A stretch of 64,000 nt of DNA from assembly GCA_950097015.1 (NCBI GenBank), contig CATNEN010000032.1, positions 1,178,001-1,242,000 on the forward strand. The letters are read 5' to 3'. The DNA comes from Macrostomum hystrix. Taxonomy: Eukaryota; Animalia; Platyhelminthes. The translations under genes were made by a program, and so were the position numbers. Below the pieces are notes generated by a model that was given only the letters and a program-made list of their open reading frames with translations, was not told where the DNA came from and made no database searches. Positions 1 to 64,000 of the stretch are shown here, one piece after another (the first letter of the stretch is position 1; each line of letters opens with the position of its first letter).

Positions 1-719
1 TTTTGTTTAATTTGGATTAGGTAAAGTTTAGGTAAGTGGCTACCATTTTGACAGTCTATTGAATGGAGGCTGTTTATGGGTTATATTTCCTACATCTATA
101 TCTTGTAATGTCTTTCTAAAATAGTTTCTATGTTTGCACTTGATGTCAGAAGTTCAACGCTCACTGTTGAGCTTCGCCATTGTTTTGTATTGTTTTATTT
201 GAGTTTGCTGTTTGAGTAAATCAGGCTGTCGAATTTTGTGTGCCATCGCAATGTGTGCTAACACATAATTGTTATGAATTATTGTAAGTCGCTTTTAAAA
301 AGCGTATCTATCATTTCCTATGCATACTTCCCAGTGAGAGCGAATCGCATTGCATTATTACAGAAAAATTTACTAATCACCTTATACTTTCAAATAAAAA
401 AGAATTAAACACGTATTTTGTCGTGTTTTTTCCCTCAAAAACTAGATTTCTTATTTTTTACCTATTCTGCATCTGTTTTTCCGTACCTCCTGTGCGCCGT
501 ATTTCAGTCTGACCGGATTGGTTGTTTAAACAAAACTATAAATAATATCGCTTTCTTATTTTCTTTCTTCGATCTGCGCCTAGCGTTTGATCACGCGTGT
601 ATTCTAACTACCGTTTCCTGTGCCATATTCTATCCCCTCTACTATTGCGTAATTATTATATGCGTCTTGTGTAATCTGAAGCTTTCCGATTGGCTACTAT
701 CATAGTGTTCAGTATTGCG

Positions 720-1467
720 ACCCTACAAACCCTGTGTTACCAACCCTACGAACCCTGTATTACCAACCCTACGAACCCTGTATTACCAACCCTACGAACC
801 CTGTATTACCAACCCTACGAACCCTGTATTACCAACCCTACGAACCCTGTATTACCAACCCTACGAACCCTGTGTTACCAACCCTACAAACCCTGTATTA
901 CCAACCCTACGAACCCTATATTACCAACCCTACAAACCCTGTATTACCAACCCTACGAACCCTGTATTGCCAACCCTATACGAACCCTGTATTACCAACC
1001 CTACGAACCCTGTGTTACTAACCCTACAAACCCTGTATTACCAACCCTACGAACCCTGTGTTACCAACCCTACAAACCCTGTATTACCAACCCTACAAAC
1101 CCTGTGTTACCAACCCTGTACAAACCCTGTATTACCAACCCTACGAACCCTGTGTTACCAACCCTGTACAAACCCTGTATTACCAACCCTACGAACCCTG
1201 TGTTACCAACCCTACAAACCCTGTGTTACCAACCCTACGAACCCTGTGTTACCAACCCTACAAACCCTGTGTTACCAACCCTGTACAAACCCTGTATTAC
1301 CAACCCTACGAACCCTGTGTTACCAACCCTACAAACCCTGTATTACCAACCCTACAAACCCTGTGTTACCAACCCTACGAACCCTGTGTTACCAACCCTA
1401 CAAACCCTGTATTACCAAACCCTGTACAAACCCTGTATTACCAACCCTGTACAAACCCTGTATTACC
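720..1467. repeat. 23-bp minisatellite (ACCAACCCTACGAACCCTGTATT), about 30 copies
   Basis: Tandem unit read directly; accounts for the repetitive ORFs 690-1614. Boundaries approximate. Confidence 0.95.
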
Positions 1468-2060
1468 TATTCCTCTATTCACTACACAATTAGTACATTC
1501 GGTCCCGCTGTTTATGGCCTAACTTTACCAGATCGCTTTCAATTTACTGTTTTTGTATACCAACCCTGGTCATCAAAAGATTGGAGTCCGTCTCAGACTC
1601 GATGCGGTAGTTAAGTGTAGTAACAATAAACAACAGATTTTATTATTTTCAATTATTCGGTGATTCACCTGCTGCTGAATATTATTACATCATTTTCTCG
1701 GTTCGAACTCGGTTTCTGCTTTTATCTGTCATCTTCAAGAATTATAGAAACAAAATAAAAGTCTAATTATAAAAAACATGCTCTCTATTCAGTTTTGTTA
1801 TTCCGGATCGGAAACGAATTTATTCTCCTGGTATTTCTTTCACTAGCTCTGAAATCACGCTTTGATAAAAATTGAAATCATACGAAGACTGTTTGGACAT
1901 TTCGCGTACAAACTTACAACATTTAGACAACGAACCAATGCAAAAAGTTTAGCAATCTAACGTCTCAATGTAATAATTCTTGGACTCTGGCTCGCTGTTG
2001 TGGAACGACGGTTCGACGTCCCGTCATTATCCGGTCCAAGAAACACTGGTTGTCTTGATA

Positions 2061-2183
2061 GGTGGAGCGGTTAACGGCGTTTGCCTCTCGCACCAAGGTC
2101 CCTGAGCTCGATTCCGCGGCGAGGCCACATTCATTTGGGGCGCAGCCGCGGAGAGAAGGCTTGGGGGCTTGTCGTGTGATTTA
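2061..2183 (+). mobile_element. tRNA-derived SINE-like element, copy 1, 5' part (interrupted by the Harbinger element; 3' part at about 4037-4140)
   Basis: A-box-like GGAGCGGTTAACGGCG and B-box-like GAGCTCGATTCC, then AAGGCTTGGGGGCTTGTCGTG. Same sequence recurs at about 10925-11122 (-) and 26933-27114 (+). Confidence 0.7.
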
Positions 2184-2378
2184 AGGCTAGTTCACAATGC
2201 TTGCAGTTGGCAGTCCACCCGAAATGTGCATTGTGAATAAGTCAGTCGCTGACGCACTTTCATCTTGCAATGCTCATCAGTTGCGTTGTTCACAATGAGC
2301 AATTGATAAGTTGTGCACTCAGTTTTGCTAATAAACCGCATGCAGTTGAAATTAGAGCATGCTCTATCTTTGACAGCA

Positions 2379-2923
2379 ATGGCCAACTGCCCGGACAGAG
2401 ATTTCGAGGAAGCGCTCATTAAGGCGGTTCGCAACTACCCGCACCTGCACGACATCAGCCGCAAGGATTATTGCGACAGAAACAAGAAAGAAAACTCTTG
2501 GGACGAAATTGCCTGCCAGTTGAATTCTGCCAAGGAGACCGTCAAGCAGAAGTGGAAACTGGTCCGGGACAGCCACGTACAGTGCAGGGCCGCGAAGAGC
2601 GACGCCTGCAAAAGAGCGGAGGCGGTGGGTCACTGCCAGGCAAGAAGTATGTCCACCTCGAGCAGCTGCAGTTCCTGAAGGATGTGCAGAAGCGGAAGCG
2701 GCCGTCTTGCACAAACCTGGTGAACGGTGGAGCCGGGGCAGCCTCGTCAGCGGGCCTGCAACTGTCTGATGCAACAGCAAGTGCTGCCGCGGCTGCTTCC
2801 GTTAAGGAACCAGAGCCGGCGCCGCCAAGTCCAACAGCCGAGTCCTGCAGTGCCGGGAATTCCGGATTCCTGGAGCAGCTGGCCCCGGAGACCAAGATCA
2901 TACTGCCAACTGCCTTCGGGTGA
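2379..2923 (+). pseudogene. Harbinger MADF/Myb-like DNA-binding protein, frameshifted
   Basis: EALIKAVRNYPHLHDISRKDYCDRNKKENSWDEIA...KQKWKLVRDS is MADF-like. The expected continuation (SGGGGSLPGKKYVHLEQLQFLKD) is in another frame after about 2585. Confidence 0.8.
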
Positions 2924-3216
2924 GCTGCAGCTGCAGTGCATCTTGAAGTCAGTGAAATGCAGCAGCAGCGGCAACGAGACCTGGATGATATTGTGTCAAG
3001 TCGACTTTTAAAAAACTATACGCGTTCCCCTTGGACTTTTAACAAATCAAAGGACTCACATTCAAGTGCGGTTTACTTTTCTGGACGCAATCGAGCGCAT
3101 CAGTTGTCTTTGGGAGCTAGAAATGTATTTTCAATTGATCAATAAGTCAACTGCGACCTGCGTCCGCGCTGGACGAATCCAGTCTGCCACGGAACTTGCC
3201 CCGCCAATACAAAAAA

Positions 3217-3958
3217 TCACGCAATGTGGATCAAGTTATGCCTTCCGCTGCAGCTTCCTCTCGCCTCATCAAGTCTACAAGTCTCCAGGCAGCAGATTTC
3301 CCTCAGCATCTTCGCTGTCAGCATACAAAGGCAGGCGGTACTGCATGTTCGGCGGGGCCTGCACGTCCGTCTTCTTGAGGAAATTGTGCAGGACGCAAGC
3401 ACATTTCACTGTAGCAATGAATGGCCGTCTCAGGATTCTCCACCTGGATGCCAGGATCCCGAAGGCATTTTCCACAACGCGTCTTGCACGTGGCAGTCTG
3501 TAGGTTAAAACGAGCTCCTCCAATGTGTTATTTCGACCAGGAAAATGCCTCATCAGGTACGTTCGAAGTGGAAAAGAAAGAACTTCTTGAAGTTGAAAAA
3601 GTCAGATCCGCTGTTGCTCGGACACTGGATGGCCCCGTGCTCCCCATCAATGGCACTGCAGCAGTTCGGGAAATTGCACTGCCTCCAGAAGTCCTCAGCA
3701 ATAAATCCCCAGTCGACTTGTGTAGGCTGCTTCAAATACTTCGGTGCGAGACTTTCCCACATGGCGACGCAAGTCTCCGTGACAATGTTGGCGAGAGATG
3801 GTGGCCAGAATGGTCTCAAACCGAGAGGGCGTCATCCGAAACATGAAGACGTTCTGGGTCTCCTTGGGCTGCTTCCATGACCTAGCTATACCAAGCGAAA
3901 TTCTCCTCTTCTTTCGCGTCTGGTAAAAGCTGGTCGCACCCACCAGCGGCGATGGCAC
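3217..3958 (-). pseudogene. Harbinger DDE (DDE_Tnp_4-like) transposase, fragmented and internally deleted
   Basis: Motifs FRMT..RFE, FPNCCSAIDGEH (first D), PDEAF (second D) and RARRVVENAFGILASRWRIL (E), CVLHNFL lie in different frames. The segment between FFNFKKFF and PDEAF appears to be missing. Confidence 0.85.
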
Positions 3959-4036
3959 CTTTCTTTCAGCCTCAGCAGCGCCAGACTGCCCGACGGCAAC
4001 TGCAAACTTCTAACTGAATACATTGTGAACTACCCT

Positions 4037-4140
4037 TTACGCCCAATTGAGGACCAACCTCCAAGGCACAGTTAAGTGTATACAATGCTTGGCAATGCAA
4101 AAGTCAGGGCAGATGTACGCACCTGTGTGAGCGAGTGCCT
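4037..4140 (+). mobile_element. tRNA-derived SINE-like element, copy 1, 3' part
   Basis: TTACGCCC...GAGGACCAACCTCCAAGGCAC...AAAGTCAGGGCAGATGTACGCACCTGTGTGAGCGAGTGCC matches the 3' parts of the other two copies. Confidence 0.65.
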
Positions 4141-6125
4141 GAGTACAGTGTGCTCAGGAGTCAGCGAAATGGGCAGAATTGCCTCCTCGCTGCTGGCTGC
4201 GGGTCAAGAGTCACCAATGATGTGCCATTGCCCGGTGCACTCCTGCAAATATTATTATTTATCATTATTAAATTCAAGGTCAAGAGAAGAGGAAGTAAGT
4301 CGTAAATACACTATGGAGGGCGCTGAGTTATCTCTCTGATCTTCAGCCGCGAGCGACGCAACTCACTCCAGGCATCGGAGACTTAAAAAGTGGTGACGGG
4401 AGAATGCTTTGCGCCAGGAGACTTGGGGGCTGTCGAATATCAGGCAATCGACTTGTTTTATAACAAAAAGTGGTGTTCATCAGTGCTTTTATATCATTTT
4501 AGGTTTTGAAGTCAGTCAGAAGTAAGCTTGCCACCTTCGACCTTTTGGTGCTATACTTTTGGCTGTTGCTTAGTAAGTTATAGTAAAACGAAAACACACG
4601 GCTGTTGTTATAACTAAAAATATATGATGTAATTGGGGTGAAAAATTATATACACATGTGCATTGCTTATACATTATTATAGTTGTTTTCTAGCTCTGTC
4701 CATGGCAATATAGTCATATTGTAGTTAAGCTTGGTGCACTTGACAATTTCAGGCAAGAATCGGCAATAGTCAGGATCCGCAGGACGAGGTTCGTGTGATC
4801 CTTCTTATTAAGTACAAGTGTAACAATTTTTTTTCTTAAAGATTATGAATTACGAAAATACCGTATATTTGCGTATATATACATATAACGTATATTTGCA
4901 GAAAAGCGTTTAATACAGTACGCATTTAAACAAAATTATTCTAGCACTTTGTTTGAAATTAAAAAGTATGCTTTTCAATATTACCAAGTATTATTATAAA
5001 ATGGTTTAGCTTTGAATAATTCTAAAAGCGTCGGTGCGTAAATAAAAATAATAAGAGGGATCTGAGCTTCAAATTCCCAATCCCTGAAGCAGTGTCGGTC
5101 AGCCGAACTTTTGGTTTTAAGTAGTTTTTTTGTGCACACCAGTACAGGTTCAAGACTATACTGCCGCTAAGCAGGCGCGCTGCATCCATCTTTTAACTTA
5201 ATTGATCTTTAAGTTATCGAAACATGTTCGGTGATCCATACGGTGAATTTGAGCAAGATCCATTTTTTTACTCTGGGTAAGTTTTAATTAAACTTTTTAA
5301 AACACTAAATTTTATAATTATTTAGTATGGTATTTTTTTTATTTTTTTATGAGAGTAGTAACGTGTAGTCCTAAAATATAAATTTTGTCAAAATCAGTAT
5401 TTAAAGTACTAAATTTTGAGCCTATAAAACCATTCAAATGCTTATCTTTTGTGTGAATTTATTCCTCACAAAAACATACACACCTTGATATGTTAATTTT
5501 TTTTCCTCTAGAAAGGCCAAATATTAAGTTTGTCAGTTTTCCAGTCAAATTTGTTATAATAACTTATCACATGCAGGGTTCAGATCATTCTCTGATTTTA
5601 AGAACAGTTCAAATTATTTGTTCTAATCACACAGACATTAATTAATAAATATTTTTTCGGCAGCGCCTGAATGATAACAGCGTTGGGTGGTGACTGATGG
5701 CTCATAGACTAGGCGATGGTGTCCTGTTGTTGAGCTGCGCCTAATATTTTTGCTCGATCAGTGAAATTGGAGAAATTCGCGTCAAGTTGTCCATAGTAAC
5801 CTATTTCCACCTTTTGTAGCCCTTAAGGTCCAGCAGTGCGTCTAGATAAAGGTAGGTGAGTCAGGTGACCACCAAAGACGGAGATGATCGGGTGACATGC
5901 TGATACATTTTGTAGGCCTGGCAATACATTCTGAGGCGCAGTGCTAATTCGTGTATAGGGGTGTACGAAATACACTAGCGCTTATGGGAAAAATCCGACC
6001 TTCAGCCAGAATAATTGAATATCTCGACGATCTGAAGAGCTGGCGACTTGATTCTTGTTTCAGAAGATGCGCAACATATTTGTTTTCAAGTTTTCATGTA
6101 AATCGATCGCGGCCTTCATTTTAAG

Positions 6126-7763
6126 TGTGGCCGCCATTCCGTTTGGATCGCATCGGCAGCATCGAGCTCGCTCCGTGCCCGGCCACCCGGATGTCTACCA
6201 GCACCAGCACCAGCTCCAGCACCAGCGCAGGCACCAGCAGAGCCGGCAGGATCGTCGACAGCCTGGCAACAGCGGATCAGCCGGCGACGCTCTGGTGCCC
6301 ATCAGCCGCAACGGAAGCAGCGTTTTGCCCGGCTTCACGTTCGGCACTCCGCAGTTTGACAGGCTGTTCGAAAGCGTCCAGCGCATGATGTCGGAGGCCG
6401 GCAGTCGCATGCTGGCCGCCCAGGAGGCGTCCAAGCGGCCTGACTTTGACGGCCAGATCTACAGCCACTCGTCTGTGTACGCCTATCGCAGTGACGGCTC
6501 CGGAGATCCGCAAGTTTATCAGGTTCGTGTTAGAGTTGCTTCTAATCTAAGCTTGAGATAATTCTTTGATCTGTTTGACTCGACTATTTCACCTGTCGCC
6601 TAGCCTGACATGCTTCTTTTATATCCTCGGATAGGCTCCTTTTTCGGTTTCTTTGATTAGAGCCGCCGCTCCCTCTTCGGCTCCTTTGATCAGAGCCGCC
6701 ATGCACTCACTCTTCGGCTCCTTTGATCAGAGCCGCCACTCACTCTTCGGCTTCTTTGATCAGAGCCCCATACACTCACTCTTCGGCTCCTTTGATCAGA
6801 GCCGCCACTCCCTCTTTGGCTCCTTTGATCAGAGCCGCCACTCACTCTTCGGCTTCTTTGATCAGAGCCCCATACACTCACTCTTCGGCTCCTTTGATCA
6901 GAGCCCCATACACTCACTCTTCGGCTCCTTTGATCAGAGCCGCCACTCCCTCTTCGGCTCCTTTGATCAGAGCCGCCACTCGCTCTTTGGCTCCTTTGAT
7001 TAGAACCGCCACCCCCTCTTCAGCTCCTTTGATCAGACCCGCCACTCCGTGCATGAATGCTTTGATCAGGCCGCCACATACTGATCCTCCGAAGACAGGA
7101 GCCTCAGTGAATATCTCGAATCTCCCGCACCCCCTGCCAGGCAGTGTCAGAGAGCCGCGCCGGGCCAGGCGGAGTGCGCGAAACGCGGAAAGCCCTGAAG
7201 GACAGCCGCAGTCGCGAAGAGCGCGTCGCTGTTGGTCATCACATTGGCGGTCGGGGACACACTGTGGAACGGCGGCGAAATACTGGCAACGGGGAGCAGC
7301 AGGAGGACCACCAGTACGAGGGCATTGACGAGAGTGAGTGCGCCAGTTTTTAGTCATCTGCTGCTCATTTTATTTATATTGAATTCTCCTGTGGCATGCC
7401 CCACGCGATCATACACACCTGTATCAGAGTCAGACACACCTGTATCACAGTCAGACACACCTGTATCACACTCAGACTATTACCCAGTCTCAGTCACCTG
7501 TATTACAAATGTCGAAATCTGACGTCCCTGACAGATGAGTGTACCTTTTATTGCCCTTGTTACCATGCAATATTTGGTGCATGGGCGCTCACATTTGTAA
7601 AGGCTGATATGGCATTGTTCTCTCCAAAGGTGAAGGCAATCAGTTTGACCGCGAATGGGACGCTCGAGCAGCGCGAATCTCGTTCAACAGCGGCGGCGGC
7701 GGTCGCAGCGGCCTTGGCGGACGCCCGAGGCAGCAGCGGGCCATAACAGATGGGCGTCACTGA
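6126..7763 (+). CDS. mlf: Myeloid leukemia factor family protein; exons 6126-6522, 7141-7333, 7630-7763; first coding exon not identified
   Basis: Spliced product PFGSHRQH...SHSSVYAYRSDGSGDPQVYQ|AVSESRAGPGGVRETRKALKDSRSREERVAVGHHIGGRGHTVERRRN...GIDES|EGNQFDREW matches MLF1/MLF2 motifs. GT-AG introns with consistent phases (0, 1). The 5' boundary at 6126 is a presumed acceptor. Confidence 0.88.
6650..7070. repeat. 33-bp minisatellite (TTTGATCAGAGCCGCCACTCACTCTTCGGCTCC-like) in the MLF intron
   Basis: Tandem units with small length variants, inside intron 6523-7140. Confidence 0.9.
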
Positions 7764-8217
7764 ACTGTCTGCTGCTGCTGCTGCTGCTGTTGCTGCTGCA
7801 GCGGCTTTTGCCCATAAACTGATTTTTCAGAGTACGAGTATTACAGTTTTTTGTTCTTTTTCGTCAAAACTGTACTGTAGCTTTCTGTGTGAAAAATGAT
7901 GAAGCATAAAATAGCTTTTTCGTATGCATTCGCTTTTTACAGCTAAGCTTAGCTGCCGTTCTAGTCGTGTGTGAGCATGCAATATTTGAAACCCACTTGC
8001 AGTGCTAATGTTCTCAAGCTAATTCAGTTGGAATTCATTGACCGAGCAAAAATAGAGCAACGATAAACAAAATTAAGTAGCCAGAAAGCTTTCAATTTCA
8101 TTTTTTGCTTTTCAAAATCAAAACTCCTACAGTAAGAGGGTTTTTATTTATCGAAAGACTTGAAAATGAGTTGTTTTTGTTCACAGGCATTTTCGAACTT
8201 ATTATAATTTCCCGACC

Positions 8218-10220
8218 TCCATTCTTCAGCAAAACGCTTTCCCACCATTCTTCAGCGAGTCCCTTGCCCAACCTCCATTCTTCAGCGAGTCCCTTGCCCA
8301 ACCTCCATTCTTCAGCGAGTCCCTTGCCCAACCTCCATTCTTCAGCGAGTCCCTTGCCCAGCCTCCATTCTTCAGCGAGTCCCTTGCCCAGCCTCCATTC
8401 TTCAGCGAGTCCCTTGCCCAACCTCCATTCTTCAGCGAGTCCCTTGCCCAGCCTCCATTCTTCAGCGAGTCCCTTGCCCAGCCTCCATTCTTCAGCGAGT
8501 CCCTTGCCCAGCCTCCATTCTTCAGCGAGTCCCTTGCCCAGCCTCCATTCTTCAGCGAGTCCCTTGCCCAGCCTCCATTCTTCAGCGAGTCCCTTGCCCA
8601 GCCTCCATTCTTCAGCGAGTCCCTTGCCCAACCTCCATTCTTCAGCGAGTCCCTTGCCCAGCCTCCATTCTTCAGCGAGTCCCTTGCCCAGCCTCCATTC
8701 TTCAGCGAGTCCCTTGCCCAGCCTCCATTCTTCAGCGAGTCCCTTGCCCAACCTCCATTCTTCAGTGAGTCGCTTTCCCAACCTCCATTCTTCAGCGAGT
8801 CCCTTGCCCAACCTCCATTCTTCAGCGAGTCCCTTGCCCAACCTCCATTCTTCAGCGAGTCCCTTGCCCAGCCTCCATTCTTCAGCGAGTCCCTTGCCCA
8901 GCCTCCATTCTTCAGCGAGTCCCTTGCCCAGCCTCCATTCTTCAGCGAGTCCCTTGCCCAGCCTCCATTCTTCAGCGAGTCCCTTGCCCAGCCTCCATTC
9001 TTCAGCGAGTCCCTTGCACAGCCTCCATTCTTCAGCGAGTCCATTGCCCAACCTCCATTCTTCAGCGAGTCCATTGCCCAACCTCCATTCTTCAGCGAGT
9101 CCATTGCCCAACCTCCATTCTTCAGCGAGTCCATTGCCCAACCTCCATTCTTCAGCGAGTCCATTGCCCAACCTCCATTCTTCAGCGAGTCCCTTGCCCA
9201 ACCTCCATTCTTCAGCGAGTCCCTTGCCCAACCTCCATTCTTCAGCGAGTCCCTTGCCCAGCCTCCATTCTTCAGCGAGTCCCTTGCCCAGCCTCCATTC
9301 TTCAGCGAGTCCCTTGCCCAGCCTCCATTCTTCAGCGAGTCCCTTGCCCAACCTCCATTCTTCAGCGAGTCCCTTGCCCAACCTCCATTCTTCAGCGAGT
9401 CCCTTGCCCAACCTCCATTCTTCAGCGAGTCCCTTGCCCAACCTCCATTCTTCAGCGAGTCCCTTGCCCAACCTCCATTCTTCAGCGAGTCGCTTTCCCA
9501 GCCTCCATTCTTCAGCGAGTCCCTTGCCCAACCTCCATTCTTCGGCGAGTCGCTTTCCCAGCCTCCATTCTTCAGTGAGTCGCTTTCCCAACCTCCATTC
9601 TTCGGCGAGTCGCTTTCCCAGCCTCCATTCTTCAGTGAGTCGCTTTCCCAACCTCCATTCTTCAGCGAGTCCCTTGCCCAACCTCCATTCTTCAGCGAGT
9701 CGCTTTCCCAACCTCCATTCTTCAGCGAGTCGCTTTCCCAGCCTCCATTCTTCAGCGAGTCGCTTTCCCAGCCTCCATTCTTCAGCGAGTCGGTTTCCAA
9801 ACCTCCATTCTTCAGCGAGTCGGTTTCCAAACCTCCATTCTTCAGCGAGTCGGTTTCCAAACCTCCATTCTTCAGCGAGTCGGTTTCCAAACCTCCATTC
9901 TTCAGCGAGTCGGTTTCCAAACCTCCATTCTTCAGCGAGTCGGTTTCCAAACCTCCATTCTTCAGCGAGTCGGTTTCCAAACCTCCATTCTTCAGCGAGT
10001 CGGTTTCCAAACCTCCATTCTTCAGCGAGTCGGTTTCCAAACCTCCATTCTTCAGCGAGTCGGTTTCCCAAGCTTTCCCAAGTCGTTTTTCTAGCCTCCA
10101 TTCTTCAGCGAGTCGGTTTCCAAACCTCCATTCTTCAGCGAGTCGGTTTCCAAACCTCCATTCTTCAGCGAGTCGCTTTCCCAGCCTCCATTCTTCAGCG
10201 AGTCGGTTTCCAAACCTTCA
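8218..10220. repeat. 30-bp minisatellite (CTCCATTCTTCAGCGAGTCCCTTGCCCAAC), about 65 copies
   Basis: Tandem array; source of the 604-719 aa repetitive ORFs. Confidence 0.97.
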
Positions 10221-10924
10221 TTTTTCTCTTAGTTGGTCCAATTGCTGGGCCAACCGACTACTAGCATTCTAAACAGATCGCTTTGCCAAGAAAGTATTGT
10301 CCAATAGCCTTGAAAATCCATTCAACAAAACGGTTCGCTCAGTGAGGTGTTTCGGTCGTGTCCTTAACTCGGCATAGCTCCCAAATTTGGAAGGCTGGCT
10401 CCCATCACAACAGCAGAAACGCATGGATCGATGTCTGTCTGGCCAACTGCATGCAGTGCAGTGCTGCTGCAGCGAAGACTGCAGAAAGCCAGAGAGCCAG
10501 TGGAGGGGAATTTACCGTACAGTGCTTGTCCTGGAATGCTTGCCGCTCTCTCTGCACGCCTTTTGCTGGTTGCTAGGTGCGCACTCACATGCTGGTACCT
10601 TCTCCCTACCACACTCTTCCTAAAATTATTCGCCCTGCACATATCCTTGTGCTGGGTGGGCAGCAATCAGATCCGATCCTTAATTCGGATTATCGGAACA
10701 GATTCCCTTCCATCTTCCAGCTTCTGCGTGTAATGCTGGATAACCCAGTGGCAATTTGCGTTTTCTGCGCCTGCAACATTTAATTCGAGAAGTTGAAAAG
10801 TAAGAAACCGTATAATAATAATAATAACAATAAATAATAATTGCAGGGGATGTGGACACTGGGGCATCATTGATATTGGACCCGCAGTGAGGAGGCAATT
10901 CTGCCCATTTCGAGTAGGACTCTG

Positions 10925-11122
10925 AGTGCCCTGACTTTCTTATCGCCAGGTAGGTAGTGCCTTGTAGGTTGGCCCTCAACGGCGTGAATTACATGACAAG
11001 CCCCCAAGCCTTCTCTCCGCAGCTGCGCCCCAAATGAATGTGGCCTCGCCGCAGAATCGAGCTCGAGGAGCTTGGCGTAAGAAGCAAGCGCGTTAACAGC
11101 TCTGTTACTCACCCCCAGTCAG
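10925..11122 (-). mobile_element. tRNA-derived SINE-like element, copy 2
   Basis: Reverse complement aligns with 2061-2183 joined to 4037-4120 (GAGCTCGATTCTGCGGCGAGGCCACATTCATTTGGGGGCGCAGCTGCGGAGAGAAGGCTTGGGGGCTTGTC). Confidence 0.75.
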
Positions 11123-12477
11123 CCAGAAACTTTAGTCTTCAGTTTTTTTACCAAGATTGATAGTTGGAGCATGATTAACCTGATGATAATTGATGGCCTT
11201 CATTAACTATGTTTGGTCATAACAACCTACTGAATCAAGTAGTAAAAAGCGATAGTTGGGAACGAACACCTCTTTTGTGCTCGTTGAGATAGATCACGTG
11301 CTGTTGATCTATAAGCTAAATTCAATGCAACTTTTTAAAAATAAAACGTTTCACTTCATTTCTATTTACATTTAGAAGCTCGTGTGATTTCTCCACTATA
11401 CAGAAAAAAAACAAAAACGTAAAATAGTCGTACGCTTGGAGTGTAGTTGCAAATAATAAGAAATCTGTGAGAGCAGTGAAATTATCGTTGAATGCTTGAA
11501 GCAATTCTAGAATTCTGGACTGGAAGGTATGTACTGGTACTGACTAAATTGAAAATTAAACAAACAGCTGTTAAAGCACGGCTGTAGAGAGAAGTGTAGA
11601 GAAAGTGACTCAGAATGTAATTAAACAGGAGTGAGGAAATTAACTGCTACAAAAACAGAATTCTATCAGTCTATGACACACGCAAGGGTCTATTGAGTGC
11701 GGTTTTGGTAAGGGCGAAGGAAAATTTAGAAAGTCTTCTATCTTTTTTAACCGCCGCTGCCTCAATGTACACTCAATGTACATCGGGTGCGGAGATGGGG
11801 TGGCTACCCTCTCTTGCCGAGGGCCGTCATAGCGGCCGCCCACCCCACGCCCGACCCTCCTCCCCCAGGATAGCAGCATGTGCTTTGCCGCAAACATGCG
11901 CGAGTATTTTAGTGGCTTGCTGTGGGCTGGCTCCTACTGCAACGATTGAAATCATTGTAAAGCCGACTGCTTTGGAAGGCTCAATTAAAATTTCTTCGTC
12001 AATAAGGAGCAGAGGCAGAGCAGATCAACAGTAGAAAATGGGGCTTCAATCGCCCAGTGAGTTTATGCAGTCGGTCCTACTCCACCTGGTCCTATTTGTA
12101 GTCTGCTGTTTTTTGTTCTATTTCTGGCCAACGATTTCGGCAGCTCCTAGTCGACTGACTCAATCACTGCTGCAGGACGGGCTACGTAAGACGTTGCTGA
12201 GTCCCTTGTACTTTTATTTGCACATGGCGCAGCACTTCGGCTCGCATTGTCATCACAGCAGAGCTCTGGTGATGACCGGCAACGGTCTGGAGTTGCGGGC
12301 CAAGTCTACTGCTCAGGCGACGGAAAATGATTGACGGTGTTTTGTCTGCTGCTCATGACACCTTTACCTTTTTTCCCAAATGCTAGTCTGGACTTTGTTT
12401 TCAATAATAGCATAATTTTGTAACTTCTTTCAAATGGGTGCAAAGAAGTGTGCGTACTCTTACTGTGTTTCTGCCCA

Positions 12478-14975
12478 CCATGGTCCTCTGGTGGTAGTCA
12501 CATCCCCACAATGGTCCTCTGGTGGTAGTCACATCCCCACCATGGTCCTCTGGTGGTAGTCACATACTTACAATGGTCCTCTGTTGGTAGTCACATCCTT
12601 ACAATGGTCCTCTGTTGGTAGTCACATCCTTACAATGGTCCTCTGTTGGTAGTCACATCCTTACAATGGTCCTCTGTTGGTAGTCACATCCTTACAATGG
12701 TCCTCTGTTGGTAGTCACATCCTTACAATGGTCCTCTGTTGGTAGTCACATCCTTACAATGGTCCTCTTGTGGTAGTCACATCCCCACCATGGTCCTCTG
12801 GTGGTAGTCACATCCCCACCATGGTCCTCTGGTGGTAGTCACATCCCCACAATGGTCCTCTGATGATAGTCACATCCTTACAATGGTCCTCTGGTGGTAG
12901 TCACATCCCCACAATGGTCCTCTGGTGGTAGTCACATCCTTACAATGGTCCTCTGTTGGTAGTCACATCCTTACAATGGTCCTCTGTTGGTAGTCACATC
13001 CTTACAATGGTCCTCTTGTGGTAGTCACATCCCCACCATGGTCCTCTGGTGGTAGTCACATCCCCACCATGGTCCTCTGGTGGTAGTCACATCCCCACAA
13101 TGGTCCTCTGATGATAGTCACATCCTTACAATGGTCCTCTGGTGGTAGTCACATCCCCACAATGGTCCTCTGGTGGTAGTCACATCCCCACCATGGTCCT
13201 CTGGTAGTTGTCACATCCTTACAATGGTCCTCTGGTGGTAGTCACATCCCCACAATGGTCCTCTGGTGGTAGTCACATCCCCACCATGGTCCTCTGATGG
13301 TAGTCACATCCCCACCATGGTCCTCTGGTGGTAGTCACATCCCCACAATGGTCCTCTGGTGGTAGTCACATCCCACAATGGTCCTCTGGTGGTAGTCACA
13401 TCCCCACAATGGTCCTCTGGTGGTAGTCACATCCCCACCATGGTCCTCTGGTGGTAGTCACATCCCCACCATGGTCCTCTGGTAGTTGTCACATCCCCAC
13501 CATGGTCCTCTGGTAGTTGTCACATCCCCACCATGGTCCTCTGGTAGTTGTCACATCCCCACCATGGTCCTCTGGTAGTTGTCACATCCCCACCATGGTC
13601 CTCTGGTAGTTGTCACATCCCCACCATGGTCCTCTGGTAGTTGTCACATCTCCACCATGGTCCTCTGGTAGTTGTCACATCCCCACCATGGTCCTCTGGT
13701 GGTTGTCACATCCCCACCATGGTCCTCTGATGATAGTCACATCCTTACAATGGTCCTCTGATGGTAGTCACATCCCCACCATGGTCCTCTGGTAGTTGTC
13801 ACATCCCCACCATGGTCCTCTGGTGGTAGTCACATCCTTACAATGGTCCTCTGATGGTAGTCACATCCCCACCATGGTCCTCTGGTAGTTGTCACATCCC
13901 CACCATGGTCCTCTGGTGGTAGTCACATCCCCACAATGGTCCTCTGATGGTAGTCACATCCCCACCATGGTCCTCTGGTGGTAGTCACATCCCCACAATG
14001 GTCCTCTGATGGTAGTCACATCCCCACCATGGTCCTCTGGTGGTAGTCACATCCTTACAATGGTCCTCTGGTGGTAGTCACATCCCCAAAATGGTCCTCT
14101 GATGGTAGTCACATCCCCACCATGGTCCTCTGATGATAGTAACATCCTTACAATGGTCCTCTGGTGGTAGTCACATCCCCACAATGGTCCTCTGGTGGTA
14201 GTCACATCCCCACCATGGTCCTCTGATGGTAGTCACATCCCCACCATGGTCCTCTGGTGGTAGTCACATCCCCACAATGGTCCTCTGGTGGTAGTCACAT
14301 CCCCACAATGGTCCTCTGGTGGTAGTCACATCCCCACCATGGTCCTCTGGTAGTTGTCACATCTCCACCATGGTCCTCTGGTAGTTGTCACATCTCCACC
14401 ATGGTCCTCTGGTAGTTGTCACATCCCCACCATGGTCCTCTGGTAGTTGTCACATCCCCACCATGGTCCTCTGGTAGTTGTCACATCTCCACCATGGTCC
14501 TCTGGTAGTTGTCACATCCCCACCATGGTCCTCTGATGATAGTCACATCCTTACAATGGTCCTCTGGTAGTTGTCACATCCCCACCATGGTCCTCTGGTA
14601 GTTGTCACATCTCCACCATGGTCCTCTGGTAGTTGTCATATCTCCACCATGGTCCTCTGGTAGTTGTCACATCCCCACCATGGTCCTCTGGTAGTTGTCA
14701 CATCCCCACCATGGTCCTCTGGTAGTTGTCACATCTCCACCATGGTCCTCTGGTAGTTGTCACATCCCCACCATGGTCCTCTGGTAGTTGTCATATCTCC
14801 ACCATGGTCCTCTGGTAGTTGTCACATCCCCACCATGGTCCTCTGGTAGTTGTCACATCCCCACCATGGTCCTCTGGTAGTTGTCACATCCCCACCATGG
14901 TCCTCTGGTGGTTGTCACATCCCCACCATGGTCCTCTGGTGGTTGTCACATCTCCACCATGGTCCTCTGGTGGTC
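12478..14975. repeat. 31-bp minisatellite (ATGGTCCTCTGGTGGTAGTCACATCCCCACC), about 80 copies
   Basis: Tandem array with variant units. Confidence 0.97.
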
Positions 14976-16169
14976 CCGCAAAACACTCTTCATGGTGTTC
15001 TGAAGTTCCTCACATTCCCTTCATGGTCCTCTGGTGGTCTCTTATATTTTTGTTTGATTTCCCGTTGGCTTGAATAACCCGTAGATGTGAGAATTCTTTA
15101 CACCTTCCTAGCTTTCCGTTTTCACATTGTGCATGTCTTGATGACATAGTGTAAGGTATAGTCACAGGACTTACAACCGACACAAAAAACTGCACTTTAT
15201 ATATCGCACACAAAATTACTGGCTGTCACAGCTTTTTATTTGTCTTGGTGTTTCGTCATATCGCGAGCTTTCATTGTTCATAAATTATGAATGGTCACGA
15301 TTTCATACTTGCACACATTTACATAGTAAAGTCGCACTTACTGTTTTCATCAAGTTTCAATATAAATTTCCTTCCTAATTGTAATTTTAACACGGCCATG
15401 GCAATACATTGAACTGGACCTCACTGCACCAAAAATATTTTGCAATAGGTCGCTCTCCAAAACATTTTTCGCTCTGAATTTTATTTGCCTCTGTCTTCCT
15501 TATCGATCGCCGCAACTTCAGTACGAGATCCTATGTCCGACGTCCGACTGAAATGTACTCAGCCTCTGTACTTTATCGGCGCGGGATAAATCTTGCATCT
15601 CGTCCCATATTCCTTCCCCGGCCCAAATCGCTAATCCCTTTCCTTATTCACTGGGCTTGGCGTCAAAGGGAACTGCTGTTCCTCAGTTCAGGGCAGTACC
15701 CGGCGTACGGCGTATAGAGTGTACACAGCTTGTGTACGTACACGCACAAGTTGGGGGTTGGGGTCGAATTTGGGCATGAGCCTATGCAGAAAGCCTCCAA
15801 TTTAGTACATTTTCTTCCCCGTTTCACCCCCTCTCTCTCTTTCTAGATATTTTTCCCTTTATGACAGTCGGGGAAATATTATGCATTATGACATAGATTA
15901 ATAGGAGTGTATAGTGTAATATTGTAATAAGCCTGTGCTGCTAACCAGACAAAGGAGACAAGGAAGAGACAAAGGTCAACAATTTGGTCTTATTGAATCG
16001 GTAAGTGATTTCTTTAAAAATGGATTCGATAAAATACTTTAACTACCCTCAGAAAAGAATATCATTTACAAGGTAGTATCTTGACTAGACTTAAGTTAGT
16101 GACTTGACTTAAAGTCAAGTTAAGTCAGGTCATGGTAATATTCTCCAAGTTTAATTACGAGGAAGAAGC

Positions 16170-16410
16170 AGACAACCAACAGATACAAGGAACTAACTAC
16201 CAACAGATACGAGTACAAAGAACTAGCTACCAACAGATACAAGGAGCTAACTACCAACAGATACAAAGAACTAGCTACCAACAGATACAAGGAGCTAACT
16301 ACCAACAGATACAAAGAACTAGCTACCAACAGATACAAGGAGCTAACTACCAACAGATACAAAGAACTAGCTACCAACAGATACAAGGAGCTAACTACCA
16401 ACAGATACAA
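16170..16410. repeat. Alternating 21/24-bp units (45-bp period) on a CTACCAACAGATACAA core
   Basis: Direct reading; immediately upstream of the TRP channel start. Confidence 0.9.
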
Positions 16411-16580
16411 TCAATAAACTAACACCAGATACAATAAATAGACTACCACCAGACGCAAGTAAACAACAACCAACAGACCCAGGGAAATGACAACCAGCAG
16501 ACCCAGGATTGAAACAATGACCCCCAATTATCCTTTTCTGTCGTCGCCTTCGTCCCCCAGACTTATCAGAGAGTCCTGCC

Positions 16581-19500
16581 ATGTCCTTGGTATTCAGCGA
16601 AGATCTGCTCGCCGCCGTGAGGACTGACAATGTCGATCGAGTCGCTGAACTCGTCGGCGACGGCTACTCCAACGAGCAACGCATCGACCTGCTGCAAACG
16701 GCCGCGCAGTCTTCGGCCTCTTGCGTTGCTCGACTTCTTCTCGAAGACGAGCTGAAGCGGGAGTCGAACGAGATCCTACAGTCGCTGTCGCCGCTTTTCG
16801 GTCGCTACCCCAAGCTGGCAGACTGGACTCTGATGGCTGCCGCAGCCAGCGGGCAACTGGACTGTCTGGAGCGCCTTCTCGAGGCGGACTTGCGACAGTC
16901 GGCAGAGTCCTCGAGCCTATGGCGCCAGATATCTGTCTGCCTGGCCGAGAGACACCCCTGCGAGCTGCTCCAGGCTGTGGCCTCCGGCCAGTGTCCTCTG
17001 CTGTTGGAGCGCTTGCAGCCTGACGCAATTGACTCCGCAGCGACAGCTTCTGTCCGGAGCGTCTCTGCAGCCGAAAATAAGGAATTGGAATCGACTGTGT
17101 CCGATCTTCTGCCGCTTCGGTTTCGATCGAAGGCACTCGCACCCAACTTGACAGAGGCCGACCGGACGAGCTTGGCCAAGGCAGCCGTGGCCACTGGCAG
17201 CGCGAAGCTCGTCCGCTGTCTGCTGAGCCTCGGCCGGATCCGGCCAGATGACCTCGAGGCGCCAGACGTGCCACCGCCAGCTGAACTAGTTTTTTCCGGC
17301 CATCTGGACTTGGCTCGCGAGCTGCTGCTCGTGCGCAGACGGGACATTTTGCACTGCTGTCTGGACCTCAGAAAGGCCTGCATTCGACAGCTGAAACGGC
17401 TGCCGCCGGCTCACTGCCAGCTGCTGTCGTCTTCCTCCTCGCCACGGACCTCGACTCCCGCAATGTCACCCGATAGTCTTCGTCAGATGTCCGAATTCGC
17501 CGAGCTGGTCTGCCTGAACGCCGTCGACTTGACCTACGCCGCCTGCCCGCCGGCCTGCCAGCCGCTGGTACATCACCACCTCCTGCGACCGCCTCCGTCC
17601 GGTGTAGGAGCCAGCATAGCCGATAAGGCCCCGCGAAGTCTCTTCGCCACTCGCTGCTTCGTTGACATGATTGACCGCCGGTGGCGTGGCGGGTCGTACC
17701 CGAACGGTGTCGGACGGCGCCGCTTCCCAAATCTGGCCACGCCGAGCGAGAAGTTCATGCTGCACACGGTCGCCTTCCTGCTGTTCATGGCCTTCCACGC
17801 CTTCTACATCATCAGCCTGGACTCGAAGTGGCGCTGGTCGGACTCGGCCATGTCTGTCTACTTCATCAGCTACTGCCTGCAGGAGATTCACGAGCTCATT
17901 AGGACCTGCCGGCTCTACTTGACCATTTGGAACCTCATCGACCTGCTGCAGCTGCTGTTCCTGCTGCTGGGAATTGCCTTCAAAGCGTCGGTGTCAACCG
18001 GCTGGGCTCAGGCCAAGCTGGTCTATGAGACTCGCCTCATGCTGGGTGTGTCATTCATGCTCTGCGGCCTGAAGTTTGTAATGCTGCTGAGGGCCAACAA
18101 AAAGTTTGGTCCCTTCATCAACATGATGAAGGCGCTGTTCTGGGCCGACCTGCTGCCCTTCCTGGCGGCCATGTTCCTCTTTTTGGTGGCCTGCAGCGGA
18201 ATCTTCTTTCACGCCCTGCTCACACCGGGCAATCAGGTAAGGAAATTCTTTGAGCACACTCGATGGAACTCCCGACCACTCGGGCAATAAGCTCATTTGT
18301 GCAGAAACTTAACACGTGTATGCAAGACTGTCGTAGCTTTATCATCATCCGAATCTCTTGTTTGAACAACAAGAAACCTCGCATGGCCTCGCCCCAATTC
18401 GAACTCAGGAGCAACCCAGAAGAGTGCTTCGACGTTAAAATGATTCTTTAAAAGTGGAAAGACCAGGGTCTATTTCAAATACCCACATTTTTTCTGCATC
18501 TCCTAAATTATTCAACCAATCGCCATGAAAATCCAGAACACGGGCTAAAATTTTCCGCTCAATCCGATTCAAAAAACTTCCAGAATGACCAATCACTAGC
18601 ATCGTCGAGATATTCAACGATTCTCGTCGGGGCGTCTAGTGTCAAGAACCACAAATATAGGCGTATTTTTTGTTCACAAAATTTCATCATGCAATCATGT
18701 CGGTTATTATTTCAACTATTTATCTTGCTTGCTATGGATTCGCTATAGAAGTTTATAACAGAGCAATGTTAGCTGTCCTTGTCACCAAGGGTCTCCGACA
18801 GGAATTGCTGAATATCTCGACGATGCTGTCTCGGGCGGCTTTGAAAGCTAGTTCATCGTAAAGGGTGGAAAATTTTGATTCAGAAGCAGGGTATTTGAAA
18901 TACCCACGTTGTCGTTCCCCACTGAAAAATAGCGTGGTGTATGTAGTGTTAAGGAAAAGGCCAAAATCCCGCGCCAGGTGTACACGGCATCCGGTGAACT
19001 GCTGCACGGCAACCAGACCCAACTCTACTTGGACATCTACCTCCGCCCGCTGCTTCTGGCCTTCGGAGAGCTTCGCTACGACAGTCTGGCCGGCTGCCTG
19101 GCTGGCGAGGACGCCTCCCAGGGCTGCCCGCACCCGGCCGGCCTGCGAGCCTACACCGGCGGCCTCATGCATGTCTACCTGATCGTGGTTAACCTGCTGC
19201 TCATCAACCTGCTCATCGCCAAGTTCAGCCTGACCGTCTCTGTCAAGGACTCTCGCGGCTTCGTCATCTGGCGTCGCTACTGCTACCAACTGCTGCGGGA
19301 GTACGAAGCCATCAACACCCTGCCGCCTCCTGTTAACACGCTCGGCATCATCTTCGACTGGATCTACATCCGAAATGGCGAATGTGTTAGCAATGTCGGT
19401 AACTGCTCGACAGCTCGAGTGGTCGACGACGAAGAAGAAGATGAAGACGACGATGGCGGCGTCGGTGGCGGCGGCGGAGTTGTCCTTCGCAACACGACAA

Positions 19501-19697
19501 GCGTCACAGCTGGCATGGATGAGACGCCAGCCATTGACGCCGCAGCTGCCGCGGACGACGGTACTGACAATCGACGATGTCGCCCTAATCCGGCCGACGC
19601 TGCATTTGCGCTGATCCAGTCGGTGGCATTGTGCAGCAATAGAAGCGAGGCGCTGTGCCGCGAGCGAGCCGCCGATTCCTGCGAAAAGAACCACTGA
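16581..19697 (+). CDS. TRPM-like cation channel, 2 exons (16581-18236, 18978-19697), about 791 aa
   Basis: Pre-S1 LFATRCFVDMIDRRWRG, S1 TPSEKFMLHTVAFLLF, S4-S5 KKFGPFINMMKALF, pore LRPLLLAFGEL, S6 VNLLLINLLIAKF and TRP domain IWRRYCYQLLREYE...LPPPVN. Phase-0 intron CAG|GTAAGG...CCAG|GTG joins the two ORFs. Confidence 0.88.
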
Positions 19698-20329
19698 TTC
19701 GCTGGGGCTGCAGCTTGCTGATTATTGTTTGCTTGATACTACTATGAAACAACATTGAGTAGTCTCTTGAGGATTAAAATTTTAGACTTTTGTTTTTGCA
19801 AAATCAAATTTTAGCCCATTTGGTTTGCCTAGGACCGTTGAATTAAGCTATGAGCTATGCGAAACTTTATCTAATGCCTATTTGCTGCTGTAGCAGTTAA
19901 TTACATTATTGACCTCTAGTGACGCATCCTTTGCGTATAACCGGATGCATTGTTTCCTAGTCCTAGTCAACACTGATAAGACCTTTGCTGTGCTTTTCAA
20001 CCTATTTATTATAACTTACAGACCTTTTTTACAGTCAAAACATTTTTTCGCTTCATACCGGATGACACCGGTTGTTACTTTTCTCGCATGTCAGTCATTT
20101 TATTTTATTTTATTTAGTTGATGAATCCTACTTTTAACTAATTGTTAGACCAATGGATTGCAAAATTTTTCCTGTGCTTAAAACGTATTTAAAATTTCGC
20201 TTATTCCAGACATTATTTCCTGTCTTAGCGGAGCACCTCCGTTTAACGAGAAAAATTATAATCGATCGAATATTCTTAACTATTAAAAAATTAGTAATTA
20301 GTAATTCTGAATTAATACATTCTATAAAT

Positions 20330-21027
20330 TCTCAGTTCTCTGAATTCTCAGTCATCTGAATTCTCAGTCCTCTGAATTCTCAGTCCTCTGAATTCTCAGT
20401 CCTCTGAATTCTCAGTCCTCTGAATTCTCAGTCCTCTGAATTCTCAGTCATCTGAATTCTCAGTCATCTGAATTCTCAGTCCTCTGAATTCTCAGTCCTC
20501 TGAATTCTCAGTCATCTGAATTCTCAGTCCTCTGAATTCTCAGTCATCTGAATTCTCAGTCCTCTGTATTCTCAGTCCTCTGAATTCTCAGTCATCTGAA
20601 TTCTCAGTCCTCTGTATTCTCAGTCCTCTGAATTCTCAGTCCTCTGAATTCTCAGTCCTCTGAATTCTCAGTCCTCTGTATTCTCAGTCCTCTGTATTCT
20701 CAGTCATCTGTATTCTCAGTTCTCTGAATTCTCAGTCCTCTGAATTCTCAGTCCTCTGAATTCTCAGTCCTCTGAATTCTCAGTCCTCTGTATTCTCAGT
20801 CATCTGAATTCTCAGTCCTCTGTATTCTCAGTCATCTGAATTCTCAGTCCTCTGAATTCTCAGTCCTCTGAATTCTCAGACCTCTGAATTCTCAGTCCTC
20901 TGTATTCTCAGTCATCTGAATTCTCAGTCATCTGAATTCTCAGTCCTCTGAATTCTCAGTCCTCTGAATTCTCAGTCCTCTGAATTCTCAGTCCTCTGAA
21001 TTCTCAGTCCTCTGAATTCTCAGTTCA
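20330..21027. repeat. 16-bp minisatellite (GAATTCTCAGTCCTCT)
   Basis: Tandem array, about 43 copies. Confidence 0.95.
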
Positions 21028-21123
21028 TAGCTACATGGGTATTTTCGCATCTAATGGCTTATTTAACACTATCAAAAGTTAGTAGCGGAAAGGATCTAGA
21101 TAGGTATCACGTACTCGTAGTTT

Positions 21124-21560
21124 ATTGTCAGTTTAGTAGTTTAGTGTCAGTTTAGTAGTTTAGTGTCAGTTTAGTAGTTTAGTGTCAGTTTAGTGTCAAT
21201 TTTTTAGTTTAGTGTCAGTTTAGTAGTTTAGTGTCAGTTTAGTAGTTTAGTGTCAGTTTAGTAGTTTAGTGTCAGTTTAGTAGTTTAGTGTCAGTTTAGT
21301 AGTTTAGTGTCAGTTTAGTAGTTTAGTGTCAGTTTTGTAGTTTAGTGTCAGTTTTGTAGTTTAGTGTCAGTTTAGTAGTTTAGTGTCAGTTTAGTAGTTT
21401 AGTGTCAGTTTAGTAGTTTAGTGTCAGTTTAGTAGTTTAGTGTCAGTTTAGTAGTTTAGTGTCAGTTTAGTAGTTTAGTGTCAGTTTAGTAGTTTAGTGT
21501 CAGTTTAGTAGTTTAGTGTCAGTTTAGTAGTTTAGTGTCAGTTTAGTAGTTTAGTTTAGT
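21124..21560. repeat. 19-bp minisatellite (GTTTAGTAGTTTAGTGTCA)
   Basis: Tandem array, about 22 copies. Confidence 0.95.
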
Positions 21561-21854
21561 ATTATTTATTACTGGTCCGACTTAACATGGTACTTTATTG
21601 AGACATTATGAACAATATACGAGTACATCATTTGCAGAGCAGTTTTATATATTTGATAATTTCGGTTTTAGTTTAGTTTAGTTTTAGGTAGGTATAAAGA
21701 ACGATTCTTAAAATAGATTTACATAACATTTGAAGTCTAAATTTATGGTCGAATAGCAAAAAGGCTATATCACTTAGGGCGTATTCAAAGTTGCTTCTGG
21801 TCAGCATGTTTCCTCAATCATCTCTATAGTTGTTGTTTTTTTAGTTTAGTAAAT

Positions 21855-24027
21855 CTAAGACGAAGTGCGCTCCTTCACAGTGAACTTGGCTGTGTACTCA
21901 GAATATTCTGGATATTTCTCCTCGTCGCGACGCGTGGCGGCGAGGGCACCGGCGTCGCCGGAAATCTGCTCATACTCAGCCAGAGTCTTGGGCCGGATGT
22001 TCTGCAGAATGCGCCGCTCGTTAAGCCTGTGGCTAGATCCGAACCAGGTATTGGACTCTGCGAGTGTGAGACGGGTCGCTCATTGCTTACTATTGGACCA
22101 GCAGGTGAGGTGTCTGGGTCTCACAGGTGTGAGGGATCTGTGTCTAACAGGTGTAGATATCTGTCGAACACTCTGACAGGTGTAGATATCTGTGTCGAAC
22201 ACTCTGACAGGTGTGAGGGATCTGTGTCTAGCAGGTGTAGATATCTGTGTTGAACACTCTGACAGGTGTGAGGGATCTGTGTCTAACAGGTGAAGATATC
22301 TGTGTCGAACTCTCTGAAAGGTGTGAAATGTCTGTGTCTAACAGGTGTAGATATCTGTGTCGAACTCTCTGAAAGGTGTGAAATGTCTGTGTCTAACAGG
22401 TGTAGATATCTGTGTCGAACACTCTGACAGGTGTGAGGGATCTGTGTCTAACAGGTGTGAAAGATATGTGTCTAACAGGTGTGAGATATCTGCGTCGAAC
22501 ACTCTGACAGGTGTGAGATATCTGTGTCGAACACTCTGACAGGTGTAGATATCTGTGTCGAACACTCTGACAGGTGTGAGATATCTGTGTCGAACACTCT
22601 GACAGGTGTAGATATCTGTGTCGAGCACTCTGACAGGTGTGAGGGATCTGTGTCTAACAGATGTGAGGTGTCAGGTTCTGGATATGTGAAATATTTAACA
22701 GGCAGTACTAAAATGCTGTTATATGAAGAGTATTAACAGAAGAGGCCTACTCACGCGGATTCCTTTGAGCATAATAGCCGTCGCCAGGTCGGCCATACTT
22801 AAAGCTGATCTCGCCAGGCAGGTTGGTCGGCGGCCTGTGGTAGGTGTCCACCGGCAGGAATGCCACAGGTGACTCGCCCTCGAAGTGGCCCAGGGTTTTC
22901 TCGCCTGGGACAAGAATGAGAACAGGTGTACGGCTGTTAGCAACCATTGCTAATCTGTTTTATATTGGAATGTTTCGGCAAATTATTTTCGACCCTAAAT
23001 GACTCTAAATAGTCATTCATTAGCTTTTTTAACACACTTAACATATGATTTATCAATGGAATTGTAAGTAATGAACTTTTCACTGACCTGCGTGATTTTG
23101 TCCCCACGAGAAGTAGGCACCGGGTCTTGACGCATTGTGATCCGGCGGCAATTCCCGATCCAGCCGGTCACCAATGTAGCAGTGCGGATTAGAAGGTACC
23201 GGCTGATCCCTGAACAGGTGCTGCGACATCGAAGTGGCATACCTGTCTTTGTAGTGCCGGCCGCCCTCCCGAGGCTCCGGAAGGCAGCCAGGTTCGCGCG
23301 GCTCCTCCTTGGACTCGTGAAAAAATGCGTGCGGATTCTGTGGAGTGGGGAGCGCGTTTGTAATTAAAGTATTTTTTTTCCTAAACCAACTACTTTTAAA
23401 ACAATTAATATGGTGTATTTGTAAAATACAAACAAAATGATAAAAATCGCATGAGCATTAATTTAAGAATCACTTAAATTAAGAATTTTCGCATTCACAC
23501 ACAAAAGGCTCATGTGCTTGAGTTTAATTTTCTCAGAAACGTTGCTAAAATAAGCCTTAGGAATAAAATATTATGCTTTTAAGGAAAAATTAATTAGATA
23601 TTTAAATTCAAGCACACTATACTATATCACTTATATATGTCTTTCTGCTTGTCCTATCTAATAAACCTGTTGAGAAAAACTTCGATATTGAATTAAAATT
23701 TTTTTTGACGATAGTCCATAACTCTATTGGCCATTTTCTAATGTCTGTTATATTTTTCTTGCCATATTTCTTAAAAAAAACAAATTTCAAGTAAATCTAA
23801 AAAATAGCAGCTGTAATTTAGAAGTAAATTTATAATTTTTTACATACTCCATTCACAAAGGTGTATAAAAAGCTTTAACTTACCTTCTTGATAGACTTCT
23901 CCTGTTCACTTGTCATTTGAGAATACAATACATTTGGAGTTTTTGGCCGACCAGTGTATGGATCAGTGGATTCATCGCAGCTATATTCAATATTCTTGCT
24001 CCGTTTCAACTCTACGTTAGAAGCCAT
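21855..24027 (-). CDS. Uncharacterised 248-aa protein, 4 exons (24027-23884, 23337-23088, 22904-22755, 22057-21855)
   Basis: ATG to TAG with three GT-AG introns (phases 0, 1, 1), no internal stops, 747 nt. MASNVELKRS...KSIKK|NPHAFFHESKEEP...NHAG|EKTLGHFEGESP...GDGYYAQRNPQ|SNTWFGSSHRLNERRILQNIRPK...SEYTAKFTVKERTSS. Confidence 0.8.
22105..22680. repeat. Composite minisatellite (ACAGGTGT-cored units) in the last intron of the 248-aa gene
   Basis: Mixed units such as TGTGTCGAACACTCTGACAGGTGTAGATATC and TGTGTCTAACAGGTGTGAGGGATC. Confidence 0.85.
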
Positions 24028-25051
24028 GGTACTAGTATTTATACGCAACAAATAAATACCAAAAATTCAAGTCCTTCTTAATATATATATACCGTAACTT
24101 TAAAGATATGAAAACTCACATATTAAACAGTGTCTTGGTGTATCTAGCGACACATAATGTCAACAAATATAATGAGTTTTAAATTTTTTATAGATATAAT
24201 AAAGACAAATATATTACCAAAATGCTAAAAATATTACTTTGCGCTACATTTTATTAAACTATTTGTTATAATATATTCCAGTTTCTTACGTTATAACTTC
24301 TAAGATAGCCTTGTTAAAAAGCTGTTTATATTCGGAAAGCTTTTTCTGTAAGCATATCAAGATGTTATCAAGATATTTTGATAATAGTCTACCCCAAGAG
24401 GAATTTTACATGCTTATGCTTATGCTTACGTGCTTATTAAATATTTTTTAAGAATGTGTATAATTGTTTTTTTCTTTATTTTATCTTGACTAAAGAAATT
24501 CGGATCGAAGAATTCCGTAAAACTCGGTATTTGAACAACTAAAAAATAGGCACATACTCAAATCTAAAACTGCAGCTGTCAAACATAGCACACCTGGTTA
24601 AAAAGAACACAGAAAAATTCCATAAAACCAACAAGTCGCAAAGCTTCTTCGTTTTAAAGCGTACGACGAGCGTACTTTGATTTTCCCGACCAATCGAGAG
24701 CAGCGTCCTTCTAGTTCTAGAATTCCTTGCTCCAAACAGGGAAAAAATTATTAACGTAATTTGAAAAACTGACTCAGACTTATGAAACTTACATGCTCAC
24801 TTACATGCAATAACGCAATAAAAGAAAACAATTGGTGATTTATCTCAACATGTCGGTGAAAAATCTGAGCTTCCAAACTTAAAATTTAAATGTCTAGTTC
24901 ATTAGCACAACCAACACCACTTAAATAAATCGGGCAAAATTATTACTATGGTAAAAACCAAATCCCACAAAAAAAGAAAGAAGTTTGACATGTACTTTTA
25001 GAGTGCATGGCGCTTAATTAATTTGCGCCAGTTGCAAACATCTCCCATCAT

Positions 25052-28000
25052 CTAGGACACAACTCGGGTCTCGCTGACGACTTTCTTGACCTCTTCTGGC
25101 GTCGCCTCCTTGTTGCTGAAGCTGCAGCGGATCTCGCGACCGTGTCGTCCCATCACCGGCCTGAAGTTGTCCACCATTGGCCGCTTCTTGGTCTTGTCAA
25201 AGAAGGTCTTTGTGAACTTCAGCAGCTGAAAGATGCAGTGAATGGTTCGCGTGTGTACCGGGTCAGTGTGTCTCGGGCTGTAAGAACTCCAAAACAAATA
25301 TTCACGCAGTGTCAGTCAGTTACCAGGTCTTTGCGGATCTTCATGGCCTCGGTGAAGATGTGCCACTGCGCCACCGGGTTGCAGCCGGGGGTGGTGAAGG
25401 CGCCGTCGTAGTTCACGAAGCGGTGCAGGCTCTCAGGCAGCAGATCGCGGAGCTGCAGCTCGACTGTCTCCACGTCTATTGGGTGCAATGGGAAACTGAT
25501 GTGCACCCGCTGTGGAATGGATTGCTAGCCTATGCGTGGCTGGTAGATGTGATGGAATGGATTGCTAGCCTATGCGTGGCTGGTAGATGTGATGGAATGG
25601 ATTGCTAGCCTATGCGTGGCTGGTAGATGTGATGGAATGGATTGCTAGCCTATGCGTGGCTGGTAGATGTGATGGAATGGATTGCTAGCCTATGCGTGGC
25701 TGGTAGATGTGATGGAATGGATTGCTAGCCTATGCGTGGCTGGTTGATTGGATGAATGGATTGCTAGTCGATTCAAACAATTGCTCACTCTTTGCCGAGA
25801 CCACAGCAGCGCCGTGGGACACCGGGACGTACAGCTCAGTCAAGTTCGACAGGACCTGGGCGATCACGTGACCAGCCCAGCCGTCGTGATCCTTGGGCTG
25901 GAAAATGAATTGGTGATGTGAAAATACGAGCGATTTTTTATGGAAAACCAGCCGGCAGTGAGCAGTGAGGAGGAGGCGGTGAGCAGTGAGGAGGCCAGCA
26001 GGCAGTGAGCAGAGAGGAGGCCAGCAGGCAGTGAGCAGTGAGGAGGAGGCGGTGAGCAGTGAGGAGGCCAGCAGGCAGTGAGCAGAGAGGAGGCCAGCAG
26101 GCAGTGAGCAGAGAGGAGGCCAGCAGGCAGTGAGCAGTGAGGAGGCCAGCAGGCAGTGAGCGGTGAGGAGGCCAGCAGGCAGTGAGCAGTGAGGAGGCCA
26201 GCAGGCAGTGAGCAGTGAGGAGGCCAGCAGGCAGTGAGCAGTGAGGAGGCCAGCAGGCAGTGAGCAGTGAGGAGGCCAGCAGGCAGTGAGCGGTGAGGAG
26301 GCCAGCAGGCAGTGAGCAGAGAGGAGGCCAGCAGGCAGTGAACGCGGCAGTCGTAGAGCTCAGGCGCCGCAGTGCCGCACCTGCATGGGGTGGATGAAGC
26401 CAGCCAGCACGGTGATGGCGTCGGTGGTGTCGATGGCCTTGGTCATGCTGAGCCCCAGCCGCTTGCACACAATGTGCACCTCCATTGGGGTGGGCAGTGG
26501 CTTGCCGGTGGCGTCGAACAGGCGGTGCTCGCTGCCGACGCCCTTCTCTACGTTGGCGGCGCTGCCCCAGTGGAAGTGGAACTGGAAGCAGTTGTAGGTG
26601 CCGTTCAGGTGGCCTCCGGTCACCGTCAGGTCGGCGCTGTTCACGGCGTCGGCTTGGACTGCGGGCGCGGCGGGGTTTGGTGGAAGTTTTTGACCGTTCT
26701 GATGCGTGACTTAAGATCCGTTACTTTTGATCCGTTACTTCTGGTCAGTTACTTCTGATCCGTTACTTCTGGTCCCTCTTTCTGATCCGTTATTTTTTTC
26801 CGTTACTTCGGCCCCGTTACTTCTTATAGGTTGTAACTGATCCGCTTATTATGCTTTCGTTTCTTTAGAATGGTCACAAATTTATTCTGTTCATTATTTC
26901 GTAGTTCTTTTAACCGAACTTACGTTACTTTTGGGTGTGATTGGCCGAGCGTTTAACGCGTCTTCCTCTCATGCCAAGGTCCCTGAGCTCGCGGATAGAA
27001 GGCTTGGGGGCTTGTCGTGCAGTTTACGCCCTTAAGGCCTTAATGTGAAAGTGTACACTGTCCGACGATGAGAAGGTCAGGGCAGATATGTACACACCTG
27101 TGTGAGTGAGTGCCTTTTACTTCTTGTTCGTCACTTTAGCAGCTTAATATGAGCTTGGCATTTTCAAAGTTTTCAAAGCTTCAAAAGCAGCTTACTCGAG
27201 TGTCCGTTATTCTTGACAATGAACTTTCTTTCGTCGTGCCAGCCCTTGCCTAGCTGGATCTTCTTCAGCTTCGCCGATTTGGCCTTGCAAACCTTCAGCT
27301 CGATGTTGATCGGCGAGGGCCTGTTGGCTGGCAGGTCCCTGCAGTAGGGGCTGATCTGCCACCATTTTTGCGGAGCTGGGAGGCAATTTTGATGGAATCG
27401 GTTGTTAAGAGGAAATCGCTAATTAGGTGACGAGGCATTGTGATAGCTTCTAAAAGGCATAGTTACTCGCTCACCGAATTCGCAGTGCGGTCCGTGCGCA
27501 TTCTCGTAGTCGTGATTGTAAACGAAGGACTTGGTGTCGCATGGAATGACTAAACAGATGGGTTTGTAATTGAAGGTAAGAATAATTAAAGTTATTCTAA
27601 TTCGCCATGCATTCCTTCGAATTCTTATCCATCGAATTCCAATCCATCGAATTCCAATCCATCGAATTCCAACCCATCGAATTCCAACCCATCGAATTCC
27701 AATCCATCGAATTCCAATCCATCGAATTCCAATCCATCGAATTCCAACCCATCGAATTCCAACCCATCGAATTCCAACCCATCGAATTCCAATCCATCGA
27801 ATTCCAACCCATCGAATTCCAACCCATCGAATTCCAATCCATCGAATTCCAACCCATCGAATTCTAATCCATCGAATTTCAATCCCTCGAATTTCAATCC
27901 CTCGAATTTCAATCCCTCGAATTCCAATCCATCGAATTCCAATATCTCCTCAAACGATACTCACTGGCGCAGTCAATTTTCCAAGAGGAGTCCAGGTCGT

Positions 28001-30621
28001 ACAGATGGGTCTCTGCCCAGCGCTCCAGCTTCAACCGGAACTCGCTGTGCCTGATGTAGTGTCGCGGATGCTTCGCCAACTGCAATCGGACGAAGCCGTT
28101 CTGCATCATCACTGCCTTGAAGCTCGAGGCGCTCTTGAACTCCTGGCTACCATCAGACTTAGACATCATGACGAAGTGGTCGGCAACGGTGTTGAGGTAG
28201 TAACCTGGCTTCTCCGCTGACTCGATGGACACAGCCCGGGGGTTGCCATTCAGGGCAGGCGTCACGAACTTGAACCTGGTGCCATTGCTGGTGCTGATGG
28301 TGGCCACCACGTCTGGGCCGGCCTTCACGGAGTACTTCGGATAGTTCAGCGATCGCAGATGGAACTCGCCGTCACAGACGTCCAGATGAAAGACTTTGTC
28401 TTATTGGTTCGTTGGGATATCAGGTAGTGGGACTTTAGGATTTGGTTATTTGAAACTGGCATGTCAGAACTCGGGATATTTAAAATTGTGATTTTTTAAA
28501 TTGGGATATTTGAAATTGGGATATTTGAAATTGGGATATTTGAAGTTGGGATATTTCAAATGGGATATTTGAAATTGGGATATTTGAAGTTGGGACATTC
28601 GAAATTGGGATATTTGAAATTGGGATATTTGATATTGGGATATTTGAAAATGGGATATTTGAAATTGGGATATTTGAAATTGGGATATATGAAATCGGGA
28701 TATTTGAAATTGGGATATTTGAAATTGGGATATTTGAAATGTTAATGCCGAATACTGGCTTATCAGCAAACGGGAATGCGGAAAACGGTGCATATTAATT
28801 CACCCACCGCTCGTGCAGATGAAGCTGAACATGGTATCCTCCTTGTACAGATTGGTGTCTGTCCATCTGATCAACTTCAGCTGAAATGACTGATGCCTCA
28901 GGTAGTGCCTAGTGTGAGTAGTACTCTTGAACCTGAAGTAGCCCTCAATGGCCTTCTCCAGAATGAAGGAGGCCTCCCTCTTAAACAGCTCGCTATTGTC
29001 GTTCTTCAACAGTTTCACAGTGTAATCCACGTTGCACAGAAAATATCCAGGAAATGACAGCGATTCAAGCGAGATGCCGCCAGCTGTGCCGTCCAGAGCG
29101 GCGCGCTCAACAAATCTGGTGCCATTGCCAATGGCGATGCCCATCACGCCGCTGCCCTTCTGGGTCAGGTAGTAGGTTGGGTAGTTGTACGAGTTGAAGA
29201 TCACCGCATTGGGACACATTCCTGGAATAGAAAATTTGGATTTTGTGAGAATTCATGTCTAATCCCAGTTGCAATCTGCTGCACACACTGCAATCTGCTG
29301 CACACACTGCAATCTGCAGCACACACTGCAATCTGCAGCACACACTGCAATCTGCAGCACACTCTGCAATCAGCTGCACACACTGCAATCTGCAGCACAC
29401 ACTGCAATCTGCAGCACACACTGCAATCTGCAGCACACTCTGCAATCAGCTGCACACACTGCAATCTGCAGCACACTCTGCAATCTGCTGCACACACTGC
29501 AATCTGCAGCACACACTGCAATCTGCAGCACACACTGCAATCTGCAGCACACTCTGCAATCAGCAGCACACACTGCAATCTGCAGCGCACACTGCAATCA
29601 GCAGCACACACTGCAATCTGCTGCACACACTGCAATCTGCTGCACACACTGCAATATGCAGCACACTCTGCAATCTGCTGCACACACTGCAATATGCAGC
29701 ACACACTGCAATCTGCAGCACACACTGCAATCTGCAGCACACTCTGCAATCAGCTGCACACACTGCAATCTGCAGCACACACTGCAATCTGCAGCACACA
29801 CTGCAATCTGCAGCACACTCTGCAATCAGCTGCACACACTGCAATCTGCAGCACACTCTGCAATCTGCTGCACACACTGCAATATGCAGCACACACTGCA
29901 ATCTGCAGCACACACTGCAATCTGCAGCACACTCTGCAATCAGCTGCACACACTGCAATCTGCAGCACACACTGCAATCTGCAGCACACACTGCAATCTG
30001 CAGCACACTCTGCAATCAGCTGCACACACTGCAATCTGCAGCACACTCTGCAATCTGCTGCACACACTGCAATCTGCAGCACACACTGCAATCTGCAGCA
30101 CACACTGCAATCTGCAGCACACTCTGCAATCAGCAGCACACACTGCAATCTGCAGCGCACACTGCAATCAGCAGCACACACTGCAATCTGCTGCACACAC
30201 TGCAATCTGCTGCACACACTGCAATCTGCTGCACACACTGCAATATGCAGCACACTCTGCAATCTGCTGCACACACTGCAATATGCAGCACACACTGCAA
30301 TCTGCTGCACACACTGCAATCTGCAGCACACACTGCAATCTGCTGCACACACTGCAATCTGCTGCACACACTGCAATCAGCAGCACACACTGCAATATGC
30401 AGCACACACTGCAATCTGCTGCACACACTGCAATCTGCTGCACACACTGCAATATGCTGCACACACTGCAATATTCAGCACACAGCACTGGCAGTAGCCA
30501 GTTTTGCACTTAATAAATTGCGCAGATGATTCATCATTAAAATCAAGACTTGCTTACTTTCAGACAGGGCAACTTGCGCGCCAGTCACCAGAATTAGCGC
30601 TGCCAGGATAGCAACTTGCAT
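25052..30621 (-). CDS. Secreted alpha-carbonic anhydrase A with two N-terminal AbfB/CBM42-like domains; 9 exons (30621-30558, 29221-28808, 28399-27965, 27549-27475, 27375-27196, 26658-26381, 25897-25789, 25475-25324, 25225-25052), 626 aa
   Basis: Signal peptide MQVAILAALILVTGAQVALSE, AbfB-like repeats (SLESLSFPGYFL...REASF, RHYLRHQ...KEDTMF), and CA motifs RPSPINI, NNGHS, QFHFHWG, GSEH, MEVHIV, YDGAFTTPGC, DNFRPV. All introns GT-AG and in phase; exon lengths identical to gene C. Confidence 0.88.
25515..25770. repeat. 40-bp minisatellite in CA-A intron 7 (inverted counterpart at about 42350-42650)
   Basis: ATTGCTAGCCTATGCGTGGCTGGTAGATGTGATGGAATGG tandem units. Confidence 0.9.
25950..26340. 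repeat. 26-bp minisatellite in CA-A intron 6 (inverted counterpart at about 41780-42170)
   Basis: GCAGTGAGCAGTGAGGAGGCCAGCAG units; the ORFs 25938-26468 (-) and 41651-42181 (+) translate identically. Confidence 0.9.
26933..27114 (+). mobile_element. tRNA-derived SINE-like element, copy 3 (internally shortened) in CA-A intron 5
   Basis: TGGCCGAGCGTTTAACGCG (A-box-like)...CCAAGGTCCCTGAGCTCG...AAGGCTTGGGGGCTTGTCGTG...GTCAGGGCAGAT...CACCTGTGTGAGTGAGTGCC. Confidence 0.7.
27615..27945. repeat. 15-bp minisatellite (CATCGAATTCCAATC) in CA-A intron 3
   Basis: Tandem array. Confidence 0.93.
28470..28742. repeat. 15-bp minisatellite (GGGATATTTGAAATT) in CA-A intron 2
   Basis: Tandem array. Confidence 0.93.
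29272..30482. repeat. 19-bp minisatellite (CACACACTGCAATCTGCAG) in CA-A intron 1
   Basis: Tandem array of about 63 copies; explains the many Cys/His-rich ORFs at 29100-30530. Confidence 0.95.
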
Positions 30622-31389
30622 GCTCGATAGTTTCAGGGAAATTATTCAGTTTAAAATTATACTTCTGCTTTGGGGATTTAAAGCTAACTAAGCCTAAAAG
30701 CCTAAAAAGCCTATTTCTAATTGCGCCCATTATAAATTTATATACTTGTAGATTTCAGTAGGTGGGGAGGTCGTGTTGTTTGCCAGCAGTCCGAAATGTG
30801 TTTTCGGGTTGCATTGAAGTGGCTTTCTTTGAAATATTTAATTAAACTGCCTCCCGATACCGAACCATCTAAGTGAAAGAATTTCTTTATTTCTCGAGGC
30901 AGACCATTGCACTACAGACACTGCCGAGAGTCGGATTAAACAATAAAACTGAGGCTGCCGCGCTGAATATTTTGATCGATGAATGGTCTCCTAGAAGAGG
31001 ACTTTGAGCACATCTGGCAGGCGCGGAGTGGCGCTCGAGTGTGAGAGATCATCCCCTCACTGGGGACATTCTGGAGGGTGGGGATTGGTAGCGACTACTT
31101 TAAACCCGTGCCATTGCAACTGAATGCTGCAGTCTTTGAAGTTGTTGGAGGCTCAGGGAGACAGCAGACAGGCAAATATTTCGTCCAATGCAAACAATCG
31201 TTTCAAATGGAATGCAGTTTTTTCACATTAATCGCCATTTTTGTAATCAAAATACCTTCCTTTTAATGATCTTCCTTACCCAGAATATCTAGAGATTCAT
31301 TTATGCAAAACCTTACTTCAATAGTGCCCTACATTATATAATTGAAAGCACGGATAGAATTAAGTCATTAATAAATGAGGTTCCTAGGG

Positions 31390-33800
31390 AATTCTATTCC
31401 TTCATTCAGTGTGCATAGATTAGCAATCCATTCTAATTCTTCATTCAGTGGGCATAGATTAGCAATCCATTCTAATCCTTCATTCAGTGGGCATAGATTA
31501 GCAATCCATTCTATTCCTTCATTCAGTGGACATAGATTAGCAATCCATTCTATTCCTTCATTCAGTGGGCATATATTAGCAATCCATTCTATTCCTTCAT
31601 TCAGTGGGCATAGATTAGCAATCCATTCTATTCCTTCATTCAGTGGGCATAGATTAGTAATCCATTCTATTCCTTCATTCAGTGGGCATAGATTAGCAAT
31701 CCATTCTATTCCTTCATTCAGTGGGCATAGATTAGCAATCCATTCTATTCCTTCATTCAGTGGGCATAGATTAGCAATCCATTCTATTCCTTCATTCAGT
31801 GGGCATAGATTAGCAATCCATTCTATTCCTTCATTGATCAGTGGGCATAGATTAGCAATCCATTCTAATCCTTCATTCAGTGGGCATAGATTAGCAATCC
31901 ATTCTATTCCTTCATTCAGTGGGCATAGATTAGCAATCCATTCTATTCCTTCATTGATCAGTGGGCATAGATTAGCAATCCATTCTAATCCTTCATTCAG
32001 TGGGCATAGATTAGCAATCCATTCTATTCCTTCATTCAGTGGGCATAGATTAGCAATCCATTCTATTCCTTCATTCAGTGGGCATAGATTAGCAATCCAT
32101 TCTATTCCTTCATTCAGTGGGCATAGATTAGCAATCCATTCTATTCCTTCATTCAGTGTGCATAGATTAGCAATCCATTCTATTCCTTCATTCAGTGTGC
32201 ATAGATTAGCAATCCATTCTATTCCTTCATTCAGTGTGCATAGATTAGCAATCCATTCTATTCCTTCATTCAGTGTGCATAGATTAGCAATCCATTCTAT
32301 TCCTTCATTCAGTGTGCATAGATTAGCAATCCATTCTATTCCTTCATTCAGTGTGCATAGATTAGCAATCCATTCTATTCCTTCATTCAGTGTGCATAGA
32401 TTAGCAATCCATTCTATTCCTTCATTCAGTGGGCATAGATTAGCAATCCATTCTATTCCTTCATTCAGTGAGCATAGATTAGCAATCCATTCTATTCCTT
32501 CATTGATCAGTGGGCATAGATTAGCAATCCATTCTATTCCTTCATTGATCAGTGGGCATAGATTAGCTATCCATTCTATTCCTTCATTCAGTGGGCATAG
32601 ATTAGCTATCCATTCTAATCCTTCATTCAGTGGGCATAGATTAGCAATCCATTCTATTCCTTCATTCAGTGGGCATAGATTAGCAATCCATTCTATTCCT
32701 TCATTCAGTGGGCATAGATTAGCAATCCATTCTATTCCTTCATTCAGTGGGCATAGATTAGCAATCCATTCTAATCCTTCATTCAGTGGGCATAGATTAG
32801 CAATCCATTCTATTCCTTCATTCAGTGGGCATAGATTAGCAATCCATTCTATTCCTTCATTCAGTGGGCATAGATTAGCAATCCATTCTATTCCTTCATT
32901 CAGTGGGCATAGATTAGCAATCCATTCTAATCCTTCATTCAGTGGGCATAGATTAGCAATCCATTCTATTCCTTCATTCAGTGGGCATAGATTAGCAATC
33001 CATTCTATTCCTTCATTCAGTGGGCATAGATTAGCAATCCATTCTATTCCTTCATTCAGTGGGCATAGATTAGCAATCCATTCTATTCCTTCATTCAGTG
33101 GGCATAGATTAGTAATCCATTCTATTCCTTCATTCAGTGGGCATAGATTAGCAATCCATTCTATTCCTTCATTCAGTGGGCATAGATTAGCAATCCATTC
33201 TATTCCTTCATTCAGTGGGCATAGATTAGCAATCCATTCTATTCCTTCATTGATCAGTGGGCATAGATTAGCTATCCATTCTATTCCTTCATTGATCAGT
33301 GGGCATAGATTAGCAATCCATTCTATTCCTTCATTCAGTGTGCATAGATTAGCAATCCATTCTATTCCTTCATTGATCAGTGGGCATAGATTAGCAATCC
33401 ATTCTATTCCTTCATTGATCAGTGGGCATAGATTAGCAATCCATTCTTTTCCTTCATTCAGTGGGCATAAATTAGCAATCCATTCTATTCCTTCATTGAT
33501 CAGTGGGCATAGATTAGCAATCCATTCTATTCCTTCATTCAGTGGGCATAGATTAGCAATCCATTCTATTCCTTCATTCAGTGGGCATAGATTAGTAATC
33601 CATTCTATTCCTTCATTGATCAGTGGGCATAGATTAGCAATCCATTCTATTCCTTCATTCAGTGGGCATAGATTAGCAATCCATTCTATTCCTTCATTCA
33701 GTGGGCATAGATTAGCAATCCATTCTATTTCTTCATTCAGTGGGCATAGATTAGCAATCCATTCTATTCCTTCATTCAGTGGGCATAGATTAGCAATCCA
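31390..33800. repeat. 39-bp minisatellite (CATTCAGTGGGCATAGATTAGCAATCCATTCTATTCCTT) with 42-bp variants, about 61 copies
   Basis: Tandem array between the CA-A start and the CA-B end. Confidence 0.97.
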
Positions 33801-34073
33801 TCATTGAAATCGTGAAATCGTAGCTCAGAACCTCTTAGCAATGTTCAATTTTGCGTTCAGTTCGCGTTCGGAAGGCAAAAAAAGCCAAGCTTACTAAACA
33901 ACAAGTTTAAAATAAAAGGAAAAGAGTTTCTAGGTATATTTCACCGCCACCGGCTTCGAACAAGCTCCGAGTTCAAAGTCTCAAATAGCTAAATCTTAAT
34001 CTTCAAGGCTCTACTAGAAGCTGAGCAGAGAGCAGCAATGATCTCAGTTAGTCTCAGGAGGGCCAGCGGCTTC

Positions 34074-37000
34074 CTATTCAGCCGGCTCTTCGATTGGCTC
34101 ATCGAACTCGCCAGCCGAGTCCATCAGTGAAGCCGAGTTGCCGAAGCTGCAGCGAATCTCGCGACCGTGCAGGCCCGTCACCGGCCTGAAGTTGTCCACC
34201 ATCGGCCGCTTCTTGGCCTCATCAAAAAATACCGACGTGAACTTCAGCATCTGCGGGGCGAGAGGGATGAGGACCTTGGAATCTGCCTGACTGTCTCACC
34301 TGTGTATCACACCCTCTGACTGTCTCACCTGTGTAGTACACCCACTGTCTATCTCACCTGTGTATCACACCCTCTGACTGTCTCACCTGTGTAGTACACC
34401 CACTGTCTATCTCACCTGTGTATCACACCCTCTGACTGTCTCACCTGTATAGTACACCCACTGACTATCTCACCTGTGTCTCACCTGTGTTTGTCAACCC
34501 CTTGTCTCACAACCCTTGCCTGTCTCTCGCCTCTCACCCCTCAGTCCTCAGCCTTAGCGCAAGCGCAGCAAGTATTTCTCACCAGCCGTTTGTCCACCCT
34601 AACGGGTTCGGTGAAAAGGTGCCACTGGACCACCGGGTTGCAGCCGGGTGTGGTTAGCGCGCCGTCGTAATTCACAAAACGATCGACCTTCTCCGGCAGT
34701 AGGTCGCGGAGCAGCAACTCAACAGGCGCGCCTAACATAGCAAAAGCAGGTGCTCATAAGTAAGGCCTTCTCAATCCAAAAAAATATTGACCGTGATCAT
34801 TGCTGCTTACGATCATCTGCGGTTGGCTCGCTTCCGTGAGGCACCGGTGCGTACAGGTGGCTCATGTCCGACAGAGCCTGGCCCAGTAGTCTACTAGTCA
34901 CAGTTTCCGGCTCCATATCCTGCAGTGGTAGTAGGGTCGGATTTAGTGAATTTTAGTGAAATTAGTGAATTTAGTGATTTAGTGCACAGTCATTAAGGCT
35001 CTTATGCCAGGCGAGGGGTTGTGTGTGCAGCGGAGGTGTGCAGTAATTAGGAATCTTATATCAAGTAAGGTGTTGAGCGTGTATAGTTACCCTCTGCGGC
35101 ACAATGAACGCGCCCAGCACAGCAATGGCATCCGGGGTGATCACGGCCTGTTGGAAGCTCATGTCCAGCCGCTTGCACACAATGTGCACCTCCATGGGGG
35201 TCGGCACCAGATTGCCGGCGGCGTCAAAAAGGCGGTGCTCACTGCCGATGCCCTTATCCATGTTGGCCGAGCTGCCCCAGTGCAGGTGGAACTGGACACA
35301 GTTGAATGTGGTCTTCAGGTGGCCTCCAGTGACTCTCAAGCCTTCGCTGTTCAAAGCGTCCGCCTGGACTGCAGTTTGGGAGAATAGGAGCTTGGCCTGT
35401 TCTAGTGCTTTAGACTGGTCTGTTCTAATCTAACAATAGACCCATGAGATCAATTAACCCATAACAACAATGGATCCGTGAGAACAATGGATCGGTGAGA
35501 ACAATGGATCCGTGAGAACAATGGATCCGTGAGAACAATGGATCCGTGAGAACAATGGACCCGTGAGAACAATAGATCTGTGAGAACAATGGATCCGTGA
35601 GAACAATGGACCCGTGAGAACAATGGATCCGTGAGAACAATAGATCCGTGAGAACAATGGACCCGTGAGAACAATGGACCCGTGAGAACAATGGATACGT
35701 GAGAACAATGGATCCGTGAGAACAATGGACCCGTGAGAACAATGGATCCGTGAGAACAATAGATCCGTGAGAACAATAGATCCGTGAGAATAATCAACCC
35801 GTGAGAACAATGGATCCGTGAGAACAATGGATCCGTGAGAATAATCAACCCATGAGAACAATGGACCCGTGAGAACAATGGATCCGTGAGAACAATAGAT
35901 CCGTGAGAACAATGGACCCGTGAGAACAATGGATCCGTGAGAACAATGGATCCGTGAGAACAATGGATCCGTGAGAACAATGGACCCGTGAGAACAATGG
36001 ATCCGTGAGAACAATGGACCCGTGAGAACAATGGACCCGTGAGAACAATGGATCCGTGAGAACAATGGATCCGTGAGAACAATGGATCTGTGAGAACAAT
36101 AGATCCGTGAGAACAATAGATCTGTGAGAACAATGGATCCGTGAGAACAATGGACCCGTGAGAACAATGGATCCGTGAGAACAATAGATCCGTGAGAACA
36201 ATGGACCCGTGAGAACAATGGACCCGTGAGAACAATGGATCCGTGAGAACAATGGATCCGTGAGAACAATGGACCCGTGAGAACAATGGATCCGTGAGAA
36301 CAATAGATCCGTTAGAACAATAGATCCGTGAGAATAATCAACCCGTGAGAACAATGGATCCGTGAGAACAATGGATCCGTGAGAATAATCAACCCGTGAG
36401 AACAATGGACCCGTGAGAACAATGGATCCGTGAGAACAATAGATCCGTGAGAACAATGGACCCGTGAGAACAATGGATCCGTGAGAACAATGGATCCGTG
36501 AGAACAATGGATCCGTGAGAACAATGGACCCGTGAGAACAATGGATCCGTGAGAACAATGGACCCGTGAGAACAATGGACCCGTGAGAACAATGGATCCG
36601 TGAGAACAATAGATCCGTGAGAACAATAGATCCGTGAGAACAATGGACCCGTGAGAACAATGGACCCGTGAGAACAATGGATCCGTGAGAACAATAGATC
36701 CGTGAGAACAATGGACCCGTGAGAACAATGGATCCGTGAGAACAATGGATCCGTGAGAACAATGGACCCGTGAGAACAATGGATCCGTGAGAACAATAGA
36801 TCCGTGAGAACAATGGACCCGTGAGAACAATGGACCCGTGAGAACAATGGATCCGTGAGAACAATAGATCCGTGAGAACAATAGATCCGTGAGAACAATG
36901 GACCCGTGAGAACAATGGACCCGTGAGAACAATGGATCCGTGAGAACAATAGATCCGTGAGAACAATAGATCCGTGAGAATAATCAACCCGTGAGAACAA

Positions 37001-37648
37001 TTTCCCAGTTCCCACTGGTAAATGGTCAAGACAGCATTTGTAATAAAAAGCAGCCCTTACTTGAATGCCCATTGTTCTTCACAAAGAACTTTGTCCTGCC
37101 CAGCCAGCTGGCGCTGAACTGCAGCGGCCGGAGTGCGGGCGACTTGGACTGACAGGCGCTGAGGCCAATGTTGATTGGCGATGGTCGGTTGGCCCTCGAA
37201 TCGGCGCACTTTGCATTGATTTGTGCCCAATTGGCTGGTGCTGCATAGTCAGGAAGTCTTTGAAAAATCACAACTTGGCTTATTTAGTTTGGAATCTAGA
37301 GCAATTTTCAACTCACCAAACTCGCAATGTCCACCGTGCTGGTTCTCGTAGGCTCGCTGGTACACAAACGACTTTGAGGTACAGCTTCGCACGCCTGGGT
37401 TCCATAAAATAGTAAAAACTAGGCGAAAATTAAATGTTCTCCAAGGTGAGGTTGGGGTGCCAACAATGAAACATCACTTACAACACTTAGTAAACTCAAG
37501 CGTACAAACTCTGCGCTCAAAATACCTTTGTACACAAGTACGTGCATGTTCATAATTAGAACACATCAATTTGATTGGATCTTTCCAACTTACTTCTGGC
37601 CATCGAGGCTCCAGAACAGGACAGGATGAGCAGTAACCAGAGTAGCAT
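34074..37648 (-). CDS. Secreted alpha-carbonic anhydrase B without AbfB domains; 7 exons (37648-37594, 37394-37317, 37240-37061, 35368-35091, 34919-34811, 34731-34583, 34250-34074), 341 aa
   Basis: Signal peptide MLLWLLLILSCSGASMAR, then SCTSKSFVY...HCEF, RPSPINI, NNGHS, QFHLHWG, GSEH, MEVHIV, YDGALTTPGC, DNFRPV. Exon sizes 180/278/109 match genes A and C. Confidence 0.88.
34288..34480. repeat. About 29-bp alternating minisatellite (CTGTCTCACCTGTGTATCACACCCTCTGA-like) in the last CA-B intron
   Basis: Tandem units. Confidence 0.85.
35460..37000. repeat. 17-bp minisatellite (CCGTGAGAACAATGGAT) in CA-B intron 3, about 90 copies
   Basis: Tandem array; explains the SHGSIVLTDPLF-type ORFs. Confidence 0.97.
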
Positions 37649-38862
37649 TGTGCTTCAGATTCCTCTATATATTGCCACCGTGAGCGGATTGCTGGTGTCT
37701 GCGTGGGCACTGTTTCCACTTTTATTTAGCCCCGCGAAAAAAACCGGTTCTATCTGAGAACCATTTTAGATCGCCCACCTCTACCTGACCCACCCGCCAA
37801 CTCACAGGGTGCACTTATAAGCAACCTTTCCGTGAGCAACCAATGGCATACAAAAGTTTCATGCTCACACAAGAGCACACATTATCAGCCAATGGGTTGG
37901 CGTAAATCGATTTAAAAAAACGAAACATGCTTGTTGCCGAGGATCTGGAGAAGCCAGTCCCTCTGCTGCGTCACTGTCAGTCTAGAGCTAAGCGCAGATA
38001 ATGGGGAAGGACCTGACAGGCAGGCAAGCATCGGGACCAACTCCCACAGACTGCCACGGGATCAAACAGATATGAGCACCTCAAAAACCGGTTCAAACTG
38101 GTAATTGCCAGCCCAATTGCCCGTAGGCATTATGCTAAGTAATATCAATACAGAAAATAAAGATACGCTGGTCGTTTTAATAGGCAGTTTTAATATTATC
38201 TAAAAACGCCCACTTACTTTTTTGAATGCAATAGTTTGCCTTTGCACATGTAATCCGGCACTTTCCATTTTAAGCTTTAGCTTGGCCAATCAGCTGCAAT
38301 ATGAGTTATATCTCTATTATACTGTTTCGTTTTCTTTCAAACAGAAAAGTTTAACTCATGCACGCGCATCACAGAAAGGCATTCTTAGCCTTGGGTGCGT
38401 CAGCAACCTGAAGTGCTGCTCAGAGCTGCCCGGGGCAGTGAAGGGTTAGGATAATATCCGTGGGATTTAGTAACTGAGCACAAATTAGTGAGCACGATCT
38501 GTCAGCTCTTGACAGTTTTGTGACAGCCATTGGTTCTCCGAAGTCGTTGAGGGCCCGATCCTCCCCGTACCCGCTCCACCGAGCGCAGCTGGCATTCGAA
38601 GCGGTGTAGCAGCGGTGCCAACATACGGCAAGCGACTGCGGATCTTCAGCTATAGGCTCCCAGTGGCTAGTTCTATGGCGTGCGAGCAGGCGGGATTCGA
38701 GAGGAAGAGGTCCCGTCCGGAGAGGTCCGGCTTCACCGGCAGGAGGCGGTTTAGAATTTAAGGCGCATTGAAACGGATTTCATAAATTCACAACAGATCG
38801 CCCAGAGCTGCTGAGAGCGGAGCCACTATTGTTTCACAGACCCGACTGTTTGATCACTGGAA

Positions 38863-41800
38863 ATGCGTCAGGTCCTGCTGCTGACGGCCCTCCTAATGGC
38901 CTGCATTCAGGCCTCAGTGGCTGCCAGTGAGTCGCCTTTCAATTAATTCTGACCACAGAAGATTTGTATTTATTCGCCATCCTATTTATCAACTCCCAAC
39001 TCATTCCAGGAATGTGTCCCAATGCGGTGATCTTCAACTCTTATAACTACCCAACTTACTACCTGACCCAGAAGGGAAACGGGCAGATTGGCATCGCCCT
39101 TGGCAATGGCACCAGGTTTGTTGAGCGCGACGCTCTGGACGGCACAAAGGACGGCGTGTCGCTCGAGGCCCTATCCCAGCCCGGATATTTCTTGTGCAAC
39201 GTGGACAACCTTGTCAAACTGTTGAAAAACGACAATAGCGAGCTGTTCAAGAGGGAGGCCTCCTTCACTCTGGAGAAGGCCGACGAGGGCTTCTTCAGGT
39301 TCAAGAGTACTACTCACACTAGGCACTACCTGAGGCATCAGTCGCTGCAGTTAAAGCTCATGAGCTGGGTGGACACGAACCTGTTCAAGGGGGACTCGGC
39401 TTTCGGCGTTGTGTGCACCAGCGGTGAGTGCCGAGCAAAATTTTGCGGCGCATAAGCAGAGAGCGCTTTGGTAAGAGCTTAGCACAATGCCCCACACACC
39501 CAAACTCAGACAAGCTGTTCAAGTTGGACGTCTGCGACGGCGAGTTCCAGCTGAAGTCCCTGAACTACCCGAAGTACTCGGTCAAGGCCGACGTCAATGT
39601 CATCTCCGCCATCAGCACCAGCAATGGAACCAGGCTGAAGTTCGTGACGCCCGCTCTGAATGGCAACCCCCGAGCTGTGTCCATCGAGTCAGCTGAGAAA
39701 CCCGGACACTTCCTCAACACCGTGGCAGACCACTTCGTCATGATGTCCAAGCTGGACAACACTCAGGAGTTCAAGAACGCCTCAACCTTCAAGGTGGTCA
39801 TCATGAGCAACGGCTACGTGCGTCTGCAGTCTCTGCAGAATCCGCGTCACTACATCAGGCACAGCGAGTTCCGGCTGAAGCTGGAGCGCTGGGCAGAGAC
39901 CCATCTGTACGACCTGGACTCCTCTTGGAAAATTGACTGCGCCAGTGAGTATGAGCCTATAGCTCATGAGAGTATGGGGCTTAGATCTATTTGCATTCCG
40001 AAATAAGTGATCGAAACTATGTAGTGCAGAACCTTGAATGAAGCTTATGCAGTTGTCGCAACTGGACAAACACCGAAACGCTTAGAACAAGACCAACTAT
40101 TGACATACACTCACAGATTGCAAAAAACCGTTCAAAAACAAAGAAAACTTTCATGTCTAACTTGCTAGATCAGGCGAAAAATTGTTTAACATTTTTTTAC
40201 TTTGACGAGTGAATGTGCATGTTTTCAGTGGCCGTAAAAACTTTTTTATTTTATCAACGTAATTGCAGTCATTCCATGCGACACCAAGGCCTTCGTGTAC
40301 AACCATGACTACGAGAATGCACACGGACCGCACTGCGAATTCGGTAAGACCACTCCGCTTAAAGGCTGTCACAACAAGAGTGGCATCTGCAGGGCTGTCA
40401 CAACAAGAGTGGCATCTGCAGGGCTGTCACAACAAGAGTGGCATCTGCAGGGCTGTCACAACAAGAGTGGCATCTGCAGGGCTGTCACAACAAGAGCGGT
40501 ATCTGCAGGGCTGTCACAACAAGAGTGGTATCTGCAGGGCTGTCACAACAAGAGTGGTATCTGCAGGGCTGTCACAACAAGAGTGGCATCTGCAGGGCTG
40601 TCACAACAAGAGTGGCATCTGCAGGGCTGTCACAACAAGAGTGGCATCTGCAGGGCTGTCACAACAAGAGTGGCATCTGCAGGGCTGTCACAACAAGAGC
40701 GGTATCTGCAGGGCTGTCACAACAAGAGTGGTATCTGCAGGGCTGTCACAACAAGAGTGGTATCTGCAGGGCTGTCACAACAAGAGTGGTATCTGCAGGG
40801 CTGTCACAACAAGAGTGGTATCTGCAGGGCTGTCACAACAAGAGTGGTATCTGCAGGGCTGTCACAACAAGAGTGGTATCTGCAGGGCTGTCACAACAAG
40901 AGTGGTATCTGCAGGGCTGTCACAACAAGAGTGGTATCTGCAGGGCTGTCACAACAAGAGTGGTATCTACAGGGCTGTCACAACAAGAGTGGTATCTGCA
41001 GGGCTGTCACAACAAGAGTGGTATCTGCAGGGCTGTAGTTAATTGCTAAATTAATTGCTTTCATCATAAATAAAACTCAAACTAGAAGACTGACTTGTTT
41101 CAACACTCCAGCATTGTTCACAATCTCCAACTCATCCCACAGCCCCCGCCAAGTGGTGGCAGCTCAGCCCGTTCTGTAAGGACCTGCCAGCCAACAGGCC
41201 GTCCCCGATCAACATCGAGCTGGGCCTGTGCAAGGCCAAGTCGCCGAAGCTGAAGAAGATCCAGCTAGGCAAGGGCTGGCACGACGAGAGAAAGTTCATC
41301 ATCAAGAACAACGGACACTCGAGTGAGCAGTCGTTGTATTCTATTGAAATGTTGCTCTAATTCTGTCTGACTATAGTAGATTCGTGAGAAGAAGTAACGG
41401 ATCTTAAGTAACGCAATCAGAACGGTCAAAAACTTCCACCAAACCCCGCCGCGCCCGCAGTCCAAGCCGACGCCGTGAACAGCGCCGACCTGACGGTGAC
41501 CGGAGGCCACCTGAACGGCACCTACAACTGCTTCCAGTTCCACTTCCACTGGGGCAGCGCCGCCAACGTAGAGAAGGGCGTCGGCAGCGAGCACCGCCTG
41601 TTCGACGCCACCGGCAAGCCACTGCCCACCCCAATGGAGGTGCACATTGTGTGCAAGCGGCTGGGGCTCAGCATGACCAAGGCCATCGACACCACCGACG
41701 CCATCACCGTGCTGGCTGGCTTCATCCACCCCATGCAGGTGCGGCACTGCGGCGCCTGAGCTCTACGACTGCCGCGTTCACTGCCTGCTGGCCTCCTCTC

Positions 41801-43110
41801 TGCTCACTGCCTGCTGGCCTCCTCACCGCTCACTGCCTGCTGGCCTCCTCACTGCTCACTGCCTGCTGGCCTCCTCACTGCTCACTGCCTGCTGGCCTCC
41901 TCACTGCTCACTGCCTGCTGGCCTCCTCACTGCTCACTGCCTGCTGGCCTCCTCACCGCTCACTGCCTGCTGGCCTCCTCACTGCTCACTGCCTGCTGGC
42001 CTCCTCTCTGCTCACTGCCTGCTGGCCTCCTCTCTGCTCACTGCCTGCTGGCCTCCTCACTGCTCACCGCCTCCTCCTCACTGCTCACTGCCTGCTGGCC
42101 TCCTCTCTGCTCACTGCCTGCTGGCCTCCTCACTGCTCACCGCCTCCTCCTCACTGCTCACTGCCGGCTGGTTTTCCATAAAAAATCGCTCGTATTTTCA
42201 CATCACCAATTCATTTTCCAGCCCAAGGATCACGACGGCTGGGCTGGTCACGTGATCGCCCAGGTCCTGTCGAACTTGACTGAGCTGTACGTCCCGGTGT
42301 CCCACGGCGCTGCTGTGGTCTCGGCAAAGAGTGAGCAATTGTTTGAATCGACTAGCAATCCATTCATCACATCAACCTGCCACGCATAGGCTAGCAATCC
42401 ATTCATCACATCAACCAGCCACGCATAGGCTAGCAATCCATTCCATTACATCTACCAGCCACGCATAGGCTAGCAATCCATTCCATCACATCTACCAGCC
42501 ACGCATAGGCTAGCAATCCATTCCATTACATCTACCAGCCACGCATAGGCTAGCAATCCATTCCATCACATCTACCAGCCACGTACAGGCTAGCAATCCA
42601 TTCCATCAATCACATCAACAAGCCACGCATAGGCTAGCAATCCATTCCACAGCGGGTGCACATCAGTTTCCCATTGCACCCAATAGACGTGGAGACAGTT
42701 GAGCTGCAGCTCCGCGATCTGCTGCCTGAGAGCCTGCACCGCTTCGTGAACTACGACGGCGCCTTCACCACCCCCGGCTGCAACCCGGTGGCGCAGTGGC
42801 ACATCTTCACCGAGGCCATGAAGATCCGCAAAGACCTGGTAACTGACTGACACTGCGTGAATTTTTGTTTTGGAGTTCTTACAGCCCGAGACACACTGAC
42901 CCGGTACACACGCGAACCATTCACTGCATCTTTCAGCTGCTGAAGTTCACAAAGACCTTCTTTGACAAGACCAAGAAGCGGCCAATGGTGGACAACTTCC
43001 GGCCGGTGATGGGACGACACGGTCGCGAGATCCGCTGCAGCTTCAGCAACAAGGAGGCGACGCCAGAAGAGGTCAAGAAAGTCGTCAGCGAGACCCGAGT
43101 TGTGTCTTAA
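38863..43110 (+). CDS. Secreted alpha-carbonic anhydrase C with two N-terminal AbfB/CBM42-like domains; 9 exons (38863-38926, 39010-39423, 39510-39944, 40269-40343, 41143-41322, 41461-41738, 42222-42330, 42687-42838, 42937-43110), 626 aa
   Basis: Signal peptide MRQVLLLTALLMACIQASVAA; same exon lengths (64/414/435/75/180/278/109/152/174) and phases as gene A; the three Zn-ligand His are intact. Confidence 0.9.
40363..41036. repeat. 29-bp minisatellite (GGGCTGTCACAACAAGAGTGGCATCTGCA) in CA-C intron 4
   Basis: Tandem array, about 23 copies. Confidence 0.95.
41390..43110 (+). repeat. Right arm of the ~1.7 kb inverted duplication
   Basis: Matches 25052-26730 in reverse complement. Confidence 0.92.
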
Positions 43111-44457
43111 TCTCGAGTCGGACTTCTCGATCAATGGAAGTTTGTGGCAGATCTGACAGTGAACTGCGTGACATTTGATTCTTTGGTTTTGGGGTTCTTT
43201 AAATTATTTCCTCCGACTGAAAGAGACAAAAATGTGGACACACCGGCCTTCAAAACCTATTTTAATTGCGCTTACGAGTATTATATTAAAAGTTGGAGCC
43301 TAGTTAGTTCAAAAGTTAGTAGCAAAAGTTAGTTCCGGGAATAAAATCGTCTAGCAATGTTATGTGAGAAGTTAGTAAATAGGTTAGAAAAATCCAACAT
43401 ATTTTGAGCCCCTTCAAATTTTTGGACTAAACATTCTGATCTGTGGTTTGACAATGTGATGACATAATATAAATTTACAGTTGTAATCCGAATTCTCGCA
43501 CAATTTGAGCACAAACTTTTTTTTCTTCGACAAACTCTTGCTATCTTACATACTCGTATTGTTCCGATTGATGTAAAACTAAGCCGAAATATATTACTGG
43601 TGCTGGTGCAATGAGCAAAGACTGATAAGCGCAAACTAAAATCTTTGTTTTTCGACTTTTAATAATTTTATACATTTCACGTGACATACGAGCTATATTG
43701 TAAACAAAATACTTTTACTATACTAAAGTGCACACAAAAGTTTTTTATTTTCCACGTTTTTTTTCACCTTTTCGCTCCTTCTCAATCGGCTGGCTTTTCG
43801 TCATAAGTCAAGTTGGACAACTTACCGTTCCAACCCGTAAGATCCGCGCTTCTGCTTCGTGTGCCTTTAGAGTAGACGTTCCGAAACATATTACGGCGCT
43901 GAAGGGTTCAGGAACACGATACACGACGTCGAGAGGCATCTGCACCGTCACGAGGTATATTGTGGCTTAAGCCGATACTGCTGTGGACATGTGCTTCTGC
44001 AGGCAAGGAGTCAGTGTGGAATCACACCCTTCTGGTTCTATACAGTTTGCAAATAACGCCTGACTTATGTATTCTGATGAACTCTACTACCCGTAGTTCA
44101 TGACGGGTGACGCAATACTTCTTTTCGGCAGAAATTAGCCCTTTTCAGTCCTTCACACCTATATAAATGAGGTTGAGACAGCCATTAGTGCGCATGCTGA
44201 TGTACGATAGGTCATTGCATGGACAGTATTTGCTGTAAATTACACGTCTTTCAGAAATCTTAGACCGAAAAGCCAGTAAGTAAAACCGGAAATCCTTGGT
44301 GCACACTTTAATCCTTGGTGCGAGGACAATTTGAAGTCAAATATCTAGAAAAAAACTAGTATTTTTAAAGCGTTATTTTAAGGCTTGTATTGGTGCATCA
44401 AATTTGGGACTTAAGCTTCGTGAAGATTAATAAATAAATGAGTTCAGGTCGTGATGC

Positions 44458-44875
44458 TGAGCATAGCTAAAAGGCAAAAGCGTTATTCATTTTAAATTTT
44501 AACATTTTTCGAGCATTGCTTTAAGCGTTATTCGATTCAAAACTTAATGAAGACTGTTCGAGCATACCTACTTCGAGCAAGAGGATAACATGAATTATTG
44601 AGGGGGAAGCATGAATTATAGCTAGCAAGTATTTATTAGCTTTATTATTAAACAAAATGTATTTTTTATGTATAGCAGCAACTGTTATTCGATACTAAGA
44701 CCAATGAAATATTTTTTAAGCATAGCTACAAGCATTATCAGATTCAGAACTAGAAGAAAATGCGTTGAGCACAGCTAAAAGCGTTTTAATTCATTATAAA
44801 TTTTAACATTTTTTCTAGCATAGCTTTAAGCGTTTATTCGATTCAAAACTAAATGAAGGCTGTTCGAGCAAACGT
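44458..44875. repeat. Imperfect ~115-bp direct repeat (44458-44570 and 44766-44875)
   Basis: TGAGCA(T/C)AGCTAAAA...AAATTTTAACATTTTT...GCTTTAAGCGTT...ATTCGATTCAAAACT...AATGAAG.CTGTTCGAGCA occurs twice. Confidence 0.8.
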
Positions 44876-46151
44876 AACTTTTAGAATTTTTTACTTAAAA
44901 AGTGCTTCGGGCAATTGCTGCTATCGTTATTGGTCTCAAAACTAGGCGAAAAAAGAATCATAACGACTGCATGGCGACATTCTTTTTAGTTTTTTTTAAT
45001 TAAGCGCTTTTTGCAGGCAAGCAATCATTATTTTTTCTATACTTTGAAAGCATAATAATTCGAAGGAAAACATGAAACTTAGGAATATAGCACTAGATAT
45101 CCATTTGTAGTGTCAGCTTGTTTGCCCTTCTATCTCCCCGTGTTATTATTCAGTACTTATTTTTAGACACGTGTTTTTTTTGCTAAAAGTCACCCACGCC
45201 AAGCCGGGCCGGACCAGCTGGGGGAACGGACGCCCACCACCCCGCGAGCGCTACCCCTGGGCTACAGTCCCGGCCAATCAGCGAGTGACCCGGCCTCACT
45301 ACCTGTCTACCCTCGGCAAGAAGCGACCCCGGGGCTCAGAACGGCGGTCGCAAGTCTACCGTGATTTGTCGCCTTGGCTCAAGCTACAGCCAGGCATCCA
45401 CCTCGCCGATCGGCCTAATTTGGGGTTAAAATGTCTCTATAAAAGGAAGCGTGTTTTTGCAGTGACTTTTATCGTTCTCCGCAATTCGCCTCACACTGTG
45501 AGAAGCACGTGCAAACCAGTCCACTTGTTTTGTCTCTCCCCGCCCGACCACGCTCCGCTTGTTCAGTTAGGTAGCTTTCGGCGCTACGCGTCTTGAGAGT
45601 GCGCCGCTGACAAGGGTGGTCTAGATAGGCGCTTGTTGTCGAAGTCAGTACGTGCTCTCTTCGGAGACTCCGCCGTCAGGCAGAAGGAGTGCCAACCGAT
45701 AGGATCTGTCGGGGCAGCGCTGAAAGCAGAGACAACCGGAACCTCTCTGGAAGAGTAGGGCGCGGATGTAGGCCAGTTTAAGTAAAATTGTTATATCCAA
45801 ATTGTTAGACCAGACTTGCTTTTCACTGTGAGCGCGCTATAATTTATTTCCGTGCGAACATCTATTCTGTCAGTGTAACTTTTAAATCAAGTAAACTAGA
45901 TTCAAATCAATTCCTAGTCTTATCTGGAATCTTAGCGAGTCACAGCTGATTAAATCACTTCCAATCAATTTATTCGAGTCTTCGCGTTTATATACTGTGT
46001 TATTCTTTTTCATTGAGAGTTTCGCCGGGCCGGCCGGAGGACGACACGCGGGTCTCATCGCTTATCTATTCCACTTCGCTCGCTACCGCAGTCTCTAACG
46101 CTATTTAATTCCAGATTTCCCTGCTGCTATTGAAACGATTGGTAGGACACC

Positions 46152-49100
46152 TGTTGTGCAGTTGATTAATGCACGTACATAGTTCGTACATGTACACCTC
46201 TGATATCGATTGGCGCAGAATATATATAGTCCAATAACTGAGAGCCAACTTGGCGTGAAAGTTTCGGATACTAACTTGGCTGACTCGCTACTATTCATTT
46301 ACAACATTGGCATCGCAAGCTCAAGCGAACACCCACCCCAATAAGCCGGGGTCGGAGTAGACTGAAGTGAAGTGACTGCAAGCCTGCCAAGCCAAGCGTA
46401 AACAACAGCGCCAAACTGCAAAAGTGCAAACTGAAACATGACGAGTGACAGCAACTCAGCAGAAGCGCCGCGGATCAGCGTATCGCCGCCGGATCAATTC
46501 CTGCCGCAGCCGGGCCGACCGGCGAGGCCGTGGAAAGAGTGGAAGGCCCTCTTTGAGAACTACTTACTTGCGGCCGGCTACGACACTTTGCCGGAAGCGA
46601 GGAGGCGCGCGCTGTTGCTGCACTGCCTTGGCGCGGAAGGGCAGCGAGTCTTTGCGGCTGTGGCAGCAACGAAGAGGCCGAGTCCGACAGAACTCGCGGC
46701 GACAGTCGCGATTCTGGACGAGCAGTTCGGAGCCAAAGTCAACGTGGTGGCGGAGCGCCACAAGTTTCGGCAGCGCAGTCAGCGTCCGGGTGAAAAGATT
46801 GCGGACTTCGTGGCGGCTCTGTATGCTCTGGCTGGCTCATGTGAGTTCCGCGACATGATGGAAGAAATGATCCGCGACCAGATCGTGGAGAAGGTCAGCG
46901 ACAGGCGAATTCGAGAGCGCTTGCTGATCGAGGACGGCCTGACGCTGCAGAAGGCAGTGACGCTGAGCCAGCAATGGGAGACCAGCATCGCTGAGGCCAG
47001 CGCGATAGAGACGGAAGGCGCAGCCGCGGCCGGAGCACAGCTGGAAGAAGAGGTGAAGAGAGTCCGACTACAACCAGACAGGAAGAACACAGGACAAGGG
47101 CGACCAGATCGAGAGTCATGCTCCAAGTGCGGAGGCGGGCACAACAGACGAGCCCGGTGTCCAGCTGAAGGCAAGAGTTGTCATGTCTCCGGGAAGGCGA
47201 ACCATTTCGGCCGGATGTGCAGGTCGCAGGGCGCCAAGGTCGCCGAGGTCATGGACGAGAGCGGCCAAGCCGTGTACATGGTGCGCGGCGCCTCCAGTCC
47301 CGACATCCGCTGCCGGCTGAAGGTGCATGGCATCTGGCTGAATCTGCTTGTAGACTCGGGAGCCAAGGTGTCCATCCTGTCAGAGAGGACCTTCAGGAAG
47401 CTCGGAAACCGGTCGCCACTCCAGCCGTCGACCAAGAAACTCATCGCGTACAACGGCAAGGCAATCGATGTCGTCGGCGAGGCGGTGCTGTCCGTCAGCT
47501 ATCGCGGCCAGCTGGTGCCATTTTTCTGCTTTACCGTGGTACGGCAAGGCTCCGACATCATGGGAACGGATCTGATGCAGCACCTCAGCTTCCAGGTGGT
47601 GGACAAGGACGGCGACCTCGTGCGCACAGTCGAAAAAACGGCAGAGCTACCGGTCTGGCTGGCCGAGCGCTTCAAGCCACTGACGCAGGGACTCGGGCGG
47701 ATCCGAGGATTCGAGCACCGGCCCAGGCTGAACCCCGCCGTGCCCCCGGTGGCGCAATCGCTACGCCGCATCCCACTTAGCATCAAAGACAAAGTCCAGG
47801 CGGAGATTGACCAGCTGCTGGAGGATGACATCATCGAGGAGATCCAGGCTTCAGAGTGGATTTCGAACCTGGTGATCGTCCCGAAGCCTGATGGCAAAAT
47901 CAGGGTCTGCAATGACCTCAGGTGCCCAAACAAGGCCATAGTTCCGGATAAGCAGCCGCTGCCGACATTCGAGGAGCTGACAACGGAGTTCAAGGGCTCG
48001 ACCGTGTTCACTAAGCTGGATTTAAATTCTTCGTATCTGCAGTTGGAGCTAGCAGAAGATAGGCGGGACTTAACGGCCTTCATTACGGAGAAAGGGCTGT
48101 ACCGGTACAAGCGCGTATGCTATGGCCTAAACAGCGCCCCGGCGGCCTTCCAGAAAGTTCTCAGCAAGATTCTCCATGGCTGTTCCGGGACGCTGCACTA
48201 CATCGACGACATAGTGGTGCACGCTGCCAACGAGGCGGAGCACCTGCGGCGGCTCACGACAGTGCTGGACAAGCTGCTCGCCCATGGCGTCACGCTCAAC
48301 GCCTCAAAGTGCCAGTGGGCTGCAGAGACAGTGCAGTTCCTGGGCTACATCGTCTCCGCGAGAGGACTTCAGCCGATGCAGTCTAACGTTGAAGACATCG
48401 AGGCGGTGCCGGAGCCCCAGAACGCCGAGGCAGTGGCCTCATTTCTGGGAATGGTTAAATTCTATTCCAACTTTCTGCACAACCTGTCCGACATCGCCGA
48501 GCCGCTGCTGCTGCTACTTCGCAAAGAGCAGCCCTGGAACTGGACAACAGATTGCCAAAAGGCCTTTTGGAGGCTCAAGAAGATGGTGGTGTCCCCAACA
48601 TGCTTGCGATTCTTCAGTCCCGACGACAAGATCATCGTGGCCTGCGACAGCTCCGCGCACGCTCTGGGGGCCGTGCTGATGCAAGACGACAGCGCCGGGG
48701 TTCGAAGACCAGTCGCTTTCGCGTCAAGGACCCTGTCAGCGACCGAGCGCAAGTACTCCGCATCAGAGAGAGAGGCTCTCGCGTGCATCTTCGCGTGCGA
48801 GAGATGGCACTATTTCCTGTTCGGCCGGAGATTCGAGCTGCACACGGACCACCAGGCTCTGACGACGCTGCTGACGGCTCAAGGCAGCGGCCACCGGCCT
48901 CTGCGGCTTCATCGATGGGCCGACCGCCTGCTCGCGTACGACTTCCAAGTCTGCCACGTTCCTGGCAAGAAGAACATCGTGCCAGATTTTTTGTCGCGCC
49001 ACGGCGCTCTCGAAGGAAAATGCCCAAGGCAAAGCGAAGAGGACTCGACCGAGCTCCAAGTGAATGCCGTACTGCTATCGGGCGCGCTGGAGATTGTCAG

Positions 49101-50774
49101 TCCAAGCGAACTGGCCGAGGCATCCCTGCAGGACCCGGTGATCAATGATGCGGTCACAATGACGCTCCAGGGGTGGCCTAACTCCATCAAGCAGCTGAAG
49201 CCGGAGCTGCAGCCGTTCTGGAGGATGCGGACGCAACTGGCGCTCTGGAATGACGGCAAGTGCCTGGCCAACGGCACCCGAGCAGTAATCCCCGCATCCC
49301 TGAGGGAGAAGACGCTGCAGCTGGCGCATTTCGGGCACCTCGGCGTGAGCAAAATGAAGCAGCATTGCCGGGACGCAGTCTGGTGGCCGCAAATCGATCA
49401 GCATATCGAGGAATTTGTGCGACATTGCGAGGCCTGCCTGCTTAGCGAGAAGAACTTTAAGCCACCCAAGACGGTCCTGACCCCTACGAAGTGGCCGACG
49501 CGTCCATGGGAGGAACTCCAGCTCGACATCTTCGGGGAGCTGCACTCTGCGCCGAACTCCTGTCGCTTCATCCTGGTGCTGTACGATTTGCATTCAAAGT
49601 GGCCGGAGGCTGCCTGCATGTCGACTGTCACAAGCGCGGATGTCATCGACGCCCTGACAACGTGGTTTAGCCGCTGGGGCCTGCCGAAGAGCATTAAAAC
49701 AGACGGAGGTCCGCAGTTCGTGTCCGGCGATTTTGAGGATTTTCTTCAGCGCTGCGGCATCCGGCACCGGCAGTCACCGCACTACCACCCCCAGGGCAAC
49801 GCGGCCGTAGAGCGCTTCAACCGTTTTCTCAAGGACGGCCTAAAGACGCACCTAGAGGAGGGCTACGACTTCAAGGACGCGGTGAAGACGCTGCTGTGGT
49901 CGTACAGGGCCACCCCGCATGCACTGACTGGAGTGTCACCGGCGGAGCTCATGACAGGCCGGAAGATCAGCACCCCGTTGACAGCTCTGCAGCCAAGGAC
50001 AACAGCGCGGCACAGACTGGCGGCCAGCATCAAGCGGAGGCAGCAGCGCGTTTTCGATCAGCTCAACACGACCCGGAGGCCGCCGCCCACGTTCATAGTC
50101 GGCGACTGGGTGCGCGTGAAGCGGCCGTTCGCCCGCGGCAAGCTGAGCAGCCGCCTGTCCGAGCCACGGCAGATCTCCCGGATCGCGAGCGCGACCACCG
50201 TCATCCTCAGCGATGGCTCCCGCTGGCACGTCGACAACTGCGTCCGGGTACCGCGGCCAGCCGGAGCGCTGCCGCACTGGCCAGCGCCGGCTCCCAGCGC
50301 AGCCGGGACAGCCGCGGAGGCGGCGACGGCGGCAGACCCAGCGAGACAGCAGCAGCCAGCCCAGACGGCGATCCGAGTGAGCTCAAGGCCGCGAGCGCCG
50401 CCGCAATGGTACGGTGAAATCGTGACTCACTGACTCGTTTTTTAGTGACGGTTATTCAGCTGTTATTAGCGATCAGCTGTTTCGATTTAATTCTCTTTGA
50501 AGTACCTGATGCATAAAAAGATCATTTTACTCCTTCGATGCTTGGTAATGCACTTTTATTTCCTGCTCAATATTTGCATAATTATTTTCGTTGCTCTATC
50601 CTTTGAAAGGGAAGGTGAATGTTGTGCAGTTGATTAATGCACGTACATAGTTCGTACATGTACACCTCTGATATCGATTGGCGCAGAATATATATAGTCC
50701 AATAACTGAGAGCCAACTTGGCGTGAAAGTTTCGGATACTAACTTGGCTGACTCGCTACTATTCATTTACAACA
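46152..50774 (+). mobile_element. Ty3/Gypsy LTR retrotransposon 1 (Mag-like), full length, 4623 bp
   Basis: 155-bp TG...CA LTRs at 46152-46306 and 50620-50774, identical by eye. 5-bp TSD ACACC (46147-46151, 50775-50779). PPT GAAAGGGAAGGTGAA before the 3' LTR. Confidence 0.96.
46438..50433 (+). CDS. Single gag-pol polyprotein, 1331 aa (gag, tandem Zn knuckles, protease, RT, RNase H, integrase)
   Basis: LLVDSGAKVS (PR), HYIDDIVV (RT), VACDSSAHALGAVL (RH), H-H-C-C plus QLDIFG / KTDGGPQF / VERFNR (IN); domain order PR-RT-RH-IN. Confidence 0.96.
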   Translation: MTSDSNSAEAPRISVSPPDQFLPQPGRPARPWKEWKALFENYLLAAGYDTLPEARRRALLLHCLGAEGQRVFAAVAATKRPSPTELAATVAILDEQFGAKVNVVAERHKFRQRSQRPGEKIADFVAALYALAGSCEFRDMMEEMIRDQIVEKVSDRRIRERLLIEDGLTLQKAVTLSQQWETSIAEASAIETEGAAAAGAQLEEEVKRVRLQPDRKNTGQGRPDRESCSKCGGGHNRRARCPAEGKSCHVSGKANHFGRMCRSQGAKVAEVMDESGQAVYMVRGASSPDIRCRLKVHGIWLNLLVDSGAKVSILSERTFRKLGNRSPLQPSTKKLIAYNGKAIDVVGEAVLSVSYRGQLVPFFCFTVVRQGSDIMGTDLMQHLSFQVVDKDGDLVRTVEKTAELPVWLAERFKPLTQGLGRIRGFEHRPRLNPAVPPVAQSLRRIPLSIKDKVQAEIDQLLEDDIIEEIQASEWISNLVIVPKPDGKIRVCNDLRCPNKAIVPDKQPLPTFEELTTEFKGSTVFTKLDLNSSYLQLELAEDRRDLTAFITEKGLYRYKRVCYGLNSAPAAFQKVLSKILHGCSGTLHYIDDIVVHAANEAEHLRRLTTVLDKLLAHGVTLNASKCQWAAETVQFLGYIVSARGLQPMQSNVEDIEAVPEPQNAEAVASFLGMVKFYSNFLHNLSDIAEPLLLLLRKEQPWNWTTDCQKAFWRLKKMVVSPTCLRFFSPDDKIIVACDSSAHALGAVLMQDDSAGVRRPVAFASRTLSATERKYSASEREALACIFACERWHYFLFGRRFELHTDHQALTTLLTAQGSGHRPLRLHRWADRLLAYDFQVCHVPGKKNIVPDFLSRHGALEGKCPRQSEEDSTELQVNAVLLSGALEIVSPSELAEASLQDPVINDAVTMTLQGWPNSIKQLKPELQPFWRMRTQLALWNDGKCLANGTRAVIPASLREKTLQLAHFGHLGVSKMKQHCRDAVWWPQIDQHIEEFVRHCEACLLSEKNFKPPKTVLTPTKWPTRPWEELQLDIFGELHSAPNSCRFILVLYDLHSKWPEAACMSTVTSADVIDALTTWFSRWGLPKSIKTDGGPQFVSGDFEDFLQRCGIRHRQSPHYHPQGNAAVERFNRFLKDGLKTHLEEGYDFKDAVKTLLWSYRATPHALTGVSPAELMTGRKISTPLTALQPRTTARHRLAASIKRRQQRVFDQLNTTRRPPPTFIVGDWVRVKRPFARGKLSSRLSEPRQISRIASATTVILSDGSRWHVDNCVRVPRPAGALPHWPAPAPSAAGTAAEAATAADPARQQQPAQTAIRVSSRPRAPPQWYGEIVTH

Positions 50775-51697
50775 ACACCGACCCCGGTGAATAGTGAATA
50801 GTCGCTAGCTTTAAATTCCTCACGCTCCAGCTAGGACATTCATTTTATTACAGTGGCCCGATATATTGTGGGGATGGCAAAAATTATCGAGGGTAGCAAG
50901 CTTTGTCGAGGGATAGCATGGTATATCAAAGTGGTAGCATGATTTATCGAGGAGATATCAAGTGAAGATGTGCAGAGTTGTGAAGTTGCAAATTTAATTT
51001 TTTTTTCCTTCTCAGGGCCTTAAAGCATCTTCTTCCCCCAAAGGAGGTCTTGGTTGCTTAGTAGAAATTCATTATTAAATGATTATTTTTGGCATGCTCT
51101 TGGCCCTAGTCCCTGACTTCGAGTTAACAGATTTCATCCAAAAGAAGTTATTGGAGATGTACATAAGTTATGTCATGAATTTGCCAATATGAAATTATTA
51201 GCAGGTTAAGTAATTTCAATGTGTCAATAAAGTTGTCTCAAGCATGATTTGAGAGTTGAGACAGATTAAGATTCCCGAATTCTGGACTGGGTTATTGCAA
51301 ATGATGGATTTGCATAAAAATATTTTATTTGTTTGTAGTCGTACTTAGATCTTGAGACTAGCACACTAAGCCCCCCTTTGGGGGGCACTACTGTTCAAAC
51401 AAAAATATTGTGTAATGCAGAAGGACAAAATAAACCTGAAAGCAAACAAAAATGAAAACTCATGTTGTCAGTATTAATTTCCCTGATTGCAAATATACAC
51501 TCGTATGTGATTGCGATTCAACGAAAATTTGAATTCTCACTAAATACAAAAATAGTCTGTCTGAGACATTCAGTCTGTACACCAAGAGCCCCATCGAGGC
51601 AAAATTACACAAGTAACTTACGTTTGATACAACTCAGCTTAATGCTACTTAAGTACATGTGAAAACTATCCCCTCAGCAGTAAAAAACCAGTGTCTC

Positions 51698-52375
51698 CCC
51701 AGCAGCAGAGCCGTAATTCCTCCCCAGCAGCAAAGCAGTAATTCCCCCCCAGCAGCAGAGCAGTAATTCCCCCCAGCAGCAGAGCAGTAATTCCTCCCCA
51801 GCAGCAGAGCAGTAATCCCCCCCCAGCAGCAGAGCAGTAATTCCCCCCCAGCAGCAGAGCAGTAATTCCCCCCCAGCAGCAGAGCAGTAATTCCCCCCAG
51901 CAGCAGAGCAGTAATTCCCCCCCCAGCAGCAAAGCAGTAATTCCCCCCAGCAGCAGAGCAGTAATTCCTCCCCAGCAGCAAAGCAGTAATTCCCCCCCAG
52001 CAGCAGAGCAGTAATTCCCCCCAGCAGCAGAGCAGTAATTCCTCCCCAGCAGCAGAGCAGTAATCCCCCCCAGCAGCAGAGCAGTAATTCCCCCCCAGCA
52101 GCAGAGCAGTAATTCCCCCCCAGCAGCAGAGCAGTAATTCCCCCCAGCAGCAGAGCAGTAATTCCCCCCCCCCAGCAGCAAAGCAGTAATTCCCCCCCAG
52201 CAGCAGAGCAGTAATTCCCCCCAGCAGCAGAGCAGTAATTCCTCCCCAGCAGAGCAGTAATCCCCCCCCCAGCAGCAGAGCAGTAATTCCCCCCCAGCAG
52301 CAGAGCAGTAATCCCCCCCAGCAGCAGAGCAGTAATTCCCCCCCAGCAGCAGAGCAGTAATTCCCACCAGCAGCA
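51698..52375. repeat. About 24-bp minisatellite (CCCCCAGCAGCAGAGCAGTAATTC) with variable poly-C
   Basis: Tandem array; C-run length varies between units. Confidence 0.93.
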
Positions 52376-53490
52376 AAGAATACTGGTAAACCCACTTAGA
52401 AAACTGTTAAACACTTTTAGAAAACTGGTAAACACATTTAGAAAACTGGTAAACACATTTAGAAAGCAGTTAATCCACACTTAGAAAACTTTTAGACACA
52501 TTTAGAGAACTATAAAACACATTTAGATTACCGAGACCCAGTTTTAGAATACTGGTAAACACGTTTAGAATACTGTTAAAAACATTTAGAATACTGGTAA
52601 AAACATTTAGAATACTGATAAACACTTTTAGAATACTGGTAAACACATTTAGAATACTGGTAAACACATTTAGAATACTGTTAAAAACATTTAGAATACT
52701 GGTAAACACATTTAGAATACTGGTAAACACATTTAGAATACTGGTAAACACATTTAGAAAACTGGTAAACACATTTAGAATACTGGTAAACACTTTTAGA
52801 ATACTGGTAAACACATTTAGAATACTGTTAAATAAAAACATTTAGAATACTGGCAAAAACATTTAGAACACTGATAAACACTTTTAGAATACTGGTAAAC
52901 ATATTTAGAATACTGGTAAACACATTTAGAATACTGTTAAACACATTTAGAATGCTGGTAAACACATTTAGAATACTGGTAAATACATTTAGAATACTGG
53001 TAAATACATTTAGAAAACTGGTAAACACATTTAGAATACTGGTAAACACATTTAGAATGCGGTAAACACATTTAGAATACTGGTAAACACATTTAGAATA
53101 CTGGTAAATACATTTAGAAAACTGGTAAACACATTTAGAATACTGGTAAACACTTTTGGTAAAAACATTTAGAATACTGGTAAACACTTTTAGAATACTG
53201 GTAAACACGTTTAGAATACTGTTAAAAACATTTAGAATACTGGTAAACACATTTAGAATACTGACAAACACTTTTAGAATACTGGTAAACATATTTAGAA
53301 TACTGGTAAACACATTTAGAATACTGGTAAACACATTTAGAATACGGGTATACACATTTAGAATACTGGTAAACACATTTAGAATACTGGTAAACACATT
53401 TAGAATACTGGTAAACACATTTAGAATACTGGTAAACACATTTAGAATACTGGTAAACACATTTAGAATACTGGTAAACACATGTAGAAA
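52376..53490. repeat. 21-bp minisatellite (ATACTGGTAAACACATTTAGA)
   Basis: Tandem array directly abutting the previous one. Confidence 0.93.
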
Positions 53491-55184
53491 ACTGTAGGAC
53501 ATTAAAAAAACTGTTGGACATTTAAAAAACTGTTGGACACTTTTCTGGATTGAAATTTTGTTAAAGATTTGATGATTTATATGTTGTAGTAAGAAACGAG
53601 TAGATGTCTCAATATATCGTTGAATTGAAGTCTGCAGGGCTATGCACATTTTACCTATTCAAATCACACACACGGGTGAGAAAAGCTGTGATGTAATCTA
53701 TTTATAAATTCGCACTGACTGTCTCGCCAGTGGGGTTGACATAGCTATGTACGTTTGACACAGTGAAATTCTTATCAGTGTACTCACTATTAACAAAACT
53801 GGCCCTGATGCAATCATTAAAATTGGCAGTGGAATGCACGTTGACAAAACTGGCTCTGATGAAATGCATTAAAAATCCTATCTAAAACAGTTTTTCGAAT
53901 ATTTAATCCCCTTAACAATGAAGTTAAGCTTATTAAAAATACGTGTAAAATTCTGCCCATATTTGGCATATTTTGGTGAAGAAATGGTGAAAATCGGTTG
54001 AGCCGTTCGGGAGAAAATCAATTACAAGCAACCAAGCAACCATTTCATTTTTAGTATATTAAAAAAAAATTGTGGGTAAAAAATATTGTTGTGTTTGAGG
54101 TTTCGGGTTATTCCCCCTAGACCATAGTTAGGAGGTGGTAGATTTTAAAAATATTTCAGCGCACATAACGATTTTTAGTACGAGCTACATGGGCAATGTT
54201 GGAAGCATGGCGGATTTCAAATTTCTGTGTTTAATATTTTTCAGTACTTTTTTTAAGATACTGAATATTTTGGTGAGAAACTTGCATTATCTGTACATGT
54301 TCCTCCAACAAAATATCCAAAAATATAAAGACAAGTCGCTGCATGAAAATTCAATTTTCCAAAGTTCATATACAATGAAATAACGACAGTCGTTGCATAG
54401 AAATTCACTTTTTTCAAATTTCATAGACGAGCTACAATAAGATGTGACGAATAAAGGTTAGTGTAGCGGTAATATCGTCGAATTATATTTGATATAAATA
54501 AGTGTGTATATATATTTCCAAAGTAATCTCGATGCTCACACGCTCGACACAAGGCACGGTAGAGCAGAAAAATATACATACGTTGCTTTTTAAAAAGGAC
54601 AGCTAATTCTTAGAATGATACAATATAACAATAATTAGTAAACATGCTTAGCATATAAATAATAATCTTGTCAGCAACTTGTAATGTAGCGAATTACTAT
54701 AAAATAAATAAGCAATTAAACTACCAATTAAACTACAATTAAAGGTTACACCGTCACACCCGCCTCCCTCCCCAAAAGGCGGTAGGTGAGCGCAAAAAGA
54801 TCGAAAGCATTAAATTACGATAAATAGCTAGTATAAATGTCTCTTAGAGTCGAACAACGTGAAAGGGTGTTTAAAAACCGAAGCAAACTAAATTTTTCTT
54901 CGCAAGCAACCTACTACGAGTAATAATGCTGGAAATGACAATCGAAATACGAATATTCTTGGTCACAAAATTGGCACGAAAAATATTTGACTGATTTAGG
55001 AAATTAAAATGCACTGGCGGGAACACGATATGAGAAAAATATTGTATTAGAGATATTCGTTAGAAGAACTGTTATAGTATTGATTATAGTCCAAGTTATC
55101 ATATAAAAAATTCCTGACTAGATCGCTGTACGGTGTGGTGCTCTACAAGTCATTTACGGAGTTCGAGGCAACGTCACGGTCGCG

Positions 55185-55560
55185 CCTGTGGTGGCCCTGG
55201 AACGCCTGTTGTGACCTTGATCGCCTGTGCTGGCCCTGGAACGCCTGTTGTGGCCTTGATCGCCTGTGGTGGCCCTGGAACGCCTGTTGTGGTCTTGATC
55301 GCCTGTGGTGGCCCTGGAACGCCTGTTGTGGTCTTGATCGCCTGTGGTGGCTCTGGAACGCCTGTTGTGGCCTTGATCGCCTGTGGTGGCCCTGAAACGC
55401 CTGTTGTGGTCTTGATCGCCTGTGGTGGCTCTGGAACGCCTGTTGTGGCCTTGATCGCCTGTGGTGGCCCTGGAACGCCTGTTGTGGTCTTGATCGCCTG
55501 TGGTGGCTCTGGAACGCCGGTTGTGGCCTTGATCGCCTGTGACGGCCCTGGAACGCCTGT
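55185..55560. repeat. 39-bp GC-rich tandem repeat in the 3' region of Gypsy 2
   Basis: GATCGCCTGTGGTGGCCCTGGAACGCCTGTTGTGGCCTT-like units, about 9-10 copies. Confidence 0.9.
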
Positions 55561-56054
55561 TGTGCTGCAGCCACCGACGTCTTGGCAGCTGGCGGCGACT
55601 GGCCTGCCCGCCCCTTTACTAACTAACTGAGCCACCCGCCCGAGAAGAGAAGGAAAGGAGAGAGAAGAAAAACCGGCGACCTAAACTCACGAGACCGCGA
55701 AAATGATGCCAGGAACCAGAGAAATGAACGGAGAGTGCTCGCTGCACCGTCAACCCTACAGCCCGAAGCGCAGGCATCCACTGAACAGTAAGTGCGGCAA
55801 GCGGACGGACTAACAGCAACCTGGTATCTGATACCAAGAAATAAATATAATGTCAAATTTTAGTTTCTTTAACTTGCTTTTTTTATTTTTTATTTAATTT
55901 TCAGGAAAACGTTTTTCCTTTTTTTTGACGTTTTTTCACATTTTTCATTTAAAAAGAGTTCCCTAGTTTTATACAGTAAGAACTTGGGACGTAGGCGGCG
56001 AAATCTTTGCTACATGTACGAGCTAACTTCCTAGGTGCACGTAGGCACGGTTAT

Positions 56055-58574
56055 CTAACGTCTAGTACAAAATCGCACCACTCTGCTTAGAAAACGTTGA
56101 GGCTTGCGCACCTGACGACCGGAACGGGTCGTCATGACCGGAGAAAGTGTGGAACCAGCACTTGCCGGTTCACTTGGTGCCACCAAGTCCTCAGCTTGTT
56201 GACCTGCGCCGGAACTTTCCACGGCGTCTTCATTTAATGACGCCCCAGGCCTGGTGTCACTGTTATCACCTAAGCCTTTCGAGCTTATACTTTCGTTTAC
56301 TGCTGCAATGGTACTGTTGGAGTGAATCACCTGGGGTTCAAACCCCTGTTCAGCTAGGATTTGCACCTCCGCTCCCACCTCAGGTACTTCATCCGGCCGC
56401 ATCACTACAAGAGAAGTTTCCAAGGCTTCTGGCGGCGAATCCGGAGGCAAGGTGCGTCGTGAGTCAGGCGAAGTCACACGCGGTGGGTCAGTCGGCAAGA
56501 TGTGTTGTGGTTCAGGCGACGATGCGCGCCGTGGCTCAGGCGGCTCGGTGCGTGCTGACACAACCGACACCGCAGCGTAAGATGGACATCGGACTTCGTC
56601 CTCTGAGGAGTACGAAATTTCACTGGCGCGTTTTTCGCATGGGTGATACTCTTCTGACTCGCTGGTCGTTCCTGGACTAGGGTCAGCTCGACCCACTGAC
56701 TGATCATCTAACAGGCCCAACCGCGATGGTGGGATCATGGCTGGAACCCTCAGTCCAAATCTGTCCACAACGTCCTGATACGTCTGTTTACGAATGCAGC
56801 GCTTAATGCGGTCTACATTGTAAATGTTGTGATTCGGATTCGGGGCTTGACAAAGTGGGTTAACCCGAGCGAACTCGGGTATGAGGCGGTAGTTTCGCTC
56901 GGAAATCTTTTGAACCACCTTGTACGGCCCCAGCCACACAGCCGTGTCCAATCCTCGATGGTCAGGATTCAGAACCCAGACAAGTTCGCCGATTTCGAAG
57001 TTAGAATGGATGGCGTTGCGGTCATAATTCCGTTTTTGCCTTTGCTGGGCTTTGCCTCGCACCTGACGAGCAATTGCAGACACCTCCACCAAGAGTTTGT
57101 GAAGCCTGTGGGCGTAGGAGTCTGGATTATACCGGTCTTGTCTTGGAGGGTTGAACTTTAGATCCAGTGGCAGGGTGAGCTCGCGGCCAAAGAAGAGCCT
57201 GGCTGGAGTCCATCCTGTTGATTCGGCCGTGGTGCTTCTGATAGAGAGGCCTACTAGCTGGGCTGCAAACGGCCAGTTTATTCTTTTTTCAAGGCAAACA
57301 GCGCGGATCTGGGCTTTGATCGTCTGCACTGTTCGCTCCGCTTTGCCGTTTGCCTGTGGTCTGCGCGCGGTGATTCGCGATAGGTCTACTTCTAGTAGAC
57401 GGGCGAGTTCGGCAATGGTCTTGTTTACAAACGCTGTTCCATTATCTGAAATCAAGCTCTCCATGGCACCATAGCGGACAACCCACTCAGTTAGAATGGC
57501 TGTAGCCGTTGTTTCGGCAGACACGTCAGAGACAGGTATGATCTCCACAAATCCTGAAAAATTGTCGACTAAGATTAGCAGGTACCGACTGCCGTCTAGT
57601 TCAGGGAATGGACCGGCGTGGTCTGCATGTACGATTTGATTCGGGTATCCTGATTGGATTGGTTTCAGAGGTTCTTTATTCAAGCGTTTGCTTTTCTTCG
57701 TCCGACTACAGATCTCGCACTCCGCTATTACACCTTTGACAAACACTTCCAGGTTTGTGATTTGAAACCTCTGCTTCAATGCTCGGACTGTTTTACCAGT
57801 TCCACAGTGGTTGATTTCCCTGTGATAGCAGGACACTAGCTCGTCGATATCCGCAGTTTCAGGTATAATGACGAGACGTTTGGCTATTTGACCTTTCTTG
57901 GAGGGCTTGACGCGAATCAACAGACCGTCCACAACCTCAAGCTCGTCAAACATGGCCCACAACGTTCGGATTTCACGACTACAGTCCTGAACTTCCTCTT
58001 TCTTTAGCTTCGGAGATTTCCCTGCAACAGCTTCGATGAGCCTGACTAGGTCCGTGCTAGACTCTTGTGCATCTCTGGCCCAAATGTTCTCAGCTTCCTG
58101 AGACATCTCATCTTCGTCTGAGTCTTCTTCCGATTGTTCTACTTGACCTGCCCGAGACGCGTGTTGGCCTTGATTGACTCCGATCTCACCTGACATCTGA
58201 GATATGGGAGCAAGCGCAAACTGATTTTCTGACACCTCATTGGGTTGGTAAGATAGTACGGTTGCAGATGATGGTAATGTGCATGTACTGTCCTGTTGTA
58301 CAGGGATGTGTGATGTTCGACTGATTACATTTGGTTGCTCCGTTTGCGTTTCTGTTGTCATCATTTCTGCGTCGGCTTCATGTCTATCTCTGGCCGTCAC
58401 TTCAGTTTTAGTGACTACAGAGTCGCTACCTGACTGAGGTTGTGTCTTGCAGAGTTCTGGTGGTGGTTCTGTTTGACTGGAAGTGTCTGTTCGTGTGGCT
58501 CTCAGTTGTACTGGTACCTGGACGAACTCTTGATCCTTCTGGTTTTCTTGTCCTTCTAAGCTTCTAAACTTAGC
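56055..58574 (-). CDS. Gypsy 2 linker plus integrase (HHCC, DDE, GPY/F) and Ser/Pro-rich tail; open frame extends upstream of the ORF-track start (58400) to about 58574
   Basis: YHREINHCG...CEIC, HADHAGPF, ISDNGTAF, AERTVQTIK, WLGPYKV. Confidence 0.9.
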   Translation of the reverse strand, partial: AKFRSLEGQENQKDQEFVQVPVQLRATRTDTSSQTEPPPELCKTQPQSGSDSVVTKTEVTARDRHEADAEMMTTETQTEQPNVISRTSHIPVQQDSTCTLPSSATVLSYQPNEVSENQFALAPISQMSGEIGVNQGQHASRAGQVEQSEEDSDEDEMSQEAENIWARDAQESSTDLVRLIEAVAGKSPKLKKEEVQDCSREIRTLWAMFDELEVVDGLLIRVKPSKKGQIAKRLVIIPETADIDELVSCYHREINHCGTGKTVRALKQRFQITNLEVFVKGVIAECEICSRTKKSKRLNKEPLKPIQSGYPNQIVHADHAGPFPELDGSRYLLILVDNFSGFVEIIPVSDVSAETTATAILTEWVVRYGAMESLISDNGTAFVNKTIAELARLLEVDLSRITARRPQANGKAERTVQTIKAQIRAVCLEKRINWPFAAQLVGLSIRSTTAESTGWTPARLFFGRELTLPLDLKFNPPRQDRYNPDSYAHRLHKLLVEVSAIARQVRGKAQQRQKRNYDRNAIHSNFEIGELVWVLNPDHRGLDTAVWLGPYKVVQKISERNYRLIPEFARVNPLCQAPNPNHNIYNVDRIKRCIRKQTYQDVVDRFGLRVPAMIPPSRLGLLDDQSVGRADPSPGTTSESEEYHPCEKRASEISYSSEDEVRCPSYAAVSVVSARTEPPEPRRASSPEPQHILPTDPPRVTSPDSRRTLPPDSPPEALETSLVVMRPDEVPEVGAEVQILAEQGFEPQVIHSNSTIAAVNESISSKGLGDNSDTRPGASLNEDAVESSGAGQQAEDLVAPSEPASAGSTLSPVMTTRSGRQVRKPQRFLSRVVRFCTRR

Positions 58575-61500
58575 TCATTGAAAGCTTCGATCTGGCTACA
58601 TGTAGGACAGTCGTGATGGTCAGCCCTAAATCTTGGATTACGACTGAGCACATCTGCGTTGACATGCTTGACTCCTGCACGATGCTCAACAGAGAAGTCA
58701 TATTCAGCCAGCCGCTCTAGGGGTGTTTGACTCACGCTGAAGTCATACACCTCGATCGTAGCTAGCCATTGTGCTAGCATAACTGTGGAATCCTTCTTAG
58801 TGTGTAGCCATTGTAGGGCGGCTGCGTCTGAGCGCACAAGAAACTTGCGGTCCAGCAGATATGTTCGAAAATGTTCCAGCATGATGACAAGTCCAAGTAA
58901 TTCACGCATCGTCGCGCAGTAATTCCTCTGCGATTGTGTGAATTTTTTCGAAGCATACGCAACGACGTGCTCCTGACCACCTGGACCTTCTTGTGACAAA
59001 ACGCCGCCAACTCCTTCAAGCGAGGAGTCGCAATCTAAGATGAAGAGCCCAGCTGACGGACTGAGGTCAGGGTACGCAAGGATTGGAGGCGCGCACAGAT
59101 TTGCTTTCAGCTCTTCGAAAGCTTTGTCATGCTGCTCCAGCCAGCAGAATGTCGACGAGCCTTTAGCTAGCGCATACAGCGGCGATGCGATCACGGAAAA
59201 ACGTTGCACGAACTTTCTATAGTAGTTCGCGAATCCTAGGAACGCTAATAATTGCTTTTTATCTGATGGTTTGCACCAATTCTTTACCGCGTCGATCTTT
59301 GCTGGGTCGGCTTCAATTCCTTGAGCTGAAACAACGAAGCCTAAGAACCGAACGCGATCCTTGAAAAGCTCACATTTAGCTGGTTTAATTTTTAAGTTTG
59401 CCTTTTTAAGTTGCCAGAGGACAAGCGCCAAGTGGACGATCATTTCGTCATTGTCCCTGGCCTTTATGATTATATCGTCAAGATAGATAAGACTCACGCG
59501 CATGAGTAAAGGCCTGAACACCCTGTGCATCAACTTGGCAAAGTTTGCCGGTGCTGTCTTGATGCCAAAGGGTACGACCTTCCATCGGAAAGTGCCCTGG
59601 GGGCATGAGAATGCTGTGATGTCTCGATCGCATTCGCGAATACCTACTTGCCAATAAGCTGCGGTGAGATCTAAACTGGAAAATATTTTCGACTCTGCTA
59701 GGCTATCAAACGATTCTTCTATTAGTGGTAAAGGAAAGGTGCATGGCTTGATTACTTTGTTGACCTGTCGATAGTCAATACACAGGCGTTGGGAACCATC
59801 TTTTTTCCGAACTAAGACTATTGGAGAGGACCACTCAGAGTCGCACTCTTCAATGATTCCTTGATTGACTAACTGGCTTATATGTTTGTCTAAAAATTCC
59901 TTCTGCGAGGGGGTCGTGCGCCTAGATGGCTGCCAGATAGGGCGGCAAGCCGACTCCTGCAGCTCAATTGTCATCTCATGTACATGTGTTTTTCCTAGGT
60001 CTGTTTCGCTAAGCGATATCTGACTACTAAAATAGTTCAGCAGCTTAAGTGTTACTGTCAGCTGGTTCTTCGATAGGGTGGTCTCATTGAGCTTAAACTG
60101 TGTAGTCAGCCAAGATGCTATTCCTGGGTCTGGGTCAGGGAGTTTTGCAAGCTTGGCTCCAAGATCTTCAGAGCTGCTGATGGAGAAATCTTTCTCAGAT
60201 ACAGGCGTGACAGAAATTGAATCCCCATGTTCAAGGCTCCTAAAAGAGGCGATTTCCTGCCCCATGGAGATCGATGATGGCTGGTCACTACTGTTTAATA
60301 GGCGCACGAGTACATGGTTAGTGGTGCTTACACTGTCAACAGAGTGTGCTACGAACAGCTCTGAGTCCCGGCAGAAGAGTTTAGTGCCTAGAACACCCTG
60401 AGTACCAGGATCAGCACCTGAGACCCGGCTTGGCACCATAGTCTCTGACCTGGGGAGTAGCTGCACGTTGCAGGCGGCTGTGACTCTGCGTGCCTGGAAA
60501 ACTCCCTTGTCACCTTCAATGACTGGTACAGGCTCTCCAGCTACAGTTACCTGACCATCAGCAACAAGCAAGTTAACGCTAAAACTTCTCATAAAGTCTA
60601 TTCCTAACAGCAAATCTGAAACCTGACCTTCCGTTACCAGGAAAACGTGGGTCTGCTTCTTCTTTCCAAGTTTGACCTCACAGTGAAGCGTGCCCAAAAT
60701 CTGTGACGAGGTTCCATTGAATGCTGTCGCGGCTTGGTATTGTCTAGCAGGGACAAATTTGTGATTTATGGGATCATTTGCGATCAGCTGGTCCTTGATT
60801 TTAGTTCCAACGACACTAGCATTGCAACCTGAATCAAGGCAAGCGATGTACTTATCGTTACCTATTTCTAACTGCACGAACATGCTGGACTCGACTCTAG
60901 CCTCGTTAGTCAGCGTTTGATCACAACGGACAGGGAATGGATAGCGGCAGACTCCTATCGCCTTATCTCGGTTGTGAGCTGGGTCCGTTTGACGCCAGAA
61001 CTGTACGATTGTGCCTACCAGTTGGCGCCGATTGGCTAACTGTTGTAGCTCATTGTCTAAGCTGGATTGATGAAAGAAGATGGAGCCTGGTATTTGGCTT
61101 GGTTGGATGAAGCCAAATCCAGTCTTCAAAGCCGTGATGGTACCTGTCTCCATCACCTGACTCTGAGAAACGATGGTGTTTGGTCTTCCACCACCTGTCC
61201 CGCCGAAGGGCAATGGCTGTGGGCAGTCCGCGGTATGATGATCACCAGCACCGCATCGGTTGCAGGACCTGCGCATCTTGCGAGATTGGTGACTTTTTTG
61301 GGTCCTATAACTATCCATTTTGTGTGTCTGTGGTCCTTGGTCACTGGTAGAATTAAGATTTGCATGCCCTTTTAATTGGGACTCTGTCTGGAAGGCTGGC
61401 GAAGAAGCCTGATTTTGCTGAAGCCGTTTCTCTAGTTCACGAACACGGGCTTCCAGCTCTGCTGTTCTGTCAGGAGCTGCTGTCCTTACAACAAGAGGAA

Positions 61501-62257
61501 CAGTTTCACCGGACAGGAGCTTCTTGACGCGTGCTATTTCCCTAGCCTTCTTTGCAAGATCTTCAGCTGTCCATGATGGGTTCTCTTGCCCAAGAAGTAT
61601 CAGCCTTTCTGCAAGGGCCTTGTCTCGCAGCCCATAGCAGAACCTTGCTCGGACTAGAGGTTCAGCATCACACTTTTTCCTGTTCGCTGTTTTCGACAGC
61701 CTTATCAACCTGTCAAAGAACTCTTGTGTGGATTCCAGATTTGTCTGAGTCGCGGCAGCTAGTTCTAAAAAGCTCTTATGTTCAGTTCCTGAGTCTGTGA
61801 ATCGCTCTTTAAGCCTCATCAGAGCTGTCTGAATGGATTCATGGTGCAATGAGTTGTTGAATATGAATTCTTGGCACTCAGGTGCCAGCATGGACAGCAG
61901 GACTGCTGGTTGTTGTGGGGTTGGCACGTGGTGTGCATCAACATACGTTAGGAACTGTGTTTCCCAAAGCTCGAAATTCATTTCTGGTTGGAATGGTGGT
62001 GGTGGTCGCAGTTTAGGGCTTGAATTAGGGATTTTCTCAGCTGCTGTTGATGCTTCTCTGTCACACGTTTTTTCTAGTATCATAGTCAGAGTCTGGAGCA
62101 CTTTTTGCAGTTCTAACTGGCCTACATTTACTTCAGGTGGCTTCACATCATTGTTCCCTCCTGGTGGAGCTGACTGAGTTTGGTTGTCTCCTGCCTGTAG
62201 GTTCACTTGAGCTCCAGCACCATCAGGCGGCAGTGCCTCGTCACCCTCTCCGATCAT
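58556..62257 (-). CDS. Gypsy 2 gag-PR-RT-RNase H polyprotein with a CCHC knuckle and a cold-shock-like domain, 1233 aa
   Basis: CNRCGAGDHHTADC; ETGTITALKTGFGFIQ...SIFFHQSSL; CLDSGCNASVV (PR); IYLDDIII (RT); LDCDSSLEGVGGVL (RH). Confidence 0.93.
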   Translation of the reverse strand: MIGEGDEALPPDGAGAQVNLQAGDNQTQSAPPGGNNDVKPPEVNVGQLELQKVLQTLTMILEKTCDREASTAAEKIPNSSPKLRPPPPFQPEMNFELWETQFLTYVDAHHVPTPQQPAVLLSMLAPECQEFIFNNSLHHESIQTALMRLKERFTDSGTEHKSFLELAAATQTNLESTQEFFDRLIRLSKTANRKKCDAEPLVRARFCYGLRDKALAERLILLGQENPSWTAEDLAKKAREIARVKKLLSGETVPLVVRTAAPDRTAELEARVRELEKRLQQNQASSPAFQTESQLKGHANLNSTSDQGPQTHKMDSYRTQKSHQSRKMRRSCNRCGAGDHHTADCPQPLPFGGTGGGRPNTIVSQSQVMETGTITALKTGFGFIQPSQIPGSIFFHQSSLDNELQQLANRRQLVGTIVQFWRQTDPAHNRDKAIGVCRYPFPVRCDQTLTNEARVESSMFVQLEIGNDKYIACLDSGCNASVVGTKIKDQLIANDPINHKFVPARQYQAATAFNGTSSQILGTLHCEVKLGKKKQTHVFLVTEGQVSDLLLGIDFMRSFSVNLLVADGQVTVAGEPVPVIEGDKGVFQARRVTAACNVQLLPRSETMVPSRVSGADPGTQGVLGTKLFCRDSELFVAHSVDSVSTTNHVLVRLLNSSDQPSSISMGQEIASFRSLEHGDSISVTPVSEKDFSISSSEDLGAKLAKLPDPDPGIASWLTTQFKLNETTLSKNQLTVTLKLLNYFSSQISLSETDLGKTHVHEMTIELQESACRPIWQPSRRTTPSQKEFLDKHISQLVNQGIIEECDSEWSSPIVLVRKKDGSQRLCIDYRQVNKVIKPCTFPLPLIEESFDSLAESKIFSSLDLTAAYWQVGIRECDRDITAFSCPQGTFRWKVVPFGIKTAPANFAKLMHRVFRPLLMRVSLIYLDDIIIKARDNDEMIVHLALVLWQLKKANLKIKPAKCELFKDRVRFLGFVVSAQGIEADPAKIDAVKNWCKPSDKKQLLAFLGFANYYRKFVQRFSVIASPLYALAKGSSTFCWLEQHDKAFEELKANLCAPPILAYPDLSPSAGLFILDCDSSLEGVGGVLSQEGPGGQEHVVAYASKKFTQSQRNYCATMRELLGLVIMLEHFRTYLLDRKFLVRSDAAALQWLHTKKDSTVMLAQWLATIEVYDFSVSQTPLERLAEYDFSVEHRAGVKHVNADVLSRNPRFRADHHDCPTCSQIEAFNELSLEA

Positions 62258-64000
62258 TTAGAGAAGCGGAATGAGAATAGGAAAAGAGGAGATGGAAGGT
62301 TAAAGGTGAAGGCAGACACAGAATTGTCTGGCAGAGAAAGAGGCCCCTACTCAAATTCTTGGAAACGCTGGCGAACGACCAAAATTTTATGTGCTAAACT
62401 CTGCCAGACGGGCCCTATACAAAAAATTATTTCTAAGCCTAAAAACGAGACAGCCTCACCAAGCCAGTACTGCCAGTGCCGCGGCGTGTTGAGCTCGTGG
62501 GGGTGTTGTCGCTCTGGCTGAGGACGTACAATTAACGTTGGACTTGCGGTCGGCCACTGGTTAGGTCGTCTCTGATTGGTTGGCAGGTAATCAGCCAATT
62601 AGGTTGCTCCGACTTCTAACTTCTAGCTTCTAGTATTCCAAACTAGACAGTCACAGCTAGGCAAACAGGTAACTATGACGGTGCATATGCCCTTTAAGTC
62701 GGCACTTGCTGTTGGTCAGGGTTAGACGCCGATGTTGATGTGTAGTCAGTAGCAGTGTAGAAGTGTAGCAGTGTAGCGGTAGCGGTAGCAATTTTGTTCT
62801 TGTCTTCGAGGTGGGACCCTCCAAATTTATGTGACGAATAAAGGTTAGTGTAGCGGTAATATCGTCGAATTATATTTGATATAAATAAGTGTGTATATAT
62901 ATTTCCAAAGTAATCTCGATGCTCACACGCTCGACACAAGGCACGGTAGAGCAGAAAAATATACATACGTTGCTTTTTAAAAAGGACAGCTAATTCTTAG
63001 AATGATACAATATAACAATAATTAGTAAACATGCTTAGCATATAAATAATAATCTTGTCAGCAACTTGTAATGTAGCGAATTACTATAAAATAAATAAGC
63101 AATTAAACTACCAATTAAACTACAATTAAAGGTTACACCGTCACAAAGACTTGGGTCAATCTCAATTTGAATAACCAGTGCCAGAAGGCACTCTTTAAGT
63201 TCTCTGTAGTGCCTCTTCTGCTCTTGTCACTCATTGCAAAAAGCAAATAGGGCCTACTGCAATGGCCTGCACTTTTTTTCGAATTATATGTCAAATGTTT
63301 TTTTCCAATAAGGCCAACATTAATTTATTGATTTAGTAAAAATATCATATTTGCACTGTGACGGTCCAATGTAATTAGCAAATCTTCAATGCCATTGGCC
63401 AGCCATTGATGCTATTGCTGGTTTGTATCTACTATCAATAGAATGCTAGGCATATTGTAGGATATAGCTAGTAATAGTAAATCGTGGCCACTTTTAGTTT
63501 ATGAAAGTTGGCAGGAATTCCAAGTTGTTTAAAAACATATATTGGTGTATTGATTGTCATATTTTGGGCAGTCAAATTTCAAACTTCATTTTATGCTAGG
63601 CCCCTACTACTATAGACAAGAGATTTAATTGTCACATCATATTTTTCACCCAATTTGAAAAAAAGAGCAAAAGTAAAATAATTTATAGCTAGATCGCATG
63701 CTTGTATATAGAACAAATATAAAATATCTCTTTAAAACCCCATAGCAAGTTGATAGGTACTAGACAATGTGAAAACCACATTTAGTACATCATTGCATTC
63801 CTACTCATATAGGCCTTAGTTGAAGAAGTTTTGTAGGCTTATGCATGAAAATTCGTATCATTCAATATAAATCTTGGCATAGCTGATACAAAGCTATTAT
63901 GACTGGTTACAAAGGGATATAGTACCTTATTCACAAAAATTATCTTCATAAACATAATGCAGAATAATTCTCAAAGTACACAATTCGTTTTCAACAACAA

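Follow-up and report, generated by a model that had tools for sequence, protein, structure and literature searches.

Symmetric phase 1-1 AbfB exons in two of three adjacent carbonic anhydrase genes of the flatworm Macrostomum hystrix

Results

The window analysed here, a 64,000-nucleotide stretch of Macrostomum hystrix contig CATNEN010000032.1, holds three adjacent alpha-carbonic anhydrase (CA) genes, termed A, B and C, of which two encode AbfB/CBM42 domains. The published M. hystrix assembly comprises 220,453,370 bp in 42 contigs (PMC10468722). Gene A (minus strand, 30621-25052) and gene C (plus strand, 38863-43110) encode 626 aa each and form an inverted pair, with gene B (minus strand, 37648-34074, 341 aa) lying between them. 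The proteins of A and C show the order signal peptide, AbfB, AbfB, alpha-carbonic anhydrase. We derived each of the three gene models anew from the DNA sequence and checked splice sites, phases and frames by script; all introns are GT-AG and the models contain no internal stops. The interval of the original prediction runs from 34074, the final base of the B stop codon, to 39944, the final base of the second AbfB exon of C.

In gene C, a 64-nt signal peptide exon ending in phase 1 (38863-38926) is followed by the AbfB1 exon (39010-39423, 414 nt, phase 1-1, PF05270 E 3.5e-18) and the AbfB2 exon (39510-39944, 435 nt, phase 1-1, PF05270 E 1e-16). The CA part begins with exon 4 (40269-40343, 75 nt, phase 1-1), which has the pattern Cys...FVY...HCEF and is homologous to exon 2 of B, and continues with exon 5 (41143-41322, 180 nt, phase 1-1) and exon 6 (41461-41738, 278 nt, phase 1-0), the CA core with the zinc-ligand motifs FHFHWG and EVHIV. 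Exon 7 (42222-42330, 109 nt, phase 0-1), exon 8 with the TTPGC motif (42687-42838, 152 nt, phase 1-0) and exon 9 (42937-43110, 174 nt including the TAA stop) complete the gene. Gene A repeats the identical nine sizes on the minus strand: the signal peptide exon (30558-30621, 64 nt, phase 1), AbfB1 (28808-29221, 414 nt) and AbfB2 (27965-28399, 435 nt), exon 4 (27475-27549, 75 nt) and exon 5 (27196-27375, 180 nt), these last four all of phase 1-1, and exons 6-9 (26658-26381, 25897-25789, 25475-25324 and 25225-25052).

Gene B consists of seven exons. Its signal peptide exon (37594-37648, 55 nt) ends in phase 1 and, as predicted, is joined directly to exon 2 (37317-37394, 78 nt, phase 1-1, SVRSCTSKSFVY...HCEF), the homolog of the 75-nt exon 4 of A and C. 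Intron 1 (37395-37593, 199 nt, phase 1) marks the site at which A and C carry the two AbfB exons. Indeed, both flanks of this intron are homologous to exons 1 and 4 of A/C, and the acceptor of B exon 2 lies at most one codon from that of A/C exon 4. The AbfB exons of A and C are placed in what is a single phase-1 intron of B, after the signal exon and before the CA part begins. The remaining exons of B are exon 3 (37061-37240, 180 nt, phase 1-1), exon 4 with the CA core and the motifs FHLHWG and EVHIV (35091-35368, 278 nt, phase 1-0), exon 5 (34811-34919, 109 nt, phase 0-1), exon 6 (34583-34731, 149 nt, phase 1-0) and exon 7 (34074-34250, 177 nt including the TAG stop). The claim that later exon sizes and phases are conserved was borne out: 180, 278 and 109 nt are equal to A/C, 149 nt stands against 152 and 177 against 174, and the phases match. 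The recurrence of these sizes and phases in three paralogs, together with the agreement of exon ends and domain limits, shows that this exon pattern is not a product of chance.

Each AbfB domain of A and C is one exon with phase 1 on both sides, and a Cys lies near each exon end, 1-7 residues from the 5' edge and 1-2 from the 3' edge, both invariant in the alignment; on these two points the original prediction was right. The Pfam model PF05270 spans nearly all of each AbfB exon (E 1e-15 to 1e-20), covering model positions 3-136 of 137 in the 414-nt exon and 28-137 in the 435-nt exon. The four AbfB exons of A and C score 57.7-74.2 bits, against a cut-off of 22.8 bits, and the solved structure nearest to AbfB2 of C is the CBM42 entry 3KMV (E 3e-11). 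The junctions were confirmed against relatives: the M. lignano protein PAA56185.1 (P0167, 625 aa) aligns over all eight A/C junctions with one gap in total. P0001, a protein of 632 aa, likewise spans all eight; it stems from a Logan contig of 2370 nt, a length that leaves no room for introns.

All three translations carry FHFHWG or FHLHWG, EVHIV, GSEH, NNGHS and TTPGC, which we take, in CA II numbering, to represent the zinc ligands, the proton-shuttle His, Glu106 and Thr199. The PF00194 scores of single exons are 49-52 bits (cut-off 27 bits), and the ortholog P0001 reaches 147 bits. By Pfam score and by these motifs, which include three histidine zinc ligands and the Glu106/Thr199 network, A, B and C are predicted to be genuine alpha-carbonic anhydrases. 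The best named matches are vertebrate CA4-like proteins, and the nearest solved structures are CA2 and CA7. The translated sequences show no hydrophobic tail at the C terminus, which speaks against anchoring by GPI or in the membrane.

Could gene B be a truncated pseudogene or a wrong model, such that the two exons only seem to be cleanly absent? Of the three copies B diverges most, its protein being 61% identical to A/C. However, it combines seven exons with canonical splice sites, an unbroken 341-aa frame and a signal peptide. It retains the zinc-ligand histidines (FHLHWG, EVHIV), the NNGHS proton-shuttle region, GSEH and TTPGC, is collinear in alignment with annotated AbfB-less M. lignano proteins such as P0160, and shows a dN/dS of 0.31 against C. 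With these residues and this frame kept, the worry that B is a pseudogene, which had been named as a way for the prediction to fail, is very improbable.

Both gene layouts are also found in M. lignano, as a 625-aa AbfB-AbfB-CA protein and a 332-aa AbfB-less one: Mlig012818 g1-g3 encode the former (625 aa), while Mlig032849 and Mlig030052 are AbfB-less. Both layouts occur as well in a transcriptome more distant than M. lignano. The event that joined AbfB and CA is therefore older than the hystrix-lignano split and not recent. If the original wording of exon shuffling "in view" is taken to mean a recent event, it does not hold, given the two layouts in these relatives and the identity of only 61% between B and A/C. 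The database proteins with a clean CA domain joined to AbfB (P0001, P0159 and P0167-P0169) carry both AbfB domains, and a protein with a single AbfB and a clean CA domain was not found among the database proteins. In a search of 1.84 billion proteins, only two proteins among the best 150 AbfB relatives contained a CA domain, both of the Macrostomum type.

Were the AbfB exons gained on the way to A and C, or lost from B? The original prediction had left this open; trees and parsimony now favour gain, and loss in B is the disfavoured half. In our CA trees a single clade unites the AbfB-bearing CAs (92/98 and 87/98), with P0160/P0161 and then B outside it (97/95 and 82/91), although the root was set by very distant outgroups (branches of 1-3 substitutions/site) and B itself is a long branch. 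Because the AbfB-bearing genes are one clade and the AbfB-less genes lie outside it, insertion is most likely the simplest history and B would be of the ancestral type rather than a deletion product. On this topology a single gain is preferable to a gain followed by one or two losses, a parsimony argument that rests on just two AbfB-less lineages and is correspondingly weak evidence.

In the converse history, the gene ancestral to A, B, C and the M. lignano copies would already have possessed both AbfB exons, which B, and P0160 jointly or separately, then deleted exactly. Phase 1-1 exons can indeed be removed without breaking the frame, and AU tests do not reject a grouping of B with P0160/P0161 (p 0.063 and 0.099, with distant outgroups at the root), in which case one loss would be enough; B also evolves faster than A/C (dN/dS 0.31 versus 0.14-0.24), as might follow a change of function. 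Yet all outgroup CAs are without AbfB, so that a gain is needed anyway and loss adds one or two further steps; AbfB-less forms are retained in both species; and the search for an AbfB relic in and around B (33800-38862, including the 199-nt intron 1 and the region upstream) found none, with a best E of 1.8. We consider such a loss unlikely, and gain of the modules remains our preferred reading.

The prediction further suggested looking for other genes with homologous AbfB exons, and these exist. We found at least 12 secreted double-AbfB genes of the same exon design in the same genome, at contig positions C8:4.175-4.209 Mb, C7:2.570-2.578 Mb and C8:3.329 Mb. Each domain lies within one open frame; phase 1-1 was seen in 12 of 12 first-domain exons read and in the one second-domain exon read, and the signal exons are of phase 1 in all five identifiable cases. 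Aligned with the AbfB domains of the CA genes, these domains keep the terminal Cys pair without exception and have their exon borders at matching places. In a tree, a 100/98 branch separates all Macrostomum AbfB groups from the AbfB domains of other taxa, while the branching among CA-AbfB1, CA-AbfB2 and the first (D1) and second (D2) domains of the double-AbfB genes reaches supports of just 81/51 and 81/36. It is plausible that the double-AbfB genes are the donor family of the CA modules, as their shared exon design and Cys pair would suggest, with an identity of only 22-36% between the two sets of domains.

The same layout would also arise from a 5' fusion, in which one recombination, with breakpoints in the phase-1 intron behind the second AbfB exon of a double-AbfB gene and in intron 1 of a CA gene, joined the signal peptide and both AbfB domains of the former to the CA body of the latter, so that the signal exon of A/C would stem from the AbfB gene. 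The phase-1 signal exons, where identified, and the phase 1-1 domain exons (one second-domain exon read) of the double-AbfB genes would permit this in a single crossover. On the other hand, C and P0159 have signal peptides similar to the ones of the AbfB-less CAs (z 5-6 versus P0160 and 3-4.6 versus B), and comparison with four double-AbfB genes shows no such likeness (z -1 to 2.8), a soft criterion in both comparisons. Nor does CA-AbfB1 correspond to D1 and CA-AbfB2 to D2: D1 is the slightly better-scoring profile for both, and AbfB1 exceeds AbfB2 against either profile. We regard the fusion as improbable, more so than a loss from B, and continue with insertion in place.

The signal peptide of C is 71% identical at the amino acid level to that of M. 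lignano P0159, and that of A is just 19% identical to that of C. The 3' halves of A and C (exons 6-9 of A with their introns, 25052-26658) are 98-100% identical in exons and introns. A and C arose by an old duplication, and their 3' halves were homogenised by recent gene conversion. The dN/dS ratio between A and C is 0.24 for AbfB1, 0.19 for AbfB2 and 0.14 for exons 4-5; together with the value for B, this shows purifying selection on all three genes.

Discussion

Here, we describe a CA locus in which two genes carry AbfB modules and a third has an uninterrupted intron at the corresponding site. In our reading, to which we assign a probability of roughly 0.6, an ancestral B-like secreted CA gained AbfB exons from the double-AbfB family before M. 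hystrix and M. lignano separated, A and C were duplicated later, and B never had the modules. We infer the direction of change (gain), the donor family and the insertion in place rather than by 5' fusion. The ancestor would have been a secreted alpha-carbonic anhydrase with the layout of B, its phase-1 signal exon directly preceding the first CA exon. Into this phase-1 intron, AbfB/CBM42-type beta-trefoil modules may have been shuffled from the lineage-specific secreted double-AbfB family of the same genome, either as one exon that was later duplicated or as two at once; as each module is one exon with phase 1 at both ends, the frame would have been kept upon insertion. The product, seen in A, C and the M. 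lignano orthologs, would be a secreted enzyme with two N-terminal predicted sugar-binding domains. After this insertion, placed before the split of the two species' lineages, the fusion gene probably duplicated into the inverted pair A and C flanking B, whose 3' halves recent gene conversion has since evened out, and B would have persisted as a functional, faster-evolving paralog in which the modules were never present.

Judged from exon structure, the AbfB exons of A and C represent a clean but old case of symmetric-module exon shuffling. A further possibility, which we consider doubtful, is that AbfB/CBM42 exons are actively used, lineage-specific mobile modules in Macrostomum, repeatedly placed in different secreted genes, of which carbonic anhydrase would be one, and that they also serve as cassette exons in A and C, giving carbonic anhydrase isoforms with 0, 1 or 2 AbfB domains that would anchor the enzyme to glycans. 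If true, this would provide a rare invertebrate system for comparing donor family, unmodified recipient and product in one small genome.

The architecture of a soluble secreted carbonic anhydrase with two lectin-like modules is undescribed. The joining of the enzyme to two such modules suggests that it may be held on a glycan-rich surface, e.g. mucus, egg shell, or an adhesive or other glandular product. The usual inference of exon shuffling comes from old mosaic proteins of vertebrates, for which neither the donor nor the unmodified recipient survives. Here, one compact, well-assembled genome holds the product (A, C), the paralog with the uninterrupted intron (B) and a possible donor family, and a second species has both layouts, which makes the set a teaching and test case for the gain of targeting domains by secreted enzymes. 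Its value is nonetheless moderate: the case adds no new principle, the event lies far back, and UniProt and NCBI already contain the proteins, unnamed.

How do these genes compare with known systems? With extracellular alpha-carbonic anhydrases, A, B and C share PF00194, the active-site motifs, the N-terminal signal peptide and the Cys of TTPxC, which is typical of extracellular CAs; A and C differ from these enzymes by their two N-terminal carbohydrate-binding modules. Likewise, the A/C exons resemble known AbfB/CBM42 domains (PF05270; PDB 3KMV, 3AKF) in a Pfam match far over the cut-off and in 3KMV as the nearest solved chain, but here the domain occurs without an attached glycoside hydrolase and is part of a lineage-specific animal set with paired terminal Cys residues. 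Secreted tandem-AbfB proteins of two other invertebrates from the sea, Clavelina lepadiformis (XP_076806765.1) and Hydractinia symbiolongicarpus (XP_057315557.1), combine a signal peptide with two to four AbfB repeats, as do the double-AbfB genes of M. hystrix in kind, at about 30% identity; none has a CA domain. The closest parallel in mechanism is Patthy's modularisation model, in which symmetric phase 1-1 modules are shuffled into phase-1 introns of genes for secreted proteins; its classic examples are the kringle, EGF and FN1 modules found in blood-clotting proteases. Common to both are the correspondence of domain and exon, the phase-1 flanks, a site just after the signal exon, the same module type in unrelated secreted genes and a terminal Cys pair bracketing the module. 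The Macrostomum case differs in that the module is an AbfB/CBM42 beta-trefoil, the recipient an alpha-carbonic anhydrase and the host a free-living flatworm, and in that a paralog with the uninterrupted intron lies between the two products.

Gene models and outside support

When the window was compared with itself in six frames, four open frames resembling AbfB and three alpha-carbonic anhydrase (CA) cores emerged, and both families were confirmed there by Pfam (PF05270, E 1e-15 to 1e-20, and PF00194). Gene models were built by reading the DNA and were then checked by script: every intron of the three genes is GT-AG, and no model contains an internal stop. Gene C (38863-43110, plus strand) has nine exons of 64, 414, 435, 75, 180, 278, 109, 152 and 174 nt; gene A (30621-25052, minus strand) has nine exons of identical sizes, and both encode proteins of 626 aa with two AbfB domains and a CA domain. 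Gene B (37648-34074, minus strand), which encodes 341 aa, has seven exons of 55, 78, 180, 278, 109, 149 and 177 nt. Exons 2, 3, 4 and 5 of A and C are in phase 1 at both borders, and in B the phase-1 signal exon is spliced straight onto the 78-nt exon, the homolog of exon 4 in A and C. The original prediction, that B lacks exactly the two AbfB exons, thus agrees with the rebuilt models in every point of the exon layout, end coordinates included.

Single exons, not joined A, B or C proteins, served as queries in the database, family and structure searches; the joined coding sequences were used locally to check frames, to compute identities and dN/dS, to build trees and, once, for a phmmer run against fetched proteins. 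With the second AbfB exon of C as query against 1.84 billion representative proteins, the matches included a protein of 632 aa (P0001), which is AbfB-AbfB-CA by Pfam and shares 71% identity with A and C; its source, a Logan contig of 2370 nt, leaves no room for introns. Relatives in Macrostomum lignano were found by a profile of P0001, the B and C exons and the M. lignano model P0008 (UniRef100_A0A1I8FLP6, 368 aa). Mlig012818 g1-g3 are AbfB-AbfB-CA proteins of 625 aa, while Mlig032849 and Mlig030052 (332 and 350 aa) consist of just a signal peptide and CA. The 625-aa protein aligns to model C with one gap and leaves 8/8 junctions undisturbed; the AbfB-less proteins align collinearly with B. 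P0008 itself was rejected as a short isoform because several of its stretches are out of frame and it has no Pfam match. It is a faulty public model of an AbfB-CA gene, and a word search with it matched only itself and P0001.

Could B be a pseudogene, as the original prediction allowed? We found an intact frame with a signal peptide and extracellular-type Cys, and the motifs read as zinc ligands and catalytic residues are present. Against C, dN/dS is 0.31 at a dS near saturation. Judged by its sequence, B is a living gene.

Gain or loss of the AbfB modules

The CA-domain tree unites the AbfB-bearing A, C, P0001 and the M. lignano AbfB-AbfB-CA protein P0159 in a single clade (92/98). Sister to it stand the M. 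lignano AbfB-less genes, and B falls outside both (97/95). The addition of more outgroups left the topology unchanged (82/91). The AU test did not reject a clade of B with the AbfB-less M. lignano protein P0160 (p 0.063 and 0.099); the outgroups used are very distant, and the branch of B is long. Under both CA topologies, the history with the fewest steps is a single gain in the stem lineage of the AbfB-bearing genes. Loss of the modules in B, rather than gain in A and C, is less parsimonious: it costs one or two additional steps. AbfB relics are absent from the 199-nt intron 1 of B and from the 1.2 kb separating B from C (a permissive profile run in six frames over 33800-38862 gave a best E of only 1.8). 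Of the two histories initially allowed, gain or loss, the CA trees and the step count favour gain, with the root placed on very distant outgroups.

The modules may also have arrived by a 5' fusion rather than by insertion in place. C and its M. lignano ortholog have signal peptides like those of the AbfB-less CAs (z 5-6 against P0160 and 3-4.6 against B) and unlike those of genes with two AbfB-like domains (z -1 to 2.8), which as soft evidence makes fusion the less favoured of the two and speaks for insertion in place. P0160 is a candidate ortholog of B. Its close matches in the M. hystrix genome are A, C and B only, and exon by exon P0160 is without exception closer to A and C than to B; in M. 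lignano its gene and the AbfB-CA genes lie on separate contigs. Most likely, then, the AbfB modules were inserted, the insertion is old and B retains the ancestral layout, which supports and sharpens the exon-shuffling reading proposed at the outset.

Candidate donor genes

Where else in the genome do such exons occur? Pfam's PF05270 model matched nothing in the M. hystrix genome outside the window and, on contig 8, a cluster of eight genes with two AbfB-like domains apiece. A second search, with a profile of the window AbfB exons and the contig-8 first domains, added three tandem secreted genes of this double-AbfB type on contig 7 (2570083-2577875) and one more on contig 8 (3328705-3329528), all outside the cluster; these four gave no match to Pfam's own AbfB model in a six-frame search. 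The search for homologous AbfB exons in other genes, suggested with the original prediction, thus yielded at least 12 double-AbfB genes on contigs 8 and 7, a possible source of the modules. They have one open frame per domain, and the first-domain exon is in phase 1 at both ends in 12/12 read, the four additional genes being like the rest. So is the one second-domain exon read (1/1), and phase-1 signal exons were identified in 5/8 of the contig-8 genes. In the alignment, the Cys pair near the module ends is invariant across double-AbfB and CA genes, which also have their exon borders at matching positions.

In the domain trees, a 100/98 branch sets all Macrostomum AbfB groups apart from the AbfB of tunicates, cnidarians and other taxa. 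We reject a recent horizontal transfer, since the AbfB domains of the CA genes cluster with the remaining Macrostomum AbfB-like exons, whose intron design is the same. A one-to-one origin of the two AbfB domains from the first and second domains of the double-AbfB genes found no support: both CA-gene domains score slightly better against the first-domain profile, AbfB1 outscores AbfB2 whichever profile is used, and no order is settled by the tree. The modules could have entered either as one exon that was then duplicated or as two exons together.

History of A and C

Between A and C, exons 2-5 show 83-93% identity, dS 0.44-0.58 and dN/dS 0.14-0.24, so both AbfB domains are under purifying selection. 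Both AbfB trees place C with the M. lignano gene and leave A outside this pair (99/92 and 93/80); the A/C duplication is therefore at least as old as the species split. A stretch that begins some 70 bp before exon 6 shows 98-100% identity between A and C, in its introns as well as its exons (dS 0.018). This tract (25053-26726, minus, and 41392-43109, plus) spans exons 6-9 and introns 6-8 and includes an intron 6 with all 483 nt identical; its far limit is the stop codon, TAG in A and TAA in C. It is the product of recent gene conversion between inverted copies, and it accounts for the pairing of A and C in the CA tree.

The signal exons of A (30558-30621, minus) and C (38863-38926, plus) are both 64 nt long and equal in phase, with 19% amino acid identity; that of C shares 71% with its M. 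lignano ortholog. A-C DNA similarity begins just 7 nt upstream of the AbfB1 exon. The signal exon of A may have been replaced or have diverged very fast.

Surroundings and other CA genes

The longer introns of A, B and C are nearly all filled by minisatellites, each intron by its own (25513-25767, 25948-26341, 27613-27943, 28447-28740, 29270-30484, 34287-34484, 35466-37001, 40364-41036, 41778-42171 and 42352-42649). Units measure 15-40 bp (58 bp in an alternative reading of one array), in up to 90 copies; for example, B intron 3 has 90 copies of a 17-bp unit, A intron 1 has 64 of a 19-bp unit and C intron 4 has 23 of a 29-bp unit. Beyond the conversion tract, homologous introns of A and C hold differing arrays or none. 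A 39-bp-unit array (31391-33801; 2.4 kb, 61 copies, 96% matches) takes up most of the gap between the end of B and the start of A; its 810-aa open frame is surely not a gene. Downstream of C lie two LTR-retrotransposon-type coding regions with RT, RNase H and integrase: 46435-50430 (plus), an uninterrupted frame of 1332 aa, and 56058-62257 (minus), whose gag part has a weak cold-shock-domain match (E 4.8e-6, 26.8 bits; Pfam cut-off 27). On contig 2 (6616583-6627322), three tandem CA genes with apparently intron-free frames of 317-356 aa and a signal peptide give the best Pfam CA matches of the genome (177-183 bits), at 27-28% identity to the A/B/C group.

Is the combination of AbfB and CA found elsewhere? 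Among the best 150 AbfB relatives, a CA domain stands alongside AbfB only in Macrostomum-type proteins. In the literature we found no description of AbfB and carbonic anhydrase in one protein, and no mention of Macrostomum CAs or the Mlig gene identifiers. In summary, these genes are not a new kind of system; they show a known process in a clear new case, and they carry an undescribed domain combination.

What the first reader, a model, noticed from the sequence alone, without database searches (positions are those of the whole stretch)
38863..43110. Secreted AbfB(CBM42)-AbfB-alpha-carbonic anhydrase fusion protein, present twice
Seen: genes C (+) and A (-, 25052-30621) both splice in frame as signal peptide, two ~140-aa beta-trefoil-like repeats (S[LI]ES..PG[YH]FL...[AS][ST]F and RHY[LI]RH...D..[FW]), and an alpha-CA domain with QFHFHWG, GSEH, MEVH and TTPGC. 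Established: AbfB/CBM42 binds arabinofuranose in fungal and bacterial arabinofuranosidases and occurs in animal otogelin-type matrix proteins; alpha-CA uses His94/96/119 for Zn. I do not know of a described AbfB-CA fusion. Inference: a CA tethered to glycans (mucus, adhesive, egg coat, matrix, or food/symbiont walls) that controls local pH or carbonate chemistry.
Basis: partly seen in the sequence, partly recalled or inferred. Interest (0 to 1): 0.9.

Follow-up and report, generated by a model that had tools for sequence, protein, structure and literature searches.

The report
Flatworm carbonic anhydrase with lectin domains
A Macrostomum flatworm carries two copies of a real, expressed gene for a secreted carbonic anhydrase joined to two sugar-binding-type (CBM42/AbfB) modules. 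This domain combination was found only in this genus, and no paper found here describes it.

Summary
Gene C (38863-43110, +) is a nine-exon gene encoding 626 aa: signal peptide, two AbfB/CBM42 beta-trefoils (one exon each), and a complete alpha-carbonic anhydrase. All eight GT..AG junctions appear in intron-skipping contigs of four public runs. One contig runs from the first AbfB exon into the CA exons. The one correction is that exon 8 starts at 42687, not at the nearer AG.

The host is a Macrostomum flatworm. The M. lignano orthologue Mlig012818 is 86% identical and is auto-named "carbonic anhydrase" in UniProt. Three of its peptides, covering AbfB2, the linker and the CA start, are in the published adhesive-footprint proteomics of M. 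lignano.

Searches from both the AbfB side and the CA side found the fusion only in Macrostomum (three lineages).

Every CA catalytic residue and the extracellular-type disulfide are present. The AbfB2 exon models as CBM42 (pLDDT 95, TM about 0.85). Only the gamma sugar pocket keeps its His/Asp pair.

Gene A (-, 25052-30621) is an intact paralogue, but its first exon has no RNA support.

Most likely this is a soluble active CA tethered to a secreted glycan matrix. The ligand and tissue are unknown. I class it as a new variant of a known kind, of moderate interest. Other first-reader notes of this scan cover this same stretch (s1-268109, s1-268203); none on other DNA came up.

The parts
38863..38926 (+). 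Gene C exon 1: start codon and signal peptide (21 codons plus 1 nt, ends in phase 1)
   Evidence: Junction 38926/39010 in RNA contigs. It is the only strongly hydrophobic stretch of the protein. Modelled as a helix in the orthologue. Cleavage was not tested.
39010..39423 (+). Gene C exon 2: AbfB/CBM42 domain 1, a symmetric phase 1-1 exon of 414 nt
   Evidence: Pfam AbfB 2.7e-18. PDB 3kmv 9.1e-10. The homologous region of P0157 models at pLDDT 93-98.
39510..39944 (+). Gene C exon 3: AbfB/CBM42 domain 2, a symmetric phase 1-1 exon of 435 nt
   Evidence: Pfam AbfB 1e-16. PDB 3kmv 3e-11. Model pLDDT 95.3 and pTM 0.89. The top 19 fold matches are all CBM42-bearing structures, TM 0.78-0.87.
40269..40343 (+). 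Gene C exon 4: Cys-rich linker and N-terminal extension of the CA domain (75 nt, phase 1-1)
   Evidence: Junctions 39944/40269 and 40343/41143 in four runs. The M. lignano peptides IDCALIPCETK and AFVYNPAYENAR map to the homologous residues.
41143..41322 (+). Gene C exon 5: CA N-terminal part with Cys23 equivalent (aa 341), the SPINI motif, Asn62 and the proton-shuttle His64 (aa 388)
   Evidence: Alignment of the orthologue to human CA II. Positions.
41461..41738 (+). Gene C exon 6: CA core with Gln92, zinc ligands His94 and His96 (aa 417, 419), Glu106, Glu117 and His119 (aa 451)
   Evidence: Pfam Carb_anhydrase 1.1e-12. Alignments. Positions.
42222..42330 (+). Gene C exon 7: CA surface segment, longer than in CA II
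   Evidence: Junctions 41738/42222 and 42330/42687 in four runs.
42687..42838 (+). Gene C exon 8: CA part with Thr199, Thr200, Cys203 and Trp209. The acceptor is corrected from 42653 to 42687.
   Evidence: Starting the exon at 42653 breaks the frame. RNA contigs of four runs use 42687. Pfam Carb_anhydrase 1.6e-10.
42937..43110 (+). Gene C exon 9: CA C-terminus and a short hydrophilic tail, with the stop codon at 43108-43110. No transmembrane or GPI-type hydrophobic end.
   Evidence: Junction 42838/42937. Hydropathy scan.
25052..30621 (-). Gene A, a paralogue with the same nine exons: 30621-30558, 29221-28808, 28399-27965, 27549-27475, 27375-27196, 26658-26381, 25897-25789, 25475-25324, 25225-25052. 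It encodes 626 aa, 88% identical to gene C.
   Evidence: Exon mapping and open ORF. A-specific RNA contigs show the 28399/28808 and 27375/27475 joints. Exon 1 has no RNA coverage.
41392..43109 (.). Tract nearly identical, in inverted orientation, to 26726-25053 of gene A. It runs from mid intron 5 to the stop codon and includes intronic minisatellites. This points to recent gene conversion of the catalytic half.
   Evidence: blastn: 96.6% over 1719 nt with 13 mismatches. dS is 0.018 in exons 6-9 against 0.43-0.58 in exons 2-5.
34137..37648 (-). Gene B, a CA-only paralogue. Its signal-peptide exon (37648-37594, phase 1) is followed directly by the homologue of exon 4 (about 37394-37317). There are no AbfB exons.
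   Evidence: tblastn of gene C against this region and reading the sequence. Not checked with RNA, and the full model was not assembled.

Best explanation
Gene C, and its paralogue gene A, encodes a soluble secreted protein of about 68 kDa. A catalytically competent, extracellular-type alpha-carbonic anhydrase is preceded by two CBM42/AbfB beta-trefoil modules.

Shown here:
- The gene is spliced as one transcript.
- The orthologous M. lignano protein is made.
- Both halves evolve under purifying selection.
- The CA has the full catalytic set.
- The AbfB modules have the CBM42 fold.

Inferred mechanism:
- After signal-peptide cleavage and secretion, the single surviving (gamma) sugar pocket of each AbfB module binds a terminal sugar on a secreted or surface glycoconjugate.
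- This gives a bivalent tether that holds the enzyme in a glycan matrix.
- That matrix is most probably material the worm leaves on the substrate (surface mucus or adhesive footprint).
- There the CA domain keeps CO2, bicarbonate and protons at equilibrium on a sub-second time scale, which uncatalysed hydration cannot do.

The ligand sugar, the secreting cell type and the physiological purpose (secretion swelling or curing, boundary-layer CO2 or acid handling) are not established.
For: Gene structure: all eight junctions appear in four runs, and one 1436-nt contig spans exons 2 to 7. The CDS is open and encodes 626 aa.

Conservation:
- The M. lignano orthologue Mlig012818 is 86% identical over its full length.
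- A third lineage (P0001, an intron-less 2370-nt transcript contig) is 71% identical and has the same Pfam pair.
- dN/dS is 0.19-0.26 for the AbfB domains and 0.14-0.21 for the CA.

Protein evidence: three tryptic peptides in sheet footprints_Trypsin_intact_1 of Dataset S2 of PMC6410801 match Mlig012818 exactly at residues 165, 301 and 312. These are in AbfB2, across the position of the exon 3/4 join, and at the CA start.

CA competence:
- Gln92, His94, His96, Glu106, Glu117, His119, Thr199, Thr200, His64 and Cys23/Cys203 are all present.
- The best sequence matches are disulfide-engineered CA II.
- The best fold matches are the extracellular CAs XII, XIV, IX and IV.

AbfB modules:
- Pfam, PDB and fold evidence agree.
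- The gamma-pocket His and Asp are kept in all six Macrostomum domains. The same columns are His in 70/74 and Asp in 63/74 other AbfB domains.
- These are arabinose-contacting residues in the AtAbf43C CBM42 structure (PMC12493170).

Secretion: the only hydrophobic segment is N-terminal, there is no transmembrane or GPI signal, and there are five N-glycosylation sequons.

Context: the nearest AbfB relatives are AbfB-only proteins of a tunicate and of hydrozoans. One of them, Hydra XP_002159690.1, is a basal-disc-specific protein found in Hydra's secreted glue (PMC5080974). It matches the window's AbfB2 at 1.1e-16.
Against: - No binding, activity or localisation data exist for this protein.
- The alpha and beta pockets are degenerate in all six Macrostomum domains. 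The gamma-pocket aromatic residue is Phe, Leu or Met rather than Tyr, and the Asn120 position is Ser or Glu. Sugar binding may be weak, altered or lost.
- Animals are not known to make arabinofuranose (my own knowledge), so an endogenous ligand would have to be a different sugar.
- The footprint sample also contains ribosomal proteins, peroxiredoxin, calmodulin and a vitellogenin-like protein. Three peptides there do not show specific secretion.
- The protein was not found in the stored parts of the PNA pull-down or tail datasets. Those files were cut when stored.
- The signal peptide was judged by inspection and hydropathy only.
Confidence: 0.6

Rival explanations
1. The protein is the same secreted active CA, but the AbfB modules recognise non-self glycans. 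Candidates are furanosides such as arabinofuranose or galactofuranose on diatom food, bacteria or fungi. The enzyme would then work in the gut lumen or as a pattern-recognising surface factor, in digestion-linked pH control or innate defence.
For: Characterised CBM42 modules bind arabinofuranose side chains of plant and microbial polysaccharides (PMC12493170; PDB titles). Animals are not known to make these sugars (my own knowledge). The closest known analogue, CA VI-pentraxin, carries 'innate immunity' among its paper's keywords (PMC5723433). The M. lignano footprint sample would also contain any gut or surface secretion.
Against: Two of the three pockets are lost, and the gamma pocket departs from the arabinose-contacting set at the Tyr and Asn positions. 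The nearest relatives are animal AbfB-only proteins, one of which is a glue component rather than a digestive enzyme. No expression data place it in the gut.
Confidence: 0.2
2. The AbfB modules no longer bind sugar. They serve as a structural spacer, an oligomerisation module or a protein-binding module for a secreted CA. The fusion would matter for assembly or stability rather than for glycan tethering.
For: The alpha and beta pockets are degenerate in all six domains, and the gamma aromatic residue is Leu or Met in domain 1 of two species. In the CA VI-pentraxin fusion the added domain is thought to mediate pentamer formation (PMC5723433).
Against: The gamma His and Asp are invariant in all six Macrostomum domains across three lineages at dS of about 0.8-1.0. 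That would be unexpected for a purely structural role. Phe at the aromatic position is common in the wider family (27/74).
Confidence: 0.15
3. The fusion is an artefact: two neighbouring genes (an AbfB lectin gene and a CA gene) wrongly joined by the reader or by the assemblers.
For: Logan contigs are assemblies, and one of them is probably chimeric between paralogues A and C.
Against: - The exon 3/4 and 4/5 joints are seen in four runs from two studies, and one contig spans exons 2-7.
- The same architecture is in an independent transcript contig of another lineage and in M. lignano gene models.
- An M. lignano tryptic peptide covers the AbfB2-to-CA boundary.
- Phases and exon lengths are identical in both paralogues.
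Confidence: 0.02

Closest known systems
Non-mammalian CA VI-pentraxin fusion (zebrafish CA VI-PTX, PMC5723433)
   Same: Both are secreted, catalytically active alpha-CAs joined to a ligand-binding module that does not otherwise belong to CAs. That paper proposes the pentraxin arrived by replacement of one exon. Here each AbfB module is one symmetric phase 1-1 exon.
   Different: The added module there is C-terminal and a pentraxin that is thought to drive pentamer formation. Here there are two N-terminal CBM42-type beta-trefoils. The families, lineages and events are unrelated. CA VI-PTX has measured activity and localisation; this protein has neither.
CBM42 (AbfB) modules of GH43 and GH54 alpha-L-arabinofuranosidases (PDB 3kmv, 9nxg/h/i, 3akf, 1wd3)
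   Same: Same Pfam family and same beta-trefoil fold (TM 0.78-0.87). The gamma-pocket His and Asp that contact arabinofuranose are conserved.
   Different: Those modules are attached to glycoside hydrolases of bacteria and fungi and usually keep two working pockets. Here the partner is a carbonic anhydrase in an animal, only one pocket is plausibly intact, and the Tyr and Asn contacts are replaced.
AbfB-only secreted proteins of Hydra basal disc glue (XP_002159690.1 and XP_002167824.2; PMC5080974)
   Same: They are among the nearest sequence relatives of the window's AbfB domains (1.1e-16). They are animal tandem-AbfB proteins found in material left on the substrate.
   Different: They have no enzyme domain. 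Other AbfB domains in the alignment mostly keep the beta as well as the gamma pocket. Hydra and Macrostomum are distant, and orthology is not shown.
Extracellular alpha-CAs IV, VI, IX, XII and XIV
   Same: They share the Cys23-Cys203 disulfide positions, signal-peptide entry into the secretory pathway, and the complete catalytic set. They are the best structural matches.
   Different: Most of them are held at the cell surface by a GPI anchor or a transmembrane helix (CA VI is secreted). This protein has neither and carries lectin-type modules instead.
Matrix-associated CAs of biomineralisers (for example molluscan nacrein-type or 'CA14-like shell formation' proteins)
   Same: They are secreted CAs embedded in an extracellular organic matrix. 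Gastropod 'carbonic anhydrase 14-like' proteins are the best non-Macrostomum CA hits.
   Different: Identity is only 28-32%. None of those CA hits carries PF05270 in the precomputed annotation. As far as I know, Macrostomum makes no carbonate skeleton.

Membership tests
alpha-carbonic anhydrase (Pfam PF00194, EC 4.2.1.1) | Profile match above the curated threshold over the whole domain | tested here: met
   Exons 6 and 8 score 48.6 and 41.4 bits against a cut-off of 27. The orthologue P0157 scores 158 bits over profile positions 4-254 of 254.
alpha-carbonic anhydrase (Pfam PF00194, EC 4.2.1.1) | Zinc ligands His94, His96 and His119 | tested here: met
   Present in genes C and A at aa 417, 419 and 451, by alignment to human CA II.
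alpha-carbonic anhydrase (Pfam PF00194, EC 4.2.1.1) | Catalytic network: Thr199-Glu106 gatekeeper, Gln92 and Glu117 second shell, His64 proton shuttle | tested here: met
   All are present: aa 546, 433, 415, 449 and 388.
alpha-carbonic anhydrase (Pfam PF00194, EC 4.2.1.1) | CA fold | tested here: met
   The CA core of the P0157 model (pLDDT about 70-93 for residues 400-600) matches CA XII, XIV, IX and IV at Foldseek E of about 1e-12. The N-terminal 90 residues of the domain were modelled poorly.
alpha-carbonic anhydrase (Pfam PF00194, EC 4.2.1.1) | CO2 hydration activity, sulfonamide-sensitive | not testable with these tools
   Needs recombinant protein and a stopped-flow assay.
AbfB / CBM42 (Pfam PF05270) | Profile match above the curated threshold | tested here: met
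   66.8 and 61.7 bits against a cut-off of 22.8. PDB CBM42 3kmv at 9.1e-10 and 3e-11.
AbfB / CBM42 (Pfam PF05270) | Beta-trefoil fold closest to solved CBM42 structures | tested here: met
   The AbfB2 model has pLDDT 95.3 and pTM 0.89. Ranks 1-19 are all CBM42-bearing structures, with rmsd 1.5-2.0 A for the bacterial ones.
AbfB / CBM42 (Pfam PF05270) | Sugar-pocket residues (His, Tyr, Asp, and Asn in gamma) as in arabinose-bound AtAbf43C CBM42 | tested here: inconclusive
   Gamma pocket: His and Asp are kept in all six Macrostomum domains, Tyr is replaced by Phe, Leu or Met, and Asn by Ser or Glu. Beta pocket: His is lost in all six. Alpha pocket: degenerate (reference residues from PMC12493170).
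AbfB / CBM42 (Pfam PF05270) | Binding of arabinofuranose-containing glycans | not testable with these tools
   Needs glycan arrays or ITC with the recombinant AbfB pair.
Secreted soluble protein | Cleavable N-terminal signal peptide and no membrane anchor | tested here: inconclusive
   The only hydrophobic 19-residue window is at residues 2-6 onward, and there is no C-terminal hydrophobic tail. No signal-peptide predictor was available. Orthologue peptides occur in a footprint sample that also holds intracellular proteins.

The most novel reading that the evidence does not exclude
The AbfB-CA protein is a working component of the flatworm's secreted surface or adhesive material. It would be held on the glycosylated secretion by its two one-pocket lectin modules. 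It would supply the fast CO2/bicarbonate/proton equilibration needed for the secretion to swell, set or release within the sub-second attach-detach cycle. That would be an enzymatic pH/carbonate step not yet part of any model of temporary bioadhesion.
Probability: 0.15. Interest if true: 0.75.

Novelty: new variant of a known kind. Interest (0 to 1): 0.55.

Why it matters
Secreted carbonic anhydrases are usually free, or held by a GPI anchor or a membrane helix. A CA carrying its own carbohydrate-binding modules would be another way to place bicarbonate and pH chemistry inside an extracellular glycan matrix. It also shows the CBM42 module, known from microbial arabinofuranosidases, attached to an unrelated enzyme in an animal.

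The locus displays the building blocks side by side:
- a CA-only paralogue (gene B);
- two fusion paralogues (genes A and C);
- one symmetric exon per added domain.

It is therefore a clean example for studying exon shuffling and partial gene conversion.

M. lignano is a transgenic and RNAi-tractable model for temporary adhesion, and the orthologue already appears in its footprint proteomics. The functional question can be tested directly. The finding remains a lineage-restricted domain combination with no functional data, so its wider importance is uncertain.

Tried and rejected
- **Exon 8 boundary.** Exon 8 starting at 42653 (the nearest AG) gives a frameshift and stops. I considered a GC donor at 42324 as a repair. 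RNA contigs showed instead the canonical 42330/42687 intron.
- **Whether the window is M. lignano.** Rejected: genes C and A are only 86% and 81% identical to Mlig012818. The species within Macrostomum was not determined because run labels are coded.
- **The fusion outside Macrostomum.**
  - Only P0001 and P0008 among the top 150 AbfB hits of 1.84 billion representatives carry a CA.
  - None of 115 CA homologues of about 340-1100 aa other than Macrostomum carries PF05270.
  - An AbfB-region search gave none.
  - The 100 nearest ESM Atlas clusters are all CA-only.
- **Expression and localisation data.** There are no hits for Mlig012818 or RNA815_2810 in full texts. Nothing was found in the stored supplements of Arbore 2015 or Grudniewska 2016. 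Arbore's full positional table was cut when stored, so this is uninformative.
- **Full-length model.** The first alignment left AbfB2 and the CA N-terminus almost without homologues. This explains the low pLDDT there. AbfB2 was remodelled alone with a domain alignment.
- **Coccolith-matrix paper.** PMC11685980, the literature hit for 'AbfB' plus 'carbonic anhydrase', mentions the two terms separately and is irrelevant.


Full report
**1. What is there**

The region has eukaryotic gene structure. The ORF listing and Pfam on the open stretches gave two AbfB (PF05270) hits: 38964-39455 at 2.7e-18 and 39428-40006 at 1e-16. They also gave two Carb_anhydrase (PF00194) hits: 41475-41759 at 1.1e-12 and 42656-42850 at 1.6e-10.

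Reading the splice sites gave nine exons. My first model used the nearest AG before the last-but-one CA block (42653). It frameshifted.

**2. Transcript evidence**

Nine public runs hold about half of the sampled words of 38800-40350, as expected for spliced RNA. I laid the Logan contigs of four runs (two studies) on 38800-43200. All eight introns are skipped at GT..AG:
- 38926/39010
- 39423/39510
- 39944/40269
- 40343/41143
- 41322/41461
- 41738/42222
- 42330/42687
- 42838/42937

Depth is zero in the introns. X3 record 9 (1436 nt) runs from exon 2 through exon 7, and X2 record 5 covers exons 1-3. The AbfB and CA exons therefore belong to one transcript.

With exon 8 starting at 42687 the CDS is 1881 nt and 626 aa. 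Exons 2 and 3 each encode one AbfB domain, and both are symmetric phase 1-1 exons. Introns 4, 6 and 7 are filled with minisatellites.

**3. The second copy and the neighbourhood**

Gene A on the minus strand (30621-25052) has the same nine exon lengths and phases. It has canonical splice sites and an open 626-aa frame, 88% identical to gene C.

A-specific contigs show the exon 2/3 and exon 4/5 joints. Two parts of gene A lack independent support:
- Its predicted first exon has no coverage in any of the four runs.
- Its exon 3/4 joint is seen only in a contig that carries gene C sequence.

One X6 contig joins gene A exon 2 to a gene-C-type exon 1. The first 31 nt of exon 2 are identical in A and C, so this is probably an assembly chimera, but it is unresolved.

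From mid intron 5 to the stop codon the two genes are nearly identical, introns included (41392-43109 against 26726-25053, 13 mismatches). dS is 0.018 there, against 0.43-0.58 in exons 2-5. This indicates recent gene conversion of the catalytic half.

Between A and C lies gene B. It is a CA-only paralogue whose phase-1 signal-peptide exon (37648-37594) is followed directly by the homologue of exon 4.

**4. Whose genome, and how widespread**

An exhaustive HMMER search with the AbfB2 exon against 1.84 billion representatives gave 337 hits at E up to 0.001. Among the best 150, only P0001 (632 aa) and the fragment P0008 also contain a CA domain.
- P0001 is 71% identical to gene C over its full length. 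It comes from an intron-less 2370-nt transcript contig of run SRR30276812.
- Word-indexed searches found the M. lignano cluster: PAA72792, PAA66219 and PAA56185 (Mlig012818.g1-3, 625 aa), plus UniProt A0A267E3P9, A0A1I8HD97 and others. Precomputed annotation gives them PF00194 plus PF05270, and UniProt auto-names them 'carbonic anhydrase'.

Gene C is 86% identical to these and gene A is 81%. The window is therefore from another Macrostomum lineage.

No protein outside Macrostomum combined the two families in any of these searches:
- a CA-region search of proteins of about 340-1100 aa (115 hits);
- an AbfB-region search;
- the ESM Atlas.

The CA search did return the known CA VI-pentraxin fusions of reptiles (PF00354). 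The nearest AbfB relatives are tandem AbfB-only proteins of the tunicate Clavelina and of Hydra, Hydractinia and Clytia.

**5. Protein-level evidence**

The supplement of Wunderer et al. 2019 (PMC6410801) includes Dataset S2, sheet footprints_Trypsin_intact_1. It lists transcript RNA815_2810.1, annotated only as carbonic anhydrase, with three peptides. All three match Mlig012818 exactly:
- residue 165, at the start of AbfB2;
- residue 301, across the position homologous to the exon 3/4 join;
- residue 312, at the start of the CA domain.

The fusion protein is therefore made in M. lignano and occurs in material collected as adhesive footprints. That sample also contains ribosomal and other intracellular proteins, so this is weak evidence for specific secretion.

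**6. Is the CA competent?**

Alignment of the orthologue to human CA II (E about 1e-24) and mapping onto genes C and A show every key residue:
- Asn62 and the proton shuttle His64;
- Gln92, zinc ligands His94 and His96;
- Glu106, His107, Glu117, zinc ligand His119;
- Val121, Val143, Thr199, Thr200, Trp209.

Both cysteines of the Cys23-Cys203 disulfide typical of extracellular CAs are also present. The best PDB sequence hits are the disulfide-engineered CA II variants. The best fold matches of the model's CA core are CA XII, XIV, IX and IV.

The protein has no transmembrane or GPI-type hydrophobic segment. It has five N-glycosylation sequons, and the mature form is about 68 kDa with pI about 8.9.

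**7. Are the repeats AbfB, and can they bind sugar?**

Both exons hit solved CBM42 modules by sequence: 3kmv at 3e-11 and 9.1e-10, plus 9fnk, 9nxi and 3akf. The AbfB2 exon was modelled with an 80-domain alignment and gave pLDDT 95.3 and pTM 0.89. Foldseek ranks 1-19 are all CBM42-bearing structures, with 3kmv at TM 0.81-0.87 and rmsd 1.5-1.8 A.

In arabinose-bound AtAbf43C CBM42 the sugar contacts are His70/Tyr73/Asp89 in the beta pocket. In the gamma pocket they are His118/Asn120/Tyr121/Asp136 (PMC12493170).

| Pocket position | 74 other AbfB domains | Six Macrostomum domains |
|---|---|---|
| Gamma His | 70/74 | His in all six |
| Gamma aromatic | Tyr 36, Phe 27 | Phe (four), Leu or Met (two) |
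| Gamma Asp | 63/74 | Asp in all six |
| Gamma Asn120 position | Asn 27, Gly 22 | Ser or Glu |
| Beta His | 62/74 | Thr or Asn |
| Beta Asp | 65/74 | Ala or Glu in five of six |

These counts come from alignment A2. The alpha pocket is degenerate. Each module thus has at most one plausible pocket, which makes the protein bivalent. The specificity is unknown.

Both AbfB domains are under purifying selection. dN/dS is 0.19-0.24 between the paralogues and 0.26 against the third lineage.

**8. Interpretation**

The molecular reading is a secreted, soluble, active alpha-CA carrying two CBM42-type modules. This is well supported.

Three further statements are inference:
- the modules tether the enzyme to a glycan matrix;
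- that matrix is the worm's surface or adhesive secretion;
- the purpose is fast CO2/bicarbonate/proton equilibration there.

Support for these is circumstantial. The orthologue appears in footprint proteomics. A close AbfB relative, Hydra XP_002159690.1, matches at 1.1e-16 and is a basal-disc-specific protein found in Hydra's secreted glue (PMC5080974 Table 2).

Two rivals keep the same molecular picture:
- a non-self glycan target (food or microbes);
- AbfB modules that have become structural.

The artefact reading is essentially excluded.

**9. Comparison and novelty**

The closest functional analogue is the CA VI-pentraxin fusion of non-mammalian vertebrates (PMC5723433). It is a secreted active CA with an exon-borne ligand-binding module of unrelated family and position.

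I found no paper describing an AbfB-CA protein. The architecture exists only as automatic annotation of M. lignano entries.

I class it as a new variant of a known kind: a secreted alpha-CA with a new type of targeting module. It is restricted to one flatworm genus. Interest is moderate, and the question can be tested directly in an established model.

Noticed in passing
window 41392-43109 and 26726-25053: The 3' halves of genes C and A (mid intron 5 to the stop codon, intronic minisatellites included) are nearly identical in inverted orientation (13 mismatches). The 5' halves differ by about 15% at the nucleotide level. dS is 0.018 against about 0.5. This looks like recent gene conversion limited to the catalytic half.
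   Followed up: yes
window 34137-37648 (- strand): There is a third, CA-only paralogue (gene B) between A and C. Its phase-1 signal-peptide exon joins straight to the homologue of exon 4, exactly where A and C carry the two phase 1-1 AbfB exons. Whether this reflects gain or loss of the AbfB exons is undetermined. The model was not fully assembled or checked with RNA.
   Followed up: partly
window 30558-30621 and 29221: The predicted first exon of gene A has no coverage in four runs, although exon 2 is covered. One X6 contig continues from gene A exon 2 into a sequence identical to gene C exon 1. The first 31 nt of exon 2 are identical in both genes, so this may be an assembler chimera, or gene A may use another 5' exon.
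   Followed up: partly
window 25513-25767, 25948-26341, 27613-27943, 28447-28740, 29270-30484, 31391-33801, 35466-37001, 40364-41036, 41778-42171, 42352-42649: Almost every intron of the three CA genes, and the spacer between A and B, is filled by long minisatellite arrays. Units are 14-40 nt, with up to 90 copies and arrays up to 2.4 kb. They create long spurious ORFs in all frames.
   Followed up: no
M. lignano proteins P0151, P0161, P0160 and P0008 (UniProt A0A1I8HD97, A0A1I8HDX5, A0A1I8HFW3, A0A1I8FLP6): The UniProt/WormBase-type models of the orthologue differ from the NCBI 625-aa model. Two carry a 29-residue N-terminal extension, one lacks an internal segment, and the 368-aa P0008 reads like a frame-shifted, exon-skipping model of the same gene. 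These look like annotation artefacts rather than isoforms.
   Followed up: partly
window 38871, 39185, 41177, 41282, 41288, 42736, 42745: Single-base differences between runs, for example 39185 A>C in X2 and X3. Depending on the site they could be allelic or strain variation, or cross-mapping of the paralogue. 41282 and 41288 may be gene A sequence in contigs laid on gene C.
   Followed up: no
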